Assembly (NCBI GenBank): GCA_001787005.1
Contig: MFUV01000004.1
Coordinates: 105,770-169,769 of the forward strand
DNA from: Candidatus Nomurabacteria bacterium RIFCSPLOWO2_01_FULL_39_18
Lineage (GTDB): Bacteria; Patescibacteriota; Minisyncoccia; Phycocordibacterales; UBA9973
Direction of reading: 5' to 3'
Length of the DNA stretch: 64,000 nucleotides
Shown: positions 1-64,000 of the stretch, piece after piece
Position numbering within the stretch: the stretch's first letter is position 1
How the letters are laid out: each line of letters opens with the position of its first letter
Notes under the pieces: generated by a model
What the model saw: the letters and a program-made list of their open reading frames with translations, nothing else
What the model was told of the DNA's origin: nothing
Database searches by the model: none
Program-made: the position numbers and the translations under genes

Positions 1-102
1 ATAAAACGCGGCTGCTTTCTTCGCTTCTTTGTCGAACCAAAAATGTGGAATTATTTTTTGCATATATAAAATACTACCACACTCGCAGACACGAAAAAAC
101 CC

Positions 103-130
103 TTGCAAAAATTACTTTTCGTAGTATAAT
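103..130 (+). promoter_or_regulatory. sigma70-like promoter TTGCAA-N16-TATAAT upstream of pilB
   Basis: TTGCAA at 103-108 and TATAAT at 125-130, about 17 nt before the ATG at 148. Confidence 0.4.
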
Positions 131-147
131 TTTCTTCTAGTGATTTT

Positions 148-1377
148 ATGGATGAATTTAATTCAATTATTGAAAAGGAGCTGGCGACTGGAGTAAATCT
201 TTCTATTATTAATTTAATAGATCACCTGTTACGGCATGCCTGCAATATTCATGCATCCGATATTCATATAGACCCGCAGGATAAAGTGGTTCGTATTCGA
301 TTTCGTATCGACGGCGTGCTTGAAGATGCGCATACACTTCCTAAAGATATTCACGGAGAAATAATTTCAAGAATAAAAGTTCTCTCTGGTCTTCGCACTG
401 ATGAACATAATGCCGCGCAGGATGGGCGCTTTCGTAGTATTATTTCCGATTCGGAAAACTCTAGCAGTGTCGATGTGCGTGTTTCTATTGTGCCTACCTA
501 TCATGGAGAAAACGCTGTCCTTCGTCTTCTCTCGGACAACGCGGAAAATTTTACACTTGAAACACTTGGCTTTACGGGAACAGACCAAAGAAAGATTTTA
601 AATGCCGTTAAGAAACCGTCGGGTATGATTTTAGTTACTGGCCCGACAGGATCCGGGAAAACTACTACTCTTTATACATTGATTAAAATGTTAAATTCCA
701 AAGATATATCTATTGTTACCATCGAAGACCCGATCGAATATGCAGTGGAAGACGTGGAACAGATACAGGTTAATACTCGCACGGGGCTAACATTTGCCAA
801 TGGACTTCGTTCGATATTGCGCCAAGACCCGAATGTTATAATGGTGGGTGAAATTAGAGATGTGGAAACTGCTGGTATCGCAGTCAATACTGCTCTTACC
901 GGGCACTTACTCCTTTCCACGCTCCACACCAATGATGTCTCAACCACCCTTCCTAGACTGCTCGATATGAAGATAGAATCATTTCTCGTAGCCTCGACTG
1001 TATCTGTAGCTATCGGGCAGAGATTGGTACGAAAGATCTGCGAAAAGTGCAAAGAAAGAAAAACTGTAACTGATGAAGAATACAAATGGCTCTCTGAAAC
1101 TCTTTCAGATCAGACCCTGTTGCAGAATAGAAATTATTTTCAGGGTAAAGGATGTGAATCGTGTAACGGCAGTGGCTATCGAGGACGAATCGTTATTGCT
1201 GAAGTACTAGTCGCTGATGAAGAAATTCGAACAGCAATCTTGCGCAAAGCTTCGGCGAGCGAAATTAAGCAGATTGCAATGAAGAACGGGATGACAACGA
1301 TGCTCGTCGACGGTTTCAAAAAAGCAGTTCTAGGGCTTACTACCATAGAAGAGGTTCTTCGTGTTACGCACGAATAA
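148..1377 (+). CDS. pilB: type IV pilus / T2SS assembly ATPase, GspE/PilB family (short N-terminus)
   Basis: Walker A GPTGSGKTT, Asp and His boxes, C-terminal tetracysteine CxxC...CxxC; followed by pilC and pilins. Confidence 0.85.
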   Translation: MDEFNSIIEKELATGVNLSIINLIDHLLRHACNIHASDIHIDPQDKVVRIRFRIDGVLEDAHTLPKDIHGEIISRIKVLSGLRTDEHNAAQDGRFRSIISDSENSSSVDVRVSIVPTYHGENAVLRLLSDNAENFTLETLGFTGTDQRKILNAVKKPSGMILVTGPTGSGKTTTLYTLIKMLNSKDISIVTIEDPIEYAVEDVEQIQVNTRTGLTFANGLRSILRQDPNVIMVGEIRDVETAGIAVNTALTGHLLLSTLHTNDVSTTLPRLLDMKIESFLVASTVSVAIGQRLVRKICEKCKERKTVTDEEYKWLSETLSDQTLLQNRNYFQGKGCESCNGSGYRGRIVIAEVLVADEEIRTAILRKASASEIKQIAMKNGMTTMLVDGFKKAVLGLTTIEEVLRVTHE

Positions 1378-1380
1378 ATT

Positions 1381-2562
1381 ATGGCTAAAAAATATTTAGA
1401 TTTTTTTAAAAAAAAGAGTCCAGTACACCCGATACACAAGGTAGATACCACAAAGGATAAAAAGTCCCCCGCCAAGAAAAACAGATGGCAAGATATTAGC
1501 TTTTTTTCCTACTCAAAATTTTCAGTAAAGAAACAGACATTTTTCGCCAAACGGTTGTCTTTCCTGATCAAAGCCGGAGTGCCGATGCTTGAGAGCATGT
1601 ATGTAATTAAAAAACAAGCAAAATCAAAATCCGAGATAGGTGTTTTTGAAAAAATCATTGCTGATATCGCCAATGGGCAATCTCTGGCCACATCCTTGGG
1701 GCGTTTCAAGGGAGTATTTGGAAATTTTGCCCTAAATATCATAAAGGCCGGCGAATCTAGCGGAACTTTGATGCAAAACTTGAGTTACCTAGCTGATGAA
1801 TTAAAGAAGAAAGAATTGCTCCGTAAAAAAATAATGAGCGCCCTCCTCTACCCTATCATCATCACGATAGCGACTCTTGGCATCACCGGACTTCTGGTAA
1901 TTTATATTTTCCCTAAAATTCTTCCAATCTTTCAAAATTTGGGCGCGGAGCTTCCCCTTTCCACCAGAATTGTCATATTTGTCAGCGATGGAGTGCGCAA
2001 CTATGGTTTTTATATTCTTCTGGGATTGATCGTGTTCGTTATAATTTCTTATTTTTTAAATAAAAAGTTGCCACCGTTCAGATTCTTTCTTCACGGATTG
2101 ATTCTCCGACTTCCATTTACTGGAGCGGTTGCCAAACACTACAACCTTACGAACTCTACCCGAACATTGGGACTTCTACTTAAAAGTGGACTGTCTCTAA
2201 CGGAGTCGCTCCATGTTACAGCCGATACTACGGAGAATGTGCAGTACAAAAAAGCTTTTGAAAATATTTCTCGTGGAGTAATGAAAGGCAAGAGTATGTC
2301 TGACATCATGGGTCAGTCCCCCCACCTTTTCCCCGACATGTTGGAGCACATGCTCTCAATTGGAGAAAAAAGCGGCAACTTGTCAACTACGCTTATTTAC
2401 CTATCTGAATATTACGAGAACGAATTTGATGAACTGACAAAAAACCTTTCTACTTCTATCGAGCCAGTACTGATGATTGTAATGGGAATTTTGGTAGGGT
2501 TCATCGCAATCTCTGTCATCACTCCGATATATGGCATTACCCAACACCTCAATCCAAAATAA
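1381..2562 (+). CDS. pilC: type IV pilus platform protein PilC/GspF
   Basis: 393 aa polytopic membrane protein with two T2SSF-like repeats, immediately after pilB. Confidence 0.85.
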   Translation: MAKKYLDFFKKKSPVHPIHKVDTTKDKKSPAKKNRWQDISFFSYSKFSVKKQTFFAKRLSFLIKAGVPMLESMYVIKKQAKSKSEIGVFEKIIADIANGQSLATSLGRFKGVFGNFALNIIKAGESSGTLMQNLSYLADELKKKELLRKKIMSALLYPIIITIATLGITGLLVIYIFPKILPIFQNLGAELPLSTRIVIFVSDGVRNYGFYILLGLIVFVIISYFLNKKLPPFRFFLHGLILRLPFTGAVAKHYNLTNSTRTLGLLLKSGLSLTESLHVTADTTENVQYKKAFENISRGVMKGKSMSDIMGQSPHLFPDMLEHMLSIGEKSGNLSTTLIYLSEYYENEFDELTKNLSTSIEPVLMIVMGILVGFIAISVITPIYGITQHLNPK

Positions 2563-2567
2563 ATTTT

Positions 2568-3032
2568 ATGGCGACTTTGTATAAAACAAAACAAGGACTC
2601 ACTCTGATCGAAATACTAGTAGTGGTGGCAATAATCGGGATCATCATTAGTTTTGGGATGTCCATTGATTTGAATGCTTTTAGGCGCGACACTTTCCAAG
2701 CCGAAGAGTCTACTATCGTTGCTCTTTTAGGAAAGGCTCGTAGTCGAGCGATGAGCAATATGTTTGACACAGCTCATGGAGTGTGTTACATTGCACCTAA
2801 CTACATTGTTTTCCGTGGTACTTGTGTTGCTGGAATACCAACCAATGAACTCACTCCAGCCAATGCGGCCATTGCTACAGCTTCCGACTTCTCCAATCCC
2901 GCAAAATTTCCTTCCGTTGTTTTTAATAGACTTGCGGGAACAGTAACTGGTAGTACTATTGATATAACAGTAACTGATGGGCTCAAAACAGAACATATAA
3001 TAATAAACAATGAAGGCACAATCAACTGGTAA
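2568..3032 (+). CDS. prepilin-type (class III signal) pilin/pseudopilin
   Basis: N-terminus KQGLTLIEILVVVAIIGII matches the G|FTLIE prepilin cleavage/methylation motif. Confidence 0.7.
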   Translation: MATLYKTKQGLTLIEILVVVAIIGIIISFGMSIDLNAFRRDTFQAEESTIVALLGKARSRAMSNMFDTAHGVCYIAPNYIVFRGTCVAGIPTNELTPANAAIATASDFSNPAKFPSVVFNRLAGTVTGSTIDITVTDGLKTEHIIINNEGTINW

Positions 3033-4458
3033 CAAATACATAAAAGGTATGGCAACCCTGGAGCTACTCATAGCTTTCGTGATACTTATACTATGCACCA
3101 GCGCCGTCATTATGGTTGCCTTCGGCAATCAGTCTTTCGCGGTTGATTCAGAAACGAACAATGAAGCTATCCAAAAAGCGCAGAAAGCACTGGAAGATAC
3201 AAGAGCTCTCTCTAGGCAGGATTTTGATTTAGTAGTTTCTGACCCAAATCCCATCCAAGATGGTATCTATACTAAACAAATTATAGTTGATCCATTTGCA
3301 GCCACGGAATGCAGTAGGCAGATCGAGTCTAAAATCACATGGGATACTGATATGAATCAGCCTCAAAGTATCAACCTATTCAGTCGTGTTGGAGATATTC
3401 CGGAGGCATTAGACTTGGGGGGAGACTGCTCGGCATCGCCACCCGGACCAGGATTCACTGTAGGTGGAGGACTGAATATGGGAGGTGCTAAAACAAATGG
3501 TTTAGATGTGTTAAATAAAAAAGTTTTCATCGCTCTTCAAGATCCTCCCGGGTTAGCATATGTAGACGCCACAAACTATGCGGCTCCCGTTCAAATAATG
3601 AATAGTTACGATGTTGGTTCTGAAGTAAATGATGTAGATATTGCCCGTGATCTAGATACCGGAGAAATCTATGCATATGTTGCTAGAGAAACAAATACCA
3701 ATCAGCTTCAAATTATTGATGTGACAGATATTAATAACCCGATTTTTGTTAGAAATGTAGATTTACCAGAAGTTGGAGGTAGTTCCGAACCGGAAGGATA
3801 CCGAGTTTATTATTATAAAAATAGACTCTATATGACCACCAAAGAAACTGCAGGTCCAGAACTCCATATATTCGATGCTTCGGACCCAGTAACTTCTTTC
3901 CCAAAGTTTGGAATAAAAGAATTAAACAGAACAGTGAATGATCTTGTGGTAGTTGATCAAAATATTGGTGGCACGAATTATTCTGTCGCTTACATGGTGG
4001 CCGATTCAGATCTAAAAGAGATTGGAGTATTTGATGTTACTACTGCAGGAACTGCAAACGAAATGTTTTCACTGAATATGACAGGTGGTGCCGATGCTTA
4101 TTCTTTATTTTTCTCTTCTACATCCAAACTTTTGTATGTAGGACGACAGGCGAACGCTGGTCAAGAATTTTTTGCATATGATGCATCTAACTCCTTTTCC
4201 ACACTTATTGAAAGAGCAAAGAGAGAAGTTGGTGAACATCCTATCGGTCTTCGTATTGCTGGTGCCTATGCATACATGGTTACAAATGATAGTAATGAAG
4301 ATTTTCAAACTTACAATGCTGATCCAGCGACTGGTCTTTCACATATTCGTACTTATAATGCTTCAAATAAAGGCACAGGCATAGATTACGAAGATCAGTT
4401 TATTTATGAAACTATGGAACAAGGAAGCGAAACTCTTCAAATCTACTATGCTCCCTAG
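3010..4458 (+). CDS. large pilin-like protein with LVIVD-repeat (beta-propeller-like) C-terminal domain; putative pilus tip adhesin
   Basis: Leader MKAQSTGNKYIKG|MATLELLIAFVIL is prepilin-like; repeated YAYVA..LQIIDVTD / YSVAYMVADSDLKEIGVFDVT / AYAYMVTND motifs typical of LVIVD repeats. Confidence 0.6.
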   Translation: MKAQSTGNKYIKGMATLELLIAFVILILCTSAVIMVAFGNQSFAVDSETNNEAIQKAQKALEDTRALSRQDFDLVVSDPNPIQDGIYTKQIIVDPFAATECSRQIESKITWDTDMNQPQSINLFSRVGDIPEALDLGGDCSASPPGPGFTVGGGLNMGGAKTNGLDVLNKKVFIALQDPPGLAYVDATNYAAPVQIMNSYDVGSEVNDVDIARDLDTGEIYAYVARETNTNQLQIIDVTDINNPIFVRNVDLPEVGGSSEPEGYRVYYYKNRLYMTTKETAGPELHIFDASDPVTSFPKFGIKELNRTVNDLVVVDQNIGGTNYSVAYMVADSDLKEIGVFDVTTAGTANEMFSLNMTGGADAYSLFFSSTSKLLYVGRQANAGQEFFAYDASNSFSTLIERAKREVGEHPIGLRIAGAYAYMVTNDSNEDFQTYNADPATGLSHIRTYNASNKGTGIDYEDQFIYETMEQGSETLQIYYAP

Positions 4459-4930
4459 GTCATTAAATAAAGGTTTCACTCTTATAGAGGTCTTAATTTA
4501 CATAGTCCTTTTTTCCATTCTCATGGGAGGTGGTTTTATAACTGCATATCAAATGATTGATGGTTCCAGGAAATTGAGCGCGAAAGATACTTTACAAGAA
4601 GAGGGTAATTTTATTATGCGAAAAATCAGCTGGGCACTGACAAGTGTTGATCCTACGGTTGCCACAATACCCTCAGCAGGAACTTCCCCCAACCTTAGAG
4701 TGACGAAATACGACGGAAATCAAATTGACGTTCAACTTAATGGAACAAAAATAGAAATGAAGCAAAGTATTAATGGCAGCACTTTTCGCCCGATAACGAC
4801 TGACAATGTTTCTGTCAGTAGTCTGCAATTTACATATATAACACCAGTGGGATTAGAGCCCGCGGGTATTACGGCAGCAGCAGTTATAAATGGAATAAAC
4901 TTTACCATTACAAAATACATGAGAAAATAA
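4448..4930 (+). CDS. minor pilin-like protein (prepilin N-terminus)
   Basis: MLPRSLNKG|FTLIEVLIYIVLFSIL; ORF track starts at 4406 but the internal Met gives a canonical short leader. Confidence 0.6.
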   Translation: MLPRSLNKGFTLIEVLIYIVLFSILMGGGFITAYQMIDGSRKLSAKDTLQEEGNFIMRKISWALTSVDPTVATIPSAGTSPNLRVTKYDGNQIDVQLNGTKIEMKQSINGSTFRPITTDNVSVSSLQFTYITPVGLEPAGITAAAVINGINFTITKYMRK

Positions 4931-4931
4931 T

Positions 4932-5348
4932 GTGAAAATGATTATTCTAAATAAAAGAAGAAATAAAGGATTCATCGCTCTCATATCTGCCATTGTCATT
5001 TCGGTGATTTTGTTACTCATTGCAGCCAACTTAAGCTTGACTTCATTTTATGGCCGCTCGAATATTTTAGATTCAGAACTTAAAGAAAGAAGTTCTGCCT
5101 TGGCTGAAGCTTGCGCAGATACAGCAATTTTAAAATTAGCAAACAATAAAGATTATGTATTAGTTGCCGCTGATCACAGCATCTCCGTGGGAACGGGACA
5201 ATGTGATATTGTTTCTTATTCTTTTCCCCGAACTGGAAACATAACCATCATAACAAAAGCTAATTATAATAATACTTATTTTACTACTCTACAGATTGTA
5301 GTTAATTCAGCAGCGAACATGGCTGTTGTTTCTTGGGAAGAAATATAA
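4932..5348 (+). CDS. minor pilin-like protein
   Basis: RRNKG|FIALISAIVISVILLLIA hydrophobic pilin-like N-terminus (no Glu5). Confidence 0.5.
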   Translation: MKMIILNKRRNKGFIALISAIVISVILLLIAANLSLTSFYGRSNILDSELKERSSALAEACADTAILKLANNKDYVLVAADHSISVGTGQCDIVSYSFPRTGNITIITKANYNNTYFTTLQIVVNSAANMAVVSWEEI

Positions 5349-5457
5349 ACATCATATCAACAGTCCCCCCTTTACAAACTGGCTACTATGTAGTAGTCTA
5401 CGGGACATATTATTAATATAAATAAGTCGAATATTATAAGTAAGTTATTATAAATTT

Positions 5458-5916
5458 ATGAAAAAAATCGTTAAAAATAAGGGTTTTACGTTGATTGAGA
5501 TTTTGGTCGTTATCGCTATCATTGCCATTTTGGCAGCTATAGTGCTTGTTGCTATCAATCCTGCTAAGAGATTCCAGGATGCTAGAAACACACAACGAAG
5601 AGCAAATGTGGAATCTATCTTGAGCGCAGTTCAACAGAATATGGTTGACAATAAAGGAATCTTTACATGCGCTGGCCCAGGAGCAATTCCTGCTGTCGCA
5701 ACTGTCATGGAGGACACAGGGGGCTATGATATAGCAGAATGTATTAGTGCTTACCTTTTAGTTCTTCCGGTTGATCCACAAAATGGTTCATGGACCGACG
5801 ATGACAATTATGATACAGACTACACTATTAAACAGGATGCTACTACTAAACAAGTAACTATCAATGCTCCGTCTGCTCCCGGAGACGGTGGAGGAACAAT
5901 TTCTGTCACTCGCTAA
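5458..5916 (+). CDS. pilA: type IV major pilin (PilA-like)
   Basis: MKKIVKNKG|FTLIEILVVIAIIAILAAIVL canonical class III signal; followed by a strong terminator. Confidence 0.8.
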   Translation: MKKIVKNKGFTLIEILVVIAIIAILAAIVLVAINPAKRFQDARNTQRRANVESILSAVQQNMVDNKGIFTCAGPGAIPAVATVMEDTGGYDIAECISAYLLVLPVDPQNGSWTDDDNYDTDYTIKQDATTKQVTINAPSAPGDGGGTISVTR

Positions 5917-5935
5917 ATAAATCCGATCTAGTTGC

Positions 5936-5972
5936 AAAAATCCCTCACATGCACGCATGTGAGGGATTTTTG
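5936..5972 (+). terminator. rho-independent terminator after the pilin gene
   Basis: CCCTCACATG-CACG-CATGTGAGGG stem followed by ATTTTT. Confidence 0.8.
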
Positions 5973-6043
5973 AATTTAATTATTTCACCTTTTTATTTTT
6001 CTCTCTCCTCTTCCCCTCCTCAACCCACTTTCCCCCTTTTCCC

Positions 6044-6065
6044 CATCTACGCCATGGCGTAGATG
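6044..6065. repeat. palindrome A copy 1 (CATCTACGCCATGGCGTAGATG)
   Basis: Perfect self-complementary 20-22-mer; identical copies at 9979-9998 and 10393-10412. Confidence 0.9.
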
Positions 6066-6091
6066 TAGTTAGTATGACAAATAATTATTCT

Positions 6092-6130
6092 TTTAGAGAG
6101 TTTAGAGAGAGTCTAAGGCTCTATCTACGT
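6092..6130. repeat. partial copy of the GAGTCTAAAGCTCTATCTGCG hairpin family
   Basis: gagagtctaaggctctatctacg has 2 mismatches versus the arm of the 31263 and 35747 hairpins. Confidence 0.5.
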
Positions 6131-6172
6131 CTTTATCCCTCTTGTCCTTTTATTTTATTACTTTATTTTTCC

Positions 6173-6559
6173 CTAATTCTTACCAACTTTTCTGTTTTTA
6201 AACAATTGCACGATAAAATAAATTATAGAAATAAAAGAATATAGTCCAGCGAAAAACAATGTTAGATCTTTACCATCAAAGCTTACTATGGCTCCACTCC
6301 CACCTCCTGTTTCATATGCAAGCAGAATAGATATGAGAACATATACAAGGGTGATAAGTGAATATATTTTATACTTCTTGGTGTCAAGCACAAAAGCAAA
6401 AAGACTCACAATAAACAATACTACACCCCAGTAAAATAAATATCCAATAAATTGAGCTGTATTATAATCGAATGGACCTTTTGTATATGACGAATACCCC
6501 AAAAATATTCCCACTGATAATAAAAGTAACGAAAAACTTATTATTTTTTTCATATTCAT
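6173..6559 (-). CDS. small membrane protein (3-4 TM), hypothetical
   Basis: Hydrophobic segments; co-oriented immediately downstream of the large secreted protein. Confidence 0.45.
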   Translation of the reverse strand: MNMKKIISFSLLLLSVGIFLGYSSYTKGPFDYNTAQFIGYLFYWGVVLFIVSLFAFVLDTKKYKIYSLITLVYVLISILLAYETGGGSGAIVSFDGKDLTLFFAGLYSFISIIYFIVQLFKNRKVGKN

Positions 6560-6599
6560 ATTAACCTATTATCTAATAACCCTCTTGAAATAACAACCT

Positions 6600-9500
6600 C
6601 TATTTCAACCCTATTGTTACAGAATAAACATTTCCATCATCAAGTTTGGTAGAAATGGTATACCAATATCCGGCTGGTAATTTTTTCGTACTCCAGTTAT
6701 AGATATACTGCTGACTTTCAGGATCCCATTTGTATGTGTTGCCAGTTGTCGCAGTGTCATTATAAACAGATTCAGTGGCGGAAACATTCATTTTCGCACC
6801 CATTTGCGCACCGAGCCATATAGGCGCCGAATCTGCTTGCATAATTGTGCCATCATATTTTCTAAGTTGAAATTTAACAGGGACTGTACTGCCAGCTTTG
6901 AATATGCTTTTCTCTTGATCAATTTGATGTGCTGTATCGTTTATTGGTTGGAGAAAACCAGAGAAAACATATGGCATAGTAACGGTTCTACCTTCAGGGG
7001 CAATAATATCTGTCTCTGGGACCCCATCTCCATTTTGATCAAGTTGTAATAATAAAGCTCCCGCAGAATTCAGTGTAACTTCTGCGATTGTCTCCGGGGT
7101 CACTGGAATATCTTTAAAGATTGTTGTCGTCGTTGTTCCATTGGTTAGAACCTTTTCTGATTCATATGTGAATATACCGGTATCTATACCTTTTATTTCT
7201 ATACTCCCCATTTCGTCTTCGGGGAGGTTTAAGTACTTACCCTCACCGAATTCCATATATGATGAATTCGTAATATTTTCTTCTACATAACAAAAGTCAA
7301 AATCTGGCGGGCAAATTTTACCAGTGTGATTAGGTACTGTAGCATAATCATAAGCATCGAGAGTAACCGGTGAGTGAATTGAAATACGAAAACGATTTTC
7401 TGTGTCTATTGGTTCGTTGTCTTTTACCACATTGTCTAATGCAACATCTCCAGCTTCAATTATTGATTTAATAAAATTATTCAGTGAATCGACTTCTAAA
7501 ATATCTTTATGTTCTCTGTTGAGTCTCAATATAGTATTATAATTTTTAAAATCTACCCAATATTTTTCCGCATTTCCAAGAAAATTCATATATTGCGCAC
7601 TAGGCACAACTACAGTTCCATCCCCATCCGAGGTAAAACGAGGTCTTTCGTCTAATGCATACGGAGGACATGTTACAGCTCCGGGTGGGCAAGACACTGA
7701 TTTTGGGTAGTACTCCATACTTGCGACAGTTTCGAGTCCCCAGCCAGCCACTTCAATCACTCGCATGTCTTCAGGCGGAGTCCATGCGTCTATATTGTCG
7801 TGCAAACTTTCTGCTTGAGAAAATAAATCTTGTGAGAGATTGATAGGCAAATTTGTTTCACCAATCAATGGATTGGTTCGACCTTCATTTCCAAAAAGAA
7901 AATCTTTGTACTCGTCATAGGAATCAATTACGCCACCAAAAGCTTGAACCATTTGTGTTGTAATTCCCGAAGGAATTGCATTATCCACGAATGTCGCAGG
8001 TGAAGCATCGACATGATTTATATATTCTTTACTTGGTAAAAGTCCATAAGCCCCGAGCATATTTCGTCCAAGTTCACGAGCGTGAATTTCGTCCATTAGC
8101 CAGCCACTCAAAATTCTCTGGTCATATCCATGGAGTATTGCTGGTACTGCCTTTGCTGTGCCAATTTCTGGCACGGCAACTAAAATTAATACATCTATAT
8201 TATCAATTAGATTATTTATTCCCGCAACCTTGTCGTCTTGTAATTTTTTCAAAAGCGTTTTAGCTAAAAGTCCACCGTTGCTGTGAGCAACAATGGTAAC
8301 TTTGCCGTTTTTTGATTCCGAGTCGACCAATGATTGTAGAGTATCGATTAACGAGACTGTTTCATTTTGATATTTTGTTCCATTGCTCACAATGTCTTCA
8401 ATGTCTTGTCGCCAGTCATAGGCATATTCTTTCCATTTTTTTATTTTTTGATCAGTAACCAATTGATCCATAGTTTCAGAAAAACTTTTATAGATATTTT
8501 GTCCCAAAGCCCCTGCTGGAAATGGCGTGTTTGTCTCTTTTATGATATCTCTTGTATAAATATCTAGATTCATGCTTGTTCCATCAGGATTCAAATACAA
8601 ATCTTCCACATCGCTGTTTGTATTTGGTTCCCATAACTGGTCTTCATCTCCATTATCTTGCTCGTACAATCTAGAACCCATTATTCCCGGCAAAAAGAGA
8701 ACATTGGAGAAACAGGTGGTGCAAGTCGGAACTTTCCAGCCATCTGGTATTTTCCAAGGGAAATTGTCGGTTACATTGCCAAAGCTAATCGCAGTATCAC
8801 AAATAAAATCATTATTTATATCATTACATCCCTCCTCTGGAGTATCGTGGTTGCGATAATAGTTACCACCTATTGGCATTGGTTGATAAATGAGATTTGC
8901 AGAATTACTAAAGGAAGAAATATTCGGAATGGACATGAAATTATTATTGTAAACTTTATTATTGTTTACATTTGAACTCATTGCGACACCTATATTAGTT
9001 ACAGAAATTGTGTTGTTGCGCACCGTTGTTCTTTGTGTATTCTGAGTTAAAAGTATTCCTGTGCTAATAATGTTTACACCAGGAATATATCCAGCTGTAT
9101 TGGTTACCACATTGCCATCAATGAGATTATCAAAATCATTAAAGGAAAGAAAAAATCCTAAACCGAAGCCACGTGTTTCGTTGTTTAAGAATCGGCTATT
9201 TGTTGTTTGAAACACACCAATCCCACTATCAAAACCTTCAATAATTAAATTTTTTACTGTAATGTTTTTTCTAAAAGCAATATTAATTCCACTTCCAACC
9301 CCAAATCCATTATTCCATTTCACTATTTTTCCATTACCGTCGAGCGTAATATTGTCATTCACAATTTGTATTACTTCGAACACATCCTGTGTCATGGTGC
9401 AAGTAAGGGTGACTTGGTTCCATATGCCAAATGTAGAGCAATCTCCGCCCGTAGTATCATTACGAATGGTTTTTGTACTAGGTTGAGTTTTAATGAAAAT

Positions 9501-9902
9501 TAAATGAGGTTCGTAGCCATTTAAAGTAAAAGTTGTATTTGGGGATTCATTTGCAGAACGTTGCACCACATTTTCCAATGAATCAATATAAAAATAAAGG
9601 TCTTGGTTTGGAAGATTTTCCAATAAAATAGTTATTTCTTCTTTGCCTGCTATTGGAATAAATACCACAGATGATCCTAGCGATATTTCTTTTATAATTT
9701 CAGTTTCGGGGCTAGAAGAAATAGTGATATCTAAAAAGTCTTGTATAAATGGAAGATTGGCTGTTTCCGTTGTCGAGGCAGACTCATTTAGGAGAATAGT
9801 ATCTTCAGCATTTACTGTATGCCCACCCCAAAAAGACACCAAAATGAGGACCACCACCCCAAATTTCAATGCATTTTTCAGTACAGTCATAAATATCTCC
9901 AT
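6600..9902 (-). CDS. large secreted multidomain protein: signal peptide + right-handed beta-helix repeats + LCAT-like lipase domain + C-terminal domains
   Basis: Signal peptide MTVLKNALKFGVVVLILVSFWGGHTVNA; NITLDGNGKIV / NITVKNLIIEG type beta-helix repeats; FLPGIMGSRLY and VTIVAHSNGGLL (GxSxG-type) motifs as in the LCAT family. ORF-track start 9980 overlaps a palindrome and was rejected in favour of MEIFM/MTVLK. Confidence 0.65.
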   Translation of the reverse strand: MEIFMTVLKNALKFGVVVLILVSFWGGHTVNAEDTILLNESASTTETANLPFIQDFLDITISSSPETEIIKEISLGSSVVFIPIAGKEEITILLENLPNQDLYFYIDSLENVVQRSANESPNTTFTLNGYEPHLIFIKTQPSTKTIRNDTTGGDCSTFGIWNQVTLTCTMTQDVFEVIQIVNDNITLDGNGKIVKWNNGFGVGSGINIAFRKNITVKNLIIEGFDSGIGVFQTTNSRFLNNETRGFGLGFFLSFNDFDNLIDGNVVTNTAGYIPGVNIISTGILLTQNTQRTTVRNNTISVTNIGVAMSSNVNNNKVYNNNFMSIPNISSFSNSANLIYQPMPIGGNYYRNHDTPEEGCNDINNDFICDTAISFGNVTDNFPWKIPDGWKVPTCTTCFSNVLFLPGIMGSRLYEQDNGDEDQLWEPNTNSDVEDLYLNPDGTSMNLDIYTRDIIKETNTPFPAGALGQNIYKSFSETMDQLVTDQKIKKWKEYAYDWRQDIEDIVSNGTKYQNETVSLIDTLQSLVDSESKNGKVTIVAHSNGGLLAKTLLKKLQDDKVAGINNLIDNIDVLILVAVPEIGTAKAVPAILHGYDQRILSGWLMDEIHARELGRNMLGAYGLLPSKEYINHVDASPATFVDNAIPSGITTQMVQAFGGVIDSYDEYKDFLFGNEGRTNPLIGETNLPINLSQDLFSQAESLHDNIDAWTPPEDMRVIEVAGWGLETVASMEYYPKSVSCPPGAVTCPPYALDERPRFTSDGDGTVVVPSAQYMNFLGNAEKYWVDFKNYNTILRLNREHKDILEVDSLNNFIKSIIEAGDVALDNVVKDNEPIDTENRFRISIHSPVTLDAYDYATVPNHTGKICPPDFDFCYVEENITNSSYMEFGEGKYLNLPEDEMGSIEIKGIDTGIFTYESEKVLTNGTTTTTIFKDIPVTPETIAEVTLNSAGALLLQLDQNGDGVPETDIIAPEGRTVTMPYVFSGFLQPINDTAHQIDQEKSIFKAGSTVPVKFQLRKYDGTIMQADSAPIWLGAQMGAKMNVSATESVYNDTATTGNTYKWDPESQQYIYNWSTKKLPAGYWYTISTKLDDGNVYSVTIGLK

Positions 9903-9978
9903 ATTAGCAGTATTTCCTAAAACGGCAACTGGGGGCCAGTCTGTAGTAGAGTTAGGGTTAATAAAATCTATAATTACC

Positions 9979-9998
9979 ATCTACGCCATGGCGTAGAT
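9979..9998. repeat. palindrome A copy 2 (ATCTACGCCATGGCGTAGAT)
   Basis: Perfect palindrome exactly between the stop of the 9998-10366 gene and the promoter region of the lipase gene. Confidence 0.9.
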
Positions 9999-10366
9999 TA
10001 GTTTGTATATGATTTAGCTAACTTAAATGTTTTAAATTCTTTCTGCAGGCCAATTCTTTTCAGATAAGCAAGAAAATCCACCGGCAGTGGCGAAGGCCCA
10101 ACCCAGACACTTTTCTGAATCATGACAAAATCAAAATTCTTAAGCTGTCGACGAAACCAATCTCGCTCTTTTTTCCTCGTATACGGAACATCGTACATTA
10201 AAAGTAGGTTCTTTGGCGCATCTTTTTTAAAATCAGAAACAAAAGAACGAAGATACAGCCGTTTGTTTTTTTTAGTATTTTTAAATTTTTTCGAATCACT
10301 GAAACTTGGCAAACCTAGAATATTCACCGGCACACCTTTGTAATAAAATTTCTTTCTTCTCGTCAT
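9998..10366 (-). CDS. small basic protein with Cas2/PaaX_C-like domain (paralog of 29178-29717 C-terminal half)
   Basis: LLLMYDVPYTRKKERDWFRRQLKNFDFVMIQKSVWVGP aligns with WRLVMYDLPIRFKKARDAFRFKLKDLGFFQFQKSAWIYP of the 179-aa paralog; the beta-YDV...R.Q.SV pattern resembles Cas2/VapD. Confidence 0.45.
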   Translation of the reverse strand: MTRRKKFYYKGVPVNILGLPSFSDSKKFKNTKKNKRLYLRSFVSDFKKDAPKNLLLMYDVPYTRKKERDWFRRQLKNFDFVMIQKSVWVGPSPLPVDFLAYLKRIGLQKEFKTFKLAKSYTN

Positions 10367-10392
10367 AAATCGATTATAGCACTTTTTCGTTA

Positions 10393-10412
10393 ATCTACGC
10401 CATGGCGTAGAT
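10393..10412. repeat. palindrome A copy 3 in the divergent region between the Cas2-like gene and recG
   Basis: Identical 20-mer ATCTACGCCATGGCGTAGAT. Confidence 0.9.
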
Positions 10413-10446
10413 GTGGATATAGTGGAAATAATGATATAATCTTTGA

Positions 10447-12666
10447 GTGGAACTTAGCGATAGACTTGAAATAAAATTCCGCTTAGATGTAAACCAAAAA
10501 AGGGCTTTAAATAGGCTCAAACTTTTCTCTATTGCCGACCTTTTGTACCACTTTCCTGTCAGATATTCTCATATTAGTGAAATAAAACCCATTAGCCAGT
10601 TAGTGGCGGGAGAATTTGCGACGGTCTATGGAAGATTTTGGAGTCCGGACATAAAAAGAGGATACAAAAGCAAAGTTTTGCGAGCAGAAGGAGAAGTGAT
10701 AGACGAAACTGGAAAAATAAAAGTTGTCTGGTTTAATCAAGCTTACATCGCGAAAATGATACATTCTGGACAATTCGTAGAACTAACCGGAAAAGTGATG
10801 GAAAGTAAAAGGGGCAAATATCTAGCAAACCCTGAATTCAAAAAGATTGATTTACTGCCGATTGATACACATGATTCTCTATTTAATTTTGAAAAGAAAA
10901 AACAGAGCGAAGTCTTTGGTTTTCCTGTTTATGCAGAGACCCGTGGCATAACTTCTAAATGGTTCTACCATGCAATAGAGAAAATATTGCGAGAAAAAAC
11001 GTTGGATAGAATAGGAGACTACATTCCAGAGGACATTCTTAAAAAATACAACCTCCCCAGCCTGAGGACCGCGCTCATTTGGATTCACAAGCCGAAAAAT
11101 TCGCGAGACGCTGAAAGCGCCAAGAAAAGATTCGCTTTCGAAGAAGTTTTTTGCATTCAGCTGGAGCGCCAGCATGACAAGTTTGAATACAAAAAAAATA
11201 AATCTTTTCAGATTATTCCAGATGAGAAAAACGTTAAGAAATTTTTAGAACGTTTTCCTTTCGAACCAACAAATTCCCAAAAGAAATCTATCGAGGTAGT
11301 CTTGGACGATATGGCGAAGAGTTTCCCCATGTCCCGCCTCCTAGAGGGTGATGTCGGATCTGGAAAGACAGCCGTTGCGGCCACAGCAAGCTATGTGGCA
11401 GTACAACAACGTCCCAATGGACAGACTTTTGGCAACTTACAAGTCGCTTACATGGCACCCACGGAGATCCTGGCGGCACAACACTTCGAATCTTTCATAG
11501 AATATTTTAAATACCTACCGATTAACATCGGGCTCATCACCGGATCAGGTTGCAGAAAATTCCCTTCTAAAGTTAACCCCCTCGGATGGACGAATATATC
11601 CCGCGCGCAGCTTTTGAAATGGGTAGCAAATGGAGAAATTCCCATATTGATAGGCACGCATGCTTTGATCCAAAAAACGGTTAAATTTAAAAATCTGGCG
11701 CTATGCGTGGTGGATGAACAGCACAGATTCGGTACAGCGCAGAGAAGAAAGTTGGTCAGGAAGGATGCAAAAGGAAATATGAGCGCTCCACACTTGCTCT
11801 CGATGACAGCTACCCCTATCCCCCGCACCTTGGCGCTGACCATCTATGGCGACCTAGACCTCTCTCTCCTCGATGAAATGCCTGCTGGCAGAAAGAAAAT
11901 AATAACAGAGATAATCACGCTGAAGGAGCGCGAAGAAACTTATGAAAAAGTCAGACAAGAATTAAAAGCTGGCAGACAGCTCTATGTGATCTGCCCGAGA
12001 ATTTTCGAACCGGATGAAGAGTACCCCTACCCGACCTCCCCCTATATAGGGGGAGGTGCCAAAGGCAGAGGGGGTATAGAAATGAAAGCCGTTACCACTG
12101 AAGCAAAACGACTCAAAAAAGAAGTTTTCAGAGAATACGAAATAGGTGTACTGCACAGCAAGATGAGCAAGGAAAAAAAAGAAAAAGTGATGCAGGAATT
12201 TACGGAAGGCAAAATAAATATTCTCTGCGCCACATCAGTGGTGGAAGTAGGAGTAAATGTGCCGAATGCCACCCTTATAATAATAGAAGGGGCGGAACGA
12301 TTCGGCTTAGCCCAGCTTCACCAGCTTCGCGGACGAGTGCTGAGGAGCACGCATCAAGCGTATTGTTACATCTTCGCTGACGCCAAAAGCGACAAAACTA
12401 TCGCCAGGTTAAAAGCTCTTAAAACCGCCCAAAACGGCTTCGAGCTCGCAGAGCTAGACCTCTCGCTCCGCGGTGCCGGAGAGCTCGGAGGAACGAAACA
12501 ATGGGGCATCACCGACCTCGGCATGGAAGCAATTAAAAATATAAAAATGGTTGAAGCCGCCCGCACCGAAGCTGTCCGCTTGATAGGAGAAGACCCAGAA
12601 CTCACTAAATATCCCCTACTGAAACAGAAAGTCCATCAAAAAGCTGGGGAATTTCATTTTGAATAA
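10447..12666 (+). CDS. recG: ATP-dependent DNA helicase RecG (GTG start)
   Basis: Wedge/OB N-terminus, DVGSGKT Walker A, DEQHRFG, helicase C motifs; TATAAT 9 nt upstream of the GTG. Confidence 0.9.
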   Translation: MELSDRLEIKFRLDVNQKRALNRLKLFSIADLLYHFPVRYSHISEIKPISQLVAGEFATVYGRFWSPDIKRGYKSKVLRAEGEVIDETGKIKVVWFNQAYIAKMIHSGQFVELTGKVMESKRGKYLANPEFKKIDLLPIDTHDSLFNFEKKKQSEVFGFPVYAETRGITSKWFYHAIEKILREKTLDRIGDYIPEDILKKYNLPSLRTALIWIHKPKNSRDAESAKKRFAFEEVFCIQLERQHDKFEYKKNKSFQIIPDEKNVKKFLERFPFEPTNSQKKSIEVVLDDMAKSFPMSRLLEGDVGSGKTAVAATASYVAVQQRPNGQTFGNLQVAYMAPTEILAAQHFESFIEYFKYLPINIGLITGSGCRKFPSKVNPLGWTNISRAQLLKWVANGEIPILIGTHALIQKTVKFKNLALCVVDEQHRFGTAQRRKLVRKDAKGNMSAPHLLSMTATPIPRTLALTIYGDLDLSLLDEMPAGRKKIITEIITLKEREETYEKVRQELKAGRQLYVICPRIFEPDEEYPYPTSPYIGGGAKGRGGIEMKAVTTEAKRLKKEVFREYEIGVLHSKMSKEKKEKVMQEFTEGKINILCATSVVEVGVNVPNATLIIIEGAERFGLAQLHQLRGRVLRSTHQAYCYIFADAKSDKTIARLKALKTAQNGFELAELDLSLRGAGELGGTKQWGITDLGMEAIKNIKMVEAARTEAVRLIGEDPELTKYPLLKQKVHQKAGEFHFE
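12022..12077. repeat. nested palindromic element inserted in-frame in recG
   Basis: TACCCCTACCCGACCTCCCCCTATATAGGGGGAGG...AGGGGGTA; encodes EYPYPTSPYIGGGAKGRGGIE; near-identical copy at 39869-39920. Confidence 0.85.
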
Positions 12667-12671
12667 GTAGT

Positions 12672-13121
12672 TTATTGTACTGTTCCCCCACCCATGTCCC
12701 CTAATTCTTTTTTAAGTTTCAAGTCTTCAGTCTTGGGCACGGGTCGGTAAACTGTGTCCGATTTTGCAGTATCCATTTTTATTAGCTTCTCACCATGCTC
12801 AATCAAAATATTTAAGCGAGCAAATATTTCCTCTACATTTATCATACCTTCTTTTCTTTTCTTTGTTATATCCGCAACTATGTCATCTTGAATTTTGGCT
12901 GGTAAATCGTCAAATCTGTGTAAATAAGTAGCATCCCAATACCCCAGGTTTAACAAAAATTCTCTGGCCGAAAACGGTCTTACTGACTCCGTTGCATGCT
13001 TAATTGTCTCTGAAGCATCTATTCCCCCTTTTCTGTCAGCGATACTTTTTCTATTAAATTTTCTAAACAATCTTTCTAGCATATTTTTATAAAAATTAAC
13101 AATGGTTTGATTATAGCACAA
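12672..13121 (-). CDS. hypothetical protein
   Basis: ORF only; no recognisable motifs. Confidence 0.35.
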   Translation of the reverse strand: MCYNQTIVNFYKNMLERLFRKFNRKSIADRKGGIDASETIKHATESVRPFSAREFLLNLGYWDATYLHRFDDLPAKIQDDIVADITKKRKEGMINVEEIFARLNILIEHGEKLIKMDTAKSDTVYRPVPKTEDLKLKKELGDMGGGTVQ

Positions 13122-13129
13122 TATATTTT

Positions 13130-13423
13130 CTATACCTGGGTTTTACTTAAAAGAACCTCTTTTACCGCTGAAGCTAAAAATAATATATATACTCTCATCT
13201 CATTTGAATCCATATGAAGAGCCTCCCTCGCTCTATCAAATATTGGTCCACCCTCATCCATCTTTGCATTTATACTCAACGTGCCATCGCGCTCTAATTT
13301 TAGATTCTGTGGTGATTTTATTCTCATTAATGCAACATAGTCAAAAGCATCTAGGGTTGCTCTAGCTTTTATAACTTTATCTCTTTGTGTTTCTTTATTT
13401 GTTGTAGATGGATGTTCGGGCAT
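13130..13423 (-). CDS. hypothetical protein
   Basis: ORF only; tight operon with 12672-13121, immediately downstream of a tRNA. Confidence 0.35.
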   Translation of the reverse strand: MPEHPSTTNKETQRDKVIKARATLDAFDYVALMRIKSPQNLKLERDGTLSINAKMDEGGPIFDRAREALHMDSNEMRVYILFLASAVKEVLLSKTQV

Positions 13424-13428
13424 ATTTG

Positions 13429-13502
13429 TCCGTCCTCTTGGATTCGAACCAAGGACCCCAGAGGTATAAGCTCTGTGCTCTAACCAACTGAGCTAAGGAC
13501 GG
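13429..13502 (-). tRNA. tRNA-Ile (anticodon UAU)
   Basis: Manual fold: acceptor CCGTCCT/AGGACGG, D-arm GCTCAGTTGGTTAGAGC, anticodon stem CAGAG/CTCTG with loop CTTATAC, T-arm CTTGGTTCGAATCCAAG, discriminator A; CCA not encoded. Confidence 0.8.
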
Positions 13503-13530
13503 AGGTTAAGAACATTTCAATATTACAAGA

Positions 13531-14010
13531 TTAATCTTGTTTTCGCAAAGATTTAATTGCTTTTTTGATTGTATCGTAGATTACCGGAAGCTCTAAATAG
13601 TCTATCGATATAGCAATCCAGGAGAGCCATACGGGTATCGCCACGAGAGCTGTGCCAGTAAACTGCGCATAAATTACTTCATCGGTAATCCAAAATAAAT
13701 GGAGCCACTGTGAATTAATAAAAAAAAGAAAAAGAATACTCCGCCACTCTAAACTTTTATCTTGCATGTATTGATAAATATAGAAGATAGAGCTTGTCAC
13801 AATGGCTGGTATTTCTGTATAGTCCACCAACGCAATGACAGTATCCCAAAAGCTACTCGGATCCCAGAGGGAGTGCCCGAATGTTTTGGAGAAAACAACA
13901 TTGGTCGTCATCCAATACAGATGCACCAGCTGTAACAGAAACAATAGAGCTGTAAGTGGAGCAATGACCCGATATTTGTCCTTGTACCATTTCCAAAATG
14001 TATTTAACAT
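13531..14010 (-). CDS. polytopic membrane protein, hypothetical
   Basis: Four or more hydrophobic helices. Confidence 0.45.
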   Translation of the reverse strand: MLNTFWKWYKDKYRVIAPLTALLFLLQLVHLYWMTTNVVFSKTFGHSLWDPSSFWDTVIALVDYTEIPAIVTSSIFYIYQYMQDKSLEWRSILFLFFINSQWLHLFWITDEVIYAQFTGTALVAIPVWLSWIAISIDYLELPVIYDTIKKAIKSLRKQD

Positions 14011-14126
14011 CTTTTATTAAAAAATTTTAAAATATAACTTTTTGTAGGAGTTTCGAGGCTGACGAGCCGAGAACTTCAGGATTTTTTAAGCTTCAAAAAA
14101 TCCGTACCGAAAAAAGTTGATATTTT

Positions 14127-16040
14127 TTAAATTTTTGTTTCACCTTCTTTTTTCTTCAGCACTATTCCATGCGCAGTTAGTATTTTCTCGTACTCTTCTT
14201 GTTCCAATGTCTCTACCTCTATAAGCTTACTGGCAATGGCAACAAAAGCCTTTTTGTTCTCTGTCAGAACCTTCTCTGCTGATTTCAATCCATCATTTAT
14301 TATTCTGGAAACTTCAGCATCCACCTTCGTAGAAACTGCCTCAGAATATTCTTTCTCGACTATTTCTCCGAACTGTGCCCTGCCCAAAGCACCTGCTAGG
14401 GCAATGGGGCCAATGGCGTCTGACATTCCCCAGCGTGTGACCATAGCTCGAGCTAGATTTGTGGCCACTTGCAAGTCAGAAGAAGGACCTGTGGTAATGT
14501 CACCAAAAATCATCTGTTCAGCAACATACCCGCCGAGCGACATAGCGATGTCGTCTATGAATTCTCTCTTGGACTGAAGCCGGCGCTCTTCGAGGGGCAA
14601 TTTTAATGTGTACCCCCCAGCATTGCCTCGCGCAATGATAGATACTTTATGTACTGGATCGGCATAGGGCAAGACTGAAGCCACCAGCGCATGACCTGCT
14701 TCATGATACGCAGTAATTTCTTTTTCTTTCTTTGAAAGCAAATGGCTCTTTCTCTCGGGACCGAGCAATACCTTCTCAATCGCGCGAATTAAATCAAATT
14801 GAAAAACTTTCTTGCGATTTTCTCGTGCGGCAAGTATTGCGCCCTCATTCATTAGCGAGTATAAATCAGCGCCAGAGAATCCTGGGGTACGTTCCGCAAT
14901 TAATTTCAAATTAATGTCTTCCGCAAGGGGTTTCTTGGTCGCGTGTATCATGAGTATCGCCTCGCGATCAGCGCGATCTGGCAAATCAAGTAATACTTTC
15001 CTGTCGAAACGCCCAGGACGGATAAGCGCCGGGTCGAGCACGTCAGGCCTGTTAGTAGCCGCCATGACTATCACCTTGTCGTTTGGCTCAAAGCCATCCA
15101 TCTCCACCAATATTTGATTTAGCGTCTGTTCACGTTCGTCGTTTCCCCCGCCGAACCCGCCTCCGCGAGTACGCCCTATGGCATCTATCTCATCCACGAA
15201 GATGATTGCAGGCGCCGCCTTTTTGGCCATTTTAAAGAGATCCCGTACTCGGGAAGCTCCAACACCCACGAACATCTCCACAAATTCGCTTCCTGACAAG
15301 TGGAAGAATGGGACGCTTGCTTCGCCTGCCACAGCCCTCGCGAGCAGGGTCTTGCCTGTGCCCGGAGCACCAGTCAATATGACGCCTTTCGGAATTCTCG
15401 CTCCAATATCTAAAAATTTCTTAGGGCTTTTAAGGAAATCCACAATTTCTTTCAATTCTTCTTTGGCTTCTTTACAGCCAGCCACGTCCTTGAAGGTGAC
15501 TTTATTATTTTTATCGTTTGGGTCGGTAATGCGCGCCTTGGACTGACCGAAGGTCATCGCTTGAATGCCAGCGCCCTTCACTTGCCGAGACAAATACCAG
15601 AAGAAAAGCAAAATAAAAACAATCGGCAATAAAAAGGGCAGAAGATTTAAAAGCCAGAAACCAAATCCGCCTTCATCTTTTATCTCTATTTCGGTTTTAG
15701 AAAGCGCGTCGCTCGTGACTCCATAATTAAAAAGTGTCTGAGAAAGCGATGAGCCGACTTCTTTTTTAGATTTTTTAGTTTCATCACTCTGGTAAGTAAT
15801 AGTTAGCTTGTCTCCCGCGACAACTATCTTCTTCACTTCTCCCCCAGATACGCCCTTGGCTAAGTCTGAAATAGGAATTTCGGGAGTTATTTTACTATCT
15901 CCAGAAATCGCCAAATAAGCTCCCGAGATAAGCATGAAAATGAGTATTGCTCCAGCGGCGTTCCCTAAAAAATTGTTTTTTTCTTTGCCCTTTTTGCCGT
16001 TACCCTGTTCAGTTTTTTTATTAAGAAAATTAAAATCCAT
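14127..16040 (-). CDS. ftsH: ATP-dependent zinc metalloprotease FtsH
   Basis: N-terminal TM, AAA module [18 protein letters not shown], second region of homology, HEAGHA zinc motif. Confidence 0.95.
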
Positions 16041-16114
16041 CTAACAATGGTAGCATAAAAAGTCCAAAAATCAAAGAAGAAAAATTAAATAAATTATTTC
16101 AAAAGAATCTTCTA

Positions 16115-16471
16115 TTATTTTCTATTTTGGACTTCGTATTGTTTTTTTAAGTCTTTAATCTGTTTAAGTTTAAGCTGCATTTCTCTAATAATCCTCGAAC
16201 ATTCTTCAAAATTTTCCTCATTGATCCCCACATCCACTGAACCCCAAGACCCATCGGGATTCCTCGTCTCGCCAATACTGGGGTCTATACTGGTTGGAGC
16301 CATATTTATACCACCACGATTAAGGTTCCCAGAAAGATGAAGTTCTTCAAGTAAACTTTCAAATTCTTTGCCTAAATCCAATAATTTGGATTCTATCTCA
16401 GTTCTAGGAACTTCTGCCATATTCATTCTCCTTTGATCCTCGGGGCGAAAACCTGCATTCATTATTCCCAT
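16115..16471 (-). CDS. hypothetical protein
   Basis: ORF only. Confidence 0.35.
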   Translation of the reverse strand: MGIMNAGFRPEDQRRMNMAEVPRTEIESKLLDLGKEFESLLEELHLSGNLNRGGINMAPTSIDPSIGETRNPDGSWGSVDVGINEENFEECSRIIREMQLKLKQIKDLKKQYEVQNRK

Positions 16472-16577
16472 GGTATTTTTATATTATTTATTAAAAGTAT
16501 AATTTCGACAAAAAAGCAAAACCTAATTATCCATGATTATAGTACTTAACGCATTAATAGCAAAGTTGTCTTGTATC

Positions 16578-16977
16578 TGTGGAGATGGGGGAAATCGAAT
16601 CCCCGTGCAGAAGGTTATTGCTAAGAAGTCTACATACATAGCGCGCTTGTGGGTTTAAATTAAAAAATTTAGAAACGAGCCAAATATTTTTTAATCGATT
16701 CTCTTTGTTTTGCTGTGACATCGAGAAAGTCGCCACAGCTATCCCGATAATATTATGCCCGCTCTTATATATCGGAAGTCTATAAGAGAGACATCAGTTA
16801 GGCGTAAGCCGAGACTGAAGCGAAAGCAAAGTCCGCCTCACCGAAGTAAGGAGAAATTGAAGCTTTCACTTTAGAAGCTAATTTTGCAATTAACATTTAG
16901 ACAAATTTTTACGAGATTATGTCTATGCTCGGTATGCATCAATAACAAATGACCAACTGTCTATGCCTTGCATCCCC
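16578..16977 (-). ncRNA. ssrA: tmRNA (ssrA)
   Basis: 5' GGGGAUG pairs with 3' CAUCUCC-ACA; T-arm GGGGAUUCGAUUUCCCC; internal ORF ...ADFAFASVSAYA-UAA; lies directly downstream of smpB. Confidence 0.7.
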
Positions 16978-17000
16978 ATGTTTTTCACGTCTTTCTTTTG

Positions 17001-17447
17001 TCAACGTCCTTTGTATTCCCTACGAATCTCTCGATCCGTCTCTCGTTTTTTTATAGTTTCGCGTTTATCGAATTTTTTCTTGCCTTTGACTGCCGCAATT
17101 CCCACCTTTATTTTTCTCCCTCTATTATACACTGAAATTGGTACGATTGTCAAACTTTTACTTTTCTCATTTCCCGCGAGCTCGCTGATTTCTTTTTTAG
17201 TTAGCAGAAGTCTCCTATTGCGCAATGGATCATAGTCCTTCTCCGCATTTTTCGGCTGATATGGCGGAATACTTGCATTGATTAAATATGCTTCACCTCC
17301 CCGCACAATAACAAAGGCCCCCTCGAACGACATTTGCCCCCCTCTTACAGATTTAACCTCGGAGCCCAAGAGCTCAATACCTGCTTCGTATTTTTCCAAG
17401 ATTTCGTAGTTAAAACGCGCTTTTCTGTTTTCGGCATAGTGAGACAT
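17001..17447 (-). CDS. smpB: SsrA-binding protein SmpB
   Basis: ARFNYEILEKYEAGIELLGSEVKSVR... is a typical SmpB. Confidence 0.9.
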   Translation of the reverse strand: MSHYAENRKARFNYEILEKYEAGIELLGSEVKSVRGGQMSFEGAFVIVRGGEAYLINASIPPYQPKNAEKDYDPLRNRRLLLTKKEISELAGNEKSKSLTIVPISVYNRGRKIKVGIAAVKGKKKFDKRETIKKRETDREIRREYKGR

Positions 17448-17525
17448 ACGTATATATTAGCATAATGTTGACTTCAAGCTTAAAATACGCTATTATCCTG
17501 TAATCAAAACATATTTATATATCAA

Positions 17526-18029
17526 TTGCGTGAAAGAATAAACAATCAAATACGGGCGAAGGAGCTCCGAGTGTTGGATCAGGAAAATAAGAATCTAGGT
17601 ATTTTAAGTATAAAAGATGCCTTAGAAATGGCGCAAAATGCCTGCTTAGACTTAATTGAGATAGGTCCCAATGCCAATCCGCCGCTAGCCAAGGTGATGG
17701 ATTTTGGCAAATATAAATATGAAGTAAGCAAGAAGTTGAAGAAACAAAAGGGTGGAGCAAAGCATACAGAAACCAAGTCAATCCAGATAAAAATAGGCAC
17801 GGGAGACCACGACTTGGAGCTCAAGGCGAAAACTGCTTCCAAATGGTTGAAGGAAGGGCACAGAATCAAAGTTGAACTTTTCCTTGCCGGACGCGCAAAG
17901 TATATGGATGAGAAATTTTTGAAAGAACGTTTGGACAGGGTGCTACATTTAATTACCGAAGATTATAAAATATCCGATGCGTATAAAAAGGGTCCGAAGG
18001 GTTTAACCACAACAATTGAAAAGAAATAG
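17526..18029 (+). CDS. infC: translation initiation factor IF-3 (non-ATG start)
   Basis: INNQIRAKELRVLDQENKNLGILSIKDALEMAQ...GKYKYE; infC-rpmI-rplT order. Confidence 0.9.
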   Translation: MRERINNQIRAKELRVLDQENKNLGILSIKDALEMAQNACLDLIEIGPNANPPLAKVMDFGKYKYEVSKKLKKQKGGAKHTETKSIQIKIGTGDHDLELKAKTASKWLKEGHRIKVELFLAGRAKYMDEKFLKERLDRVLHLITEDYKISDAYKKGPKGLTTTIEKK

Positions 18030-18060
18030 TTATAAAGTTTATAAAGTAGAATACAAATAC

Positions 18061-18255
18061 ATGAAAGGAATGAAAACAAATAAATCATATAGCAAAAGAC
18101 TGAAGCTTACCAAAAATGGCAAGGTTTTGTCTCGCAAGCCGGGCTTCAACCACTTCAATGCTAAACAATCCCGCACCACACAGCTAGCCGGACGCAAGGG
18201 ACAAAATTTTATTATCAAGAGCAAGCCGAGGAGCCACCTTTTACCGTTCAATTAA
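18061..18255 (+). CDS. rpmI: 50S ribosomal protein L35
   Basis: MKGMKTNKSYSKRLKLTKNGKVLSRKPGFNHFNAK...; ORF-track start 18016 is probably too early. Confidence 0.75.
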   Translation: MKGMKTNKSYSKRLKLTKNGKVLSRKPGFNHFNAKQSRTTQLAGRKGQNFIIKSKPRSHLLPFN

Positions 18256-18263
18256 AAATTAAT

Positions 18264-18316
18264 AATTACGAATTAAGAATTGGATTCGTAATCGTAAATT
18301 GACAACTCGTAATTTA
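18264..18316 (+). promoter_or_regulatory. conserved leader element (hairpin ATTACGAAT-N10-ATTCGTAAT + AACTCGTAATTTA) upstream of rplT
   Basis: The same module occurs in the same sense upstream of nusG (60324-60370). Confidence 0.5.
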
Positions 18317-18320
18317 TTAT

Positions 18321-18674
18321 ATGACCAGAGTAAAGAAGGGAGTACATGCATTAAAAAGAAGGAGAAGCATTCTAAAACAGACCAAGGGTTTTCGCCATGG
18401 AAGAAAGAGTAAAGAAAGGCAGGCTAAAGAGGCGCTTCTGCACGCTGGTAATTATTCTTTTGCCCACAGAAAAGACAAAAAGTCGCACAACAGGAAACTC
18501 TGGAATATAAAAATAAATGCAGGCACTCGTGAACTCGGAATGTCTTATTCTAGATTTATTGATGCACTGAAAAAGAAGAATGTATTGCTCGACCGTAAAA
18601 TCCTCGCTGATCTCGCGGAACACAATCCATCAACTTTTGCTAAGGTTCTGGAAAGCGTACAAGCAAAGGTCTAA
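18321..18674 (+). CDS. rplT: 50S ribosomal protein L20
   Basis: MTRVKKGVHALKRRRSILKQTKGFRHGRKS... Confidence 0.9.
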   Translation: MTRVKKGVHALKRRRSILKQTKGFRHGRKSKERQAKEALLHAGNYSFAHRKDKKSHNRKLWNIKINAGTRELGMSYSRFIDALKKKNVLLDRKILADLAEHNPSTFAKVLESVQAKV

Positions 18675-19282
18675 ATTTTATACTCTCCTATCTTGCTTTC
18701 TTCTATAAGAGTAATGATGCCTGCCACAAGTTTCTTAGGGTCTCCACTTACTGCGACCTTGGGAAAAGGACGGTGGCTTTTCTTTATAATATCTTTTAAT
18801 TCATCATCCATTTCCCACGGTCCCTCAAAAATGCCGATAGGTTTATTGTCCTCAAAGGCAACGGTAAATTCATGAATAGTCCCCACGCGACCACAGCCGC
18901 AAATAACCGCGTCTACAGAACGAGTCAACAGCAGATCTCTGCCTGGATAGCCGAAACCCGTATAAATAATCAAATCTAGATAGTCTACTGGAAGCTTATA
19001 AACTTCTACATGTTCACGCTCAGAGGCCGCCGGAGAAAAACCGATGGAAGTCCCCCCCATTTCTTTAGCTCCCATTGCAACCCAAAGCGGAAATCCCGTA
19101 GTTGCCCCTGTCACCAAGATAGCTCCCTGGCGCGCAATTTCACGCCCCAATTCTTTCGCTTTTTCCAGCGCATCCACTCCGCAATGACCCGTCTCAGCCG
19201 CGCCAGAAACACAGATTTTAATCTGGCTATGACCATGCTTTTTAGGGAAAATTGAGAGAGGATCCATATTTTCATTATACAT
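18671..19282 (-). CDS. LOG-family / TIGR00725-like Rossmann-fold nucleotide-binding protein
   Basis: ICVSGAAETGHCG...GAILVTGATTGFP motif arrangement. Confidence 0.5.
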   Translation of the reverse strand: MYNENMDPLSIFPKKHGHSQIKICVSGAAETGHCGVDALEKAKELGREIARQGAILVTGATTGFPLWVAMGAKEMGGTSIGFSPAASEREHVEVYKLPVDYLDLIIYTGFGYPGRDLLLTRSVDAVICGCGRVGTIHEFTVAFEDNKPIGIFEGPWEMDDELKDIIKKSHRPFPKVAVSGDPKKLVAGIITLIEESKIGEYKI

Positions 19283-19328
19283 AAATACAAAACTCTTTAC
19301 AATATAATTTTCGGTTAGAAAGATTTTT

Positions 19329-20693
19329 CTAACACTCTAGTTTGATACTATCGCCCACCTCTGGCGCATACACGTCAATGCCCAAATTGTCTCGGAGCTT
19401 TTGCACTAGAAACATCGCGGACTTCGGCTCTCCCATAACTACAAAAACTTTTTTAACTGTGTCTTGCATATCCCCGACGAAATCGAGCAGTCCATCCGAA
19501 TCTTTATGTCCTGAATATCCAGAAATTGTCACAATATGCGACCTCACTATTACATCTTCTCCTGTGATGCGCACGGTCTTCACTCCTTCTTGGATTAAAC
19601 GCCCCGGGGTGCCTACTGATTGATAGCCAGTTAAGAGCAAGGTATTGTTCGGATCCGGCAAATAATGCCTTTCGTGATGCACCACCCGCCCGCCAGAAGA
19701 CATTCCGCTGCCCGCAATAACTATCTTTGGGTTAGGCACAGTAGCAATCATTTTTGACTCCTCCGACTTTAGCGTATTGTGGAGTCCTGGAAAATCAAAT
19801 AAATATTTGTCGCTTCTCATTGCCTTCCGCGCATCGTTATTTAAATAATTTTTATAGTGTTTGAAAACTTCGGTGAGGCGAATAGCCAGCGGAGAATCTA
19901 GGAAAATAGGCATTATTGGTATGCGGTTATTCTCTACCAAGGAGTCAAGCTCGAAAAGAAGCTCCTGCGAGCGCTCTAATGAGAAAGTCGGTATGATGAG
20001 TGTGCCCTTCCTTTTATGATTGTCCTCAATCGTTTTCTCTAGGAACCTCCTGCGGTCATCTTTGGATTCATGATTTCTGTCGCCATAAACAGACTCCATT
20101 ATTAGATAATCCACATCGGCAACCTTTTCAGTATCAGGAAGTATGGGCGAGGGACTATTGCCCAAATCCCCCGTAAAAAGGATTTTCTTACCATTGAAAA
20201 CGAATAAAATCATTGCCGAACCTAAGATATGTCCAGCATTCAAAAAGGAAACTTCGAGATTTAGAGTTAATTTTATTTTCTCGTGATAGTCAAACCCTTC
20301 CCAGAGAGAAAGCGCTTTTTTTATATTTTCGGGCGTGTAGATTTTGTCCAGAGAAAGTTCTGTGTTTTTGGACAAAATACCCATGGTGTCTTCAAGCATG
20401 AGAGAGGCAAGCGGCTTGGTGGGTTTTGTGGAATAAATTTTTCCATGAAATCCTTCATGAATTAGTTTCGGAATACGACCCACGTGGTCAACGTGCGCGT
20501 GAGTAATGAAAAGAATATCGATATCTTTCCCAGCATAAGGAAAGGGATCCCAGTTTACATCGTCCGCCAATTTCATTCCCTGAACAAGGCCGCAGTCAAT
20601 CAGAACTCTCTTGCCGTCAGCTTCTAAAAGAAAATTGGCTCCCGTCACTGAGCCTACTCCCCCGCAGAATGTTATTTTAGCAGTACTTTGCAT
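19329..20693 (-). CDS. metallo-beta-lactamase-fold beta-CASP family ribonuclease (RNase J/CPSF-like)
   Basis: HAHVDH (HxHxDH) motif, beta-CASP-like C-terminal half. Confidence 0.6.
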   Translation of the reverse strand: MQSTAKITFCGGVGSVTGANFLLEADGKRVLIDCGLVQGMKLADDVNWDPFPYAGKDIDILFITHAHVDHVGRIPKLIHEGFHGKIYSTKPTKPLASLMLEDTMGILSKNTELSLDKIYTPENIKKALSLWEGFDYHEKIKLTLNLEVSFLNAGHILGSAMILFVFNGKKILFTGDLGNSPSPILPDTEKVADVDYLIMESVYGDRNHESKDDRRRFLEKTIEDNHKRKGTLIIPTFSLERSQELLFELDSLVENNRIPIMPIFLDSPLAIRLTEVFKHYKNYLNNDARKAMRSDKYLFDFPGLHNTLKSEESKMIATVPNPKIVIAGSGMSSGGRVVHHERHYLPDPNNTLLLTGYQSVGTPGRLIQEGVKTVRITGEDVIVRSHIVTISGYSGHKDSDGLLDFVGDMQDTVKKVFVVMGEPKSAMFLVQKLRDNLGIDVYAPEVGDSIKLEC

Positions 20694-20704
20694 TATGCCA
20701 GTAA

Positions 20705-21112
20705 TTATACCAGATCTTCTTTGATTGGTTTAAGACTTTTCAGATAATAAAATGAGAAATAAAATATTGCAAAAATTCCGCCAGCTAAATCAAGCAAGAC
20801 ATCAGAGACAGTGTCTAGGACATTGAAAGGATTTTGAATATTGACTTTGTCGACAAAAAATTCAAATATCTCCCAGCAAATGCCCATGGCTAGCACAAAG
20901 AATAAAATTTTAAAAATTAATCTAAAAGAGATGGTGCCGAGCGCAAAGAAATAAATGTATGCCAGCCCAAGCCAGATCCCGCCCAGAAAATGCATAATCA
21001 TATCAAAATACCAAATAGAAGAATACCAGTAGAATTTATTTGCGGAAAAATTCACTAAAAAGATAAAAAAGATGAGGTACGCCAGGTGTTTGAAAAGCTT
21101 TTTTCTATCCAT
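20705..21112 (-). CDS. small polytopic membrane protein, hypothetical
   Basis: Hydrophobic helices; start codon embedded in an inverted-repeat element. Confidence 0.4.
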   Translation of the reverse strand: MDRKKLFKHLAYLIFFIFLVNFSANKFYWYSSIWYFDMIMHFLGGIWLGLAYIYFFALGTISFRLIFKILFFVLAMGICWEIFEFFVDKVNIQNPFNVLDTVSDVLLDLAGGIFAIFYFSFYYLKSLKPIKEDLV

Positions 21113-21240
21113 CCCGTTAGAAGTAGGAAATCTTTAGATTTCCGTAGTTAAATTTATTAATAACAACTATAAGAAACTGGTCCATTATAACATTTCTGTA
21201 ACTTTAATTAACTAAATGACTTCTAACGGGATCCATATCT
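21104..21240. repeat. MITE-like element with terminal inverted repeats ATCCCGTTAGAAGT ... ACTTCTAACGGGAT
   Basis: 14-bp perfect inverted repeats about 95 bp apart; second copy at 40568-40670; the left arm contains the ATG of the downstream gene. Confidence 0.65.
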
Positions 21241-21505
21241 ATAAAAGTAAGAAAAAATCCGCCCGAAGCGGAATCCTTCTTAGGACTATTTCCAATGTAT
21301 TACCGTAGCTCAAAGCTAGGTGGGTGTCAGACAAGCTTGACCAAGGTCAAACCCGATCGAGACTCCCTAAAATTAGTGTTCTAGGTAATAATTGGAAATA
21401 ACCCTACTTTCAGTATAGCAAAATTATGGCGAGGAGCAACTGGACAGAAAGAATTTTTTGTTTCTGAATTAATTATAGAATTTTTGTCGTGATCCTGCTT
21501 AAGAA

Positions 21506-21541
21506 TTGTACATATATACGCTATAGCGTATATATGTACAA
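21506..21541. repeat. 36-bp perfect palindrome TTGTACATATATACGCTATAGCGTATATATGTACAA
   Basis: Self-complementary; directly abuts the stop codon of the last CYTH gene. Confidence 0.85.
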
Positions 21542-22084
21542 TTAAAAACGCATATTAAACCAGTCTAATTCGTATTCTTTTTTAATTAAAACTCTCTCCC
21601 CTTCACCAATACTTTTGTGATCTTCCAATCCGAGTATTTTTATTGCTTCTTGCACATGTTCATGACTTTTCCCTTCAATTTCCAGATAAGCGGGCATCCC
21701 TGGGTACTGATCCAGGTCAAATTGCCAATCCTTTAGGAGGAAAGATGCACGATCTTTTTCTTGATGGGCATAGTGCTCTATCCCGACATTTTCAAAAAGC
21801 TTCCCGGCAAGGATAGCATCACCAACACTTATATTTATCTCGTCAGAATGTCTGGTATTGCCTGTTATTTCTGGTAATGACTTCCAACTTATTTCAGACT
21901 TCCCACCCGTACTAGTTCGAATTCTTAAATACCATGGATCGTCGCCTTCATGGGTCAAACCTTTGGGTCCGTACCAATCGATAACAAGTCTTGTGTTCTG
22001 TATCTCTTTCGCGCCAAGTGCTTTTAACTTTTCTTTTACTTCTTCCTTATCTACATTTAAAACTTTCGTTTCAATTTCGTGCAT
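21542..22084 (-). CDS. CYTH-domain protein (triphosphate tunnel metalloenzyme / CyaB-like)
   Basis: N-terminal HEIETKVL (ExExK), LRIR and C-terminal YLEIE motifs. Confidence 0.7.
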   Translation of the reverse strand: MHEIETKVLNVDKEEVKEKLKALGAKEIQNTRLVIDWYGPKGLTHEGDDPWYLRIRTSTGGKSEISWKSLPEITGNTRHSDEINISVGDAILAGKLFENVGIEHYAHQEKDRASFLLKDWQFDLDQYPGMPAYLEIEGKSHEHVQEAIKILGLEDHKSIGEGERVLIKKEYELDWFNMRF

Positions 22085-22093
22085 AAAATCTAT

Positions 22094-22501
22094 TTAATCA
22101 ACAGGGCTTTCTACTTGCTCGTTTGTAAAGATAAAACTAGTTAAACCAGAATAGTACTGACTTTTAAACCATTTGACAGCTTCAGGGTCAACTTTGTTTA
22201 AAGCTGACAAGAGAGCATCCATTCTTACTTGATAAGTATAATTATCATTAGAATGTAATCTACTGTGACCACCCCCTACTTTTGGCGACACTAATGATCC
22301 GCCTGTAAACTCGGGCTCACCTGGGTCTAATGGGACTTTTATTTTGCCTAATGCTTCCTTAACAAAATCTGGAACAAAATCTGGAAAATTCTGAGGATTT
22401 AAAGTGATGTGCATATTATGTACTTGTTTCCCATGAAGTACCTCCGTAGGGAATTTTTCCTTCCCATATTCTTTTTTCCATGCTTCTGCTCTTGGATCCA
22501 T
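22094..22501 (-). CDS. hypothetical protein
   Basis: ORF only; embedded in the CYTH/ndk operon. Confidence 0.4.
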   Translation of the reverse strand: MDPRAEAWKKEYGKEKFPTEVLHGKQVHNMHITLNPQNFPDFVPDFVKEALGKIKVPLDPGEPEFTGGSLVSPKVGGGHSRLHSNDNYTYQVRMDALLSALNKVDPEAVKWFKSQYYSGLTSFIFTNEQVESPVD

Positions 22502-22509
22502 ACTAGTTA

Positions 22510-23064
22510 TTATAACTCATTTAATTTACTGTAAAGCATGATGTCATACTTGCCATCGATGACTTGATCTTCTTTTGAAACACCAAGGGTACTGAGAAAA
22601 TCGAATAATTCCTCTTGAATTTTCTTTCTGTCTTCGTAATCCTCGTGCTTTACCATCTTCTCTACTTCGATAAACTCTCCAAGTTGTTCCACAACATCAA
22701 GTACTATCTCCATATCTTTAAAGCTTGTCTTGATTCTCTTTTTATCCACGGTGGGGAGCTTATCCCATTTCATAAGTTCTAGAATCTCAACCATCATCGC
22801 CCCGTCCTTAATTTCCATTTCTCTTTCAATGCAATCCTGGTGACTACTCTGCGGAATCTTTAGGGTAAAAAAATATTTATCATTCTGTTTACGCACGCGT
22901 AAAACAGTCGCGCCCATAGGAACATCAGGATAAGGGGTTCCTTTTGGTGCAAACACATAATCAATTTGATGAAGCTCTTCGGAAAATTTACACCCAAGAT
23001 TTTGAAGTTTCTCCTTTACGGCTTCTCTATCCTTCAAAACCGCTTTTACTTCAACTTCATACAT
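22510..23064 (-). CDS. CYTH-domain protein (second paralog)
   Basis: YEVEVKAVL (ExExK), LRVR, FIEVE motifs. Confidence 0.7.
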   Translation of the reverse strand: MYEVEVKAVLKDREAVKEKLQNLGCKFSEELHQIDYVFAPKGTPYPDVPMGATVLRVRKQNDKYFFTLKIPQSSHQDCIEREMEIKDGAMMVEILELMKWDKLPTVDKKRIKTSFKDMEIVLDVVEQLGEFIEVEKMVKHEDYEDRKKIQEELFDFLSTLGVSKEDQVIDGKYDIMLYSKLNEL

Positions 23065-23069
23065 AAATT

Positions 23070-23663
23070 TTACTCATCCACTCCGAAACGTTTGTAGTCG
23101 TAAGTCGTGTCATCGCCGAACCAGTGTTTTATTTCATGCTCTGCTTCTTCGGGAGTTTCGGAACAATGAACAATATTCATTACTGCCCGTTTTTCTTTAT
23201 TCGCTAATGCCGGAGAATCAATCGAGAAATCCCCACGAATCGTCCCCACTTCTGCCAGATACGGCATCGTCGGTCCCGCAATTTTTCTCACCACATCTAC
23301 TGCATGCACGCCCTGCACAACCATTTTTACCAGCGGGGCAGATTTCATGTAGTCAACTAGCCATTTGCGAATTTCGGGACCAATTTGCGCAGGATCAATT
23401 GTGCCAAAATCAGCCAGCGCATCATAGCCATATTTTTCATAAGTTGAAAGAGTCTTGTGTCCAAGCCGAGTAATCCATTCTTCATTTTTTGGATAATGAG
23501 TGTCGAGCTGGTCATGAGATGGCTGGAACATTTCCAATGCCACAATCTTCAAATCTCGCTGTTCAAAACGACGGATAATCTCCCCCGTCAAGCCCTTGCG
23601 GACTCCGTCCGGCTTTATCATCACATATGTCTTTTCCTCTTTTGGATGTTTCATATTAACCAA
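23070..23663 (-). CDS. ndk: nucleoside diphosphate kinase (long form)
   Basis: TYVMIKPDGV ... NIVHCSET (NxxHxSD-like active-site His region). Confidence 0.75.
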   Translation of the reverse strand: MVNMKHPKEEKTYVMIKPDGVRKGLTGEIIRRFEQRDLKIVALEMFQPSHDQLDTHYPKNEEWITRLGHKTLSTYEKYGYDALADFGTIDPAQIGPEIRKWLVDYMKSAPLVKMVVQGVHAVDVVRKIAGPTMPYLAEVGTIRGDFSIDSPALANKEKRAVMNIVHCSETPEEAEHEIKHWFGDDTTYDYKRFGVDE

Positions 23664-23691
23664 TATAACAGAAAAAAATAATTTTGCAAAA

Positions 23692-24255
23692 TTATTTTTT
23701 TCTCATTCCTTTGAAAGTTATAGAGGAATAGTCGTCTATATTAATTCCATATCTTAGATAGCCTTCTTTGGCAGAAAAAATAAGACCATCTTTTGGATCA
23801 AGACCTATTTTTTGCGCAGAATTCTGTGCTTCTTTTATTGATGTTGATTCAACTTCAAGATAAGTGGGAATCTCCGGCCAAGAATCAATATCAAAAACTG
23901 TTTTTCCTTTCCTATATCTTATCTTTTTATTCTCTTCTTCCCTCTTTATCACAAGTCTGATAGATTTGAGTAATTCATAAGTTTTCTCATAATCATCTAC
24001 TATTACTTCTATTTCTTTCATTCCGGCATTGTCTCCATATCTTCCTTTTACACTTTCTTTGTAAGCTAGTGTTATTTCTTTCCCGTTGGTTCGTAACCTC
24101 AGCCATCGATCTCTCCGATTCATCCGAAAGTCTGGATAATCAAAAAGAGCTCGGCGGTAATCGTACTCTCCCACTTTCTCTGCGCTGATTTCTGCAAGCT
24201 TCTTCTCAAGTTTCGGGACGTCAACCTCTAAAAATGTAATTTCAAATTCTTCCAT
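23692..24255 (-). CDS. CYTH-domain protein (third, divergent paralog)
   Basis: EEFEITFLEVD, WLRLR, TYLEVE motifs; same size as the other two. Confidence 0.6.
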   Translation of the reverse strand: MEEFEITFLEVDVPKLEKKLAEISAEKVGEYDYRRALFDYPDFRMNRRDRWLRLRTNGKEITLAYKESVKGRYGDNAGMKEIEVIVDDYEKTYELLKSIRLVIKREEENKKIRYRKGKTVFDIDSWPEIPTYLEVESTSIKEAQNSAQKIGLDPKDGLIFSAKEGYLRYGINIDDYSSITFKGMRKK

Positions 24256-24257
24256 AA

Positions 24258-27023
24258 TTATTCCATCGTCTGATACCTCGCCATAATCTCCGCCTCCACT
24301 TCTTCTCGGTCGCGGCCGTATTTCACATAAGAAAGTTCTTTCAGAGAATCCACGATGTCGGGATTGCCTTTTTCTGGGGCTAGAGTTATCAAATTAAAAG
24401 GTTTAGTTGGTTGACCTTTTATTAGCATGCTCATGTAGGCATTGTAGTTGTCGAGCTTGGTGATGTCGGCCGCGGTAAATTGGGGCTTGAATTTCGGCTC
24501 GAGAAATGTCGCGTCCTCAGTGCCGACACGGAAGACGGCCATGGAACCGACATTGCCGAAGACTGCATTTTTAATATTGTCTTCGAGCTGAGTGATGTAT
24601 TGATGCGCAATATTAAGCGAGAGTCTATATTTGCGAGCTTCAGATAAAATAGAAGCGATGGAGTCAGTCGTAACATTCTGAAACTCGTCAATGTAGAGAT
24701 AGAAATCATTCATCGGCTTGCCAAACATGTCTACTCGCGAGAGCGCCGCCATCTGGATTTTGCCGACTAAGACAAGCCCGATCAGATTCGCATTGATATC
24801 CCCGAGTCTACCCTTCGAGAGGTTCACTAGAAGAATTTTCTTCTCATCCATAATCTTGCGGAAATTAAAAACAGAGTTCTGCTGAAGCACCACTGGGCGC
24901 ATAATGTCATTGGAAATAAAATTATCAAATTTTGAAGAAATATACGGCACGAAGTTCGCCAAAGATTGGTCTCCTGTTGTTTGCTCGGCGGAAATCCAGA
25001 ATTGTTTGATTATTGGATTCTTGCATCTCTCGAGCTTCATGTCGCGGAATTCTTTGTCAGCCAAAACACGGGTAATCTCGAGTAAGGTTGAGCCGGACTC
25101 GGGATTTTCCATCACTAAAAAGGCGCTATTTCTGAAATATTGTTCAAACATCGCCCCGCCTCCGACCTTCATGTCGAAGAGTTTATTGAAAATTCCCATC
25201 AGTTCGTTCACTACGAAAGTTTTCTGCTCTGGATATTTCGGATCATACTCGAGCATATTGAGCCCCATTGGGCGGGCAGTATAAGCCGGATCGAAATAGA
25301 TCACGTCATCGATACGCTCTTTCGGAATCCTGGACAAGATTGTCTGGATGTCTGTACCGTGCGGGTCTATATAACAGCAACCATCGCCAGCCTTTATATC
25401 CTGCGTAATCATATTGAGCATGATGTTGGTCTTTCCTGTACCCGTCTGACCGATGACATAGAAATGCCTCATGCGATCTTCGCGTGCCAGATGAATTATC
25501 GTATCGCGCCCCCGATAACTGTTAACTCCTAAAATCACACCCTCTTGTCCCATTTCGAGTGGCGCCGGCGCAATGCCAGCTTTGGCTTCTTTAAGCTGTG
25601 GCTGACTCCCGATACCAACCGGGAAATGAAAGACTGAAGAGAGTTCTTTCAAATTCATCGGCAAAATCTTATCATGGGAAAAAGAGCGGAAAGAAAAGTC
25701 TTGAAAAAGTTTTTTCAAATCATTTCCTTGCATTTCTTCAAAAAAGAAAGAATTGCTAGCCGCTTCAGAAAATTGGTGAAAGGAAGATTCTATCTCTTTC
25801 AAAATCGCCCCTGCGCGTTCTTTCGTCTCGGCAGAGGCTATCACTCGAATATTTGCCTTCATGATAGTGCTTTTTATTTTGTTGCCTATTTTCTCAGCTG
25901 CACCTTCGTCTACTGCCCGTCTGCCCTTCATATATTTTTCTTTTTTTTCTTCCGGCTCTTTCTTCACTCCAAAAACAAGTTCTTTGCCCGCTTTCAGCAG
26001 GGCATGATTGAATTTGTAGAAATTATCAGCCGCGTGTTTGACGGATACGCCATCCTTTACATCATCTAGGATCTTATGGAATTCATTTATGAATTTGTCT
26101 CCAGCCGGCGCGATAACAAGCTGAATCGCCGCGCCTTCTCCCACTGTTTGCAGTTTGGAAAAAACATTAAGTATTGGATTCATCGGATCGTGTTCGATAT
26201 TGTCATAGGTCTTGATCGGCATCACTGCTCGCTCGGTAAAGCTCGCATAAGCCCCGACTGACCCGCCAGAAACATTGAAAATATTATAGTCGTCGGTGAC
26301 CTCTCGAATTTTCGCATCATGATAAAATGCTAAAATTTGTTTTTCAAATAGCGTTAGATGTTTGTTGGGGATGGCGGCATAGACCACCACTTCATCGCTC
26401 TCTCCCGAAAGCGCCACTTCCAGGGTGAAATAATTTTCTTTTTCATTATTTTTACCGATGGAGATAGAATGCATGCCGGCATAAAATTGCTCCATCGCGC
26501 CGATGAATTCTTTGAACCCTTTTGATTTGTCAGCCTCATCGGTAGGTGGCGGAAGCGTTATTTCAAACAGGGTCATATTGAGCGATTTGTACAGTGGTGA
26601 GTCTTCTTTAAAATCGGACACAACTTGGCCGGTCTTTAAATATTGAATTAAGAGTCGGTGGAAATCGTCTTCAATATGCGGACTCCCCATCGCTTCCATC
26701 ACCGAGAGCGCATTTTTAATTCCTTTGGTAATAACAACGCCCAAAAGCTCTTCCATCACCACGTCGTGGGCTTCGGGCTTGAGCGCAAGCACGATACCCT
26801 CTTTGTCCTTCTTGTCTAGGAGAATACTTTCATATAAAGCCTGCCCTGCTGGCACATCCCTATACGCTTCTACAACTTCGCCGGCCGCATTTTCTTTAGC
26901 ATTTTCAAAATGTCCTATTTTAATTAATTCTTGCTCTCTTTTAGCAACATGCGCCCGCAAGTAGTCAAGCTCCTCTTCTGGAGTCTTAAACTTCGGCATT
27001 TCCTTAAAGAAGGATGGTTCCAT
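24258..27023 (-). CDS. FtsK/HerA-superfamily P-loop ATPase with VirD4/TraG-like (AAA_10/TraG-D_C-like) C-terminal half and long unique N-terminal region
   Basis: Walker A GQTGTGKTN, Walker B LYIDEFQ, SEARKYRLSLNIAHQ; no N-terminal TM helices. Confidence 0.5.
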   Translation of the reverse strand: MEPSFFKEMPKFKTPEEELDYLRAHVAKREQELIKIGHFENAKENAAGEVVEAYRDVPAGQALYESILLDKKDKEGIVLALKPEAHDVVMEELLGVVITKGIKNALSVMEAMGSPHIEDDFHRLLIQYLKTGQVVSDFKEDSPLYKSLNMTLFEITLPPPTDEADKSKGFKEFIGAMEQFYAGMHSISIGKNNEKENYFTLEVALSGESDEVVVYAAIPNKHLTLFEKQILAFYHDAKIREVTDDYNIFNVSGGSVGAYASFTERAVMPIKTYDNIEHDPMNPILNVFSKLQTVGEGAAIQLVIAPAGDKFINEFHKILDDVKDGVSVKHAADNFYKFNHALLKAGKELVFGVKKEPEEKKEKYMKGRRAVDEGAAEKIGNKIKSTIMKANIRVIASAETKERAGAILKEIESSFHQFSEAASNSFFFEEMQGNDLKKLFQDFSFRSFSHDKILPMNLKELSSVFHFPVGIGSQPQLKEAKAGIAPAPLEMGQEGVILGVNSYRGRDTIIHLAREDRMRHFYVIGQTGTGKTNIMLNMITQDIKAGDGCCYIDPHGTDIQTILSRIPKERIDDVIYFDPAYTARPMGLNMLEYDPKYPEQKTFVVNELMGIFNKLFDMKVGGGAMFEQYFRNSAFLVMENPESGSTLLEITRVLADKEFRDMKLERCKNPIIKQFWISAEQTTGDQSLANFVPYISSKFDNFISNDIMRPVVLQQNSVFNFRKIMDEKKILLVNLSKGRLGDINANLIGLVLVGKIQMAALSRVDMFGKPMNDFYLYIDEFQNVTTDSIASILSEARKYRLSLNIAHQYITQLEDNIKNAVFGNVGSMAVFRVGTEDATFLEPKFKPQFTAADITKLDNYNAYMSMLIKGQPTKPFNLITLAPEKGNPDIVDSLKELSYVKYGRDREEVEAEIMARYQTME

Positions 27024-27046
27024 TAAACTAATTATACAACAAAAAA

Positions 27047-27832
27047 TTAAACTTTGGTCAAAATTTCTGGTTCACCTTCGGTGATGAGGATCGTGTGTTC
27101 GAAGTGCGCGCTACGCTTTCCATCCGCCGTGCGAAAAGTGTAGCCATCGGCGTCGAGTGTTACATTCTTTGTGCCATTGTTAATCATTGGCTCGAGTGCG
27201 ATAACCATGCCCGGAATTAATTTTTCTCCTTTCCCCCTTTTACCAAAATTCGGAATATATGGATCTTCGTGCACATAACGCCCCACGCCATGTCCGGACA
27301 GAACCTCCACAATGCCATATTTGCCACCTCCCTTGGAGCGAATGAAGCTCTCTACCGCATAGCCTATATCTCCCACCGTGTTGCCTGTTTTGCCCCCCTG
27401 GGCTACGTCAATGCCTACTTGTAACGCCTGCTCTGTAATTTCAAGAAGTGCCTTGCTACCATCGCTTACAACACCCACGGGCACAGTCATGGCCATATCA
27501 GTAAAAAGTCCATTGTGCTTTAACCCTAAATCAATAGAGACAATATCGCCTTCTTTCAATATTCTGTCCTTCCTAGGAATCCCATGGACCACTTCATCGT
27601 TTACAGATACACAAAGTGCGGCTGGAAAAGGAATTTCTGCCCCAGCTGGTCGATAATTTAAAAAGGCTGGAGTGTCACCCATCTCTTTGATTAAATTCTG
27701 CGCATATGTGTCCAAGTCTTTCGTAGAAACTCCTGGAGCAACTTTTTCTTTCACCTTATGAAGCACAGTCGCCAGACGCCTGCCCCCTTCGCGCAGAATT
27801 TCTATTTCTTTTGGTGTCTTAATGATTATCAT
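27047..27832 (-). CDS. map: methionine aminopeptidase type I
   Basis: Pita-bread fold metal ligands (D..D..H..E..E pattern); adk-map linkage. Confidence 0.9.
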   Translation of the reverse strand: MIIIKTPKEIEILREGGRRLATVLHKVKEKVAPGVSTKDLDTYAQNLIKEMGDTPAFLNYRPAGAEIPFPAALCVSVNDEVVHGIPRKDRILKEGDIVSIDLGLKHNGLFTDMAMTVPVGVVSDGSKALLEITEQALQVGIDVAQGGKTGNTVGDIGYAVESFIRSKGGGKYGIVEVLSGHGVGRYVHEDPYIPNFGKRGKGEKLIPGMVIALEPMINNGTKNVTLDADGYTFRTADGKRSAHFEHTILITEGEPEILTKV

Positions 27833-27838
27833 AGCGTG

Positions 27839-28426
27839 CTAGAACCCAATGGCAGAAATTATGTCTTTGTGCACATCTTCAATACTTTGCTCACCATTTA
27901 TGGTATAAATTGTATACCCAGCTTTCCCTTTGAAATAATTCATAGCGGGAATAACACTGTTTATATATTCATCAAATCTTTTTTCAATACCTTCTTTTGT
28001 GTCATCATGTCTACCACGTAAAAGATTTCTTTTCATGGCTTCTTCCTTCCCCACTTCTATATAAATAATTTTTATATCATTTCTTTTATACCATTCCATC
28101 ATCACTTCAAAAGTTTGAGATTGAGGTATGGCACGAGGCCATCCGTCGGTGATCAAATGACTGTCTTTGGTAAGAAAATTTATAAGCATATTCGTGACCA
28201 TAGCATCAGGGAAAAACCCGGGTTGGAGTTCTCCTCGCGAAACGGAGTCTCTCATAAGAGTAGCTGTATAAGTATCAGATTCGATAATCTTTCGAAACTC
28301 ATTTCCTGGATAGGCATATAGACAATGTTTGCTATCCTTCTTTTTCAGAAAATCCATCAAAAGTTTAACCTGAGTGCCCTTGCCAGAACCCACTATTCCA
28401 AAAAATACAAAAGTCTGCGGTTGCAT
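27839..28426 (-). CDS. adk: adenylate kinase
   Basis: P-loop GIVGSGKGTQ; LID and NMP regions. Confidence 0.85.
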   Translation of the reverse strand: MQPQTFVFFGIVGSGKGTQVKLLMDFLKKKDSKHCLYAYPGNEFRKIIESDTYTATLMRDSVSRGELQPGFFPDAMVTNMLINFLTKDSHLITDGWPRAIPQSQTFEVMMEWYKRNDIKIIYIEVGKEEAMKRNLLRGRHDDTKEGIEKRFDEYINSVIPAMNYFKGKAGYTIYTINGEQSIEDVHKDIISAIGF

Positions 28427-28487
28427 CTTTTAACAATACAAAATTTAGCTTGAATAATCAAGGGTTTTATAATAGAATGGTCTCATT

Positions 28488-29096
28488 ATGAAAAGACTTG
28501 GATTTAACATAGTGCTTCTTGGGATGATAGCTTCCGGCAAAGAAACACAGGCTAATATTTTAAAAAAGAAATACGCGCTAAAATTCGTGGAGTCTGGTGT
28601 GTATTGGCGAAAACTTTTGAAAGAAAAAAGTGTTGATGGAGACTGGGTAAGAAGAACAACTGGAAAAGGAAGCCCAGCCCCGGTTGCTTTGATGAAAAAA
28701 TTCCTAGTTAGAGAGATTGCAAAAAAACCGAAGAATAAAGATTTGCTTTTTTTGGGCAATCCTAGATTGAAACCTGAAGCACAACTTTTGAAAAAGATAT
28801 TGAGTAAAAAGAGACAAGATTTTTTCGCTTTATACATCTCTCTGCCCGACAAAGAAGTTTATAAACGATCTCTGAAAAGGAGAACTGGAAAAATGAAAGG
28901 AATTTATAAGGTATTTGATACAAAAAAAATTATCGGCACTAGAATCAAGTGGCACAAAGATCAAGTGGGTAAAACAGTGAAATATTTTCAAAGCCTAAAA
29001 AAATTAAAAATAATCAATGGCAATCAACCCATCCCTAAAGTTACCAAGGATGTCCTAAAAGAAATTGAGGAGTATAAAAAACGGAGAGAAAATTAA
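28488..29096 (+). CDS. adenylate/nucleoside-monophosphate kinase-like paralog with degenerate P-loop
   Basis: LLGMIASGKETQANIL (Gly-to-Glu in GKGT); basic C-terminus. Confidence 0.45.
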   Translation: MKRLGFNIVLLGMIASGKETQANILKKKYALKFVESGVYWRKLLKEKSVDGDWVRRTTGKGSPAPVALMKKFLVREIAKKPKNKDLLFLGNPRLKPEAQLLKKILSKKRQDFFALYISLPDKEVYKRSLKRRTGKMKGIYKVFDTKKIIGTRIKWHKDQVGKTVKYFQSLKKLKIINGNQPIPKVTKDVLKEIEEYKKRREN

Positions 29097-29124
29097 CAGG
29101 AACGTATGTTTAAAAACTTCTGTT

Positions 29125-29162
29125 CTGTTGTGAAATCACGCATATGCGTGATTTCACAACAG
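29125..29162. repeat. 38-bp perfect palindrome CTGTTGTGAAATCACGCATATGCGTGATTTCACAACAG (putative operator)
   Basis: Self-complementary; TGTGA..TCACA half-sites; 15 nt downstream of the wHTH gene stop. Confidence 0.85.
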
Positions 29163-29177
29163 AGAGTTTAAATAAAA

Positions 29178-29717
29178 TTAAAGTCCAAAGTGAACTTTTA
29201 ATTTTGTTTCATCTAAAACTTTACTTACTTCTAAAATCTCTATATGCTTACGAACTCCATAAAAATCCGCTACGAACAGAATCTCCCCTTCGCATGGATA
29301 TGGATAGATCCAAGCACTCTTTTGAAATTGGAAAAATCCTAAATCTTTTAATTTGAATCTGAAAGCATCACGAGCTTTCTTGAATCTTATAGGAAGATCA
29401 TACATAACTAGACGCCACTTACCATCCCATTTTTTAGAGTTCTTGATTACAACTTCATCAATTAAGATTTCTCGTAACTTATTTTCCCCCTTTGGAGTGA
29501 TTATATATTTTTCTTTACCCTCTACTCTCACATGTCTAACAAATCTATATCTCCTCAAGCCGTGAAAAATCTGTTGTGTTTTTCGATTATTGTTGATGAT
29601 CGGCGATAATTTTTCTCCCAAAGCAACAGCGCAAAGTAAGCTTTGCGCTAGATTCATACCCTCCCCACCAGAGCTAAAAAATTTCTTTAATTTTGCTAAA
29701 TGTTCTAGTTTAACCAT
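29178..29717 (-). CDS. putative transcriptional regulator: N-terminal winged-helix + C-terminal Cas2/PaaX_C-like domain
   Basis: wHTH-like GLRRYRFVRHVRVEGKEKYIITPKGENKL; C-terminal WRLVMYDLPIRFKKARDAFRFKLKDLGFFQFQKSAWIYP. Confidence 0.5.
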   Translation of the reverse strand: MVKLEHLAKLKKFFSSGGEGMNLAQSLLCAVALGEKLSPIINNNRKTQQIFHGLRRYRFVRHVRVEGKEKYIITPKGENKLREILIDEVVIKNSKKWDGKWRLVMYDLPIRFKKARDAFRFKLKDLGFFQFQKSAWIYPYPCEGEILFVADFYGVRKHIEILEVSKVLDETKLKVHFGL

Positions 29718-29718
29718 A

Positions 29719-29754
29719 TGTTGTGAATTTTAGCATATGCGAAATTTCACCACA
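29719..29754. repeat. imperfect palindrome TGTTGTGAATTTTAGCATATGCGAAATTTCACCACA abutting the regulator start codon
   Basis: Shares TGTTGTGAA / GCATATGC / TTTCAC..ACA with the 29125-29162 palindrome. Confidence 0.7.
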
Positions 29755-29980
29755 AGGGAGGGGTGGGTAAACAAGGGAATTAAAGAACAATGGAAGGAAA
29801 TTGAAGAATATCGAAGCAGGTAGAAATTTTATTTTACTTTTACAACATCCTCAATATTATCTAGTGAAAGATTATATTGACTAGAAATTCTTGCATCACC
29901 CATGTCAAAAATCATAAAAAATTTCCTATCGTATCTAAGTCCAACATGGCTTATCTTCTCGCATAAAATAAAATTAATTT

Positions 29981-31252
29981 TTAATACTCCCGCATGGAGA
30001 CTTGCGCGTCGACTTTTTTCAGGAGATCGAGGACGACTGAGACAACGATAAGAAGAGATGTACCACCTATGGCCAGAGAGGCGATGCCCGTGACATGTTG
30101 CATGATGATGGGCAGAACTGCGATAAAACCTAGGAACACTGCGCCTAGGAGGGTGATACGGCTTAAGACTTTCGAAATATAGTCCGAGGTCGATGCGCCT
30201 GGACGAATTCCGGGAATAAACGCGCCATTTTTTTGCAGATTCGTAGAAAGCGCCTCAGGATCGAAGGTGACGGCAGTATAAAAGTAAGTGAAAAGAAAAA
30301 CCAAAATAAAATACAGTATGGCATAAAGTATGGAAGTCTGGGAAAATGACATGAGAACGCTTGAAATTTTCGCAATTATTGTGTTGCCAAAACGAGACAA
30401 GAAAGTGCCAATCATCTGCGGGAAAAGAAGAATAGAGAGAGCAAAAATTATTGGAATAACTCCGGCTTGATTCACTCGAAGAGGCAGATAGGTGGATCCT
30501 CCTCCGTACATTTTCATCCCCCTGACACGCTTAGCATAGGTTACGGGGATCGGTCTCTCCGCCTCTGTCACAAGCACAATCCCTGCCACGATAAGTACTC
30601 CCGCTACAATAAACATCAAGAAGAGAGGGATTTGAGAAGGATCGAAAGTGAAAATGAGCTGGCTGACTTGTGAAGGCAGACTAGAGACAATACCAGCGAA
30701 GATTATGAGCGAAACTCCATTGCCAATGCCGAATTCAGATATAAGTTCACCAATCCACATCAAGAGCACTGCTCCCCCGATGACAATAAATAAATTTGTA
30801 ACTTTATCGAAAGTTGTTAAATTTACCAAAATGCTCTGACTTTCTAAAATAGCCAAAAGGCTGAACCCCTGGATAGCCGCTAGCGGAACAGTCAGCAATC
30901 TCCCGTATTGAGTAAATTTTTTCCTGCCAGCCTCGCCTTCTTCGTGATAAATTTTTTTCAGAGCTGGAACCATGATGGTCAGAAGCTGCATGATGATAGA
31001 GCCAGTGATGTACGGACCGACACCAAGCATTATTATAGAGAGATTGGAAAGCCCACCTCCTGAGAATATATTTAAGATGCCGAAAAATTGATTATTCGCC
31101 AGGAATCGATTAAGCGCTAATGTATCAATCCCAGGAATAGGAATAGCGGAGAGCAATCTAAATACGATAAAAGAAAAGAGCACGAACAAAACCTTCTTTC
31201 GAAGAGAAGTGTCTGTCCAGATCAGTTTAATTTTATTAAAAAAATTCTGCAT
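29981..31252 (-). CDS. secY: preprotein translocase SecY
   Basis: 423 aa, 10 TM, conserved SecY signature regions; downstream of rplO. Confidence 0.95.
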   Translation of the reverse strand: MQNFFNKIKLIWTDTSLRKKVLFVLFSFIVFRLLSAIPIPGIDTLALNRFLANNQFFGILNIFSGGGLSNLSIIMLGVGPYITGSIIMQLLTIMVPALKKIYHEEGEAGRKKFTQYGRLLTVPLAAIQGFSLLAILESQSILVNLTTFDKVTNLFIVIGGAVLLMWIGELISEFGIGNGVSLIIFAGIVSSLPSQVSQLIFTFDPSQIPLFLMFIVAGVLIVAGIVLVTEAERPIPVTYAKRVRGMKMYGGGSTYLPLRVNQAGVIPIIFALSILLFPQMIGTFLSRFGNTIIAKISSVLMSFSQTSILYAILYFILVFLFTYFYTAVTFDPEALSTNLQKNGAFIPGIRPGASTSDYISKVLSRITLLGAVFLGFIAVLPIIMQHVTGIASLAIGGTSLLIVVSVVLDLLKKVDAQVSMREY

Positions 31253-31262
31253 TGCTTTCTTG

Positions 31263-31308
31263 GCAGATAGAGCTTTAGACTCTAGATAGAGTCTAAAGCT
31301 CTATCTGC
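31263..31308. repeat. 46-nt hairpin GCAGATAGAGCTTTAGACTC-TAGATA-GAGTCTAAAGCTCTATCTGC
   Basis: 20-bp perfect stem between the rplO stop and the secY start; related copy at 35747-35791. Confidence 0.85.
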
Positions 31309-31309
31309 G

Positions 31310-31612
31310 TTACTTAATCTTAATCTTTTTACCTTGAAGATTGAGCCTTTTTCTTATTTCAGAAAACTTCTCTCCCTTGGAAGCCAGCTTTGCTTTCGGC
31401 AACAAAAATAACTTCTGGATGGACTTAAACTGATATCCCCGGTTCTTAGGCAACTTCTTAATAATATCACGAAGTTCCGGGCGGCGTTTATTGCCCGCGC
31501 GAGCTGTCTGCCCCTTGCCTCCGCGACCTGAAGTCTTGGCATGTTTGCCCCCACGGCCGACAATGCGATCTTTCTTATTCTTATGAGTTCTTTTTAAATT
31601 ATGTATTTGCAT
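31310..31612 (-). CDS. rplO: 50S ribosomal protein L15 (short form)
   Basis: KNKKDRIVGRGGKHAKTSGRGGKGQTARAG; position between rpsE and secY. Confidence 0.7.
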   Translation of the reverse strand: MQIHNLKRTHKNKKDRIVGRGGKHAKTSGRGGKGQTARAGNKRRPELRDIIKKLPKNRGYQFKSIQKLFLLPKAKLASKGEKFSEIRKRLNLQGKKIKIK

Positions 31613-31625
31613 GGGATTTATTTAT

Positions 31626-32216
31626 TTAATCTGTCGGAATAATTGCGGCTAGAGCTTCTGGGATTATTACTGGAGGAACTTCTTTATTTTCTACGACAAT
31701 ATTTTCAGCCACTCCCTTTATATGCTTGATAGATATAGTGGAAAGCGCCGCCATCACCGCTTTGGCATTGTTTAATTTATTTTTACTATTAGACAGAATT
31801 TTTCCCGTAATGTCCTTCATGCCAGAAAGCTTCACTATATCGCGAACGACTGAACCTGCCACGAGTCCGCGACCCTTATTGGGCAATAGTTCGACATAGG
31901 AACTCGAGAATTTGGCAGAAAGTTCGTGGGGAATAGACATAGTCTTGGTTAAATTTAATTTAACCATGTTCTTCTTCGCATTTCGAACCGCCTTGTTAAT
32001 GGCAAGAGCGGTATCTCCAGCTTTTCCTAGACCCAGACCAACACATCCCTTCTTATCCCCTGCTATGAGCGCCACGCTAAAAGAAAACCTGCGTCCGCCA
32101 GCCACCACTCTGGTCACACGGCGAATATTTATTATTTTTTGATCAAATTCCGGCTTGGGTTTGCCAAAAGAAGAAGATCTTCGCCCGCTATTCTTTTTTT
32201 CGTTTCTTTTTTCCAT
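31626..32216 (-). CDS. rpsE: 30S ribosomal protein S5
   Basis: GLGKAGDTALAINKAVRNAKKNM... Confidence 0.9.
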   Translation of the reverse strand: MEKRNEKKNSGRRSSSFGKPKPEFDQKIINIRRVTRVVAGGRRFSFSVALIAGDKKGCVGLGLGKAGDTALAINKAVRNAKKNMVKLNLTKTMSIPHELSAKFSSSYVELLPNKGRGLVAGSVVRDIVKLSGMKDITGKILSNSKNKLNNAKAVMAALSTISIKHIKGVAENIVVENKEVPPVIIPEALAAIIPTD

Positions 32217-32222
32217 ATAAAA

Positions 32223-32564
32223 TTAAAATTGAAGTCCCAAAGCCCTGGCTTCATCCGCGACTGTTTTGATTCGTCCGGTATATTTAAATCCATTTCGATC
32301 GAAAACGACTTTTTTGATTTTCTTTTCAAGGCAAATTGTTCCGATCAGACGGCCAACCTCTTTGGCTCGCTCCGTCTTTGTTCCTTTTGTATTTTTAACA
32401 TCGCTGGCTGAAGCTATGGTCTTGCCTGAAAGGTCATTAATCACTTGCGCGTAGATAAATTTATTGGAACGGAAAACGGTCAGGCGCGGACGAACATCGG
32501 TGCCCTTTATTTTCACCCTAATTTTCTTCTTCAATCTTATTCTTTTGTTGTTTTTCTTAATCAT
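32223..32564 (-). CDS. rplR: 50S ribosomal protein L18
   Basis: KRIRLKKKIRVKIKGTDVRPRLTVFRSNKFIYAQVI... Confidence 0.9.
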   Translation of the reverse strand: MIKKNNKRIRLKKKIRVKIKGTDVRPRLTVFRSNKFIYAQVINDLSGKTIASASDVKNTKGTKTERAKEVGRLIGTICLEKKIKKVVFDRNGFKYTGRIKTVADEARALGLQF

Positions 32565-32583
32565 TTTTTTTTATTTTCTCCTC

Positions 32584-32638
32584 AAGGTCTTGCCTTGGAA
32601 TCCCTAAAGGCAAGACCTTTTCCCGAAAATTTATACGG
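32584..32638. repeat. hairpin AAGGTCTTGCCTT-N9-AAGGCAAGACCTT + TTCCCGAAAATTTA
   Basis: 13-bp perfect stem; overlaps the rplF stop; second copy at 41805-41858. Confidence 0.8.
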
Positions 32639-33209
32639 TCTTCTTGCCCTGCTTGCGCCTGATAACTTCGTTCTCGTAGCGCATACCTTTGCCCTTGTAA
32701 GGTTCTGGCTTCTTCAGGGCGCGCAATTGAGCTGTGAAGCTCCCCACTAATTCTTTATCGATGCCAAGGATAGTGATGTTATTCTTTTCCGCCGTGGCTA
32801 TGATCCCCTCTGGTATCTGCACAATAACAGGATGAGAAAATCCTAAGGCAAAATTAAATTCTTTGCCCCCGCCTGCGCGGGCAGGCTTGACTTCAGACTT
32901 GAATCCCACGCCTTCTAAGATTAATTTCTTTTGATATGGAGTTACCACCCCACCCATCATATTCTTAATGTGTGAAGCGTAAGTACCCCAAAGAGATTTG
33001 GAAAATTTGTCGTTTCTCTTCGCATTTAAGGTAACCATTTTGTCTGTAATATTGATTGTAATATCATCTCTGAAATCTTTCGTAATGGTGCCCTTTGGCC
33101 CCGCCACCGTTACCGTGGCGCCACTCTGACTCACTTTGACTCCTGCTGGTATTAATATTTCTTGTTTTCCAATTCTTGACATAAAATTTATTTTACAACT
33201 ATTTACCAA
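32631..33209 (-). CDS. rplF: 50S ribosomal protein L6
   Basis: SRIGKQEILIPAGVKV... Confidence 0.9.
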   Translation of the reverse strand: MVNSCKINFMSRIGKQEILIPAGVKVSQSGATVTVAGPKGTITKDFRDDITINITDKMVTLNAKRNDKFSKSLWGTYASHIKNMMGGVVTPYQKKLILEGVGFKSEVKPARAGGGKEFNFALGFSHPVIVQIPEGIIATAEKNNITILGIDKELVGSFTAQLRALKKPEPYKGKGMRYENEVIRRKQGKKTV

Positions 33210-33592
33210 ATTCTAAACAACGCTTCGCCTCCGACTTGCTCCTGCCTGGCAACCTTACCTGATAAAATTCCCTTCGGTGTTGAAAGTATGAGCAACCCAG
33301 CGCCGTTTCTAACTTTATGAATATCTTTAATCCTGAAATAAACACGACGAGACTGTTTGGAGACTCTTTCCGCTTCTGTGATTTTGGGTTTTTTGTTTAG
33401 ATAAGCAAGCTCTACTTCGAGCACTGGCTGATCCTTCTTGATTTTCTTCGAAACAGAATTTATGAAACCTTCTTTTTTCAAACATTCTAAAATCGCGTAT
33501 TTCATCTTGGAATATGGCAAGACCACAGACTCCTTGCCAGCGAGCGATCCATTCTTCATTATAATTATCATGTTTGAAATTGAATCCATGGC
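33203..33592 (-). CDS. rpsH: 30S ribosomal protein S8
   Basis: MDSISNMIIIMKNGSLAGKESVVLPYSKMK...; start moved to an internal Met. Confidence 0.85.
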   Translation of the reverse strand, partial: AMDSISNMIIIMKNGSLAGKESVVLPYSKMKYAILECLKKEGFINSVSKKIKKDQPVLEVELAYLNKKPKITEAERVSKQSRRVYFRIKDIHKVRNGAGLLILSTPKGILSGKVARQEQVGGEALFRIW

Positions 33593-33633
33593 TAAAAGTT
33601 GAAAGTTTGTAAAGTTATAAAGTTCATAAAGAA

Positions 33634-33819
33634 TTACCAAGAAGATTTTCTTACTCCTGGCAACATTCCCTCATTTGCTAATTCCCTGAAACAAATACGG
33701 CAAATGCCAAAATCTCTCATAAAGGCATTGCCTCGGCCACAGCGAAAACATCGATTTTTAGCCCGAGTGCTAAATTTCGGCAACTTTCTCGCTCTAGCTT
33801 TTACTGATGTTTTTGCCAT
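33634..33819 (-). CDS. rpsN: 30S ribosomal protein S14 type Z (zinc-binding)
   Basis: 61 aa with CFRCGR...CRIC. Confidence 0.9.
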
Positions 33820-33975
33820 AGATAATTAAATGGGAGCGCCCTGTTAATATCTCACTTTTTTTCTTTAACCCTTTATCAAATAAGACTATAAGAAAGGCTT
33901 AAAGGAGAAAAGCAGATTAATCAGAGACCTATTCCCTTACTGCCATATTATCAAATAAAAACAAAAGAGTCAATT

Positions 33976-34539
33976 TTATTTGACCTTCCCCTCTTCCTTC
34001 TTAAAAGGAACGCCCAAGAGTTCGAAGAAAGCTGTGCCTTCTTTTTTATTTTTCGCGGTTGAGACGAGGGTTACAGACATACCGAAAATATCTTTGATGT
34101 CTTCGTCCGCTGTTTCTGGAAAGATTGTGTGTTCTTTTATGCCGATAGTGAGATTGCCCACATTATCCACAGCCCCGCGAGAAATTCCCCTGAAGTCCTT
34201 CGTGCGAGGCAAGGCAACGTTTATCAACTTTTCCAAGAAAGCATACATCCTTTTCCCCCGCATGGTAACTACAACCCCGATAGGGTCACCCTGGCGAACC
34301 TTGAAGGATGAGATTGATTGTTTCGCGCCTCGGAGCGCTGACTTTTGTCCAGTAATCTTTGCTAGGCGATCCCCTATCGCTTCATTTTTGTTTTTATCTT
34401 TCTTGATAGCAGTGCCCGTACCCACGTTCATCACGATCTTCTGCATCTTGGGCGCAGCCAGGGCATTTTTATAATGAAAGATAACTCTCATTTTCTCAAA
34501 TGCTCCGCTTTCTTTTTCTTTTACGGTTGAATGTTTCAT
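33976..34539 (-). CDS. rplE: 50S ribosomal protein L5
   Basis: KMQKIVMNVGTGTAIKKDKNK ... typical L5. Confidence 0.9.
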   Translation of the reverse strand: MKHSTVKEKESGAFEKMRVIFHYKNALAAPKMQKIVMNVGTGTAIKKDKNKNEAIGDRLAKITGQKSALRGAKQSISSFKVRQGDPIGVVVTMRGKRMYAFLEKLINVALPRTKDFRGISRGAVDNVGNLTIGIKEHTIFPETADEDIKDIFGMSVTLVSTAKNKKEGTAFFELLGVPFKKEEGKVK

Positions 34540-34550
34540 GGAAATTTTAT

Positions 34551-34769
34551 TTATTTTTCTTTTCTGACATTAGAAGCATGTATCGGCATCGCGATATTTA
34601 TCATTGAACCTTTTTCTCCGGATTTTCTTGGGCGCTGGTGCTTCTTCATCATATTCAATCCTTCCACTATCACTTTATTCTGTAGAGTTAAAATACGGAC
34701 AATTTTGCCCCCTTTGCCTTTGTCCTTGCCTGTTATTATTATTACATTATCTCCTTTCTTGATTTTCAT
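34551..34769 (-). CDS. rplX: 50S ribosomal protein L24 (short)
   Basis: MKIKKGDNVIIITGKDKGKGGKIVRIL (KOW motif). Confidence 0.8.
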   Translation of the reverse strand: MKIKKGDNVIIITGKDKGKGGKIVRILTLQNKVIVEGLNMMKKHQRPRKSGEKGSMINIAMPIHASNVRKEK

Positions 34770-34788
34770 AATTTATATTTGCAATTAA

Positions 34789-35160
34789 CTAAATCACCTC
34801 CTGCGCCAAAGAAATTATTTTCTGAAATCCTTTTTCAGCGAGCTCTCTCGGAATAGGTCCGAACACGCGCCCAGCCTTTGGATCTTGTTTGCCTTTTTCT
34901 AAAATAACCACGGCATTGTCATCAAAACGAATATAAGACCCATCGCGCCTACGGTACGCGCTACGAGTACGCACTACCACAGCCTGATGCACATCCTTTT
35001 TCTTAACAGCCTTTCGTGGACTTGCGACTTTGACAGAAATGATCACGATCTCGCCCAGGGTCGCATATCTCTTTTTTGAAGAGCCCAATATTTTAAATAC
35101 CTTTCCTACGGTACCTCCGGCATTGTCTGTTATTTTTACTAATGTTTCATTTTGAATCAT
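34789..35160 (-). CDS. rplN: 50S ribosomal protein L14
   Basis: MIQNETLVKITDNAGG... Confidence 0.95.
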   Translation of the reverse strand: MIQNETLVKITDNAGGTVGKVFKILGSSKKRYATLGEIVIISVKVASPRKAVKKKDVHQAVVVRTRSAYRRRDGSYIRFDDNAVVILEKGKQDPKAGRVFGPIPRELAEKGFQKIISLAQEVI

Positions 35161-35165
35161 AAAAT

Positions 35166-35438
35166 TTAGATCACAGTAAATCTTTTATCTTTCGAAATTG
35201 GTCGCGTTTCTATTATTTCTACGGTATCTCCTATTTTATATTTGTTTTCTTCGTCGTGCGCTTTGTATTTTTTGCTGACTTTATAGAATTTTCCATATAG
35301 GGGGTGCTTTATAAATCTGGAAACAGAAACAACGATAGTTTTATCCATCTTGTCACCCACAACTACGCCCTTCAGGGTGCTATTCTTTTTTATTTTTCCT
35401 GTCTGCGCAGGCAGATCTTTTTTATTTTCTGTTTTCAT
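35166..35438 (-). CDS. rpsQ: 30S ribosomal protein S17
   Basis: [29 protein letters not shown]. Confidence 0.9.
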
Positions 35439-35540
35439 CCCAGTACTAAAATTTTATTTATAATCATTATTGTTAATCTATATTATTATCCCCTTTTTGT
35501 CTATTTTCTTAATTTTAATTAATCAAAAATTTAGTACGGG
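35439..35540. repeat. imperfect inverted-repeat pair (CCCAGTACTAAAATTTT / AAAAATTTAGTACGGG) flanking an AT-rich spacer between rpsQ and rpmC
   Basis: About 13-bp inverted repeats roughly 70 nt apart. Confidence 0.4.
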
Positions 35541-35548
35541 ACAAGTAT

Positions 35549-35737
35549 TTATTTATTATTGAGTGCTGTCAGAATTCTGGCTATTTGCTTTCGCAGGGTC
35601 GATTCTTCTTTTGTATTCTTTGACTTCGATCCTTCGGCTTTAAACCTGATAACCCTTATTTTCTCTCTAAAAGTTACAAGTTCTTTTTTTAACTCTTCTT
35701 CTTTCATTCCTTTTAAATTCTCTTTATTTTTTTTCAT
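35549..35737 (-). CDS. rpmC: 50S ribosomal protein L29
   Basis: 62 aa, LKGMKEEELKKELVTFREK. Confidence 0.8.
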   Translation of the reverse strand: MKKNKENLKGMKEEELKKELVTFREKIRVIRFKAEGSKSKNTKEESTLRKQIARILTALNNK

Positions 35738-35746
35738 GATTTTTTA

Positions 35747-35791
35747 CAGATAGAGTTTTAGACTCTAGATAGAGGCTAAACCTCTATCTGC
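35747..35791. repeat. hairpin CAGATAGAGTTTTAGACTC-TAGATA-GAGGCTAAACCTCTATCTG (variant copy)
   Basis: Same family as 31263-31308; between the rplP stop and the rpmC start. Confidence 0.8.
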
Positions 35792-36219
35792 TACTGCTTA
35801 TGTTCTCTGGAAATTATCCTGGCTTTGATCGGCAGTTTGGTGCCAGCTTTTCGGAGTGCTTCACGGGCGACCGGCTCTGGAGCCCCATCTACTTCGAAAA
35901 TAATGCGCCCGGGTAAAACATCGAAGCAATAGCCTTGCGGATCTCCCTTCCCCTTTCCCATGCCCACCTCTGCCGCCTTGGCAGTGAAGGGACGGTCTGG
36001 AAAAATACGAATCCAGTATTTGCCACTCTTGGTAAGAGTGCGGGATATTACTTTGCGAGCAGCTTCAAGCTGAGTAGACTTAACACGCGCTTGAGTTTCA
36101 GATTTAAGACCGAAAGAACCAAAGGAAAGCTTACTTCCCCTGGTGTCTGGCGTCATTGCCTTCGGATTGCTACGCATGGTCTGCCATTTTCTAAATTTTA
36201 CTTTTTTCGGTAACAACAT
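35791..36219 (-). CDS. rplP: 50S ribosomal protein L16
   Basis: MLLPKKVKFRKWQTMR...; start adjusted from 36240. Confidence 0.85.
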   Translation of the reverse strand: MLLPKKVKFRKWQTMRSNPKAMTPDTRGSKLSFGSFGLKSETQARVKSTQLEAARKVISRTLTKSGKYWIRIFPDRPFTAKAAEVGMGKGKGDPQGYCFDVLPGRIIFEVDGAPEPVAREALRKAGTKLPIKARIISREHKQ

Positions 36220-36223
36220 ATAT

Positions 36224-36943
36224 TTAATCGATCTTATCATTTCCCGATGCTTGCAGTCGGAATCCCGACTCCTCTGGACTTCGGGACTTGTCAGTAAAAA
36301 TCTTGCCGCGATAAATCCAAACCTTTATGCCGACAACGCCGTAGGGCAAAGTCGCACGTTCACGCTTGAAATCCACATCAGCTCGAAAGCTCTGAAGTGG
36401 TACAGAACCTCTTTTGAGCTCTTCAGTACGAGCAATATCCGCTCCACCCAGTCTGCCGCCTAAGACTATTCTTGCTCCCTCAACTCCGCGAGCCGACATT
36501 ACTTTCTCAATAATTGTTTTGATGACTCGGCGATAAGGCATTCTTTTCTCAAGTCCTTCGGCGATCATGTATGCTACTATAGCGGCATCGGCTTCTGGAT
36601 TCGTTACTTCAACAATCTCGAGTTTAAAATCTTCTGGCTTGGGGAGTTTCAGTTTCCCCATTTTATTTAAAATATCTTCCTTCAGTTTGGCTGCTCCGGC
36701 GCCCTCACGTCCTATAATAAGTCCGGGACGAGAAGTTTTAATAATGAACCTGGTAGCCTTCCTACTCCTTTCAATTTCAATAGTAGATATATACATCCCG
36801 CGCAATTTCTTTTCTAAATACTGACGTATCAAGACATCGCCCTTTAAATAAGAGACATATTTTTTCGGATCAGCAAACCAGCGAGATTTCCAATCTCTTA
36901 ATATAATCAATCTATGCGCGTATGGATGAACTATTTTACTCAT
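36224..36943 (-). CDS. rpsC: 30S ribosomal protein S3
   Basis: KIVHPYAHRLIILRDWKSRWF ... GGADIARTEELKRGSVPLQSFRADVD; start uncertain (36943 or 36958). Confidence 0.85.
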   Translation of the reverse strand: MSKIVHPYAHRLIILRDWKSRWFADPKKYVSYLKGDVLIRQYLEKKLRGMYISTIEIERSRKATRFIIKTSRPGLIIGREGAGAAKLKEDILNKMGKLKLPKPEDFKLEIVEVTNPEADAAIVAYMIAEGLEKRMPYRRVIKTIIEKVMSARGVEGARIVLGGRLGGADIARTEELKRGSVPLQSFRADVDFKRERATLPYGVVGIKVWIYRGKIFTDKSRSPEESGFRLQASGNDKID

Positions 36944-36944
36944 G

Positions 36945-37340
36945 TTATTTTGAATCAAGGGGAACCCTTGGGGAAACTCTTTTAAGGGTTCCCCTTTTAC
37001 TATCTTTAACTGCTACTACTTTTTCTCCCAATAATAAATTTACATTGCTGGTTCGTTTGTTTATTCGGTGCCCGGTGCCCATGGCCCTAGGCATCATCCT
37101 CTTCATAGTAACTCCTTTATCTACTCGTAATTCCTTTATAAATAAATTATCTCTTTCGATCCCCTTTTGTCTTGCATTAGCCACCGCTCCCAGCAAAAGC
37201 TTTTTTATGGGTAACCCGGCGCGCTTAGCTAGAAAATCAAGCTCAGCAATAGCTTCCGCTACTTTTTTACCCCTTATCAGCCTCGCAACCAAACGAACTT
37301 TCCTCGGAGACTGTCTATAATTTTTTAAAAATGCTTTCAT
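36945..37340 (-). CDS. rplV: 50S ribosomal protein L22
   Basis: AFLKNYRQSPRKVRLVARLIRGKKVAEAIAEL. Confidence 0.9.
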   Translation of the reverse strand: MKAFLKNYRQSPRKVRLVARLIRGKKVAEAIAELDFLAKRAGLPIKKLLLGAVANARQKGIERDNLFIKELRVDKGVTMKRMMPRAMGTGHRINKRTSNVNLLLGEKVVAVKDSKRGTLKRVSPRVPLDSK

Positions 37341-37352
37341 CTTATTTTTATT

Positions 37353-37706
37353 TTATTTTTTTGCGCCCTTCGCATCCGCTGCGGCAGCTGTCGCGCCCTT
37401 GGCGGCTGTTATCTCCGCTTCTTTCTTCTTCTGTTCAAGTTCTTTCTGCATCTTTCCCCCATGTTTCATAAATTTCTTAGTTCCTGAAAATTCCCCCAGC
37501 CTGTGCCCCACCATGTCTTCGGTCACCAAGACATCAATGTGCGTCTTGCCATTGTGGACACCGAAAGTGAAGCCGAGCATCTCGGGAGAGATGGCGGAAG
37601 CCCTTTTCCAGGTTTTGATAGCTCCTGTTGAAAGCGGATTTTTGCCGGCAATCTTTTTCAAGAGCCCTTCATCCACGTATATACCTTTTTTGATTGACCG
37701 AGTCAT
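37353..37706 (-). CDS. rpsS: 30S ribosomal protein S19 with Lys/Ala-rich C-terminal extension
   Basis: SIKKGIYVDEGLLKKI...GHRLGEF; about 25 extra C-terminal residues. Confidence 0.9.
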   Translation of the reverse strand: MTRSIKKGIYVDEGLLKKIAGKNPLSTGAIKTWKRASAISPEMLGFTFGVHNGKTHIDVLVTEDMVGHRLGEFSGTKKFMKHGGKMQKELEQKKKEAEITAAKGATAAAADAKGAKK

Positions 37707-37759
37707 GATTGATTTTTAACGAAACGAGCATTAAAAAAGCTCCTGACGAGCTTGGTTTT

Positions 37760-37787
37760 ATATTAGCAAATAAGAGTAAAAAGTCAA
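37760..37787 (-). promoter_or_regulatory. internal sigma70-like promoter (TTGACT-N16-TAATAT) driving rpsS and downstream genes
   Basis: -35 at 37787-37782, -10 at 37765-37760 on the minus strand; hairpin plus U6 (37752-37732) immediately downstream. Confidence 0.4.
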
Positions 37788-37922
37788 TTGTCGGGTAAAA
37801 ATAGTGATGGGGGACAAATCGGTCTCGAGTGCCGATCGTCCCCCTTAGATACCTCCTTTCTGTCAGCGTTAGCTGACCCTACATTCGCCGCCACCATGGA
37901 TGACGGTATTTCCTCCGCGCCC

Positions 37923-38024
37923 TCACTTTTTCTTCCCCATACGCTTTTTGGCGCGTAATGCTTTTTCGTTTTCAGCTTTACGCCGAAGCTCAGCCCGCTC
38001 AGCGGGCGTGTAGTGGTGTCCCAA
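37923..38024 (-). CDS. candidate 33-aa Lys/Arg-rich peptide (TTG start)
   Basis: AAAGGAG-N7-TTG; (M)GHHYTPAERAELRRKAENEKALRAKKRMGKKK. Confidence 0.25.
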   Translation of the reverse strand: MGHHYTPAERAELRRKAENEKALRAKKRMGKKK

Positions 38025-38130
38025 GGTGCATCTCCTTTCATCTACAACCTTAAAAGAAATATATATATAAAGCAAGATCTGGGTGTGAATAAAAATACAC
38101 AGGCGTTGCCTGTGTATTGGTTATTTGTGA

Positions 38131-38173
38131 GAAAAAATACGAGGGGCTCCGGAGGTAGCAGTGTCCGGAGCCC
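38131..38173 (-). terminator. intrinsic terminator inside the cassette (minus sense)
   Basis: GGGCTCCGG-N10-CCGGAGCCC followed by CTCGTATTTTTT on the minus strand. Confidence 0.6.
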
Positions 38174-38226
38174 GATGATAACTTTTTTTTGCCCCGACCT
38201 TCCTTCGGTCGGGGCTGGACGAGAGG

Positions 38227-38286
38227 CTAATAACAGCCTCTTCGCCCTTCGCGGCGCCTTCGGCGCCGCCCCAGGCGGAACCTCAT
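38227..38286 (-). CDS. candidate 19-aa poly-Arg peptide MRFRLGRRRRRREGRRGCY
   Basis: Promoter-like TTGCGT-N16-TATCAT, RBS AAAGGAGGTG 7 nt before the ATG. Confidence 0.3.
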   Translation of the reverse strand: MRFRLGRRRRRREGRRGCY

Positions 38287-38421
38287 CTGGGTACACCTCC
38301 TTTCATTTTTAATGATACCATAGTTGCGCAACTACGCAACTATGGTGTGGAAAAGTCAGTATAATATGAAATAAAAATAGTGATGGGGGCTTGGTCTGTG
38401 TTAGACCTCACCCCCGTAATC

Positions 38422-38589
38422 TCACCGTTTGTGGTTTTGCTCCTTGACGCCCTTTCGGGCGTCCCCCTTAAAGAGGCGACGAATCCACCGTTGCCGGCGG
38501 TCCACCACCCCTTTGTCTCTCGTGGTTTCCTCGTCGTCCCGTACCACGACGGGGCGATGCAACTTTATTCTTGTTGCCAAAACTCTCAT
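38422..38589 (-). CDS. candidate 55-aa basic protein MRVLATRIKLHRPVVVRDDEETTRDKGVVDRRQRWIRRLFKGDARKGVKEQNHKR
   Basis: RBS GAAAGGAGG 7 nt upstream of the ATG; followed by a module-A hairpin plus T-tract. Confidence 0.35.
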   Translation of the reverse strand: MRVLATRIKLHRPVVVRDDEETTRDKGVVDRRQRWIRRLFKGDARKGVKEQNHKR

Positions 38590-38739
38590 GCGAAACCTCC
38601 TTTCACTTAGGAGCTTAAAAGAAATATATATATAAAGCAAGTTCTGGGTGTGGAGAAATACAACCCCTCCAAACCTCCCCTTATCAGGGGAGGTACAAAA
38701 AATCCCCCTGACAAGGGGGACTTAGGGGGTTATTTTTTT

Positions 38740-39597
38740 TTATTTATTCTTTCCAGTTTTCCTGCGAGAGATGATAAATATATTCGAGTATTTTTTGGGT
38801 CCGCGGGTTTTGCGTCCGCCAGTAACTTTGCCCCACATCGTCTTTGGTCTCTTGGTTCCTCTGCCCTGTCTGCCTTCCCCGCCTCCGTATGGATGGTCTA
38901 CTGGGTTCATGGCAGTGCCTCGCACTGTTGGTCGAATTCCTTTCCAGCGGCTCTTGCCGGCCTTGCCGTAATTTTCCAAATGATGCTCTTCGTTTGAGAC
39001 TGTGCCGACAGATGCCCAGCAGTTTTCATTTATTTTTCTTATTTCTGTCGAAGGCATTCTAAGGTTCGAATATCCATCAGCATTGGCAACCACTTGGGCG
39101 AAGATTCCGGCCGAACGCCCGATCTTGGCCCCGCCATTTGGTTTGATTTCGATATTGTAGACGAAAGTTCCAAGTGGAATATTCCGTAATGGCAATCTAT
39201 TACCTGGCGAAAGCGGCGCCTTAGCAGATACGATGAAAGAGTCGCCGGGCTTAATGGATTTTGGCAACACTACATATCTTTTTTCCCCATCTTTATAGAC
39301 AGAGAGCCCGATAAAAGCTGAACGGTTCGGATCATATTCTACTGATTTTATTTTTGCGGGGATTTCTTTCTTGTCATATAGAAAGTCTACGTCTCGGAAA
39401 AGGCGCTTGTGCCCACCGCCTTTGTGCCTCATGGTGATGCGCCCTGCGCTATTGCGCCCCACAGAACGCCTGAAGCCATAAGTCAGAGACTTAGTCGGTC
39501 GAGACTTCGTCAAAACATGACTATAATTTACGTTAGTCATCTGCCTTCTTGATTTGCTTGTGGGTTTGTATGTCTTCATTGTCTCGTGATTAAACAA
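38740..39597 (-). CDS. rplB: 50S ribosomal protein L2
   Basis: 285 aa; GRNSAGRITMRHKGGGHKR. Confidence 0.95.
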   Translation of the reverse strand: MFNHETMKTYKPTSKSRRQMTNVNYSHVLTKSRPTKSLTYGFRRSVGRNSAGRITMRHKGGGHKRLFRDVDFLYDKKEIPAKIKSVEYDPNRSAFIGLSVYKDGEKRYVVLPKSIKPGDSFIVSAKAPLSPGNRLPLRNIPLGTFVYNIEIKPNGGAKIGRSAGIFAQVVANADGYSNLRMPSTEIRKINENCWASVGTVSNEEHHLENYGKAGKSRWKGIRPTVRGTAMNPVDHPYGGGEGRQGRGTKRPKTMWGKVTGGRKTRGPKKYSNIFIISRRKTGKNK

Positions 39598-39859
39598 ACT
39601 CTATTTTATCGCCCTTCTTTAAATAAACTAGGGCTTTCTTGCCCCCTCCTCTCTTGCCGGGCTTGCCTCTCGAAATAATATGCTTTACCGGAACTTTTAA
39701 AACATTTATCTTAATCGGGTGTACTTTGTAAAGGGCAAAAATAGCTTTATCTATTTCTTTTTTGTTGGCAGAAGAAGCTACATCGAAAGTGTAGACATTC
39801 TGCTCCTGCATAAAGGAAGCTTTCTCGGTAACTCTTGGATTTTTGATAATGGTTGTCAT
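39590..39859 (-). CDS. rplW: 50S ribosomal protein L23
   Basis: 89 aa; IIKNPRVTEKASFMQEQNVYTFDV. Confidence 0.9.
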   Translation of the reverse strand: MTTIIKNPRVTEKASFMQEQNVYTFDVASSANKKEIDKAIFALYKVHPIKINVLKVPVKHIISRGKPGKRGGGKKALVYLKKGDKIEFV

Positions 39860-39868
39860 GTTGTTTTT

Positions 39869-39920
39869 TACCCCCTCCTTTCTCCTCCCCCTATATAGGG
39901 GGAGGCTGGGTAGGGGTATT
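39869..39920. repeat. nested palindromic element, intergenic copy (rplD stop / rplW RBS)
   Basis: TACCCCTACCCAGCCTCCCCCTATATAGGGGGAGG..AGGGGGTA (minus sense); supplies AAAGGAGG upstream of the rplW ATG; matches the recG insert. Confidence 0.85.
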
Positions 39921-40575
39921 ACCCTCTCGATTCTAAGAATTTTGCACTTTCTGTGGAGTTTTCTATTATGAGATATTTGTAATTTAAAACGTCTAATGGA
40001 TTTATGTTTTTAATAAATATTATATCTAGGATCGGGATATTTCTAAAGCTCTTTTCTGTGTTTTTATTTCGTTCATACAAAGCCAATAAAATTTTTGGTT
40101 TTCTCGTTTCTAGATTTTTCAAGTTCCCCGCCCTTGCCAGATTTTTCATCACTTCTACCGCAAACTTTGTATTTATTCTTGACATTTCAAGTGAATCAAT
40201 AAAAAGTATTTCGTTGTCTTTCAGCTTACGAGATAGGACTGAGAAGAGCGCCTGCGCGCGCATTTTCTTGGAGATTTTTCTTTTATAATTCTTCTCGGCA
40301 AGCGGACCATGAGTTACGCCTCCGCCAACCCAGATGGGGCTCCTCGAAGAGCCGTGTCGCGCTCGTCCTGTGCCCTTTTGCTTCCAGGGCTTTCTGCCTC
40401 CGCCTCGGACTTCCCCACGGCCTTTCGTGTCAGCAGTGCCTGCGCGCTTGTTACTGCGCATTCCTTCTACCACCTGGTGCACTAAGTCACTGCGCCATTT
40501 AGCACCAAAAACTTTCGGGGACAGTGTGATTGTTCCTGATTCTTTTCCTTTTTGATTATGTATTTTTGCTTCCAT
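39919..40575 (-). CDS. rplD: 50S ribosomal protein L4
   Basis: 218 aa; TKGRGEVRGGGRKPWKQKGTGRAR. Confidence 0.9.
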   Translation of the reverse strand: MEAKIHNQKGKESGTITLSPKVFGAKWRSDLVHQVVEGMRSNKRAGTADTKGRGEVRGGGRKPWKQKGTGRARHGSSRSPIWVGGGVTHGPLAEKNYKRKISKKMRAQALFSVLSRKLKDNEILFIDSLEMSRINTKFAVEVMKNLARAGNLKNLETRKPKILLALYERNKNTEKSFRNIPILDIIFIKNINPLDVLNYKYLIIENSTESAKFLESRG

Positions 40576-40670
40576 CCCGTTAGAAGTAGATCGCGATCAA
40601 CTCGCTTTCCTTATATTTAATGTTCTTAATTTTACTAATGGTTAATTTCATACTTTTTTTATTTTTAAAT
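40568..40670. repeat. MITE-like element copy 2 (inverted repeats ATCCCGTTAGAAGT / ACTTCTAGCGGGAT)
   Basis: The left arm contains the rplD ATG; about 63-nt AT-rich interior; one mismatch versus the 21104-21240 copy. Confidence 0.6.
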
Positions 40671-40699
40671 TGCGATCGCGACTTCTAGCGGGATCCATT

Positions 40700-41323
40700 T
40701 TATCTACTTATTATTTCAACCAAACTTCCACGCTTACCTGCAATTGCTCCCTTTATAAGCATAATGTTGCTTTCCAAGTCAACTAAAACGACTTTCAAAT
40801 TCTTCTGGGTGATGCGGTCTCCGCCCATTCTGCCTGCCATTCGCATGCCCTTCGGAACATGGGTTCGCAGTCCTCCGCCGATGCTTCCTGGCTCTCTTTC
40901 CGAATGCTTCTGACCATGAGTGCGGGGACCGCCATGGAATCCGTGCCGCTTCACAACACCCTGGAAACCCTTACCCTTGGAGACGCTCGTGACCTGCAAA
41001 TTATCTCCTGGGGCAAAAGCTGAAACATTAATTTCATCACCAACTTTCACGTCGCTAGTGTCGGCAGGTTTCAACCTAAATTCCTTGAGAGTCTTAAAAA
41101 GTTTATCGGAAACTAGAGCCATTGTTCCTATCTGGGCTTTATTGATCCTCTGTTTCTTACCTCTCCCGAAACCCAACTGAATTGCATTGTAGCCATCTTT
41201 TGATTTCTCGAAGATTCTCGTCACTGTCACAGGCGGAGTAAAAACTGCGGTTACTGGAACAACCTTGCCGTCTTCGGAAAAATATTCCGTCATATTCTCT
41301 TTTGTTCCTAAGATGAACTTCAT
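40700..41323 (-). CDS. rplC: 50S ribosomal protein L3
   Basis: 207 aa; GFQGVVKRHGF. Confidence 0.9.
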   Translation of the reverse strand: MKFILGTKENMTEYFSEDGKVVPVTAVFTPPVTVTRIFEKSKDGYNAIQLGFGRGKKQRINKAQIGTMALVSDKLFKTLKEFRLKPADTSDVKVGDEINVSAFAPGDNLQVTSVSKGKGFQGVVKRHGFHGGPRTHGQKHSEREPGSIGGGLRTHVPKGMRMAGRMGGDRITQKNLKVVLVDLESNIMLIKGAIAGKRGSLVEIISR

Positions 41324-41338
41324 AAAATCCCTTTATTC

Positions 41339-41767
41339 CTACAACATCTTCACGTCAATATCCACTCCAGAAGGAAGCGACAAATTAGTAAGAGCCTCTA
41401 TTGTCTTAGTATTTGGATTTATAATATCAATCAATCTCTTGTGTACTCGGATCTCGAACTGTTCCCTCGTGTTTTTATAAATAAAGGGAGAACGATTGAC
41501 TGTATATTTTTTTATTTCGGTTGGTAGTGGCACAGGTCCAACAACACTCGCATCATGACGCGCCGCAGTATCCATAATTTGTTTGACAGAGCTATCAAGA
41601 ATCTTGCTCTCATACGCTCGTACACGTATGCGAAGCACTACCTTGCCATCCCCTCCTTCCTTGTTAGATTTCTCTTTTTTCACGGAAATCTTTGGCGGTT
41701 TGGGAGTTTTCGCCACTGTCGCCTTTACTGCTTTGGGCTTTTTCACTTTTATATCTCTTGTTGTCAT
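41339..41767 (-). CDS. rpsJ: 30S ribosomal protein S10 with Lys-rich N-terminal extension
   Basis: KVVLRIRVRAYESKILD...; ATG (MTTRDIK) preferred over the upstream TTG that lies inside the hairpin repeat. Confidence 0.8.
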   Translation of the reverse strand: MTTRDIKVKKPKAVKATVAKTPKPPKISVKKEKSNKEGGDGKVVLRIRVRAYESKILDSSVKQIMDTAARHDASVVGPVPLPTEIKKYTVNRSPFIYKNTREQFEIRVHKRLIDIINPNTKTIEALTNLSLPSGVDIDVKML

Positions 41768-41804
41768 GGATTTATTTAAAAGGACAATTTGGATTTTTCT
41801 CCCC

Positions 41805-41858
41805 AAGGTCTTGCCTTAAGGAACCCAAAGGCAAGACCTTTTCCCGAAAAATTTAACC
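41805..41858. repeat. hairpin AAGGTCTTGCCTT-N10-AAGGCAAGACCTT + TTCCCGAAAAATTTA (copy 2)
   Basis: Overlaps the tuf stop codon; identical stems to 32584-32638. Confidence 0.8.
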
Positions 41859-43046
41859 TAAGATCTTCGTAACCACTCCAGCCCCAACCGTCTTGCCTCC
41901 TTCACGGATAGCGAATCGTTGAGATTCCTCGAGCGCGACAGGAGTAACTAATTTAACTGTAATCTTCACTGTATCTCCAGGCATCACCATCTCTGTTCCA
42001 TCAGCTAGAGTAACGTCACCTGTCACATCTGTCGTTCGAACATAAAACTGCGGCTTATAACCCTTGAAGAAAGGAGTGTGTCGTCCGCCTTCTTCTTTTT
42101 TCAGAACATAAATTTCGCAAGTGAAATTGTCATGCGGAGTTACGGTTCCGGGCTTTGCGAGAACTTGCCCTCGAGTAATATCTTCTTTCTTAAGACCTCG
42201 GAGAAGTATGCCAGCGTTGTCTCCAGCCATTCCTTCTTGCAGATTTTTATTAAACATTTCAATCCCGGTGACTGTGGTCTTTTGAGTTGCCTTAATTCCG
42301 ACAATTTCCACATCTTCGCCGACTTTCACTACGCCTCTTTCGATTTTCCCAGTGACAACAGTCCCGCGACCTTCAATAGAGAAGATATCTTCAACTGGCA
42401 TAAGAAAGGGCTTGGCAATATCGCGGACTGGAATGGGGATGTAAGTGTCGAGCGCATTTACGAGCTCAAGCACTTTCTTCGCCCATTCATCATCAACCGA
42501 CTTTGCTTCAAGGGCCTTTAATCCTGAACCCCTGATAACAGGAGCGCCAGCGCCATCAAAGCCTTGCTTAGTAAGGAGTTCACGTATTTCTTCTTCCACC
42601 AAGTCAATCATGTCTTTATCGTCAACCATGTCGCACTTATTGAGGAAAACGATTATTTTCGGCACGCCAACTTGCTTCGCAAGCAAAACATGTTCACGAG
42701 TTTGAGGCATCGCGCCGTCAGTCGCCGCAACCACAAGAATAGCTCCATCCATTTGAGCCGCACCGGTGATCATGTTCTTGATGTAGTCAGCGTGTCCAGG
42801 AGCATCAATGTGCGCGTAGTGGCGAGCATCGGTCGAATACTCGTTGTGAGAAATATTAATAGTAATTCCGCGAGCCTTTTCTTCTGGAGCATTGTCAATC
42901 TGATCAACACCCCGAAGTCTAACTTGCTTTCCAGCCATGTTTAGCACATGGAGGATTGCCGCAGTTAATGTGGTCTTACCATGGTCAACGTGACCAATAG
43001 TGCCTACGTTAATATGCGGTCGATCTCTTTTAAATTCTTCTGCCAT
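41853..43046 (-). CDS. tuf: elongation factor Tu
   Basis: [21 protein letters not shown] motifs; 397 aa. Confidence 0.97.
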
Positions 43047-43288
43047 AATCTTTTTAAGCCCTACCAGTGGCGGGCAAGCTAATAGTTAAGACTCAACGTA
43101 CGAGAACCAGTCGCTAAGGCTTAATTACTAACAATATATTAACTAATAATTGCTATTTGTTTTAAAAACCTCAACCTAAGGCTGATCCGCCTTTGGCGGA
43201 AATAGAAAAACTGCAAAAGTGCAGTTGTTTACATACTAACAAATTAAAAAGGATTGTCAATTAACCCCCATTGTAATAGACTTCAAGT

Positions 43289-43972
43289 ATGAGCATAGGA
43301 GCATTGGGAAGTTTCCCACACATAGAAAAACCTGCAAAAGGTTTAAGCAGGAGGGAAGTCGTGGAGCAAGTTTTTAATAGATACCATAAAAATCTTATTA
43401 ATTGGTGTATATATAAATTAAAAACAAAAAATTTAGGCTTTGACCACCAGAGTGATGCGGAGGAAATAGTCGCAGAAGTTTATGCGACATTGTTAGACGA
43501 GAAAAAAAGTCCTATTGATTTAAATAACCCAAACATTGAAGCATATCTGAACACTGCTTTACAACATGCAATTGGTCACTATATTAGAGAAAAAAATACA
43601 AAAAAGAGAAGACCGGAGGGATTGCTCTTGTCTTTAGAAGAAGTTGAGGATAGGAAAGATATTGCTCCTCAGTTGACACAATATTTTGCTGAACATACAT
43701 CTCAGCATACAAGTGATAAAGAAGAAATGTACGAAAAAATTGAGCAAGCATTAAAAAGATTGGGGAGTAGGAATCCAAAAATGGCTAAGATAATTAAAGA
43801 AAGATATGGATTGGGAAAAACCCAAGTACAGATAGCTGAATCTTATGGTGAAAAAAAACAAAACATACAGTATTTGGAAAAGCAGGCTTTGGGATTTTTG
43901 TATGGTATTATCACCGGCAGAATCATGAGCGATTTATCTATACCAAAAGGGAAAATCAAGAAACAGGGATAG
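43289..43972 (+). CDS. sigma-70 family RNA polymerase sigma factor (ECF-like)
   Basis: Region 2-like VVEQVFNRYHKNLINWCIY and region 4 HTH KTQVQIAESYGEKKQNIQYLEKQAL. Confidence 0.6.
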   Translation: MSIGALGSFPHIEKPAKGLSRREVVEQVFNRYHKNLINWCIYKLKTKNLGFDHQSDAEEIVAEVYATLLDEKKSPIDLNNPNIEAYLNTALQHAIGHYIREKNTKKRRPEGLLLSLEEVEDRKDIAPQLTQYFAEHTSQHTSDKEEMYEKIEQALKRLGSRNPKMAKIIKERYGLGKTQVQIAESYGEKKQNIQYLEKQALGFLYGIITGRIMSDLSIPKGKIKKQG

Positions 43973-43974
43973 TT

Positions 43975-44799
43975 CTAGCTGGTGTATTTTCTTATCTCCT
44001 CACAAAGTTTTTTAGCCTCTGCCTTGGGATTATCGGAGAAAATCACTCCCCGAGAGGAGTTGATGATGAGTCCAAGACCTTCGCTATTCAACCCCGCCTT
44101 CATAACAGCTTTTAGGTCTCCACCTTGCGCCCCTATTCCTGGCACAAGGAAAGTCATGTCGCCTGTAATTTCTCGAATTTTTTTCATCTCTTTGGGATAA
44201 GTTGCGCCAACCACGAGCATGCAATTATTATTTTTATTCCAACTTTTTGAAACTTTTTCTGCCATCACCAGCCAAAGAGCCTTGCCGGCAAGAGCATTCA
44301 AGGGCCAGGAGCGTTGAATATATAAATCTTGAATTTCCTTTGCACCTGGATTGGAAGTACGGCAAAGAAGGATGCAACCTTTGTCTTTCCGATCTAAAAA
44401 GGGTTTCAGCGCTTCACTCCCCAAATATGGATGAAGCGTAATCGCGTCGAAGCCAAACCAATCAAAAAGCGAATCCACATAACCCTGGTTGGTGTTCCCG
44501 ATGTCCGCCCTCTTGCAATCACAAATGGTAAAAATATCTGGATATTTTTTTTGTAGATATTCCATAGTCATTTTTAATTCTTTTATTCCCTTATCCCCAT
44601 GCGCTTCATAAAAAGCAATATTGGGCTTGAACGCGGAGGCGTATTCGTGTGTCTCTTCTATAATCCATTTATTGAATTCAAATTGTGGGAATTCTAATTT
44701 AAAAAATCTTTCAGGAATTTTTGAAATATCCGCATCCAACCCCACGCAAAGAAGAGAATTTATTTTCTTAGCTCTTTTGTTGTATTTATTGATAATCAT
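43975..44799 (-). CDS. pyrF: orotidine 5'-phosphate decarboxylase (type 2)
   Basis: LCVGLDAD...KRADIGNT...VPGIGAQGG. Confidence 0.8.
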   Translation of the reverse strand: MIINKYNKRAKKINSLLCVGLDADISKIPERFFKLEFPQFEFNKWIIEETHEYASAFKPNIAFYEAHGDKGIKELKMTMEYLQKKYPDIFTICDCKRADIGNTNQGYVDSLFDWFGFDAITLHPYLGSEALKPFLDRKDKGCILLCRTSNPGAKEIQDLYIQRSWPLNALAGKALWLVMAEKVSKSWNKNNNCMLVVGATYPKEMKKIREITGDMTFLVPGIGAQGGDLKAVMKAGLNSEGLGLIINSSRGVIFSDNPKAEAKKLCEEIRKYTS

Positions 44800-45416
44800 T
44801 TGGTGTGCTCTTTAAACCAATTTTCGACTTTTTTTAGCTTATCGCCTCTTATCATTCCAAGCTTTTTGACTTCATCAAAAATAGTGGGAAAGGAGCTAAT
44901 GTGGTGTAATTTAACTTTTGCCTTACTAAAGGCATCCCTTGCCTCTGGAAAATCATAACTTACAATCACTAAACAATTTTTTACTTTCGCACCCTCTTTC
45001 CTCAAGTTCTCTACTGCGCGAAGACTACTATCCCCCGTTGTTACTAAGTCTTCAATTAGCAAAACATTTTTATTCAAAACGCTTCCTCCTTCTACCATTC
45101 GCTTTGTCCCATGATCCTTTGCCTTTTTGCGCACAAAAACAGAAGGTATTTTAAGTAGAAACCCTAAGGCTGCACTGTGAGGAATCCCCGCTGCTTCTAC
45201 CCCAGCTATCACATCTAGTTTTATTTTTTCTCTTTTAATAATCTCGGCAAAACTTTGAATGATAATTTGCCATTCATTCGGATGAAATGGTAATTTTCTA
45301 TTGTCTATATATATGGGGGAAACGATGCCAGACTTAAAAGTAATGGGGTTATCAGGCATAAATCCAACAGCTCCGATTTTAAGAAGCGCCTTCGCAACCT
45401 TTTGCTCGGTATTCAT
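44796..45416 (-). CDS. pyrE: orotate phosphoribosyltransferase
   Basis: PRTase motif VLLIEDLVTTGDS; start adjusted to an internal Met. Confidence 0.8.
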   Translation of the reverse strand: MNTEQKVAKALLKIGAVGFMPDNPITFKSGIVSPIYIDNRKLPFHPNEWQIIIQSFAEIIKREKIKLDVIAGVEAAGIPHSAALGFLLKIPSVFVRKKAKDHGTKRMVEGGSVLNKNVLLIEDLVTTGDSSLRAVENLRKEGAKVKNCLVIVSYDFPEARDAFSKAKVKLHHISSFPTIFDEVKKLGMIRGDKLKKVENWFKEHTK

Positions 45417-46528
45417 ACTTTTGATTTTAACCCCTCCTTTATCTCTTTCGCAAGATAGGGATTCCACATTGCTCCTGTTGCGGACATGACAATGTCCGCC
45501 CCGGCATCTCGGTATTCAAAAAAGTCATCGGCATTCATAACTCCTCCCACGCCGATAATGGTATATGAGAAGCTAAGCTCCTCACGAATTTTCTTCAATC
45601 GCCTTACCATTTCGAGCCCAGCCCATTTGATAGCATGCCCGCATACTCCACTCCGCAGTCTGCCCTTGCCGGGCAGGGCTTGATTGCCTTTTTCATCCAC
45701 AATCTCTGCAGAAATAGTATTGATGGCAGAGATGGCTTGTATAATATTTCCAATTTCTTTTACAAAATTTCGCAACATTTCGCCATCTTTAAAATAAGCG
45801 ATTTTTATAATAAGAGGAGTATTACCTACAACTTCCTTTATGGCTTTAGCAACCATCACGCTCCTTTGCGTATCATAACAAAGTAAATTATTCGTGCCTT
45901 CGTTGGGGCAACTTAAGTTGACTTCAACTATTTTAACCCCGGTATTTTTCAAAAACTCGGCAGTTTTTTTAAAATCGTCAATAAAATCATCTACGCTTTG
46001 CATTTCTTTCTTGGTATCTTGGAAGCTCCCAATAACTACCTGACCTTCGCGTGTATTTTTAACTACATTGCCTAAATCTTTTTGCCAGAATTCCGGCTCA
46101 AAAGATGGTACTCCGAATGAGTTTGTAATTGAAAGGGGTTTGTCGTATTCACGACTCGCGATTAGTTTATTGTTTGCTTTTTCCAGAGTTAAGTCACCTT
46201 CAACTTTAACCGATAAAACATTTGGCCACGGATGGCAGGGATACTTAAGACTGCGAACAGTTTTATAAGTAACGATATCAAAACCTTTATCTAGTGCTGC
46301 TTGCACAAAATTACCATTGAGTAATGGTCCCGCCGGAATTCCAAAAGGCGAATTTACTTTAAAACCCAGAAAATCATACCTCTTACCAAGGGGAACCCTT
46401 GGTATTTGTATTCCATCGGCAAAAGCACCAAAAGGACCTTGCTCGAAGTTCTCTTCATATGATTTCCCTGGATCGTAGAATGGGGTAAGAAGCATATTTA
46501 GTATAGTAGCAATAAATCGCCAAAACAA
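45413..46528 (-). CDS. pyrD: dihydroorotate dehydrogenase-family protein
   Basis: FGIPAGPLLNGNFVQAALDKGF, VNLSCPN, IIGVGGV motifs. Confidence 0.7.
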   Translation of the reverse strand: MFWRFIATILNMLLTPFYDPGKSYEENFEQGPFGAFADGIQIPRVPLGKRYDFLGFKVNSPFGIPAGPLLNGNFVQAALDKGFDIVTYKTVRSLKYPCHPWPNVLSVKVEGDLTLEKANNKLIASREYDKPLSITNSFGVPSFEPEFWQKDLGNVVKNTREGQVVIGSFQDTKKEMQSVDDFIDDFKKTAEFLKNTGVKIVEVNLSCPNEGTNNLLCYDTQRSVMVAKAIKEVVGNTPLIIKIAYFKDGEMLRNFVKEIGNIIQAISAINTISAEIVDEKGNQALPGKGRLRSGVCGHAIKWAGLEMVRRLKKIREELSFSYTIIGVGGVMNADDFFEYRDAGADIVMSATGAMWNPYLAKEIKEGLKSKV

Positions 46529-46537
46529 AAACTGTCT

Positions 46538-47575
46538 TTATAGATTCGCTTTCTGCTCTTTTTGTAGAACGGGTAAATAATATTTTTTAGCCAAGCCAAT
46601 TATCCAATCATGCATTTCGGCAATCACATTCCTGTGGCTTGATCCAATTGAATAAATCGCAGGGCAACCAGTTCGGTCCCTTTCGTCTAAGACAAAAGGG
46701 GTTACGCTTGATAAAACTTCTGGTTTTATTTCGATAAGTAGTTCCCCACTGTCAGTCTCTCTGAAATAAAATTTATCTAATTTAAAATCGCTGGCTTCAT
46801 CAGAATCAAGCATGTTGAGATCACTATATTTACTTTCGATGTTTGCAAATAAATGTATGTGGGAGCTTGCTAGGGCATAAATTAAATGTAGAGAGCCATT
46901 GGCTAATTTTTCGAATTTATCAATTGGCATTTTCTCCCTAAACTGATTTTCATAAACCTTGGGCAAGATCTTGATGGTTCCCCATAAAGTATTGATGGCA
47001 GTTAAAATTCCTGAACGTATCTGTGCATGAGGGTCTTTAACCCCTCCAACCCCTCCCTCAAGCATTAGAAGCTTACTATACCTGTCATAGGCCATTGATT
47101 TTAGATCTTCACCCGAAAGATAATCGTATCTCTTTTTTCTCTTATCTTGCTGCCACTCTACTAGCACTCGTTTCATGAAAGTTTTATTGTTATTCATTAA
47201 AAAATTGGCAACGTCTTTGGAATTTTTCAAACTTGATAATAAGAACTTGATTACGGAGTCTGGTAAAAAAACATCCGGCATCGCCACTCTAACCAGACCT
47301 GGAGAATGAGCCTTGATACCCTCAAGTGTCTTTAGCCAAATTTCTTCAATAAATATAGCAAGTAGAGCATTAATTTCGGCTTTCACCCTATTTGGCTTTT
47401 CTAATGATCCAAGATGTTCAGCCGCTTCAAACTCACCCTTCTCAAAACCTTTTTTAATAGGACGAATACCAATTTTATCAACACCTGCTATTGTGTGTAG
47501 ATGATCAATGATTTCCTTGTTCGGTTTTGGCTCACCAGGCATTACCAATATAATAGCAGAAACCAAGGAAATCAA
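46538..47575 (-). CDS. hypothetical protein
   Basis: ORF only. Confidence 0.35.
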   Translation of the reverse strand: MISLVSAIILVMPGEPKPNKEIIDHLHTIAGVDKIGIRPIKKGFEKGEFEAAEHLGSLEKPNRVKAEINALLAIFIEEIWLKTLEGIKAHSPGLVRVAMPDVFLPDSVIKFLLSSLKNSKDVANFLMNNNKTFMKRVLVEWQQDKRKKRYDYLSGEDLKSMAYDRYSKLLMLEGGVGGVKDPHAQIRSGILTAINTLWGTIKILPKVYENQFREKMPIDKFEKLANGSLHLIYALASSHIHLFANIESKYSDLNMLDSDEASDFKLDKFYFRETDSGELLIEIKPEVLSSVTPFVLDERDRTGCPAIYSIGSSHRNVIAEMHDWIIGLAKKYYLPVLQKEQKANL

Positions 47576-47615
47576 AAACTTGGTTTGAAATGATTTTTAT
47601 TACAAAGGTCAGATG

Positions 47616-47996
47616 TTAGGGAATTATATTCAGCCTAGAGCTATTTTCTTTGGACTTTATCAAATTATTTAATCCCTCCGATATATAATGGGTTAAAAGC
47701 CTCTTTCTTGATAATTCTTCCCACTTTTTCTTCCCTGTTTCTCTTGCTGGCTGATCTGCCATTTTCAAGAAACCATCAAATTCATCTAATTCTTTTTTGG
47801 CTTTTTCCATCTCTATCTGCGCTTCTTCTGCTTCGGTCTTCAAATCCTCAAGACCCATATCACTAGTCTCTTTTTTAAGATAATCTTCCACTTCAACTCT
47901 AAATTCTTCAGACTCAGCGTCTAGCCCCGCTTGTCCTGCCCCAATCCTCGCCCCTAGTCTAGCACGATACCGAATATCTGAAAGTGCCCCAGTCAT
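47616..47996 (-). CDS. hypothetical acidic coiled-coil protein
   Basis: ORF only. Confidence 0.35.
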   Translation of the reverse strand: MTGALSDIRYRARLGARIGAGQAGLDAESEEFRVEVEDYLKKETSDMGLEDLKTEAEEAQIEMEKAKKELDEFDGFLKMADQPARETGKKKWEELSRKRLLTHYISEGLNNLIKSKENSSRLNIIP

Positions 47997-48234
47997 TAAT
48001 ACTTCTAAGAATTTTTTAAAACCTTTTGGCTCGGCACCTAATTTTCTTTTTCAGCTTCTCTTGTCCTGAATCTATCTGAAGCACGGGCCATATCTTCGGC
48101 CAACTCTTTGTCTTTTACCGGCTCTTCATCTGGTCTAAATGGTCGCATTTTCATAAATTTAAAAATATTAAAACCTGATAATATTGTTAATATTATCACG
48201 ACATTAAATATTGACAATGTTAGTTGTGAACTTT

Positions 48235-50406
48235 TTACTTCCTCGCCGCAATGATAGTTTCAGCCACATTATTAGGTACTATATCGTACCTGAAGAATTC
48301 CATGGTGAAAGAGGCGCGGCCTTCGGTCATTGAGCGTAGTCCGGTCATGTACCCGAACATTTCTGAAAGAGGCACAATGGCGCGAATAACTTTATTCATT
48401 CCTCTGTCTTCCATGCCTTCGATGAGTGCGCGCTTACTCGAGAGGTTGCCGGTGACGTCTCCCATGAATTTGTCTGGAGTAACAACCTCCACCTTCATCA
48501 TTGGCTCTAGAATTACTGGGCTTGCTCTACGGCATGCATCTTGTATCGCCATTGAAGCGGCTATTTTGAACGCCATTTCGTTTGAGTCAACTTCGTGATA
48601 ACTTCCATCCCAGAGATCCACTGAAACATTGACCATCTTAAATCCAGCCAGAACTCCACGGTCGAGCCCCTCTTTAAATCCTTTCTCACAAGGCGCGATA
48701 TATTCCTGCGGAATTACTCCCCCTTTGATGCTATTTATAAATTCAAAACCAGGAGACCTCTTGGTGTTCTTTGGCAAATCTTCAAGTTCTTCTTTAGTCA
48801 GAACTTCCATCGGCTTAACTTTGATCTTCACATGTCCGTAGTTTCCGCGTCCGCCTGACTGTTTGATATATTTGCCTTCAGCTTCAGAGGTGCCACTGAT
48901 CGTCTCACGATAAGCTACTTGCGGCTTGCCGACGTTCGCCTCCACAGTAAATTCGCGCTTCATTCGATCCACAATGATTTCCAAATGTAGCTCCCCCATG
49001 CCGGCAATGATGGTCTCGCCCGTCTCTTGATCTGTAGAAACTTTAAAAGTTGGATCTTCTTGCGCTAGACGATTGAGCGCCATACCCATTTTTTCTTGGT
49101 CTGCTTTTGTCTTCGGCTCAATACGGAGCGAGATGACTGGTTCTGGGAAAACAATTCTGTCTAGAATGATAGCGTTGTCCTCATCACAGAGAGTGTCTGA
49201 AGTAATGGTATCTTTCAGCCCCACCGCGGCGGCAATTTCTCCAGCGAAAACTTTTTTCACTTCTTCACGGTCGTTAGCATGCATTCTTAAAATTCGCCCA
49301 ATTCTCTCTTTGTTACGCGTACGAGGATTGTAGACATAGCTTCCAGCAGAAAGAGTCCCTGAATATACACGGAAGAAAATGAGCTGACCGACGAATGGAT
49401 CGGTGGCAACTTTGAAGGCAAGAGCGGCAAAAGGCTCGGCGTCTGATGCGTTTCTAACGATTGGCTTTTCGTCATTCGGATCAATGCCTGGAATGGGGGG
49501 GATGTCTGTGGGAGCTGGCAAATAATCCACCACGGCATCGAGCACTAGCTGGACACCTTTATTCTTGAGCGCGCTTCCGGCGAAGACTGGGAAAATTTCA
49601 TTCGAAATTACAGCTTTGCGCAAAGTCTTTTTTAATACATCGATGTCGGGAATCATCCCCTCTAAATACTCCGTCATCATCACTTCATCCGTCTCCACTA
49701 TTTTTTCAACAAGTTCACTGTGATACTTCACTGCATCGGCTTTTAGATTCTCGGGGATTTCTTTCTCCACTACTTTATTGCCCATGTCTCCCTCAAAGTA
49801 GAAAGCCTTCATGGTCAGCAAGTCGACAACTCCTTCGAACTTCTCTTCGAGGCCAATAGGAATCTGCACGCGGACAGCCTTCTTGCTAAGCCGGTCTAGA
49901 ATCGTAGCATAAGAATGTTCAAAAGAAGCGCCGGTTCTGTCTAGTTTGTTCACGAAGCAAATGCGAGGCACCTTAGCTTCATCAGCATAACGCCAATTTG
50001 TTTCAGATTGAGGCTCTACTCCGGCCACTCCGTCGAAAACAACTACCGCGCCATCGAGCACACGGAGAGATCTCTTCACTTCTACAGTGAAATCAATGTG
50101 CCCAGGAGTATCGATGATGTTGAAACGATGCTTCAATGGATGTTGAGCACCCGCCTTCGCCAAGGTTTCGGCGGGCACGTATGTTGGTGTCCAGAAACAC
50201 GTGACCGCTGCCGAGGTGATAGTGATGCCACGTTCGCGTTCTTGCTCCATCCAGTCCGTCACCGTTTCTCCTTCATGCACTTCACCTATTTTGTGTGACA
50301 CCCCAGTATAAAAAAGCACGCGTTCAGTCGTGGTTGTCTTGCCCGCGTCAATGTGCGCGATAATTCCAAAATTTCTAACTTTTTCTAGAGGATAATCTCG
50401 TTCCAT
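48235..50406 (-). CDS. fusA: elongation factor G
   Basis: [14 protein letters not shown], domain IV/V; str operon order rpsL-rpsG-fusA. Confidence 0.97.
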
Positions 50407-50415
50407 ATAATTCTC

Positions 50416-50886
50416 TTACCAAGCAAGATGGGCGAAGGCTTTGTTAGCTTCTGCCATTTTATGCGTATCTTCTTTCTTTTTAATAGCTGAACCTTCGTTC
50501 TTGGAAGCAGCAATGAGCTCATCTGCGAGTTTGAGATACATTGGTTTGCCTTTAGTATTACGAGCGGCGTCGCGAATCCATCGCATAGCTAGAGCCATTT
50601 TCCTTTCCGCCCGCACTTCGATGGGCACCTGATAATTCGCGCCTCCGATACGCTTAGAACGCACCTCCGTTGAAGGACCGGCATTTCTCATTGCTAAATC
50701 GAAAATCTCAAGCGGATTTGGATTACTTGTTTTTTCTTTTATCACGTCAAAAGCGGCATACATAACTTTCCTGGCAGTTTCTTTCTTGCCAGACCACATG
50801 ATGTAATTAATAAACTTCTCTAACTTTTGAGAGTTATATACGAAGTCTGGTCCCACCATATTTCGATTTTTTACTTTTCTGCGCAT
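50416..50886 (-). CDS. rpsG: 30S ribosomal protein S7
   Basis: 156 aa, typical S7. Confidence 0.95.
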   Translation of the reverse strand: MRRKVKNRNMVGPDFVYNSQKLEKFINYIMWSGKKETARKVMYAAFDVIKEKTSNPNPLEIFDLAMRNAGPSTEVRSKRIGGANYQVPIEVRAERKMALAMRWIRDAARNTKGKPMYLKLADELIAASKNEGSAIKKKEDTHKMAEANKAFAHLAW

Positions 50887-50895
50887 AATTATTTT

Positions 50896-51312
50896 TTACT
50901 TACTTTTTGGTTTCTTGTTGCCATAGAGAGATCTACCTTGCCGTCTCTTCTCAACTCCTTGTGTGTCGAGCACCCCACGCACGATGTGATATCTCACCCC
51001 GATTAAATCCTTCACGCGCCCTCCGCGGAGCATTACCACAGAGTGTTCTTGCAAATTGTGACCTTCGCCGGGGATATAAGCTGTGACTTCCATGCCATTG
51101 GTCAGACGTACTCTGGCGATCTTTCTTAAAGCTGAGTTTGGTTTCTTGGGAGTGGTTGTTGAAACTTTTATACAAACACCCCTCTTGAACGGAGCTGGTG
51201 AAAAAACTGGCCTATTTTTCAAGACATTAAATCCCTTCGCCAGAGCAACTGTTTTGTGCTTGGAGTGGACTTTGACTCTATTTTTCTTAATTAATTGGTT
51301 TATCGTTGGCAT
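50896..51312 (-). CDS. rpsL: 30S ribosomal protein S12
   Basis: [11 protein letters not shown]...[10 protein letters not shown]. Confidence 0.95.
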
Positions 51313-51384
51313 TTTAATGTCTTATATAAAATAAAAGAGTCCGAAGACTCCAAAAGACACTAGAATAATTTACTATAAATAGGC

Positions 51385-52005
51385 CTAAAATGCAATACCA
51401 GTAAACAAACGGAAGAGAAGGGAAAGTATCGGGTACAAATAGCTTGGGAAAAAGACAATGAAAATGAGCAGTAGAACTAGTGAGTACTGTTCGAGGAGTT
51501 TGACGACAGGATCAAAAGAATAGGGCAAAAAAGAAAAAAGTATTTTAGAACCATCAAGCGGTGGAATGGGAACAAGATTAAATATACCTAAAGCTAGATT
51601 TACGATGACAATGGTGGAAGTTATGAAATAAAAATCTGGAGAAACAGACGCGTGAGATGCTAAACGAATGACAATACCAAAAATAAAAGCAATCAAAAAG
51701 TTCGCCAACACACCCGCCACCGCTACGGCCATAGTTCCCCACCTCTTGTTGCTTAAATTATCTGGATTATAAGGCACAGGCTTCGCCCATCCAAATAAAA
51801 ATGGGGAGTGCGCTACTACTAAAATGATTGGTAAAATTATTGAGCCGAAAATATCCAAATGTTTGAGTGGGTTGAGGGTCAGACGTCCGGCAAAACGTGC
51901 TGTTTTATCTCCGAAATACTCCGCCGCGAAACCGTGAGAAACTTCATGAATGACAATGGACATCACGAGTATAGCTATATAGAAAATGGTATTTGTTGCG
52001 CCCAT
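51385..52005 (-). CDS. M50-family site-2 protease-like membrane metalloprotease
   Basis: HEVSHG (HExxH) within a TM helix; polytopic. Confidence 0.6.
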   Translation of the reverse strand: MGATNTIFYIAILVMSIVIHEVSHGFAAEYFGDKTARFAGRLTLNPLKHLDIFGSIILPIILVVAHSPFLFGWAKPVPYNPDNLSNKRWGTMAVAVAGVLANFLIAFIFGIVIRLASHASVSPDFYFITSTIVIVNLALGIFNLVPIPPLDGSKILFSFLPYSFDPVVKLLEQYSLVLLLIFIVFFPSYLYPILSLLFRLFTGIAF

Positions 52006-52047
52006 ATAGATTCTATGATAACATGTGGGGACTAAGAATAAAATAAG

Positions 52048-52293
52048 ATGAAAATATGCGCAATAACAAAGAAGGGTTCAATCGTCGGCGGAGGATATTC
52101 CAACAGGACCCGCGCGACCAAATTCAATCCGACTGGCAAGAAACGAAAATACTTAAATCTTCAAAGGAAGAAAGTTTTTATTCCTGAATTAAATAAATCT
52201 ATCAACATAGAAGCATCTGTTCAAGGTTTCCGCACTATGAAGAAGCGGGGCGCTTACGCCACTCTCCTAAAAGCTGGATTAATAAAAGCTTAA
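52048..52293 (+). CDS. rpmB: 50S ribosomal protein L28
   Basis: ICAITKKGSIVGGGYSNRTRATKFNPTGKKRKY...NLQ pattern. Confidence 0.7.
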   Translation: MKICAITKKGSIVGGGYSNRTRATKFNPTGKKRKYLNLQRKKVFIPELNKSINIEASVQGFRTMKKRGAYATLLKAGLIKA

Positions 52294-53591
52294 GCTGGCA
52301 CAAAAGTAAGCGCAGTTCCCTTCTTGCCCGAACGGCCGGTTCGACCGATGCGGTGCACGTAGGTGTCGTAGGTTTGTGGTACATCGTAGTTTATAACGTG
52401 GGTTACATCTGGGATATCAAGCCCCCTCGCCGCTACATCAGTCGCAATCAAGACATTTATGCGATCTTTTTTAAATGAATCAAGAATTCGAATTCTCTCG
52501 CGACTCCTTTTGTCTCCATGAATTGCGCCTACTTTGAAGCCCATATGCCCAAGCTCTTTCGCTAAAGTATCCACACTGTGTTTCATCTCACGGAAGATTA
52601 GTGTTTTCATTGGACGACCGCCTGCCTGCGCAGACAGGTCTTTTTTCAAAACTTCGTGTAATTTCTCTAATTTTTCTTCTTTGCTTTTAACGCGAATCAC
52701 ATCTTGGTCAATATTCTTTGCTGTTTCGCCAGATACCACAGAAATAAAGACGGGATCTTTCAGATATTGTTCGGTCAACTTTTTAATTTCCGGAGACAAA
52801 GTCGCTGAGAAAAAAAGAGTTTGCCTTTCTTTTGCAGTTTTGCCGATTATATAAACCATATCGTCTCGAAAACCCATATCGAGCATCCTGTCCGCTTCAT
52901 CAAGCACAACAGAATGGCACCCTGACAAATCCAAAACTTTTTTTTCTATCAGATCGCGGAGTCTGCCCGGTGTACCAATAACAAATGAGACACCAAGCTT
53001 TATTTCTCTGATTTGTTTCACGATTGGAAGACCTCCCACGCAAGCCACAGAGAACATCCCGAAACCAAAAGCAAGGGTTTTAAAATCATTTTCTATCTGC
53101 AGAGCGAGTTCGCGGGTCGGAGCCATAATCAAAACAGTTTCTTTTTTATTTTGCCCCTTGGTCTTGAAAATTTTTTCTATCAAGGGCAAAAGAAAGGCCG
53201 CGGTTTTGCCTGTGCCAGTGTTTGCCATACCGAAAACATCTCTGCCTTCTAAAACTATCGGTATTGCTTGGTCTTGAATGGGTCGAGGATGAAGAAACCC
53301 CACCCCTGTGATATTTTTGTGAAGTTGAGAATTAAAGGGAAAATCTAGAAAAGTATGCTTTGAAACATACGGCTTCTCCTCCATGTGTTGACCCTTTTTA
53401 ATGAAACGAGAAAAATCTATCCGCTCGCCCCGCCTAATGCGGGGCGAGCCACTGGATCTGCTTTTATTTTTATTGCCCCCAAAACGAGGACGAGAATTAT
53501 TAAATTTTCCGCTACCGAAGCGGGGTTTTGCCTTTGAGGCAAATTTAGGTCGTCCGAATTTACTCGGAGTGGCCGAATGAGTCTTGTACAT
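52290..53591 (-). CDS. DEAD-box ATP-dependent RNA helicase with Arg/Gly-rich N-terminus
   Basis: Q-motif, ANTGTGKT, DEAD, SAT, HRIGRTGR. Confidence 0.85.
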   Translation of the reverse strand: MYKTHSATPSKFGRPKFASKAKPRFGSGKFNNSRPRFGGNKNKSRSSGSPRIRRGERIDFSRFIKKGQHMEEKPYVSKHTFLDFPFNSQLHKNITGVGFLHPRPIQDQAIPIVLEGRDVFGMANTGTGKTAAFLLPLIEKIFKTKGQNKKETVLIMAPTRELALQIENDFKTLAFGFGMFSVACVGGLPIVKQIREIKLGVSFVIGTPGRLRDLIEKKVLDLSGCHSVVLDEADRMLDMGFRDDMVYIIGKTAKERQTLFFSATLSPEIKKLTEQYLKDPVFISVVSGETAKNIDQDVIRVKSKEEKLEKLHEVLKKDLSAQAGGRPMKTLIFREMKHSVDTLAKELGHMGFKVGAIHGDKRSRERIRILDSFKKDRINVLIATDVAARGLDIPDVTHVINYDVPQTYDTYVHRIGRTGRSGKKGTALTFVPA

Positions 53592-53693
53592 AATGGGTCA
53601 TCCCCAAAATGCAAAAAGAGTGCAAGAAGTGAGAATGATGTCAGAAGAGTAGCATTTTGCTACTAATTTGTCAATTGTTCCGTAATTGTAAAT

Positions 53694-54497
53694 TTATCTA
53701 CCCTCTTGCAAGGGTTTAATTATGCTAAAAATATATTTATTTATTTCACTAGCGTTACTAAGAATAAATTTAGTATTTGTATAATCTTTTTCTTCTTCAC
53801 CGGAGAAATCAATGATTTTCGCCCCAGCCTCAAGGGCAATGAGCTTACCTGCAGCAAAATCGTGAAACTCAATATTATCAGTAATTATTGATTCAATCTT
53901 TCCCAAAGCAAGTAGACAGTAATCATGAGCCCCAGACCAGTTGTAAAGAACCCTCTTACAACCTGCACCAACTAAAGAAAACATTAGTTTGCCCAAATAA
54001 TCACGGTCAATTTTGTAGCCACAAATATAGGCAACGGTTGTCTTATTTTTATCAATAACATTATTAACTTTTATTCGCCTGCCGTTTACATATGTCCCAC
54101 CATTTTTTATGGCAGAATAAGTCTGATCTATTATTGGCTGATAAATAACACCCGCAACAGATTCATTTTTATAGAGTAAGGCGATTGAAATAGAAAAATT
54201 AGGGATACCTATTACAAAATTATTTGTGCCATCCATGGGATCTATAACTAGGGTATAGTCAGAATTTTTATTAGTTTTACCTTCTTCCTCGGAGTGAATG
54301 TTATACCGGGGAAATTCTTTCTTTAAGATTTTTAAAATACTTTTTTCAGAATTTAAATCCGCTTTCGTTTGAAAATCCGCTAAAGTTGATTTCTCGGTTA
54401 CATCCATAACCTGACCAAAATATTTTCTTAAGACCCTCCCTCCGGCATGAGCAGCTTTTATTAAAATTTGCAGATCTTTACTTGCTGTCCTTTTCAT
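53694..54497 (-). CDS. inositol monophosphatase family protein (SuhB/CysQ-like)
   Basis: VIDPMDGTNNF and FHDFAAG motifs; start adjusted to an internal Met. Confidence 0.7.
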   Translation of the reverse strand: MKRTASKDLQILIKAAHAGGRVLRKYFGQVMDVTEKSTLADFQTKADLNSEKSILKILKKEFPRYNIHSEEEGKTNKNSDYTLVIDPMDGTNNFVIGIPNFSISIALLYKNESVAGVIYQPIIDQTYSAIKNGGTYVNGRRIKVNNVIDKNKTTVAYICGYKIDRDYLGKLMFSLVGAGCKRVLYNWSGAHDYCLLALGKIESIITDNIEFHDFAAGKLIALEAGAKIIDFSGEEEKDYTNTKFILSNASEINKYIFSIIKPLQEGR

Positions 54498-54498
54498 A

Positions 54499-54990
54499 TT
54501 ATTCAAATTGCCTTCCAATAATATTGTTCGGGCTCTCTTTGTTAAAAAGCATCTCGCTATTTTCCAATAAGTAAACACTTTTAATGCCGGCAGAAGTCAT
54601 TTGCTTCCAACACGGCTCACAGCACCACCAGTGACCCCATAGATATAAATCTGCCCCTTCGGGATCTTCTCCATTCTCCTTTGCATTAGCGATTGCTTTG
54701 GGCTCACTATGATTTTTGGGATGGCAGCCCTCACAGAGTTCATACCCCTGGCCCGTTGGAATTCCCCGCTTTACCCTTTCACATTCATGAGTCTCATGGT
54801 AGGTGCTACCGTTTGCCCCTCTACCAATAATTTTCCCGTCTTTCACTACAACGCTTGATGTAGGCATTGTTTTGTCTAATGAATTCAATCTTCCGAATTC
54901 TTTAGCTTCGGCCATAAATGGATTCGATAGTGGAACGTATAAAACAAAACGTCCTTCTGGTTGATATGGATATTTGATATTTTTATTCAT
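54499..54990 (-). CDS. dCMP/cytidine deaminase zinc-binding protein
   Basis: HSEPKAI ... CCEPC zinc ligands; divergent from thyA; ORF-track start 55176 rejected. Confidence 0.7.
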   Translation of the reverse strand: MNKNIKYPYQPEGRFVLYVPLSNPFMAEAKEFGRLNSLDKTMPTSSVVVKDGKIIGRGANGSTYHETHECERVKRGIPTGQGYELCEGCHPKNHSEPKAIANAKENGEDPEGADLYLWGHWWCCEPCWKQMTSAGIKSVYLLENSEMLFNKESPNNIIGRQFE

Positions 54991-55008
54991 TCCACTATAC
55001 TCTACTAC

Positions 55009-55842
55009 ATGACATCTTTTGACACAATATATCAGGGAATTATCAAAAAAATAATGGACGAAGGTATTGAAGAGCTGAATGAACGAACGGGTCATAAGAC
55101 AAAAGCTCTGCCCGGAATCACATTTTCTCTTGATATTGAAAAAGATGGTTTCCCCATTCTCACGCTTCGCAAGCAACCGTTAAAATCTCCAATCGCCGAA
55201 CAGGTTTGGTTTGTACAGGGAGAGAAAGATACAACATTTCTGCGAAAATTTACCAAAATGTGGGACCCTTTTATGGAACCCGATGGCACACTGCCATTCT
55301 CCTACGGCTGGAGGTGGCGCAACCACTTCGGTCGCAATCAGCTCGGAAACACAATCGAGCTTCTGGAAAAAGAACCAAGTTCGCGCCATGGGGTGATCAT
55401 CACTTGGGATCCAAAAGACGATGGACATGGCGGAACACCTAAGAAAAATATCCCTTGCCCTTTTGCCTATACTATAAATATAATCGGTGGCAGACTGCAC
55501 ATGCACAACATTGTCCGCTCTAACGACATGATACTTGGCTGTCCATTTGATGTTTTTGGATTTGCTCTGCTACAATGCATGATCGCGCAGAGACTCGGCG
55601 TTCGTCCGGGAATTTACACCCACACAATATCCAATGCCCATGTTTATGACAATCACTACGAGGGAGCAAGGGAAATAATAAAAAGAACGAATGATCACAA
55701 AAAGGTAGAATTGCATCTGCCAAAAGATTCATTAAAACGAGCAGAGCAAAAAGATGAAGATTTGGTGGGAGAAATTCTGGCAGATTTACAAGCTCAATAT
55801 AACCCCCTTCCGCCAATCAGTGGACTAGAAATTGCTTTATGA
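55009..55842 (+). CDS. thyA: thymidylate synthase
   Basis: IPCPFAYT (Cys nucleophile region), RSNDMILGCPFDVFGFALLQCMIAQ. Confidence 0.85.
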   Translation: MTSFDTIYQGIIKKIMDEGIEELNERTGHKTKALPGITFSLDIEKDGFPILTLRKQPLKSPIAEQVWFVQGEKDTTFLRKFTKMWDPFMEPDGTLPFSYGWRWRNHFGRNQLGNTIELLEKEPSSRHGVIITWDPKDDGHGGTPKKNIPCPFAYTINIIGGRLHMHNIVRSNDMILGCPFDVFGFALLQCMIAQRLGVRPGIYTHTISNAHVYDNHYEGAREIIKRTNDHKKVELHLPKDSLKRAEQKDEDLVGEILADLQAQYNPLPPISGLEIAL

Positions 55843-56372
55843 TTTCCCTTATTGCGGCAATTGGCAGAAATAATGAACTTGGTAAAGGAAATGATTTAGT
55901 CTGGAAATTTCCTGCTGATCAAAAGTTTTTTCGAGAGACCACTTCTGGACATCCGATAATTATGGGACGAAAGACTTTCGAATCCCTCGGGCGTAGCCTT
56001 ACGGGCGAGCCTATCGGCAGGCCCCTGCCGAATCGACAAAATATAGTAATTACTAGAGACAAAAACTATCTACGGAATGGCCTGCCTGCGCAGGCAGGCG
56101 TAGATGTTGTACATTCATTGGACGAAGCATTAAAATTGGTTTCTAAGGAAGAAGAGGTTTTTATAATCGGCGGCGCGGAAATTTTCAGACAAGCCATGTC
56201 CACTGCTGACAGGCTCTACATTACCCACTTTGACGCGGAAGATAAGGGTGCGGATGTGTTTTTCCCAGAAATTGTTCCGGTAGTCTGGAATGAAATATCC
56301 CACCAAGAATTCAAACCGGACTCAGAAAATCCAATCCCTTATATTTTTTCAGTCTATGAAAAATTTACTTGA
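55839..56372 (+). CDS. folA: dihydrofolate reductase
   Basis: MISLIAAIGRNNELGKGNDLVWKFPADQKFFRETT... Confidence 0.85.
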   Translation: MISLIAAIGRNNELGKGNDLVWKFPADQKFFRETTSGHPIIMGRKTFESLGRSLTGEPIGRPLPNRQNIVITRDKNYLRNGLPAQAGVDVVHSLDEALKLVSKEEEVFIIGGAEIFRQAMSTADRLYITHFDAEDKGADVFFPEIVPVVWNEISHQEFKPDSENPIPYIFSVYEKFT

Positions 56373-56446
56373 TAAATTTTAAGGAGCGGAGGATTCCGCC
56401 CCGTAGGGGAAGGACTGTAGCGGGAGAAAATTTATCAAGTAAATTT
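56361..56446. repeat. long hairpin: 20-bp perfect AT-rich inverted repeats flanking a 46-nt GC-rich core (bidirectional terminator-like)
   Basis: AAATTTACTTGATAAATTTT ... AAAATTTATCAAGTAAATTT; the first arm overlaps the folA stop. Confidence 0.7.
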
Positions 56447-56448
56447 TT

Positions 56449-56778
56449 CTAGGGATCTTCGGGTGTTCTGATCCTGATAAAAACATCTTCGCCCTCGGGA
56501 GATTTCTCTTTTTTATATTTTCTTTTTTTATTTATTTCAATTTTTCTAATTAATTCTTTCTCCAGATCAAAACCCATGTTCTCACACATACCGAGAATGA
56601 ATATCATCACATCTGCAAATTCCTCTGCCACGCCCGGCTGATTTTTGTTGTGTTTAGAAAAGGCTTCGGAGAGTTCTTCGTGCGCTCGGCAAAATTCCAG
56701 CGCCACATTGGTGAGGTTGAACCCCTTTTCCACTTTGTTCCGCATTACTTCTTTTTGTAATTCTTTCAAGTCAACCAT
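56449..56778 (-). CDS. MazG-like nucleotide pyrophosphohydrolase
   Basis: All-alpha, EExxE...D pattern: EFCRAHEELSEA ... AEEFADVMIFIL. Confidence 0.6.
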   Translation of the reverse strand: MVDLKELQKEVMRNKVEKGFNLTNVALEFCRAHEELSEAFSKHNKNQPGVAEEFADVMIFILGMCENMGFDLEKELIRKIEINKKRKYKKEKSPEGEDVFIRIRTPEDP

Positions 56779-56805
56779 TCTCTATAATATAGCATTTATG
56801 CGAAG

Positions 56806-56882
56806 CTTCTTGCAATTTTTTGATCCCGAGGGGTCCCACCCGGTACTCCGGGAAGGGCGTAGGGACGAAAAATTGCAAGAAG
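56806..56882. repeat. hairpin: 15-bp AT-rich inverted repeats (CTTCTTGCAATTTTT/AAAAATTGCAAGAAG) flanking a 47-nt GC-rich core related to the 56381-56426 core
   Basis: Cores share CC.CCC.GTA...GGGAAGG..GTAG.GGGA. Confidence 0.6.
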
Positions 56883-56891
56883 CGAAGCTAT

Positions 56892-57896
56892 TTAATCTTT
56901 TTTGCCGAGTGCCTTCAAAATCTTCAAATACATTGCTTCAACAATCTTTTTCTGTTTTCCCCCAGTCGTCACATAATGGTCTAACCCAGGTGCGGCGTTG
57001 ATTTCGATTACGTAATATCTAGAGTTTTTAGGGTTTTTGGCAATATCGCCTTTTGTAACCATAATATCTACACCTGCAATCCGAAGCCCCATATCTCTTG
57101 TGAGCTTTATCGCAATTTTACAAAAATCAGGGTGGATAGTATTTGTCATATCAACGGCATCTCCGCCAGTGGACAAATTGGCATTGTCTAACAAAAATAT
57201 TTTTTCACCTTTGGCAGGGATGCTGCCAAAAGTATAGCCAAGTTTTTTTAATTTAATTTTTATTCTTCTGTCTTCGAAATTTATTCTCGTGTCTCGCTCT
57301 GTTTTTTCAAAAAGTTTTTGCTTTTTCTTTAGCAAGCTAAATATAGAATTTTTACCATCCCCCGTCACAGAAAGCGGGATGCGTTCATATGCAGAAATTA
57401 TTTCTTTATCCAAAACAACAATCCGATAATCCCGGCCCGGTAAATATTTTTCGATGATAGCAACTCTGTCTATTTTGAATACCTCAAGGAGCGCATGACG
57501 CAGTTTTACGGCATCAGAAACAAGGCACACTCCAAGACCTTGGCTTTGGCTGTTGGGTTTTACGATAAGTGGATAGCCAAGTTTCTTTGCATAACTTATC
57601 CCATAGGGAATAGTACGTTTACTTTTTATTATCTTAGCCCAGCTGTCTTTGAAAATAGTTTTGCCTTCTGCCACCGGATAGCCCTTCTTTTTCATGAAAA
57701 ATTTCGCATAATCCTTGTCGCGAGCTATGTCGGAAGAAGCGATGTGATTGAGGTCGAGGGAATACATTCGCAAGGACCGCACCACACCATTTTTATATAT
57801 TATCTGAGCAGCGATCCCCCACTCTGGTTCTACTATCGCTCTCGCTCCGACTTTCGATGCAAGTTTTTTAATTAAGTTTGTTAAATAAGGGAGCAT
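56892..57896 (-). CDS. ATP-grasp ligase, RimK/CofF-like
   Basis: YPLIVKPNSQSQGLGV, EINAAPG ATP-grasp signatures. Confidence 0.65.
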   Translation of the reverse strand: MLPYLTNLIKKLASKVGARAIVEPEWGIAAQIIYKNGVVRSLRMYSLDLNHIASSDIARDKDYAKFFMKKKGYPVAEGKTIFKDSWAKIIKSKRTIPYGISYAKKLGYPLIVKPNSQSQGLGVCLVSDAVKLRHALLEVFKIDRVAIIEKYLPGRDYRIVVLDKEIISAYERIPLSVTGDGKNSIFSLLKKKQKLFEKTERDTRINFEDRRIKIKLKKLGYTFGSIPAKGEKIFLLDNANLSTGGDAVDMTNTIHPDFCKIAIKLTRDMGLRIAGVDIMVTKGDIAKNPKNSRYYVIEINAAPGLDHYVTTGGKQKKIVEAMYLKILKALGKKD

Positions 57897-58566
57897 AAAT
57901 ATCTTTGCTAGCTTTTATTCTTAATTCTTTTTTATTTATTTTGTTGGTGAACACAACTGGAGCTCCGGTTATGATCGCGAGCGGTGTTCTTTCATCTCCC
58001 TCCCCCGTGGAGAGCACTGCCGCGGTGGCCAGGCTGTCAGCAACGTCCGTCCTTGAGAATCTCAATATTCTGCCAAAAATATCTTTTCTGCCGATATAAT
58101 TTCTAACGCCCTTAAATCCAGCATAGCCCAGAGCCAAACCTATTGCTCCCATGCGAAATGGCAAAAACCCCGAATCTGTTATTAGAACTCCTAGATTTTT
58201 CAGCCGGAATTTTTGCGCCAATTTTTTACGTAAAAATTCCGCACTCTTAAAACTATCTTTGGGTAGAAGCATGAGCTTCCCGTTACCATTTGATTCATCA
58301 ATGCCAGAAGCAGCCATAACCATCCCGTCTTTAATGGTGAACCAAGTATTTTTAGTTTTAATAGCAAGAGTGCTTTCTTGTTTTATTAAAGCAATTTTCT
58401 GTTTTTCATTTCTATGCACTACTGTTCTGCCTTCTGACAATGCGACGATCTTAGAAGTTACAACAAGAATGGACTTGTCGGGAATTTTCTTGATATGCTT
58501 AAAAATAAATTCTGGTAAATTTTCATTCTCACGAAAAATACTGGTCCTAGCCGTTTTTATTTCCAT
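57868..58566 (-). CDS. CofE-like (F420-0:gamma-glutamyl ligase family) protein
   Basis: VVTSKIVALSEGR, Gly-rich loops; overlaps the ATP-grasp gene. Confidence 0.5.
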   Translation of the reverse strand: MEIKTARTSIFRENENLPEFIFKHIKKIPDKSILVVTSKIVALSEGRTVVHRNEKQKIALIKQESTLAIKTKNTWFTIKDGMVMAASGIDESNGNGKLMLLPKDSFKSAEFLRKKLAQKFRLKNLGVLITDSGFLPFRMGAIGLALGYAGFKGVRNYIGRKDIFGRILRFSRTDVADSLATAAVLSTGEGDERTPLAIITGAPVVFTNKINKKELRIKASKDIYAPLFNKLN

Positions 58567-58594
58567 TATTATATTTTAATATAATTGCGATAAT

Positions 58595-59302
58595 TTATAT
58601 TTTTGGTTCATGACGAAGCGCACCAAAGAGATATTTGTGTTCTATCATAAAACCAAGATTCAGGATATGCTTCTTTTCCAAGAAGGACAGAAGGTTGTTG
58701 ACTAATACAAAAGAGACACAGATACCAATCGCAAATAATGTGCGCTCAAGTGCCACAATTGGTATAAGCGATATCCAAACCGGCGCTGGTAGTGCAAAAA
58801 ACCATATCCACAAAGCACCACCGACTGCGTGAGCACTAAAAGTAGCACCAAGCGCTCGCGCTAGAAGAAATCTGTCGCGGAAAAAATAGGCAACAATCGG
58901 AATTGTCCAGAAAAGAGCAAAGTACCAAACGGTTCGGCCAATGGGATGAACAACGAAAGCAATAATCGCAAGCATTGGAATAATTAGATTTAATTTTCCT
59001 TTCCGGGTAAAATACAGCACTGCAAAAAGCATCGGCAAAAAACGAATAATTGTTCCAACATCCTCTATCATCGCTCCATGAAATAAAAAGTTGATAAACT
59101 GCATCAAAAACACTGCTATTACGCCTGGTAAACTGCCTATAAAAGCTCCTGCTACTGGTGCAAAAGCATCATACACCATGAATTTCGCTTTTGATCCTTC
59201 CAATTGGGTTATTGGAATTTGTAAAGCAATAAATCCTAAAACTGTAAAAATAACAACAAAAAGAATGTTTCTTTTTGTAAAATATTGTTTAATGTTTGAC
59301 AT
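58595..59302 (-). CDS. polytopic membrane protein (possible small transporter component)
   Basis: 6-7 hydrophobic helices. Confidence 0.35.
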   Translation of the reverse strand: MSNIKQYFTKRNILFVVIFTVLGFIALQIPITQLEGSKAKFMVYDAFAPVAGAFIGSLPGVIAVFLMQFINFLFHGAMIEDVGTIIRFLPMLFAVLYFTRKGKLNLIIPMLAIIAFVVHPIGRTVWYFALFWTIPIVAYFFRDRFLLARALGATFSAHAVGGALWIWFFALPAPVWISLIPIVALERTLFAIGICVSFVLVNNLLSFLEKKHILNLGFMIEHKYLFGALRHEPKI

Positions 59303-59327
59303 ATTGATATATTAGCACAATTACTTG

Positions 59328-59753
59328 CTATTTTACTACCTCAATGCCCATTGATCGAGCAGAACCGGCGATGATGTTAATGGCGCCCTCGTCGTCTTTA
59401 GCATTCAGATCTGCCCTTTTCTTATTGGCAATTTCTAGTGCTTGCGCTCGAGTAATTTTTCCAGCTTTCATCGCAATGTTTTTGCCGGAACCTTTTTCTA
59501 CCCCAGCCACTTTTAGAATAAGCCCTGTAACGGGCGGAGTTTTCACCACGAAATCATAGCTTCGATCTTCATAGACAGTAATAGAAACTCCCACTTTGTC
59601 TCCTGCCATCTTTGATGTTGCCGCATTGAATTTAGTGACGAAATCACCAATATTAATACCAGCCTGACCAAGCGCGGGGCCCAAGGGCGGCGCAGGAGTA
59701 GCTTTTGCAGCCTGAATTTGAAGTTTTATTTTTTTGGTTATCTTTTTTGCCAT
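59328..59753 (-). CDS. rplK: 50S ribosomal protein L11
   Basis: 141 aa; [14 protein letters not shown]. Confidence 0.95.
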
Positions 59754-59771
59754 TTAAGTTTAAAGATTAGC

Positions 59772-60317
59772 TTATATTTTCTTAACTTGCAAGAAATCTA
59801 ATTCAACTGGGGTTTCACGACCAAACATTGAGACAAGTACCTTTATCTTGCCTCGTTCTTGATCCACGGAATTAATTTTCCCTTCTAGATCTTTAAACGG
59901 ACCATCTATGATTAGAATACTTTCTCCGGGGGCCATATCAATGTTGTGCTTAATAGTGCCAGCATTCATTTTCTTAAATAAATAATCCACTTCTTCCCCT
60001 TTAAGAGGAACGGGGTTGACTCCCGCGCCAACGAAACCAGTAACCCTAGGGGTGTTGCGTACAACATACCAAGAGTCGTCGGTGACGATCATATCTACCA
60101 ATACGTAACCTGGATAAATTTTTTCTTCCACTTCCACGCGCTTGCTTCCCTTTATTTTTATCTTTTTTTCAACTGGCACAATAACGTTGAAAATTTTATC
60201 GTGCATGCCCAAAGAATCAATACGCTGTTTTAGATTTCGCAAAACAACATTTTCATAACCAGCATATGTATGGATTGCGTACCAATTTCTCGCTCCCTGT
60301 GTTTCTTGTTTTGACAT
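59772..60317 (-). CDS. nusG: transcription termination/antitermination factor NusG
   Basis: NGN + KOW domains; WYAIHTYAGYEN. Confidence 0.9.
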   Translation of the reverse strand: MSKQETQGARNWYAIHTYAGYENVVLRNLKQRIDSLGMHDKIFNVIVPVEKKIKIKGSKRVEVEEKIYPGYVLVDMIVTDDSWYVVRNTPRVTGFVGAGVNPVPLKGEEVDYLFKKMNAGTIKHNIDMAPGESILIIDGPFKDLEGKINSVDQERGKIKVLVSMFGRETPVELDFLQVKKI

Positions 60318-60323
60318 GAATTT

Positions 60324-60370
60324 AAATTACGAGTTATTAATTACGAATTTCAAATTATTAATTCGTAATT
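60324..60370 (-). promoter_or_regulatory. conserved leader element upstream of nusG (same module as upstream of rplT)
   Basis: On the minus strand: AATTACGAAT-N12-ATTCGTAATT then ACTCGTAATTTA 8 nt before the ATG. Confidence 0.5.
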
Positions 60371-60371
60371 C

Positions 60372-60557
60372 TTAATTGCCAATCAACTTCTCTAAGCCCT
60401 TTGAAAAAATAAAGTCAAAAATACCCAGATAATAAGCAACTAGAACAGACAGCACGATAACTATCAGAGTATAAGAAAAGATTTGGCTTTTTTTCGGCCA
60501 TATTACATGCTTCAGTTCTGTTTTTGTTTCTTTCAAATATTCAGTAATTTTTGACAT
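60372..60557 (-). CDS. secE: preprotein translocase SecE
   Basis: 61 aa, single TM; secE-nusG-rplK order. Confidence 0.7.
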   Translation of the reverse strand: MSKITEYLKETKTELKHVIWPKKSQIFSYTLIVIVLSVLVAYYLGIFDFIFSKGLEKLIGN

Positions 60558-60680
60558 TTTTTAAAAAAGCCCCCTTCAGGGCTTTCTTAAGAGTAACATT
60601 CTGAAGATTAAAAAGCAAATACTCAACTCACCTCACCCCTCCGCCCCTCTCCTTGCCAAGGAGAGGGGTTGGGGAGAGGT

Positions 60681-61478
60681 CTACCTTATTTCATAAGTAA
60701 TATTCACATCCGAACTTATGGTATTCTCCCCCTTCGGAACTTCTGCCGGAGCAGATGCCCCGCTATCAGAGGACATCATTTCAGCCTTGCCATAATACAT
60801 TGGCATCGGATAATTGCCATTCTCGCTAAAATTTACAATTTTTCCTAATTTCACACCCAAATCCCTCGATAAAACTTTGGCTTTTTCTTTTGCGTCATTA
60901 ATCGCTTCTTTTCTTGCTTGCGCCTTCAATGCATCTTCATCATCTATGGAAAAATTAGGACCGCTTAAATCACTGACACCCAAGCCCCCCAGCCCTTGCA
61001 TGATTTTGCCAACATCGTCAGTGTTGCGAACTTTCACCGTGATACTTTCATACGCTTCATAACCGGAAATCACATTCTTCCCCGGACGAGGCGGACAACC
61101 CCACTCACTACAAGGTATCATTATTTGATTGTCATATTTATATTCATATTTTGGATTAAAAGAAACATTTGTGGTTTTGATATCTTTTTCCGCTATGCCG
61201 TTCGCCTTCAAAAAATCCAGCGAATTTTTCTCAACTTTCGCTACGGCTTCCTGCGCTTCTTTGACCGTTTTGCCATCTTTTCTGATAGTGAAATAAACAT
61301 TGGCAATGTCGGGCACGGCAGAAATCTCTCCATGTCCCGAGAGGGTAATGCTGTTATATCCACCCGACATGCGATAAGACTTCCATTCAGAAACTAGTTT
61401 CACTGCAAAAAACAATGAAATAATAATAATAAAACCCAAGCCCGCTCTATATAGATTTTTTATGTATTCATTCGGCAT
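60681..61478 (-). CDS. SIMPL-domain (DUF541) protein
   Basis: N-terminal TM followed by a SIMPL-like repeat architecture. Confidence 0.6.
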   Translation of the reverse strand: MPNEYIKNLYRAGLGFIIIISLFFAVKLVSEWKSYRMSGGYNSITLSGHGEISAVPDIANVYFTIRKDGKTVKEAQEAVAKVEKNSLDFLKANGIAEKDIKTTNVSFNPKYEYKYDNQIMIPCSEWGCPPRPGKNVISGYEAYESITVKVRNTDDVGKIMQGLGGLGVSDLSGPNFSIDDEDALKAQARKEAINDAKEKAKVLSRDLGVKLGKIVNFSENGNYPMPMYYGKAEMMSSDSGASAPAEVPKGENTISSDVNITYEIR

Positions 61479-61504
61479 ACAAGTAATTATATATAGCTAA
61501 AAAA

Positions 61505-62536
61505 TTAAATCAAGTTGACTTCTGGAATAAGTTTAATCTTAAATTTATCGAAAACTGAATTAGTTATCTTCTCCGCCAAATTTTTAATTTCTTCTCCGCT
61601 TGCTCCGCCATAATTCACAATCACTAACGCTTGTCTCTCGTGTACCCCCACATTGCCTAACTTATACCCCTTCCAGCTTGTCCCATTTGCGGGACCGCAT
61701 TGTTCAATCAACCAAGCAGATGGAATTTTTGTCAGGTTGTCTTCTCTAAAATGCGGCATATCCGGATATTTCTGGAGAAGGTTTTTTAACTTTTCCTGTT
61801 CCATAAAAATATTTTTGAAAAAACTGCCGGCATTGCCGATAATTTTAGGATCTGGTAATTTGTTTTTACGAATCATTGTTACCGCATCGCTTATGTCTCT
61901 GGGGCTTTTTATTATAATTTTGTTTTTTTCTAGATATTCTTGTAGAATTTTATAGCTTATATTTTTCTTCTCAATTTTGCTTAATTTTAAAGTTATGGCA
62001 AAAATAAAATACTTCTCTTTTAATTCATTTTTAAAAATGCTGTCTCGATAGCCTAATTCACATTCGTCTCTAGTAAAAATTCTTTTTGTCCCGTCCTCGG
62101 TAGAAAAAGTCTCTACATTTTCTAAAATATTTTTGAGTTCTGCCCCGTAGGCACCAACATTCTGCATCGGGGCGGCTCCTACGGTTCCTGGAATAAATGC
62201 TAAATTTTCAATCCCCCAATACTCACGATCAACAGCAAAGAGAACTAGATCATGCCAGATTTCTCCAGACATCGCGCGGATCAAAACCTCGGTCGTAGTT
62301 TCGCTTAAAACTTCAATGCCTTTCAGGTTATTTAGAACAACCAAGCCATCAAGATCACCGGTGAATAGAACATTGCTACCTCCGCCAAGAAATATTTTCT
62401 TATTTTCTTTAAACTCCGGCAGGGCAAAAAGCTCCGTCAGGTCTGCGGGATCGTTTATTTCGGTAAAAAGTTTGGCACGAGCAGACACCCCAAAAGTATT
62501 TAATTCAGTCAGATCGTAATCTCGGTAAATTTTCAT
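61505..62536 (-). CDS. murB: UDP-N-acetylenolpyruvoylglucosamine reductase
   Basis: FAD-binding GGGSNVLF; C-terminal MurB domain. Confidence 0.85.
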   Translation of the reverse strand: MKIYRDYDLTELNTFGVSARAKLFTEINDPADLTELFALPEFKENKKIFLGGGSNVLFTGDLDGLVVLNNLKGIEVLSETTTEVLIRAMSGEIWHDLVLFAVDREYWGIENLAFIPGTVGAAPMQNVGAYGAELKNILENVETFSTEDGTKRIFTRDECELGYRDSIFKNELKEKYFIFAITLKLSKIEKKNISYKILQEYLEKNKIIIKSPRDISDAVTMIRKNKLPDPKIIGNAGSFFKNIFMEQEKLKNLLQKYPDMPHFREDNLTKIPSAWLIEQCGPANGTSWKGYKLGNVGVHERQALVIVNYGGASGEEIKNLAEKITNSVFDKFKIKLIPEVNLI

Positions 62537-62537
62537 A

Positions 62538-63068
62538 TTACAAGATCTCTTTTTCCAGTCTTTTTTCTATCTCTTCTTCACTCAGTGGGCGTAGCATCTT
62601 CCGCAGCTCTGGATCTTCTGATAAATCTATTCCTTGCTTCTCGAGCAGGAGAGACATCATCTTCATAAGTTTGGTAACTTCTCGTTCTGAAATGAGATTT
62701 AATTGCAGATGAGTTTCTTCTCGCAAGTCGTCTACTTTGGCCGTGCGGTTTTGCGAGATAAGCACGAAAATCGCGAGGATGATCGCCTCGAGGGACACTA
62801 TGTTGGTCAGTAGATTGAAAGGAAAAGGATCAAATGGGGGGACAGACGCTATTTGGTTAGTATTGATAAGTATCCAACCAATGAATAAAAATACGTTGAA
62901 CAATAAAAAGGTGTTGCTCCCGAAATTCTCCGTCATGAAGTCCGCCATTTTTTCCGTAATCGTCCGCCGGGCATCTGCCTTCGCCTTAATGCTACGAAAG
63001 ACTCTTTTACGGGCTTCTTCATTCTCGCCAAAGAGTAACTTCAAAAATGAAATATTATTATTAGCCAT
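62538..63068 (-). CDS. DUF1003-family membrane protein
   Basis: Two TM helices, then charged coiled-coil C-terminus. Confidence 0.5.
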   Translation of the reverse strand: MANNNISFLKLLFGENEEARKRVFRSIKAKADARRTITEKMADFMTENFGSNTFLLFNVFLFIGWILINTNQIASVPPFDPFPFNLLTNIVSLEAIILAIFVLISQNRTAKVDDLREETHLQLNLISEREVTKLMKMMSLLLEKQGIDLSEDPELRKMLRPLSEEEIEKRLEKEIL

Positions 63069-63074
63069 TATTCT

Positions 63075-64000
63075 CTAATTATACAATTTCTGTATCTTTT
63101 CAGCCAGCTCATAACTATTCCCGTGCCCAATTAACCCTAAATAAGATTGAATCGTTTCTGGTTTTGGATCGTCGCCCACATTTTTTAACATTCTTCGCTT
63201 TGTACTCGTCCTTAAAACTCTATGATGAGCAAAGTGTACCCAACCAAGGAAATCAATGCCGGAAGCAATGGTTTTGATAAAAACTTTATCTGGATGTAAT
63301 TGTAATTTAAGCTTTTCTTCTAAAAATTTAGAGATTTTAGGTAAAATATTTTCTAGACACATTCTGTTCGGCCCTAAAATGACAAAATCATCTGCGTATC
63401 GGATATAGTATTTCACTTTCAATTCCCTTTTCATGAACTGATCAAATTCATTCATGTAGATATTCACAAGAAGCTGACTGGTAAGATTCCCGAGTGGCAA
63501 CCCCTTTTTGCATATATCAGCTAAAGCGTAAATGTGTATTTTGGAAGAAAAACTATCTAAAACTTGCGACAGTAACCAAAGAAGGTTTTTGTCTCTTATA
63601 TGTTTTTCTAAAATTTTCTTCAAAATTCGATGATCAATATTCGCAAAGAATTTTTTAATGTCGCATTTCAATACCCAACATGTTTGTGTATTGTTTTTTG
63701 AAACTTTTCGGAAAAAGCTTCGAAACCTGTTTATGGCCTTGTGTGTACCTTTATTTATCCTGCAAGAATAGGAGTCATAGATAAACTTGGAGTCGAAATA
63801 TTCATAAAGCTCCTGGTATATTAGATGGTGAAGTATTCTATCTCTAACCGTCGCTTTGTGTATTTGCCTCGGTTTCGGATCAGAAATGTTGAAAGCTGTA
63901 TAGCTCCCATGTTTATAGGTTTTGTTTTTTAAGTCATTATATAAATCAAAAATATTGTCCATCAACTTAGCTTGAAATAAGATAACATCTTTGCGACCTT
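63075..64000 (-). CDS. diversity-generating retroelement (DGR) reverse transcriptase, Brt-like; N-terminus runs off the window
   Basis: KTYKHGSYTAFNISDPKPRQIHKATVRDRILHHL (near Brt N-term), DIKKFFANIDH, GLPLGNLTSQLLVNIYM (DGR-specific SQ motif 4), YIRYADDFVIL; frame stays open to 64000. Confidence 0.8.
   Translation of the reverse strand, partial: GRKDVILFQAKLMDNIFDLYNDLKNKTYKHGSYTAFNISDPKPRQIHKATVRDRILHHLIYQELYEYFDSKFIYDSYSCRINKGTHKAINRFRSFFRKVSKNNTQTCWVLKCDIKKFFANIDHRILKKILEKHIRDKNLLWLLSQVLDSFSSKIHIYALADICKKGLPLGNLTSQLLVNIYMNEFDQFMKRELKVKYYIRYADDFVILGPNRMCLENILPKISKFLEEKLKLQLHPDKVFIKTIASGIDFLGWVHFAHHRVLRTSTKRRMLKNVGDDPKPETIQSYLGLIGHGNSYELAEKIQKLYN

Follow-up and report, generated by a model that had tools for sequence, protein, structure and literature searches.

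A type IV filament operon of a Candidatus Nomurabacteria bacterium with a modular minor pilin predicted to carry a seven-bladed LVIVD-type propeller

A propeller-bearing pilin similar to the one described here has already been characterized in Saccharibacteria. PilX2 of Nanosynbacter lyticus TM7x, a minor pilin of T4P-2 that bears a heptabladed beta-propeller, has been proposed as the tip adhesin and is required for efficient host binding while dispensable for pilus extrusion (PMC11623550). In TM7x without PilX2, host binding was reduced as much as by loss of the major pilin, pili were still produced, and the number and length of the filaments were altered (PMC11623550). In the type IVa pili of diderms, the PilY1/PilC tip adhesin works with the FimU-PilVWX core minor pilins (PMC7541494). 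Modular pilins have been proposed to reside at the pilus tip, several CPR examples are among their most frequent architectures, and Dataset S1 of the catalogue lists the combination IPR012902-IPR013211(xN), IPR013211 being called 'of unknown function' (PMC8179133). Both the propeller-pilin class of architecture and the idea of a propeller as tip adhesin are already known, and the analysis reported here overturns nothing.

The DNA analyzed, hereafter the window, was a 64-kb stretch from Candidatus Nomurabacteria bacterium RIFCSPLOWO2_01_FULL_39_18 (Parcubacteria group, CPR/Patescibacteria). Positions 148-5972 of the + strand contain one seven-gene operon encoding a short PilB, PilC, four minor pilins and a candidate major pilin, followed by a hairpin. 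The features are as follows, a slash in each class III signal marking the predicted cleavage site after Gly-1.

103-130, + strand: sigma-70-like promoter match TTGCAA-16-TATAAT (10/12 matches), just 5' of pilB; candidate
148-1377, + strand: PilB/GspE-type assembly ATPase, 409 aa; PF00437 (T2SSE) E=4e-121
1381-2562, + strand: PilC/GspF platform protein, 393 aa; PF00482 (T2SSF) E=3e-53 over two segments; TIGR02120 GspF 275 bits
2568-3032, + strand: GspH/FimU-like minor pilin (assigned from position and weak HMM matches), 154 aa; signal KQG/LTLIE; N_methyl E=1e-6
3010-4458, + strand: modular minor pilin, 482 aa; signal IKG/MATLE; leader 1-13, pilin module, LVIVD-type propeller
4448-4930 (longest open reading frame from 4406), + strand: minor pilin, GspJ/PilW-like by position; signal NKG/FTLIE; N_methyl E=2e-8
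4938-5348 (longest open reading frame from GTG 4932), + strand: minor pilin-like protein without Glu+5, GspK/PilX/ComGG-like cap candidate; signal NKG/FIALI with Gly-1 and hydrophobic +5
5458-5916, + strand: candidate major pilin, 152 aa; signal NKG/FTLIE (NKG/FTLIEILVVIAIIAILAA); N_methyl E=4e-9; GspG TIGR01710 E=2.4e-9
5935-5972, + strand: intrinsic-terminator-like hairpin at the operon end; perfect 17-bp stem, 4-nt loop

These coordinates agree with the original prediction, which had placed all seven genes on the + strand, and the stem of the hairpin, which begins 19 nt past the stop codon of the last pilin gene, bears out the strong terminator proposed for that position. The sequence at 103-130 is a promoter candidate only; promoter-like sites in the region are no more numerous than in shuffled sequence. 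For the J-like gene, the start at 4448, which gives 160 aa with a 9-aa leader as annotated by NCBI, is likelier than that at 4406 (174 aa), and for the K-like gene the start at 4938 reported by gene callers (136 aa) is likelier than the GTG at 4932 (138 aa). The region 148-5972 is probably a self-contained type IV filament cassette that displays a propeller at the filament tip, an explanation built on gene content, signal motifs, predicted fold, conservation and synteny, all of them observed or computed.

Profile searches with the ATPase returned 480 bits for GspE (TIGR02533) and 469 bits for PilB (TIGR02538). The alignments start only at model positions 107 (GspE) and 180 (PilB), indicating that the usual N-terminal domain is missing from the 409-aa protein. 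Orthologues are mostly ~400-420 aa with a median of 407, and the protein contains a tetracysteine CxxC...CxxC at C298/301/336/339. By profile score, both the assembly ATPase and the platform protein required of type IV filament machinery are present. None of PilD (A24 peptidase), PilM/N/O and PilT was found within the 64-kb window, and in 66 loci of other genomes none is a conserved neighbour.

A regular expression for the motif G/xxxxE followed by a hydrophobic helix, applied to all six frames of the 64-kb window, revealed exactly four occurrences, all within the operon. The N_methyl family PF07963 scored above threshold in the 154-, 174- and 152-aa proteins. Across orthologue sets from 66 genomes, Gly-1 and Glu+5 were conserved in four of the five pilin families, namely the 154-aa family (Gly-1 59/59, Glu+5 58/59), the 482-aa family (64/64 for each residue), the 160/174-aa family (59/59 for each) and that of the major pilin (39/39 and 38/39). 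In the alignment of the K-like family Gly-1 and two cysteines are invariant and every +5 residue is hydrophobic; in the genomic orthologue set Glu+5 is present in 2 of 55 proteins and a hydrophobic residue occupies this position in ~53. Five prepilin-like genes had been claimed for the locus; four carry the canonical G/xxxxE, while the 138-aa protein has Gly-1 with a hydrophobic +5 and is not canonical. A missing Glu+5 is a known signature of the GspK/PilX class, and the 136/138-aa protein matched no Pfam family. Matches of the 154-aa protein to GspH (PF12019 E=0.008; TIGR01708 E=8e-5) and of the 160/174-aa protein to gspJ (TIGR01711 E=0.002) are weak and, as with all class-specific minor-pilin HMM matches here, lie below the curated cut-offs; at the family level, matches of the 160/174-aa protein spread over the classes and favour no single one. 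The K-like pilins of some lineages are giants, 593-1798 aa long and equipped with SpaA-like domains.

The gene at 5458-5916 is the best candidate for the major pilin, in keeping with the role first proposed for it. The encoded protein gives the best match to GspG, its first 25 residues hardly differ among 38 orthologues, and the gene is preceded by its own AT-rich gap of 109 nt and followed by the terminator.

The gene encoding the 482-aa protein shares its first 23 nt with the end of the preceding 154-aa gene. The signal, MKAQSTGNKYIKG/MATLE, consists of a short basic leader ending in Gly-1 with Glu at +5. Of 40 aligned homologues 97% retain the corresponding residues G13 and E18, and with both present in every genomic orthologue the prepilin leader KG/MATLE originally assigned to this protein stands. 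The window protein matched neither PF07963 nor TIGR02532 (N_methyl) at E<=0.1, and one orthologue reached 18.2 bits against the cut-off of 21.2; the score is probably lowered by variation of the residue at +1 (F, S, M, V and others). The possibility that the open reading frame is an artefact of two merged genes was ruled out. An identical protein was called on 20 independently assembled contigs, the listed members of the 221 homologues found align over 77-100% of the query length (>88% in nearly every case), and most of the best 150 clusters at 50% identity are ~470-520 aa, matching profile positions ~1-492.

The AlphaFold2 model of the 482-aa protein (pLDDT 90, pTM 0.84) has a pilin module at its N-terminus and, beyond it, a regular propeller of seven blades, a confident prediction that agrees with the two-part architecture proposed earlier. 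In the model, an alpha1 helix at 14-70 (57 residues) leads to a four-strand sheet at 82-128 (strands 82-84, 87-93, 102-114 and 117-128; pLDDT 85-96 in this region), a conserved GGDC linker at 137-140, and the propeller at 150-480. The pilin module modelled by itself adopted the same fold (pLDDT 86), and its head domain is complete with a conserved Cys pair. When 29 N-terminal modules of the family were searched, ComGE was matched by 19, PilV by 18 (best E=1.3e-9) and XpsI/GspI by 10, all under the curated cut-offs. Foldseek searches with the isolated pilin module gave EpsI 3cfi_A (target-normalised TM 0.58, E=0.56) and 2ret_C (TM 0.50, E=0.42), with nothing at E<0.05 and a best E of 0.07; the only pilins among the matches were EpsI and a Thermus competence pilin. 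The gene also holds the second place in an H-I-J-K set whose last member is without Glu+5. These results weakly suggest a module of the I-type (PilV/GspI/ComGE).

The propeller is predicted to have seven blades of four strands each, and seven 'hhxhhD(h)(S/T)xP' strands, one for each blade, are recognizable in the sequence. The LVIVD type that had been claimed for it holds at the level of the family, PF08309 being precomputed for about two-thirds of the homologues listed, with 55 bits for one orthologue (L057). It does not hold for the window protein taken alone, which scored 15.2 bits against the gathering cut-off of 20.2 (E=0.014). The match of the window protein to choice-of-anchor B (TIGR04312, E=5e-7) is likewise under the curated cut-off. 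In InterPro the LVIVD repeat has the entry IPR013211. The propeller is acidic throughout 40 family members (pI 4.1-5.4, net charge -3 to -23, the window protein at -23) and carries invariant Asp/Glu residues. Mean pairwise identity is 37% for the propeller versus 38% for the pilin module, with conservation highest in blades 2-3. A propeller as conserved as the pilin module is unlike that expected of a rapidly diversifying determinant of host specificity.

The order PilB-PilC-H-I-J-K, with the propeller on the I-type member, is kept in ~55-64 of 66 Patescibacteria loci, and a BLAST-recognizable major pilin comes next in 37. At 50% identity, 3,565 clusters reach E<=1e-30 with the 482-aa family, a count that includes multi-propeller giants. 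The propeller-pilin design is genuine and broadly conserved across the Parcubacteria.

The propeller of the 482-aa protein is most likely a binding module displayed at the tip on the core minor-pilin complex, in the role of PilY1. The short PilB together with PilC would polymerize the 152-aa major pilin, with assembly primed by the four core minor pilins (H-like 154 aa, I-like 482 aa, J-like 160/174 aa, K-like 136/138 aa). A prepilin peptidase with its gene elsewhere would cut the 482-aa prepilin at Gly13, and the PilV/GspI/ComGE-type module of the latter would join the priming complex. As this complex would finish at the filament tip, the acidic seven-bladed propeller would be exposed there as a ligand-binding module in one copy per pilus, doing the job of PilY1/PilC in diderm type IVa pili and of PilX2 in TM7x. 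The steps that we infer are PilD processing, incorporation into the pilus, position at the tip, and attachment to a ligand on a surface or host or to a glycan. The architecture, the gene order and the precedent of PilX2 (PMC11623550) suggest a putative tip adhesin or host-attachment factor, an episymbiotic lifestyle being assumed for this Nomurabacteria lineage.

Other functions were considered. That the cassette builds a DNA-uptake pseudopilus of the competence or T2SS-like type, in which the propeller would be a DNA receptor at the tip (compare ComZ of Thermus or ComEA-type capture) and the purpose would be nucleotide scavenging by a CPR cell unable to make nucleotides, is unlikely. Uniform acidity across the 40 members argues against DNA as the ligand, and the structural match of the propeller to YncE does not surpass those to dozens of WD40 propellers. 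ComEA, ComEC and DprA are neither adjacent here nor conserved neighbours, and the characterized analogue PilX2 serves host binding. These results are to be weighed against the best match of the major pilin, which is to the pseudopilin GspG, the slightly higher scores of the ATPase and platform protein on GspE/GspF than on PilB/PilC, the lack of PilT in cassette and window, ComGE as the most frequent match of the pilin module, and a rather conserved propeller, which would fit a universal ligand.

It is less probable still that the 482-aa protein lies outside any filament, with the class III signal serving as membrane anchor or export route for a surface propeller acting as enzyme, lectin or receptor. 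Some archaeal proteins with class III signals use the signal in this way, the window protein is without an N_methyl Pfam match, and LVIVD/choice-of-anchor-B propellers occur on many differently anchored surface proteins including multi-propeller giants. However, the gene is located amid core minor-pilin genes with overlapping frames in ~60 genomes, the invariant Glu+5 serves filament assembly and not anchoring, and the protein has PilV/ComGE/XpsI-type similarity with a full pilin head and the conserved Cys pair. Least probable is a chiefly structural propeller that would cap or plug the priming complex and set pilus initiation or number without being an adhesin. The shift in filament number and length in TM7x delta-pilX2 is consistent with such a cap, as is the finding that propeller and pilin module are equally conserved, blades 2-3 most of all, and the giant K-like pilin could be the actual adhesin in the lineages that have it; yet loss of the propeller pilin in TM7x cut host binding like loss of the major pilin with piliation kept, and a surface propeller of 340 residues makes a typical scaffold for ligand binding.

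The reading preferred here is that of a binding module carried at the filament tip by the core minor-pilin complex. A broader and rather doubtful extension of it is that Parcubacteria/Paceibacteria may have dropped a separate PilY1-type adhesin by fusing the LVIVD propeller to a PilV/GspI-type core minor pilin, such that one propeller would prime and tip every pilus and bind a ligand that many hosts or surfaces share. An acidic propeller with invariant Asp/Glu that is conserved like its stalk would suggest such a shared ligand, for example a cell-wall glycan bound via a metal ion. If so, the giant K-like pilin would add a lineage-specific adhesin in some lineages, and the propeller-pilin family would be a handle on the attachment targets of the Parcubacteria, most of which are uncultured. 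To our knowledge, almost nothing is known of host or surface contact in Parcubacteria-group CPR, very few of which have been cultured, and the 340-residue propeller is a concrete, expressible candidate for a binding study. The results would extend the modular-pilin principle and the PilX2 result from Saccharibacteria to a second large CPR clade, and suggest that the PilY1 role can pass to a direct fusion on an I-type minor pilin.

The minor pilins equal in gene number and order those of GspH-I-J-K (T2SS) and ComGD-GE-GF-GG, in each case with a last member lacking Glu+5. The second member is I-type as in the GspI/ComGE position, with weak ComGE, XpsI and PilV matches. No pseudopilins are smaller than GspI and ComGE (~80-120 aa), in contrast to the I-type member here with its 340-residue propeller, and the small K-like member (136 aa) has no alpha-domain, unlike GspK. 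CPR cells are thought to have no outer membrane, and a secretin-based T2SS function is therefore unlikely. The repeat motif and seven-bladed fold are shared with the surface propellers of PF08309 and TIGR04312, which end in a C-terminal sorting signal whereas the 482-aa protein has a type IV pilin module as anchor. The plan of a small pilin module, a short linker and a grafted functional module is that of PilB (vWA) and PilC (lectin) of Streptococcus sanguinis, the grafted folds of which differ from a propeller. The catalogue of modular pilins gives the architecture by InterPro code only, without structure, synteny or assignment to an I-type core minor pilin (PMC8179133).

The seven-bladed propeller, the four core minor pilins and their identical gene order are shared with the PilY1 system, and priming followed by binding of a ligand at the tip would be expected in both. 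PilY1 is a non-pilin with a Sec signal that docks non-covalently, whereas here the propeller and the PilV/GspI-type pilin are joined covalently in one polypeptide. The PilY1/PilC Pfam family did not match the 482-aa protein and PilY1 was absent from the top structural matches; the protein would be a functional analogue of PilY1 only. PilX2 of TM7x is described as an RCC1-repeat protein predicted to be without a PilD signal (PMC11623550), in contrast to the LVIVD-type propeller and the conserved Gly-1 and Glu+5 of the 482-aa family; no RCC1 Pfam match was obtained with the 482-aa protein at E<=0.1, and the likeness rests on the description of PilX2. The pilin genes here come straight after pilB-pilC in a single cassette, unlike those of the PilX2 locus. 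As with PilX2, the organism is a CPR bacterium, the locus encodes five pilins including the major pilin, and an N-terminal pilin helix and head are followed by a predicted C-terminal seven-bladed propeller.

The pilus operon occupies 148-5972 (+) of the window and consists of seven genes, closely packed or overlapping, followed by a terminator.

148-1377, +, PilB/GspE-type ATPase, 409 aa (PF00437, E=4e-121; TIGR02533, 480 bits; TIGR02538, 469 bits)
1381-2562, +, PilC/GspF (PF00482, E=3e-53)
2568-3032, +, pilin-type gene, 154-aa protein, signal KQG|LTLIE
3010-4458, +, pilin-type gene, 482-aa protein, signal IKG|MATLE
4406/4448-4930, +, pilin-type gene, 174-aa protein, signal NKG|FTLIE
4932/4938-5348, +, pilin-type gene, 138-aa protein, signal NKG|FIALI
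5458-5916, +, pilin-type gene, 152-aa protein, signal NKG|FTLIE
5935-5972, +, terminator hairpin, operon end

The strong terminator originally predicted after the last pilin gene was located as this hairpin, which has a 17-bp perfect stem. A promoter-like match was detected at 103-130, such matches being no more frequent than in shuffled sequence. The neighboring genes are divergent upstream and convergent downstream, indicating that the pilus cassette stands alone. Exactly four motifs of the type G|xxxxE followed by a hydrophobic helix were found in a six-frame scan of the 64-kb window, every one inside the operon. The GspE/PilB family models aligned with the ATPase only from positions 107 and 180 onward, indicating that the usual N-terminal domain is missing, and the tetracysteine CxxC...CxxC is retained. 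Orthologous ATPases in other loci are also short, mostly about 400-420 aa.

Screening of the GTDB representatives, one for each species, with an alignment of 12 closer sequences yielded 66 loci, and every informative title among them was that of a Patescibacteria lineage (Nomura-, Zambryski-, Lipton-, Giovannoni-, Kaiser-, Adler-, Terry- and Amesbacteria, Paceibacteria and Minisyncoccia). Some TPA MAG contigs bear the names 'uncultured Candidatus Saccharibacteria' or 'Gammaproteobacteria'; these were judged unreliable, and no presence is claimed in those groups. BLAST of the seven proteins against the ORFs of the loci revealed the order PilB, PilC, 154-like, propeller pilin (the 482-aa protein), 174-like, 138-like and major pilin almost everywhere, the major pilin being recognizable by BLAST in 37 loci. 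Clustering of flanking ORFs returned in most loci only the seven cassette families, with 55-64 loci each except for the major pilin with its 37; the next commonest family, a PKD/PG-binding protein, was present in 15 loci only. PilD, PilM/N/O and PilT were found neither within the 64-kb window nor among the conserved neighbors of the 66 loci.

Convergent on the operon is a gene for a 1126-aa protein (6600-9980, -) with a NosD-type beta-helix (E=2e-7) and an LCAT/lipase-like alpha/beta-hydrolase domain (PF02450, E=3e-12); the protein may be secreted and attack lipids. Clustering of the 66 flanks did not return it as a conserved neighbor of the cassette. An ORF with a reverse transcriptase domain (PF00078; 63075-63965, -) runs beyond the window end to 336 aa on the full contig, and the adjacent gene just outside the window encodes bAvd (PF22296). 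The pair indicates a putative diversity-generating retroelement at the window edge. ARAGORN detected a tRNA-Ile with anticodon TAT (13428-13502, -), which is uncommon in bacteria, where AUA is usually read by a lysidine-modified CAT tRNA. The PaaX_M/Cas2-like domain PF20803 is present in two small proteins, at 9998-10366 (E=1e-12) and 29178-29717, both (-), and neither a CRISPR array nor other cas genes were noticed. Three CYTH-domain genes at about 21542-24255 (-) are interleaved with a nucleoside-diphosphate kinase gene and one gene without a Pfam match, and adjoin a gene for a DUF8128 protein of 913/921 aa (24258-27023).

Hypothetical protein A3A95_02260 of Nomurabacteria RIFCSPLOWO2_01_FULL_39_18, an organism placed in the Parcubacteria group of Patescibacteria, has exactly the sequence of the 482-aa protein (100% identity). 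Assemblies from NCBI, JGI, ENA and Logan contain this protein on 20 contigs in all, and its neighbors are identical in the six placements shown. Homologues numbered 221 at E<=0.001, and among those listed nearly all were 450-570 aa with a query coverage of 77-100%, nearly always >88%. When 1.84 billion cluster representatives were searched exhaustively with a profile, 3,565 clusters reached E<=1e-30, and of the top 150 most were 470-520 aa and matched in a single stretch at profile positions about 1-492. The possibility that the ORF is a fusion of two genes was ruled out by the 20-contig identity, the full-length homologues and the single-stretch clusters, and the protein is a genuine and conserved one of two modules. 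The ATG at 3010 is supported by conservation of the leader MKAQ..G.K..G, and the resulting 23-nt overlap with the preceding gene is also seen in orthologous loci. In a 40-sequence alignment M1, G13 (-1), L17, E18 (+5), A22, several alpha1-C residues, Y87, C101, W111 and a GGDC motif at 137-140 were at least 90% conserved, and D166 and E284 were invariant. Further conserved positions are D210, Y221, Q232, D237, Y274, H286, R379 and Y466. Orthologues lengthened to 655-781 aa were found in loci L045 (539-2884), L057 (6956-9070), L063, L074 and L075, that of L045 carrying bacterial Ig-like domains C-terminal to the propeller. A small number of giants from the profile search, 1-6 thousand residues long, carry several propeller copies each, and the 1998-aa cluster representative P0121 begins with a full pilin and propeller followed by further repeats.

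The AlphaFold2 model of the 482-aa protein, built on the 40-sequence alignment, had a mean pLDDT of 90 and a pTM of 0.84. Residues 14-70 form a helix of 57 residues and 82-128 an antiparallel sheet of four strands; after a short helix come 28 strands (150-480) in seven groups of four. The predicted structure is thus a pilin module followed by seven blades, in agreement with the earlier proposal of a pilin leader and an LVIVD-type propeller in one protein. The closing strand of every group follows the pattern 'hhxhhD-h-S/T-x-P' (LAYVDAT, QLQIIDVTD, ELHIFDASDP, EIGVFDVT, EFFAYDASN, DFQTYNADP and TLQIYYAP), and this recurring strand is the LVIVD repeat, InterPro entry IPR013211. The window protein alone scored under the Pfam LVIVD cut-off (15.2 versus 20.2 bits) and also under that for choice-of-anchor-B; PF08309 is present in about two thirds of the homologues listed, with one orthologue at 55 bits. 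Mean pairwise identity was 37% for the propeller versus 38% for the pilin module, with blades 2-3 highest at 42%. The hypervariability expected of a host-range determinant was not seen, variation in the propeller being no greater than in the pilin module. Across 40 family members the propeller is uniformly acidic (pI 4.1-5.4), that of the window protein having a net charge of -23.

The prepilin leader of the 482-aa protein is putatively cleavable, as predicted, with the cleavage-site residues Gly-1 and Glu+5 each present in 64/64 orthologues. The respective counts were 59/59 and 58/59 for the 154-like family, 59/59 and 59/59 for the 174-like family and 39/39 and 38/39 for the major pilin. The 138-like family, with two invariant cysteines, retains Gly-1 in 55/55 members and Glu+5 in only 2/55, nearly all others being hydrophobic at this position. 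Hence, of the five prepilin-like genes proposed, four have the canonical signal and the 138-aa protein does not. Among T2SS and T4P minor pilins, a fourth and final member without Glu+5 is typical of GspK/PilX/ComGG, which caps the tip complex (see also PMC8179133). The set therefore reads as putative H-like, I-like with propeller, J-like and K-like minor pilins followed by the major pilin. The J-like label of the 174-aa protein is from gene position only, attempts at classification with HMMs having returned non-specific, mixed matches to ComGE, GspH, ComGF and GspJ. The K-like label of the 138-aa protein is from the missing Glu+5 and position; Pfam gave one PilX_N match in 32 members and otherwise nothing. 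In several Paceibacteria (loci L016, L020, L023, L024, L034 and L064) the K-like protein without Glu+5 is a giant of 593-1798 aa with the same N-terminus, and both full-length giants scanned (L020 and L064) carry SpaA-like prealbumin-fold domains (PF19403) at the C-terminus. The giant is a predicted second modular pilin within the same cassette.

When 29 N-modules of the propeller-pilin family were scanned singly against NCBIfam, ComGE was matched by 19, PilV by 18 (best E=1.3e-9) and XpsI/GspI by 10, all below curated cut-offs. These are three names for the I-type core minor pilin. Modeled separately, the module had a pLDDT of 86; Foldseek returned no significant match to it, the only pilins in the list being EpsI (TM 0.50-0.58, target-normalized) and a Thermus competence pilin. 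The sequence profile of the module gave only marginal matches to pilin N-termini among PDB chains (Geobacter PilA-N, E=0.01). The module is putatively assigned as I-type, mainly from the consistent weak HMM matches and gene order.

Most probably the cassette works as the GspHIJK and FimU-PilVWX-PilY1 priming complexes do (PMC7541494): the four minor pilins would come together on PilC, initiate PilB-driven polymerization of the 152-aa pilin and end at the distal tip of the filament. The propeller, joined through the conserved GGDC linker, would be displayed there, with the conserved pair C101/C140 probably fastening the linker to the sheet by a disulfide. A surface protein using the class III signal as a mere anchor is quite improbable, since Glu+5 is invariant and the gene has a fixed position among the core minor pilins.

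A pseudopilus of competence or T2SS-like type, in which the propeller would be the receptor for DNA, would accommodate the best matches to GspG/GspE/GspF, the ComGE-like pilin module and the lack of PilT nearby; it is nonetheless considered unlikely given that the propeller is uniformly acidic and com genes are lacking. The low variability and uniform acidity of the propeller argue against general DNA binding and for a conserved ligand, probably a cationic, metal-mediated or glycan one, or else for a role that is in part structural. That the propeller serves mainly as a structural cap is very unlikely. The same conservation and acidity qualify the idea of the propeller as a host-specific adhesin.

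Display at the tip is the proposal made for modular pilins as a class (PMC8179133). For PilX2 of Saccharibacteria TM7x, a minor pilin that bears a heptabladed propeller, the arrangement has experimental support: its deletion halves host binding, an effect equal to that of losing the major pilin, and pili are still made (PMC11623550). The cassette would work like the PilY1-tipped type IVa pilus and T4P-2 of TM7x, although the 482-aa protein is a member of neither family: Pfam detected neither the PilY1/PilC signature nor the RCC1 repeats of PilX2, and unlike PilX2 the protein has a canonical prepilin signal. A literature search for LVIVD together with pilin found no related report. The architecture 'IPR012902 + IPR013211 repeats' is already in Dataset S1 of Raynaud et al. 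2021, and a Falkowbacteria pilin of 860 residues has 12 IPR013211 motifs 'of unknown function' (PMC8179133). New are the confident predicted fold, the putative I-type assignment, the partner without Glu+5, the size of the family and the seven-gene cassette conserved across Parcubacteria.

Follow-up and report, generated by a model that had tools for sequence, protein, structure and literature searches.

The window analysed here, a 64,000-nt stretch of DNA from Candidatus Nomurabacteria bacterium RIFCSPLOWO2_01_FULL_39_18, contains three exact copies of the perfect 20-bp palindrome ATCTACGCCATGGCGTAGAT (PAL), at positions 6045–6064, 9979–9998 and 10393–10412. A search of the window tolerating up to three mismatches returned no other match, and 100 shuffles yielded none, in line with none being expected by chance. 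Both the identity of the three copies and their placement relative to a lipase operon, the stop codon of a small Cas2-like gene and the promoter region shared with recG are as described in the original prediction. The small gene (9998–10366, reverse strand) encodes a 122-aa protein, here termed Cas2L, with a Cas2/PaaX_M fold at residues 52–120. Its TATAAT −10 box (10373–10378, reverse strand) lies 14 nt from the 10393–10412 PAL and only 6 nt from the ATG, so that the mRNA would be nearly leaderless, and this PAL, 26 nt upstream of the ATG, occupies the −35 position of the Cas2L promoter and is its putative operator. The same PAL lies 34 nt upstream of the GTG of the divergent neighbour recG (an open reading frame at 10447–12666, forward strand) and abuts the −35 position of the recG promoter (TGATATAAT at 10432–10440). 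This recG shares 82% DNA identity with that of a related locus (L028); the gene at its position varies by species and can be PGK, PolA, a P-type ATPase or htpX.

The PAL at 9979–9998 shares 1 nt with the Cas2L stop codon and precedes, by ~77 nt, the likely start of the gene referred to as the lipase (6600–9902, reverse strand), which encodes a secreted protein combining a beta-helix, an LCAT-like alpha/beta-hydrolase and a PxKF domain (Pfam LCAT, E = 3.1e-12, and NosD, 2.3e-7; NCBIfam PxKF, 2.8e-29). Its longest open reading frame begins at 9980, and translation likely starts at M27 (position 9902), with a segment resembling a signal peptide after it. PAL also precedes lipase homologues in L104 and L046. 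The second gene of the unit (an open reading frame at 6173–6559, reverse strand) encodes a 128-aa multi-pass membrane protein matching no Pfam family above the cut-off; its 5′ part is 80% identical in DNA to L104, where it too follows a lipase homologue. The third PAL (6045–6064), 108 nt past the stop of this gene in a spacer convergent with a pilin gene, forms the distal boundary of the lipase unit; no gene 5′ end faces it, which speaks against an operator there, and a −10 box is absent at the canonical offset. The unit has a GC content of 35–38%, below that of core genes, but the neighbouring pilin genes and Cas2L are similarly low, and composition was dropped as a sign of transfer.

Cas2L matches the Pfam families PaaX_M (E = 1.1e-12) and CRISPR_Cas2 (E = 1.1e-6). 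The Cas2/PaaX fold that had been proposed for it was upheld, although the domain is PaaX_M and not PaaX_C: the latter has no match in Cas2L or in its 179-aa paralog, both of which carry the Cas2-like domain at the C terminus. Fold comparison of the two proteins placed both as Cas2/PaaX-like, as anticipated, while their scores against NCBIfam PaaX_trns_reg are 12.6 and 19.9 bits (cut-off 264.55). In the AlphaFold model of Cas2L, only a beta-hairpin (residues 7–14) and a short helix precede the Cas2-like domain; this N-terminal arm is basic, and the first 50 residues are modelled at low confidence. The winged helix-turn-helix (wHTH) previously linked to the family is not carried by its 122-aa member, as neither AlphaFold nor Pfam shows one. 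Cas2L has no recognised DNA-binding domain, which weighs against its binding DNA. An invariant Tyr58-Asp59 pair retains the Cas2 metal-binding position at the end of beta1, and the protein from the window has Y62 at the residue that covaries with the PAL centre (see below). The H-hydrophobic-H motif of HUH/Y1 enzymes is absent among the invariant residues, and the Pfam, NCBIfam and fold matches are to Cas2/PaaX alone, with no HUH/Y1 transposase. Cas2L, which is ~120 aa long and highly conserved in Nomurabacteria/Paceibacteria, is best explained as a derivative of the PaaX repressor family that no longer has the helix-turn-helix or the C-terminal domain for ligand binding; given the retained Asp59 metal position, it may have a catalytic role.

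The 179-aa paralog (29178–29717, reverse strand; Pfam PaaX_M, E = 2.4e-20) combines the Cas2-like domain with a wHTH, formed in its AlphaFold model by helices at residues 23–56 and a wing at 60–73, and its top Foldseek match is PaaX (8a39, E = 1.2e-4). A perfect 40-bp palindrome (29124–29163) lies 14 nt past its stop, with perfect 36–42-bp equivalents in L175, L176 and L179, and a degenerate palindrome (29719–29754) abuts its ATG, with a TAAAAT −10-like box within the proximal arm; five relatives are arranged alike. The wHTH paralog is thus bracketed by its own 36–40-bp palindrome in six genomes, bearing out the earlier statement that a different, cognate palindrome flanks it. None of six more distant PaaX_M paralogs (L028, L032, L033, L049, L091 and L092) has, within 120 bp, a perfect palindrome whose arms reach 6 bp; bracketing is therefore shown for two subfamilies, not for the whole family. 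Genes neighbouring Cas2L or the paralog include htpX, gatC, lipase, recG, secY and adk.

Across Nomurabacteria/Paceibacteria, the exact 20-mer occurs in 62 species-level genomes at 1–6 copies per genome, and only 17 near-matches (1–4 mismatches) were found in 753 kb of flanks, ruling out a common genome-wide REP-like repeat, as the original prediction required. Cas2L lies between two PALs in ~97 loci (80 metagenomic and 17 genome loci), the upstream copy 39–64 nt before the aligned start and the downstream copy 3–62 nt past the stop; the few loci lacking full bracketing are mostly those in which a contig end adjoins the gene. In nearly all of the 80 metagenomic loci, the distance from the stop to the downstream copy is 3–40 nt. 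In 52 of 54 unique Cas2L flanks, a TATAAT-like box is found 12–14 nt from the upstream PAL, a spacing that recurs before the lipase homologue in L104 and before a 207-aa cargo gene in L023 and L153. Variants of PAL are symmetric: their centre is CATG (n = 134) or TATA (n = 82) and only rarely a half-changed one (n = 9), and the two copies flanking one Cas2L gene usually agree (36 TATA/TATA, 26 CATG/CATG and 5 mixed pairs). Residue 62 of Cas2L is E or D in 28/28 TATA loci and H, S, Q or Y in 24/24 CATG loci (mutual information 1.0 bit). This rule extends to a divergent ATTT/ATAT clade, and the extra sites in E-type loci are mostly TATA (5 distinct TATA against 3 half-changed). His with G:C and Glu with A:T make a chemically sensible direct readout. 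On a Cas2L tree built with columns 57, 62 and 63 left out, the site type changes ~12 times. Since residue 62 tracks the centre while the site type switches this often, and since bracketing in ~97 loci and a fixed distance to the −10 box accompany the residue–base covariation, PAL is very probably the cognate DNA target of Cas2L. The conserved architecture, the −10 spacing, the fold and the covariation are computational observations.

We lean towards a reading in which Cas2L is an autoregulated, palindrome-specific DNA-binding protein, and PAL its double-stranded target, setting or insulating the expression of PAL-delimited units. A symmetric Cas2L dimer would grip PAL through the Cas2-like domain, the loop after beta1 (residue 62, three past the invariant Asp59) reading the central CATG or TATA on the dyad and the basic N-terminal beta-hairpin arms reading the outer ATCTACGC half-sites. 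The upstream PAL, filling the −35 position of a near-leaderless promoter, would let Cas2L set its own synthesis, and in the window genome Cas2L probably also controls recG. A second PAL sits at the Cas2L stop codon, and each transcription unit of the variable region beside Cas2L would have one more PAL in this lineage, so that the three copies in the window would bound two adjacent units, Cas2L and the lipase/membrane-protein operon. Bound Cas2L may set or insulate the expression of a unit: a PAL on the 5′ flank would work as an operator, and one on the 3′ flank as a roadblock or a partner in looping. We infer dimeric binding, and likewise repression or activation of these units and any effect on the lipase. 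Supporting autoregulated binding, the wHTH paralog has the same layout, and PaaX, whose middle domain is a dimerisation motif, represses its own promoter by steric hindrance of RNA polymerase at a palindromic or inverted-repeat operator (PMC9493321). PaaX, a phenylacetyl-CoA-responsive regulator (Pfam PaaX, PaaX_M and PaaX_C; PDB 8a39, 3l09), shares its central PaaX_M domain with Cas2L; unlike PaaX, Cas2L lacks both the wHTH and the C-terminal ligand domain, has no paa genes nearby, is bracketed by palindromes on both sides and has its specificity mapped to the Cas2-like domain itself (residue 62), while the PaaX site, TGATTC-N27-GAATCA, differs from the compact 20-bp perfect palindrome of PAL.

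Copies of PAL away from Cas2L are enriched 3′ of genes and in convergent spacers. Among the 55 intergenic copies of this kind, 17 lie in convergent spacers and only 6 in divergent ones, the opposite of what is expected of a set of operators. The earlier proposal that PAL is a site for the adjacent Cas2/PaaX-fold protein is supported, but the many copies in convergent spacers and in coding genes are unexplained by a simple operator. PAL can form a DNA hairpin with an 8-bp stem and a 4-nt loop (−6.8 to −8.6 kcal/mol, z −3.7 to −6.2), and in ~30 of 75 intergenic copies it is the core of a longer palindrome with site-specific arms; such arms are unneeded by a dimer and suggest hairpin or cruciform formation. 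T runs follow some extended copies and are absent from many, coding-DNA copies have none, and in an intrinsic-terminator scan the 9979–9998 copy passes only on the strand opposite the genes. An asymmetric upstream variant, ATCTCAGC..., is recurrent and retained even though its stem is broken. Additionally, a 40-bp perfect palindrome at 21504–21543, overlooked in the original prediction, has as its core the PAL variant ATATACGCTATAGCGTATAT, which also flanks a Cas2L relative in L157 and occurs in a three-palindrome cluster in L079. PAL is not parS, since two related loci have the canonical parS core, GTTTCACGTGAAAC, as a separate element; nor is it a known RNA family, with no Rfam family at the palindromes. 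A phage or mobile-element origin was rejected, as viral contigs lack PAL, no PHROG match was found and PADLOC returned only Cas2 models.

About 30 of the 105 exact copies lie within coding genes, far from the gene ends, which is likewise not expected of operators, and they sit in frame in housekeeping genes. In DHFR (6 species), UvrC (5) and a ComFC-like gene (6), PAL keeps one codon position across species even though nearby synonymous sites are saturated, which points to constraint over the long term and not to turnover; it takes the place of sequence in DHFR and TatD at unchanged length. The 20/20 invariance of PAL in coding genes was rejected as a test, being circular for loci picked by exact match, and the usable coding evidence is restricted to the exact 20-mer recurring at one codon position in 4–7 diverged species. 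The DHFR gene of the window contains a decayed PAL, also overlooked before (56068–56105, forward strand; ATCTACGgaATGG...CGTAGAT), which was recognised by a pattern search and a codon alignment with six orthologues holding an intact PAL at the same codon and is interrupted by an in-frame 18-nt palindrome, CCTGCCTGCGCAGGCAGG. In the window genome, recG, DHFR and a helicase also contain in-frame insertions of short palindromes from other families. The in-frame PALs in DHFR, UvrC, the ComFC-like gene and TatD indicate selection on DNA sequence within coding regions, which no current model of the Cas2L family explains.

The canonical context of the gene, htpX-PAL-Cas2L-PAL-gatC-gatA, is the ancestral one. 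Extra, unrelated genes lie beside Cas2L in 11 loci representing nine distinct arrays, the window included; they comprise genes for a P-loop kinase-like protein, for two different alpha/beta-hydrolases, for a sigma-like protein and for proteins of unknown function (156 aa; 206–207 aa), a GNAT gene interrupted by an IS, and the lipase operon; every array has exactly one extra PAL. Some cargo open reading frames begin within ~10 nt of a PAL, and several cargo genes have a promoter layout of PAL, 13 nt and TATAAT. The earlier view of the module as a controller of the lipase is too narrow: in an ancestrally htpX/gatCA context, at least eight distinct accessory inserts bounded by PAL occur, the lipase operon being one, so the module is not lipase-specific. 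The single PAL of cassette-free relatives aligns with both insert-flanking PALs at ~72–76% DNA identity, and the same 207-aa cassette is found upstream of Cas2L in two loci (L023, L114) and downstream of it in two others (L047, L107). Accessory genes are gained, lost and permuted together with PAL, which hints at recombination and speaks against the regulatory reading.

It is rather unlikely, in our view, that PAL is a site-specific recombination or integration site, with Cas2L its recognition and possibly catalytic subunit and the lipase operon a captured cassette, PAL being the point at which gene-sized cassettes enter, leave and change order, each adding one PAL. Such a process would yield the one extra PAL in each of nine arrays and the 207-aa cassette on either side of Cas2L. 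It would also fit the terminal PALs that face convergent genes in the window (6045) and L136, a 36-bp extended copy common to L049 and L054, two loci of one genome, and the place of Asp59 at the Cas2 metal site beside the centre-reading residue 62. The lone PAL that aligns to both flanks of an insert argues the same way, but the apparent coincidence of insert boundaries with PAL is in part artefactual, since nothing else in the spacers can be aligned at such divergence, and the PAL-13-nt-TATAAT layout fits regulation equally well. No protein of the Cas2L fold is known to recombine DNA, and no conserved recombinase, Cas1 or transposase adjoins the module among its annotated neighbours. Turnover would have to be slow, since 24 contigs with one identical Cas2L show the same neighbourhood, without cassette polymorphism, in all 8 places listed. 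Half-changed junction centres (CTATGG, CCATAG) misfit a simple crossover at the centre and were dropped as evidence, as one central crossover cannot derive them from two pure site types. A doubtful extension would make Cas2L-PAL a gene-cassette platform of CPR bacteria, in which Cas2L nicks or cuts PAL on the dyad and segments up to whole operons are reshuffled without Cas1 or IntI. If true, such a system would be functionally akin to the duplication of CRISPR repeats and to integron cassettes, and its machinery would also keep the PALs of housekeeping genes identical, as secondary sites. The resemblance to integrons is one of form: unrelated, mostly co-oriented genes adjoin a conserved gene with one palindromic site each and in permuted order. 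However, no recombinase family (IntI or tyrosine recombinase) is found among annotated Cas2L neighbours, attC sites are imperfect and conserved in structure whereas PALs are identical perfect 20-mers, and PAL cassettes lie on both sides of Cas2L, several with their own promoter.

Two further explanations appear very unlikely. By analogy with REP/REPIN elements, PAL could be a low-copy selfish or domesticated element and Cas2L its single-copy, RAYT-like mobilising or maintaining nuclease. A single-copy, vertically inherited gene flanked by two co-evolving palindromes, with further copies elsewhere, is indeed the REP-RAYT layout (PMC3116915, PMC3337134, PMC5581495), and PAL copies are dispersed over intergenic and coding DNA, nested or at the apex of other palindromes, in a genome where recG, DHFR and a helicase have in-frame insertions of other short palindromes. 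Yet RAYTs have an HUH/Y1 fold, the motif of which is missing from the Cas2-fold Cas2L; REPs number tens to hundreds of extragenic copies, whereas PAL has 1–6 exact copies per genome, ~30% of them in coding DNA, all perfect palindromes conserved over 62 species and at the same codon in DHFR, the ComFC-like gene and UvrC. The length-neutral copies in DHFR and TatD and the viral contigs devoid of PAL also argue against it. The other, similarly improbable, explanation takes PAL as an RNA (or single-stranded DNA) hairpin, a 3′-end, terminator or processing signal that Cas2L binds or cuts as a Cas2/VapD-type ribonuclease. Both the Cas2 and VapD families include RNases, the 8-bp stem with its 4-nt loop is stable, copies favour the 3′ sides of genes and convergent spacers, many intergenic ones have longer site-specific stems, some then T runs, and cargo open reading frames starting within ~10 nt would make PAL part of an intercistronic RNA. 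The covarying positions 9 and 12, however, fall in the loop, where pairing is unneeded, and they change in strict symmetry, as would suit a two-fold dimer on duplex DNA; if the conserved TATAAT serves as the promoter, the Cas2L transcript does not include the upstream PAL; and the stem-breaking variant, the identical layout around a wHTH paralog that is surely a DNA binder and the lack of an Rfam family point the same way.

Returning to a palindrome-specific, autoregulated DNA-binding protein, Cas2L resembles CRISPR Cas2 in its ferredoxin-like beta-alpha-beta-beta-alpha-beta fold and in the Y-D motif ending beta1 with the metal-binding Asp. Cas2 sits as a dimer on duplex DNA in the Cas1–Cas2 integrase. 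It is not sequence-specific, whereas Cas2L is paired with a specific PAL, and the PAL 'repeats', 400 bp to 4 kb apart and enclosing genes, are unlike those of CRISPR. No CRISPR array was found in the 64-kb window, and no Cas1 family among the called genes within ±4 kb in L180–L187 or among annotated Cas2L neighbours. ParB-parS and Tus-Ter have few near-identical sites per genome, some of them in coding genes, and the gene of the protein, which is autoregulated, adjoins or contains a site; PAL is similarly low-copy, near-identical across species and intragenic in part. Palindromic DNA in frame in housekeeping genes of a reduced genome is also known from the Rickettsia palindromic elements (PMC1779305, PMC10969869), but these are 100–150-bp insertions, while PAL is 20 bp long, length-neutral in DHFR and TatD and associated with a cognate protein. 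Our literature search found no paper linking PaaX with Cas2 or describing such palindromes in CPR genomes.

Cas2L would be the first case of a Cas2-type domain, rather than a helix-turn-helix, apparently supplying DNA sequence specificity. It offers a testable code, pairing Glu62 with TATA and His62 with CATG at the centre of the site, which is relevant to the relationship between PaaX-type regulators and Cas2. Cas2L-PAL is also among very few predicted regulator–site pairs in the largely unculturable Nomurabacteria, with a site conserved to the base over at least 62 species. Moreover, it marks a variable spot beside htpX and gatCA with a turnover of accessory and host-interaction genes, the secreted lipase among them, providing a handle on how these tiny genomes acquire and control such genes.

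The 20-bp perfect palindrome ATCTACGCCATGGCGTAGAT (PAL) occurs in the window as exact copies at 6045, 9979 and 10393 and nowhere else, even with up to three mismatches allowed, and 100 shuffles of the window yielded no match. Exact matching and the gene map of the window thus bear out the three identical palindromes and the surrounding genes of the original prediction. In minus-strand order, the copy at 10393 comes first and is followed by the gene for a 122-aa protein (Cas2L, 10366-9998), whose stop codon shares one base with the PAL at 9979; beyond this lie, on the same strand, a lipase-like ORF of 1126 codons (likely start M27 at 9902), a 128-aa membrane-protein gene and the PAL at 6045, which occupies a convergent spacer opposite a pilin gene having its own terminator hairpin. 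To the right of PAL 10393, recG starts with GTG at 10447, 34 nt away. The large protein contains a NosD-type beta-helix, an LCAT-like alpha/beta-hydrolase and a C-terminal PxKF domain behind a signal-peptide-like N-terminus, and its earlier description as a secreted lipase is therefore fair in the form "secreted lipase-like". Three consecutive type IV pilin-like genes with the prepilin GFTLIE leader (4406-5916) adjoin the lipase unit, with a strong terminator hairpin beside them (5935-5972); the window also carries a tRNA gene (13429-13502, minus strand) and a tmRNA gene (16577-16977, minus strand, 113.5 bits).

Cas2L matches the Pfam family PaaX_M ("PaaX central Cas2-like domain") with an E-value of 1.1e-12 and CRISPR_Cas2 with 1.1e-6. 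In its AlphaFold model, residues 52–120 show the beta-alpha-beta-beta-alpha-beta topology of Cas2, the basic, low-confidence N-terminal arm forms only a beta-hairpin at residues 7–14, and no helix-turn-helix is present. The family is large and tightly conserved, with 1834 relatives in the database, the best 120 of which are all about 120 aa long, 70–99% identical and invariant at Y58, D59 and P61. The C-terminal ligand domain of PaaX is absent from both Cas2L and a 179-aa paralog encoded at 29178-29717 (minus strand), and we found no cas1 gene or CRISPR array near either gene.

Scanning one genome per species for the exact 20-mer, we recovered 94 stretches from 62 assemblies, almost all of them Nomurabacteria, Paceibacterota or Parcubacteria MAGs; two matches on 2-kb contigs labelled Actinomycetota and Bacteroidetes are probably mis-binned. 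One copy was present in 37 assemblies, two in 15, three in 8 and five or six in two, and viral contigs contained none, so PAL is not a common genome-wide REP-like element, the outcome that had been named as speaking against the original prediction.

Wherever the flanking sequence suffices, the Cas2L orthologue lies between two PALs (17/17 genome loci), as it does in nearly all of 80 further metagenome loci, which were fetched through Cas2L protein similarity (58–87% identity). The downstream PAL starts 3–62 nt past the aligned end of Cas2L, mostly 3–40 nt, and often has a base in common with its TAA stop. The upstream PAL would occupy the -35 position of a near-leaderless Cas2L promoter, because a TATAAT-like box follows it after 12–14 nt in 52 of 54 unique Cas2L flanks, with the ATG about 7 nt further on. 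In the window this spacing is 14 nt (TATAAT at 10378-10373), and the -35 position of a predicted recG promoter (TGATATAAT at 10432-10440) abuts the other side of PAL 10393.

Among 1.16 Mb of collected loci, PAL variants were overwhelmingly symmetric, with 134 CATG centres, 82 TATA centres, 10 copies with outer ATTT...AAAT and 9 half-changed centres, and the two PALs around one Cas2L agreed in type (36 TATA/TATA, 26 CATG/CATG, 5 mixed). Across 52 non-identical Cas2L proteins, a single alignment column, residue 62, which directly follows the invariant Y-D-[IV]-P, predicted the PAL centre without exception: it is Glu or Asp in 28/28 TATA loci and His, Ser, Gln or Tyr in 24/24 CATG loci, a mutual information of 1.0 bit. 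On a neighbour-joining tree of Cas2L built with columns 57, 62 and 63 removed, about 12 changes of site type are required; a protein this short resolves the tree poorly, which inflates the figure, but the association plainly does not go back to a single ancient split, and it also holds in a divergent clade whose outer positions are ATTT/ATAT. The additional sites of Glu-type loci were mostly of the TATA type as well, with five distinct TATA sites versus three half-changed ones. Since protein and site covary, Cas2L very probably recognises PAL as its cognate target. Three positions before residue 62 is Asp59, which aligns with the metal-binding Asp that ends strand beta1 of Cas2; in Cas2 dimers the metal-site aspartates face one another near the two-fold axis, and recognition of G:C by His and of A:T by Glu is ordinary hydrogen-bond chemistry. 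The dyad of the DNA passes through the centre of a palindrome, and a Cas2L dimer bound to duplex PAL with its two-fold axis coincident with that dyad would explain both why PAL changes symmetrically and where in the protein the specificity residue is found. A weaker association, confounded by clade structure, links residue 13 in the N-terminal hairpin to base pair 3/18 (Ser/Pro with C, Arg/Lys with A or T).

The commonest context of Cas2L is htpX (M48 peptidase) or a TPM-domain gene, PAL, Cas2L, PAL, gatC and gatA. Eleven loci, representing nine distinct arrays and including the window, have extra genes beside Cas2L, with exactly one added PAL every time, and each unit is closed by PAL on both sides. 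The cargo comprises a P-loop kinase-like protein (locus L124), two different alpha/beta-hydrolases (L136, L147), a sigma-factor-like protein (L145), an IS-interrupted GNAT gene (L140), proteins of unknown function of 156 aa (L123/L059) and 206–207 aa (L023/L114, L047, L107), and the lipase operon (window, L104). The single PAL of cassette-free relatives aligns to both insert-flanking PALs (72–76% DNA identity). The 207-aa gene is found upstream of Cas2L in L023 and L114 and downstream in L047 and L107, and in L046 a lipase homologue follows a PAL with no Cas2L within 8 kb. With one extra PAL per accessory unit, the three copies in the window thus appear to be the boundaries of two PAL-bounded units. 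The lipase is a lineage-specific passenger rather than the reason for the module, and the original idea of a module controlling it is too narrow. The promoter layout of Cas2L, with PAL 12–13 nt from TATAAT, recurs at the L104 lipase and at the 207-aa gene in L023 and L153; other cargo genes begin no more than about 10 nt from PAL and must share a transcript with the upstream gene.

The 179-aa paralog is 38% identical to Cas2L across the Cas2-like part; it is predicted to combine a winged helix-turn-helix with the same Cas2-like domain, and its top structural match is PaaX. In the window and five relatives (58–76% identical), a palindrome of about 36 bp (TGTTGTGAAnTTnnGCATATGC...) precedes the gene, its proximal arm ending one base ahead of the ATG and holding a TAAAAT -10-like box. 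A second copy lies 14–35 nt past the stop and is a perfect 36–42-bp palindrome in four of the six genomes, and arm variants are common to both copies within one genome. The paralog is therefore flanked, as originally proposed, by a different, cognate palindrome, which is conserved. Because more distant PaaX_M paralogs in other loci showed no perfect palindromes, the bracketing rule is established for these two subfamilies only. In the window, the spc ribosomal-protein operon is interrupted between secY and adk (28488-29754) by the paralog together with an additional adenylate-kinase-like gene of opposite orientation, a context shared by L175 and L176; other relatives are located between a PBP/S11 peptidase gene and SMC.

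About 30 of 105 exact PALs fall within real genes, where they are invariably read in one of the two open frames, as LRHGVD or STPWRR. The genes are DHFR and a ComFC-like phosphoribosyltransferase (six species each), UvrC (five), TatD (two), and RsmI-like, class-V aminotransferase (IscS-like), TruB and TsaD-family genes (one each). Within each family PAL occupies the same codon although the proteins are only 52–87% identical, and only 8–21% of codons for an invariant amino acid are identical in all sequences. The 20/20 identity of these copies is circular, because exact matching was how the loci were identified; the non-circular point is that so many diverged species have an exact PAL at one position. 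In DHFR and TatD, PAL replaces sequence with length unchanged, and in TatD the HIRNNPDD of site-free orthologues and the HLRHGVDD of site-bearing ones differ by at least nine base changes. The window DHFR (55839-56372) carries a decayed PAL with two substitutions, split by an in-frame 18-nt palindrome, CCTGCCTGCGCAGGCAGG. The 55 intergenic PALs away from Cas2L comprise 17 in convergent, 32 in tandem and only 6 in divergent spacers, and about 30 of 75 intergenic PALs sit at the centre of longer palindromes, the additional arms of which vary from site to site; L049 and L054, two loci of one genome, have a common 36-bp extended PAL. In-gene copies, convergent bias, site-specific arms and the common extended PAL are not predicted by a plain operator model.

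Several further palindromes were observed. A 390-bp stretch at 21113-21543 of the window, with no ORF or Rfam match, ends in a 40-bp perfect palindrome containing the PAL variant ATATACGCTATAGCGTATAT, which differs from the CATG type matching the window Cas2L (Y62), a hint that the genome encodes another paralog of Cas2L type elsewhere. L120 ends in two copies of another variant, and in one intergenic spacer of L079 (3342-3491) four different palindromes follow one another, three of them PAL variants (ATCTACGCCATGGCGTAGAT, AATTACGCCATGGCGTAATT, ATATACGCTATAGCGTATAT) spaced 41–42 bp. Upstream of the isoleucyl-tRNA synthetase gene, an exact PAL lies at 53–60 nt in three species (L015, L064 and L076) and at about 500 nt in a fourth (L040); in the first three it directly follows a conserved terminator-like motif, GTGGACGAG-TTTTTT, and the L076 enzyme has an inserted histidine-phosphatase domain. 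A family of about 590 aa, with an N-terminal CxxC...CPxC motif and no Pfam match, adjoins PAL in seven loci (L015, L018, L032, L033, L057, L068, L069), sometimes as tandem gene pairs with PAL in between.

A second perfect-palindrome family, CCTCCCCCTATATAGGGGGAGG, occurs at 12034-12057 inside recG and at 39884-39905 in the rplD-rplW spacer, with copies also in L020 and L025; the copy in recG contributes to an in-frame insertion of 14 aa compared with the RecG of L028, and the DNA flanking it is 82% identical in the two. The third family, CCTGCCTGCGCAGGCAGG, is found at 56081-56098, 52621, 32868 and 35398 and in L010, L012 and L037; its DHFR copy is an in-frame 6-aa insertion (GLPAQA), and degenerate copies lie in a DEAD-box helicase gene (LSAQAGG) and rplF (PARAGG). 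In this lineage, housekeeping genes seem to acquire short GC-rich palindromes by in-frame insertion. The ribosomal-protein gene cluster holds three further pairs of 52–62-nt repeated elements (31257-31308/35740-35791, 32574-32632/41795-41853 and 38032-38093/38597-38658), two of them hairpin-forming and 85–88% identical.

Considering the architecture, spacing, fold and protein–site covariation, all observed computationally, we hold it somewhat probable that Cas2L descends from PaaX-type repressors and binds duplex DNA as a palindrome-specific dimer. From the upstream PAL it would control the promoter of its own gene, and it would mark or insulate adjoining PAL-bounded units, which here means the lipase operon and probably recG; within this proposal, binding as a dimer, the direction in which expression is changed and any influence on the lipase are inferred. 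Its main rival, in which recombination or integration takes place at PAL with Cas2L as the recognition or catalytic subunit, best explains the single PAL per cassette, the permuted cassette order, terminal PALs that have no gene facing them and the fact that Asp59 is kept, but no recombinase is conserved nearby, contigs with one identical Cas2L protein show no polymorphism, and half-changed sites do not fit a simple crossover, leaving it rather unlikely. A REP/RAYT-like relationship between PAL and Cas2L, or a role of PAL as an RNA hairpin, would make sense of a gene lying between two palindromes or of the excess of copies at 3' ends; neither agrees well with the few copies per genome, the conservation across species and the symmetric changes at loop positions, and we regard each as quite improbable.

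The closest known system to the proposed Cas2L–PAL pair is PaaX with its operator (PMC9493321). Unlike PaaX, Cas2L has neither the winged helix-turn-helix nor the ligand domain, its predicted specificity resides in the Cas2-like domain, its gene is bracketed on both sides, and its site delimits accessory units and has conserved copies within coding genes. The searchable literature yielded no description of this system. There is a minority chance that Cas2L and PAL together represent a new kind of cassette platform.

Follow-up and report, generated by a model that had tools for sequence, protein, structure and literature searches.

The recG gene of this bacterium harbours, in frame, a 55-nt palindromic element that belongs to a previously undescribed repeat family of an already known, RPE/REP-like kind. 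Patescibacteria (CPR) have tiny, streamlined genomes that are usually considered repeat-poor, and the window analysed here (the whole stretch of DNA, 64 kb in length) is 89% coding. In our interpretation the elements are probably non-autonomous selfish DNA of the REP/RPE kind, defined by its structure: a family of short palindromes, repeated in low copy number and confined to Patescibacteria of the Nomurabacteria/Paceibacteria type.

The host gene (10447–12666, plus strand) encodes a predicted 739-aa protein with RecG_wedge, DEAD (residues 276–462), Helicase_C (554–634) and RecG_dom3_C domains. A nested palindrome of about 56 nt had been noticed here in the preliminary description; the palindrome is confirmed, but its right limit lies at 12076 instead of 12077, so that the element, of the long, coding-type form, spans 12022–12076 on the plus strand (55 nt). 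Its left terminal arm, TACCCCT (12022–12028, plus strand), is a 7-nt terminal inverted repeat and pairs with the right arm GGGGGTA (12070–12076, plus strand) to form an outer stem. Enclosed by this stem on the same strand are a perfect 22-nt core palindrome, CCTCCCCCTATATAGGGGGAGG (12035–12056; 9–10-bp stem, 4-nt loop), one of whose three frames always contains TAG, and a second mini-hairpin, GCC-AAA-GGC (12058–12066), hereafter the variable module 2. The latter marks the 55-nt form and grows to about 21 nt in 67-nt forms.

The other copy in the window, of the short, intergenic-type form (39869–39918, minus strand; 50 nt), fills the spacer between two ribosomal protein genes of the same strand: the stop codon (39919–39921) of rplD (L4; 39919–40575) abuts it directly, and the ATG of rplW (L23; 39590–39859) follows 9 nt after it. 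Read along the minus, coding strand, this copy is in the forward orientation; on the plus strand the two point in opposite directions and make up an inverted repeat with 35-nt arms that are 94% complementary. It had been called near-identical to the recG copy and placed at 39869–39920. The left arm is indeed shared and the core palindrome (39884–39905, minus strand) matches CCTCCCCCTATATAGGGGGAGG exactly, but the 3′ modules (GTGCCAAAGGCAGA in recG, GAGAAAGGA in the spacer) and the size classes differ, and the end at 39920 had to be corrected to 39918, the exact limits being TA...TA in both copies. The core occurs exactly twice in the window, 100 dinucleotide shuffles yielded no chance match to it even when 3 mismatches were allowed, and the family profile detected no third copy within the 64 kb. 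Both copies are predicted to fold into an outer stem around the 9–10-bp core hairpin, with energies of −32.6 to −34.8 kcal/mol and z-scores of −3.5 to −3.9 relative to shuffled sequences.

A further proposal, that the spacer copy supplies the Shine-Dalgarno (SD) sequence of rplW, finds no support, because SD-like motifs of any kind precede only 9 of the 75 genes in the window, because the GGAGG in question is 14 nt away from the ATG and base-paired in the hairpin prediction, and because elements upstream of start codons in relatives occur in either orientation.

The recG copy codes for YPYPTSPYIGGGAKGRGG and supplies the first base of the Ile codon that follows (an example of the junction peptide in the predicted protein is IFEPDEEYPYPTSPYIGGGAK) and occupies RecG residues 526–544. 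It introduces neither a stop codon nor a frameshift into the 739-aa open reading frame, as the claim of an unbroken frame had held. Comparison with orthologues likewise bears out the suspicion that this segment is lineage-specific: among 121 RecG orthologues (74–99% identity), 88 possess the short loop FEPDPEKELALNVKSA, matching that of Thermotoga maritima RecG, and only 7 carry an element of the window type. Since most of these close orthologues retain the short Thermotoga-like loop, the insertion is derived, not ancestral. The inserted residues align to a gap in the T. maritima structure (PDB ID: 1GM5), between a strand and a helix, and in an AlphaFold model of only moderate quality (mean pLDDT 61.5) residues 519–547 are predicted to form coil (pLDDT 25–30). 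The earlier wording of an inter-domain loop is only approximate; the site is the loop that follows the first strand of the second RecA-like (Helicase_C) domain.

Palindromes can mislead assemblers, and an assembly or chimera artefact was accordingly considered for the recG insertion. This explanation is refuted and retains a negligible probability, because the exact 739-aa protein occurs on 9 independent contigs from different samples; an allele of 97.3% identity carries the identical element, the spacer copy recurs unchanged in 17 loci from independent samples, and diverged orthologues from unrelated studies have the insertion at the same codon. The recG site is occupied by the same form in one further locus (L050) and by a 67-nt variant in three (L104, L148 and L163), and the rplD–rplW site is also filled in other species (L078, L209).

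The repeat extends well beyond the two copies from which it was first recognized. Pooling of Patescibacteria genomes and metagenomes (at least 48 delimited copies in the genome_contigs set and at least 99 in the metagenome_contigs set before pooling) yielded at least 117 non-redundant full copies; of the 117 listed, 52 lie inside conserved genes and 46 are noncoding. All were retrieved with an exact-core pattern that forces 20 positions, which inflates their apparent conservation. Every full copy listed resides on a Patescibacteria-type contig, and unit length among them is about 48–69 nt, with 50-, 55- and 67-nt forms. Candidate members from other phyla (MAGs labelled Lysobacteraceae, Cloacimonadota, Armatimonadota, Hyphomicrobiaceae and Thermomicrobiales) were rejected, as they share only the core hairpin, set within different repeats. 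No match to the element was found in Rfam, and a search of viral contigs gave 0 matches, so that a phage vector is not supported. With 2 copies in 64 kb, the density is at most about 1 per 30 kb, and units are single; 1.24 Mb of unselected flanking DNA contained 0 additional canonical copies and 14 variant or decayed ones.

Hosts identified through Pfam comprise RecG, RecJ, PolA, UvrC, DnaX, FtsK, RNase H, PurH, Fmt, RsmA and MnmA; to these are added an HI0933-like protein, IleS, MurI and DUF4430, the gene names including rnhA and murI, as well as an RluA-like gene. Seven of the 15 host gene families have a role in replication, repair or segregation. Several insertion sites are linkers, namely those between the DHHA1 and OB domains of RecJ, the MGS and AICARFT domains of PurH, the N and C domains of Fmt and the M and C domains of MnmA. 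In at least 10 species a copy occupies a small gene's conserved leader, preceded by a promoter with DnaA-box-like and LexA-box-like sequences; this locus is absent from the 64-kb window.

Such a distribution bears on the idea that the recG insert arose locally, by slippage or template switching in a hypervariable loop, the spacer copy being coincidental or transferred secondarily. Variability in the RecG loop is striking: relatives carry at least 3 other, unrelated hairpin inserts at this position (types B–D, the window element being type A), at least 4 in total, and for types B–D no second copy was found within ±10 kb. All insert types share the flank (L/I)EMKAVT. Type A itself, however, is a 50–55-nt sequence that recurs in many genomes, at more than 15 loci unrelated to one another, which a local origin cannot explain; for this element the census refutes it, and we regard it as extremely improbable.

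Size class and coding context are tightly associated. A length equal to 1 modulo 3 is found in 44 of the 52 interior-coding copies listed versus 14 of the 46 noncoding ones (Fisher p = 4.6e-8), the 55- and 67-nt forms being dominant in coding DNA and the 50-nt form in spacers (p = 5e-8). In each orientation, the coding 55-nt copies listed (32 in total; 16 forward, 16 reverse) all use one stop-free, Gly/Pro-rich frame, none of the listed coding copies is in the TAG-containing frame, and translation of the two orientations in silico gives different peptides. No single rule of inserted length covers both the 55-nt copies and the in-frame 50-nt copies, and the way in which the frame is kept is therefore partly idiosyncratic. 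From frame and stop-codon avoidance, the insert is presumably translated together with its host protein.

The frame rules also weigh on another possibility, namely that the element is present in DNA but excised from the mRNA or bypassed by the ribosome, in the manner reported for the GC-rich palindromic 'byp' inserts of some yeast mitochondria. The predicted mRNA hairpin is very stable (−33 to −35 kcal/mol), and the insert is GC-rich in an AT-rich genome (40% GC), like the mitochondrial cases. Skipping would, however, abolish the need for frame and stop-codon constraints, yet 44 of the 52 listed coding copies are frame-compatible, none reads through the TAG frame and the 55-nt copies keep to one Gly/Pro-rich frame per orientation (32 of 32 listed). 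We therefore consider an untranslated element very unlikely.

What is maintained in the family is the nucleic acid rather than the peptide. In 39 distinct copies helix 1 (the outer stem) is paired in 98.2% of cells, and the terminal inverted repeats follow TACCCCY / RGGGGTA. Module-2 stems vary in sequence while keeping their self-complementarity, changes that preserve the hairpin are seen both in module 2 and in the apical core, and at pair 39–43 a C-G is compensated by T-A in 6 of 39 sequences. Formal covariation is weak in the 55-nt set, with one compensatory pair and a value that 16 of 500 shuffles reach. Third-codon positions of the element are nearly invariant, and its pattern-free positions are 78–98% identical at 10 orthologous sites, where the flanks reach 64–79% (80 of 83 pairs; Wilcoxon p = 0.002). 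The use of both orientations, the near-invariance of third positions, the excess over the flanks and the self-complementarity of module 2 are the grounds for this statement.

Conservation of this kind raises the question of whether the hairpin is a signal that benefits the host and is kept by selection, its location in genes reflecting function, instead of selfish DNA. The hairpin might, for instance, be bound or processed by a protein of the nucleoid, of recombination or of uptake, or it might act in the mRNA, where its structure would modulate expression or the speed of translation at domain boundaries. In addition to outdoing its coding flanks at the 10 orthologous sites, the element has near-invariant synonymous positions and hairpin-preserving changes in module 2 and the apical core; furthermore, 7 of 15 host families serve to replicate, repair or segregate DNA, one copy recurs behind the DnaA-box-like/LexA-box-like promoter in at least 10 species, and several inserts fall exactly at domain linkers. 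Linkers, however, also simply tolerate inserts; 88 of 121 close RecG orthologues do without the element and unrelated hairpins occupy the same RecG loop in other lineages. Moreover, orientation and size class vary at a given site, decayed copies exist, the copy number (2 in 64 kb) is far below that of known uptake signals, and the repair-gene bias of REPs in other phyla is accompanied by no demonstrated function (PMC3733652). Taken together, a host-beneficial signal seems to us unlikely.

Selfish DNA is the reading we retain, and the turnover of the family is consistent with it. At one and the same site, different species may carry the 50-, 55- or 67-nt form or the reversed orientation, and variant and decayed copies are present. 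Many copies nevertheless occupy orthologous sites across species, which implies long vertical persistence and fits old insertions better than recent activity. Exchange of surrounding gene segments is seen in RecG: a protein with the insert (P0064) and one without it (P0098) are identical over residues 121–494 and diverge from about 25 residues before the insert to the C-terminus, so that a recombination tract moves the insert between RecGs of 96% identity. Similarly, the recG of locus L258 differs from that of the window at 60 positions, 59 of which are in the first 267 nt. In a neighbour-joining tree of RecG and in a nearest-neighbour table, insert-bearing alleles are interspersed with empty ones, on short branches and with evident recombination.

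A more speculative reading, to which we give little credence, is that the hairpin is a selected signal promoting homologous exchange, as a cruciform or hairpin start of recombination or gene conversion, or serving in recognition of incoming DNA in bacteria that depend on uptake. Were this so, the concentration in genome-maintenance genes would have a reason, and hairpin cassettes with their flanking codons could 'home' between alleles without encoding an endonuclease. This would account for the excess conservation, for the shared (L/I)EMKAVT flank, for the recombination tract between RecGs of 96% identity and for the way in which size classes replace one another at fixed sites.

Under the preferred reading of a selfish repeat, the 7-nt inverted termini TACCCCY...RGGGGTA form the outer stem around a GC-rich core hairpin and a variable second hairpin, and the element would land, or be copied, into many places. 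In so compact a genome most landings would fall inside genes, where only harmless ones would survive: those that keep the frame, avoid the TAG frame as well as the Arg/Leu/Cys-rich frames, and are located in surface loops or domain linkers. Transcribed and translated with its host gene, the element would yield a flexible, Pro/Gly-rich loop of 18–22 residues, such as that predicted for RecG. As the 55- and 67-nt variants satisfy these coding demands, they would prevail in genes, with the 50-nt variant surviving mostly in spacers. Resident copies would then be inherited vertically and be passed to related lineages when the gene segment around them recombines homologously, and their uniformity may result from copy-to-copy gene conversion or re-insertion, or from selection on the hairpin.

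Mobility of the family is inferred, and no transposition event was seen. For this element we found no two closely related genomes of which one is filled and the other cleanly empty at the site, nor any empty site within the same species, as 17 of 17 rplD–rplW loci and all RecG contigs are filled. Among the 117 copies listed there is no target-site duplication outside the TA...TA ends. Duplication of a TA or NN target was rejected as inconsistent across copies and with frame-keeping, since the added length, if the terminal TA were a duplication, would break the frame for 55-nt copies. The 1.8 Mb of fetched loci revealed neither a transposase nor a longer parent element flanked by these termini; five candidates for an autonomous parent had termini bracketing 0.3–3.5 kb, and the three inspected proved to be decayed copies beside intact ones.

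Patescibacteria thus carry, inside essential genes, a family of palindromic elements of a sort best known until now from Rickettsia and a few REP-rich bacteria, and gene-invading palindromes now extend to a second, unrelated lineage with reduced genomes. The elements account for part of the length heterogeneity of CPR proteins and for odd Gly/Pro-rich loops; they can confuse alignment, domain calling and assembly, and could act as lineage markers. The many diverged genomes with shared occupied sites constitute a data set for studying their spread, their preference for replication and repair genes, and the uniformity of their DNA.

Several known systems share traits with this family. GC-rich palindromic clusters, double-hairpin elements and 'byp' inserts have spread in the AT-rich, compact genomes of fungal mitochondria, including their protein-coding genes; the double-hairpin architecture is common to both, but the mitochondrial hosts are eukaryotic organelles and the frame rules of the window family point to translation. 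DNA uptake sequences (DUS/USS) are motifs of 9–12 nt that occur about once per kb and are biased towards genome-maintenance genes. This bias is shared (7 of 15 host families), whereas a density of about 1 per 30 kb or lower is not. Bacterial MITEs (Correia/NEMIS, ERIC, Nezha) are non-autonomous, possess terminal inverted repeats, form RNA hairpins and are occasionally fused to ORFs in frame (PMC10969869). The window family resembles them in these respects, its terminal inverted repeats being TACCCCY / RGGGGTA, but is far shorter than the typical 100–400 bp and has yielded neither a target-site duplication nor, in the 1.8 Mb of loci, a parent IS with matching termini. We take the TA at both ends of the element to resemble the TA target of Correia elements.

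Intragenic REPs of the GTAG/CGTC superfamilies (Di Nocera et al. 2013), which include RPE-4 and RPE-6 of Rickettsia conorii and repeats of Opitutus terrae and Thauera, are stem-loops that are mostly extragenic but sometimes lie entirely within ORFs, where they encode about 20–30 residues; their hosts are markedly biased towards genes for replication and repair (UvrABCD, RecBCD, Pol I) and for pseudouridine synthases, and Patescibacteria are not among the phyla reported to contain tagged REPs (PMC3733652). Our family is likewise a short stem-loop repeat found in ORFs and has the same host bias, its hosts including recG, recJ, polA, uvrC, dnaX, ftsK, rnhA and the RluA-like gene. Unlike REPs, however, it has no unpaired GTAG/CGTC tag at the foot of the stem and no CGTC: a CTAC/GTAG occurs within the arm (element positions 7–10, position 7 being T or C) in 21 of 39 distinct 55-nt copies, but 4–5 nt from the core stem and on the side opposite to that of canonical REPs. 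Its unit consists of two hairpins within an outer stem instead of a single 20–40-bp stem-loop or a head-to-head dimer, and it is of low copy number, in single units without BIME-like inverted dimers. REPs are further associated with a RAYT (Y1/HUH) transposase gene that the repeats flank; in the fetched loci of our family no longer unit with flanking termini was found.

The closest parallel is that drawn in the preliminary description, the Rickettsia palindromic elements, and it holds for a CPR genome insofar as a stable hairpin repeat is found in frame in about 15 unrelated gene families. RPE-1 to RPE-10 are repeated palindromes of about 100–150 bp that reside, in a reduced genome, both in intergenic regions and in frame in unrelated housekeeping genes, adding a conserved peptide where the fold permits it, and no transposase is known for them (PMC10969869). 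Both families combine a stable palindromic hairpin with in-frame copies in unrelated genes, a conserved peptide and fold-compatible sites. RPEs, however, belong to Alphaproteobacteria, whereas the repeats described here, which we set apart by description, are 48–69 nt long, GC-rich and found in Patescibacteria; they consist of an outer stem with two hairpins, fall into discrete size classes that sort between coding and noncoding DNA, and are predicted to be translated in both orientations, in a single frame each.

The palindromic repeat of the preliminary description is present in the window at two places: with 3 mismatches allowed, the 22-nt perfect palindrome CCTCCCCCTATATAGGGGGAGG occurs only at 12035-12056 and 39884-39905, and shuffled sequence gave no match to this core. 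Arms included, from TA to TA, the copy in recG spans 12022-12076 (55 nt) and the one in the rplD-rplW spacer 39869-39918 (50 nt), in opposite orientation on the + strand. The two have in common the core and the left arm TACCCCTACCC(3 nt)C, both terminate in GGGGGTA, and they are distinguished by the 3' module (GTGCCAAAGGCAGA in recG vs GAGAAAGGA in the spacer). Both are predicted to fold as an outer stem around the core hairpin, to which the 55-nt form adds a 3-bp mini-hairpin, with folding energies of -32.6 to -34.8 kcal/mol (z about -3.5 to -3.9). A family profile HMM found no third copy in the window, and no Rfam family matches the element.

The 55-nt copy lies within a 739-aa ORF (10447-12666, + strand) carrying RecG_wedge, DEAD, Helicase_C and RecG_dom3_C domains and matching Thermotoga maritima RecG (1GM5; E = 1.6e-114); translated in silico, it reads without a stop as YPYPTSPYIGGGAKGRGG. 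In a MAFFT alignment of this protein and its best 120 homologues (74-99% identity, 714-816 aa, labelled Nomurabacteria, Paceibacterota or Minisyncoccia), 88 of the 121 RecGs possess a short loop, ...CPRIFEPDPEKELALNVKSAVAEAKRL, which agrees with Thermotoga ...ESDKLNVKSAVEMYEYL, the additional residues of the window protein falling opposite a gap. The element itself is found in 7/121 (the query, P0001, P0002, P0032, P0046, P0061 and, in a frame-scrambled version, P0020). The alignment marks the segment in recG as an insertion that is derived and, as the preliminary description had supposed, lineage-specific. It sits in the loop between the first β-strand and the first helix of the second RecA-like domain, and the Pfam Helicase_C match resumes after it, at profile position 32. 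AlphaFold, in a model whose mean pLDDT of 61.5 indicates moderate quality, predicts residues 519-547 as coil (pLDDT 25-30), flanked by a strand (512-515) and a helix (549-560). Nor is the segment an artefact, a concern raised earlier: the exact protein was found on 9 contigs from different samples, a RecG allele of 97.3% identity has an identical element, and the spacer copy is identical in 17 loci. Just upstream of recG, a 122-aa ORF (9998-10366, minus strand) with matches to PaaX_M / Cas2-like domains (E = 1e-12 and 1e-6) is flanked by two of the window's three occurrences (6045-6064, 9979-9998 and 10393-10412) of ATCTACGCCATGGCGTAGAT, a perfect 20-nt palindrome that includes CTAC/GTAG.

A scan of genomes, one per species, with CTCCCCCTANNTAGGGGGAG returned at least 118 loci, and an independent scan of metagenomes with CCTCCCCCTANNTAGGGGGAGG at least 119 loci and at least 99 further delimited units; pooled and de-duplicated, these amount to at least 117 copies, which upholds the initial view of a repeat family. 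Among the matches listed, the entire unit is conserved in Patescibacteria-labelled MAGs, and other phyla possess the core hairpin only, within different repeats. Copies fall into discrete length classes of 50 nt, 55 nt and 64-69 nt, the last with an enlarged second hairpin. Per-genome copy number appears to be low: there are 2 copies in the 64 kb of the window, several MAGs have at least 3, and 1.24 Mb of fetched flanking DNA yielded 14 copies that are variant or decayed but no additional canonical one. Decayed copies with mutated cores lie near intact ones (L184:4534-4590; L153:3106-3145 and 3580-3616; L202:586-625), one of them being a second copy ~1 kb upstream inside the same ftsK ORF. In unrelated phyla the core hairpin CTCCCCCTAnnTAGGGGGAG recurs at many places of a genome, within quite different repeat units, namely in a Lysobacteraceae-labelled MAG (L001, L003, L004, L041, L065), Cloacimonadota/Armatimonadota (L008, L015-L018 and others), Hyphomicrobiaceae (L031, L069, L072) and Thermomicrobiales (L033, L073, L087), which could reflect convergence on a stable C5/G5 hairpin or a deeper link.

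Among the matches listed, 52 of the 117 copies reside well within long ORFs. Besides the loop of the second RecA-like domain of RecG, the host genes, identified with Pfam, accommodate the element between DHHA1 and OB domains (RecJ), between MGS and AICARFT (PurH), between N and C domains (Fmt), between M and C domains (MnmA), directly ahead of the RNase-H-like domain (UvrC) and inside the 5'-3' exonuclease domain (PolA); further hosts are FtsK, RsmA, RNase H, DnaX, an HI0933-like flavoprotein, IleS, MurI and a DUF4430 protein. In CarA and an RluA-like protein, copies affect the C-terminal tail. Seven of 15 host families act on DNA, an enrichment of roughly p = 1e-5 to 4e-3 against our own rough baseline of ~6% of genes in such genomes (~15% when length-adjusted); the same bias has been reported for intragenic REPs in other phyla (PMC3733652).

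Lengths of 1 mod 3 (55 or 67 nt) characterize 44/52 interior-coding vs 14/46 noncoding copies (Fisher p = 4.6e-8), the noncoding ones being mostly 50 nt. A TAG codon (CCT CCC CCT ANN TAG) is present in every case in one of the three frames. Two frames remain open in each orientation, and the 55-nt coding copies use a single one of them: the 16 forward copies are all read as TAC CCC..., which gives YP[YH]PASPY[VI]GGGAKGGGG, and the 16 reverse copies all give TPSAxGTSPYVGGGxVGV, these 32 copies representing about 9 independent host sites. The peptide thus differs with orientation, and both are tolerated; the open frames left unused would encode Arg/Leu/Cys/Trp-rich peptides. The rule is not absolute, since 50-nt copies sit in frame in MurI, IleS and DUF4430, as LPLxRGR or PPFSSPYVGGG. 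From these frame, length and stop constraints we infer that the insert is probably translated.

The spacer copy occupies the whole rplD-rplW spacer (minus strand), starting right after the rplD stop and leaving 9 nt to the rplW ATG. The proposal that it supplies the rplW Shine-Dalgarno sequence is not supported, as its GGAGG is 14 nt from the ATG and paired in the predicted hairpin. In the window, which is 40% GC and about 89% coding, SD-like motifs are scarce: of 75 crudely called genes, only 9 have GGAG, GAGG or AGGA in the 25 nt ahead of the start. Among the matches listed, 65 copies are non-interior, and 25 of these stop 6-16 nt ahead of a start codon, in either orientation; such proximity fits the filling of very short spacers better than a conserved ribosome-binding role. 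The ribosomal-protein region contains two more 52-59-nt palindrome families (31257-31308 and 35740-35791; 32574-32632 and 41795-41853), their pairs 85-88% identical and folding at -21 to -36 kcal/mol. Both of these families fill short spacers between minus-strand genes, one of them between tuf and rpsJ, and, unlike the element, have no copy inside a gene. Immediately downstream of rplB, in a region of short ORFs only, a 62-nt direct repeat with an AT-rich centre (38032-38093 and 38597-38658) is 87% identical over copies 565 nt apart.

The DNA of the element is itself well conserved. Across 39 distinct 55-nt sequences mean column identity is 92% and third-codon positions of the arms are almost invariant. 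At 10 multi-species sites, counting only positions outside those set by the search pattern, the element is 78-98% identical vs 64-79% in the flanking 2 x 200 nt (element above flank in 80/83 pairs; per-site Wilcoxon p = 0.002), with residual ascertainment bias because retrieval took intact-core copies only. Covariation is modest at pair 39-43 (C-G to T-A in 6 sequences, 16/500 shuffles as high); 67-nt forms carry unrelated yet self-complementary module-2 stems (GTCCCGA/TCGGGAC, GTTCTTCAC/GTGAAGAAC, GCCCAA/TTGGGC), and variant copies an apical stem CTTA..TAAG. From one species to another, a single site may be occupied by the 50-, the 55- or the 67-nt form or by a reversed copy (recG, rsmA, purH, fmt, uvrC, the secY upstream region, and the leader of a gene for a 70-aa protein), which points to inter-copy replacement or gene conversion at occupied sites rather than slow in-place drift. 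The last of these genes, which is absent from the window, encodes a conserved ~70-aa protein (MSQxQYLKMLEKEIQKINKKIDLKIL...) and has a 49-55-nt copy in its leader in at least 10 species (L131:~810-1142, L136, L194, L126, L138, L142, L160, L217, L218, L083, L019, L053). Upstream of the element there lies TTATCCACA, a DnaA-box sequence, followed by a promoter-like TTGACA...TATACT region that includes GTGAACGCTCGTTCAC, a LexA-box-type palindrome (GAAC-N4-GTTC).

The same RecG loop (approximately query residues 520-545) harbours at least three unrelated inserts in close relatives (types B, C and D, plus others; L119:3037-5349, L120:10001-12343, L121:10001-12331). Types B-D are 95-140 nt long, with 54-57% GC vs 39-44% in the gene, and form long branched hairpins (-56 to -73 kcal/mol) whose stem is capped by two hairpins, a design as in the element; no second copies of these unrelated inserts were found within +/-10 kb. 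To the right of the insert, all insert-bearing alleles have (L/I)E(M/L)K(A/S)VT where empty ones have LNVKSAVA, and by overall similarity the insert-bearing alleles are dispersed among the empty ones. P0064, with a 33-aa insert, and the empty P0098 are 96% identical, with residues 121-494 identical and divergence running from ~25 residues ahead of the insert to the C-terminus; at least the insert of P0064 therefore travelled with a homologous-recombination tract. Between the window recG and L258, 59 of 60 nucleotide differences lie in the first 267 nt (10447-10713 vs L258:53-319), a similar tract at the 5' end. Upstream of recG there are, at ~2 kb, a reverse-transcriptase (RVT_1) ORF at L121:6984-8006 and, in the other locus, a serine recombinase + HTH_Tnp_1 ORF at L119:3-1858, so that mobile-element genes adjoin insert-bearing recG in 2/3 loci examined.

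The best-supported reading is that of a REP/RPE-like selfish palindromic element. Within genes, its copies would survive only if they keep the frame, are benign and fall in loops, and would then be translated into a flexible loop; they would pass vertically, spread via homologous recombination, and be kept uniform through conversion or re-insertion. No target duplication was found at delimited copies, no parent element in the fetched loci, and no viral carrier among viral contigs. A role of the element as a functional signal is a less probable alternative. A full-text literature search retrieved no publication that describes elements like these from Patescibacteria/CPR. For Rickettsia, in-frame palindromic repeats are established in the form of the RPEs (PMC10969869), and in-frame GTAG/CGTC-tagged REPs, which likewise prefer repair genes, occur in R. 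conorii, Opitutus and Thauera (PMC3733652). The element differs from REPs in tag and copy number, and from Rickettsia RPEs in size and taxon; the Patescibacteria family is therefore an analogue of these systems, not a member.
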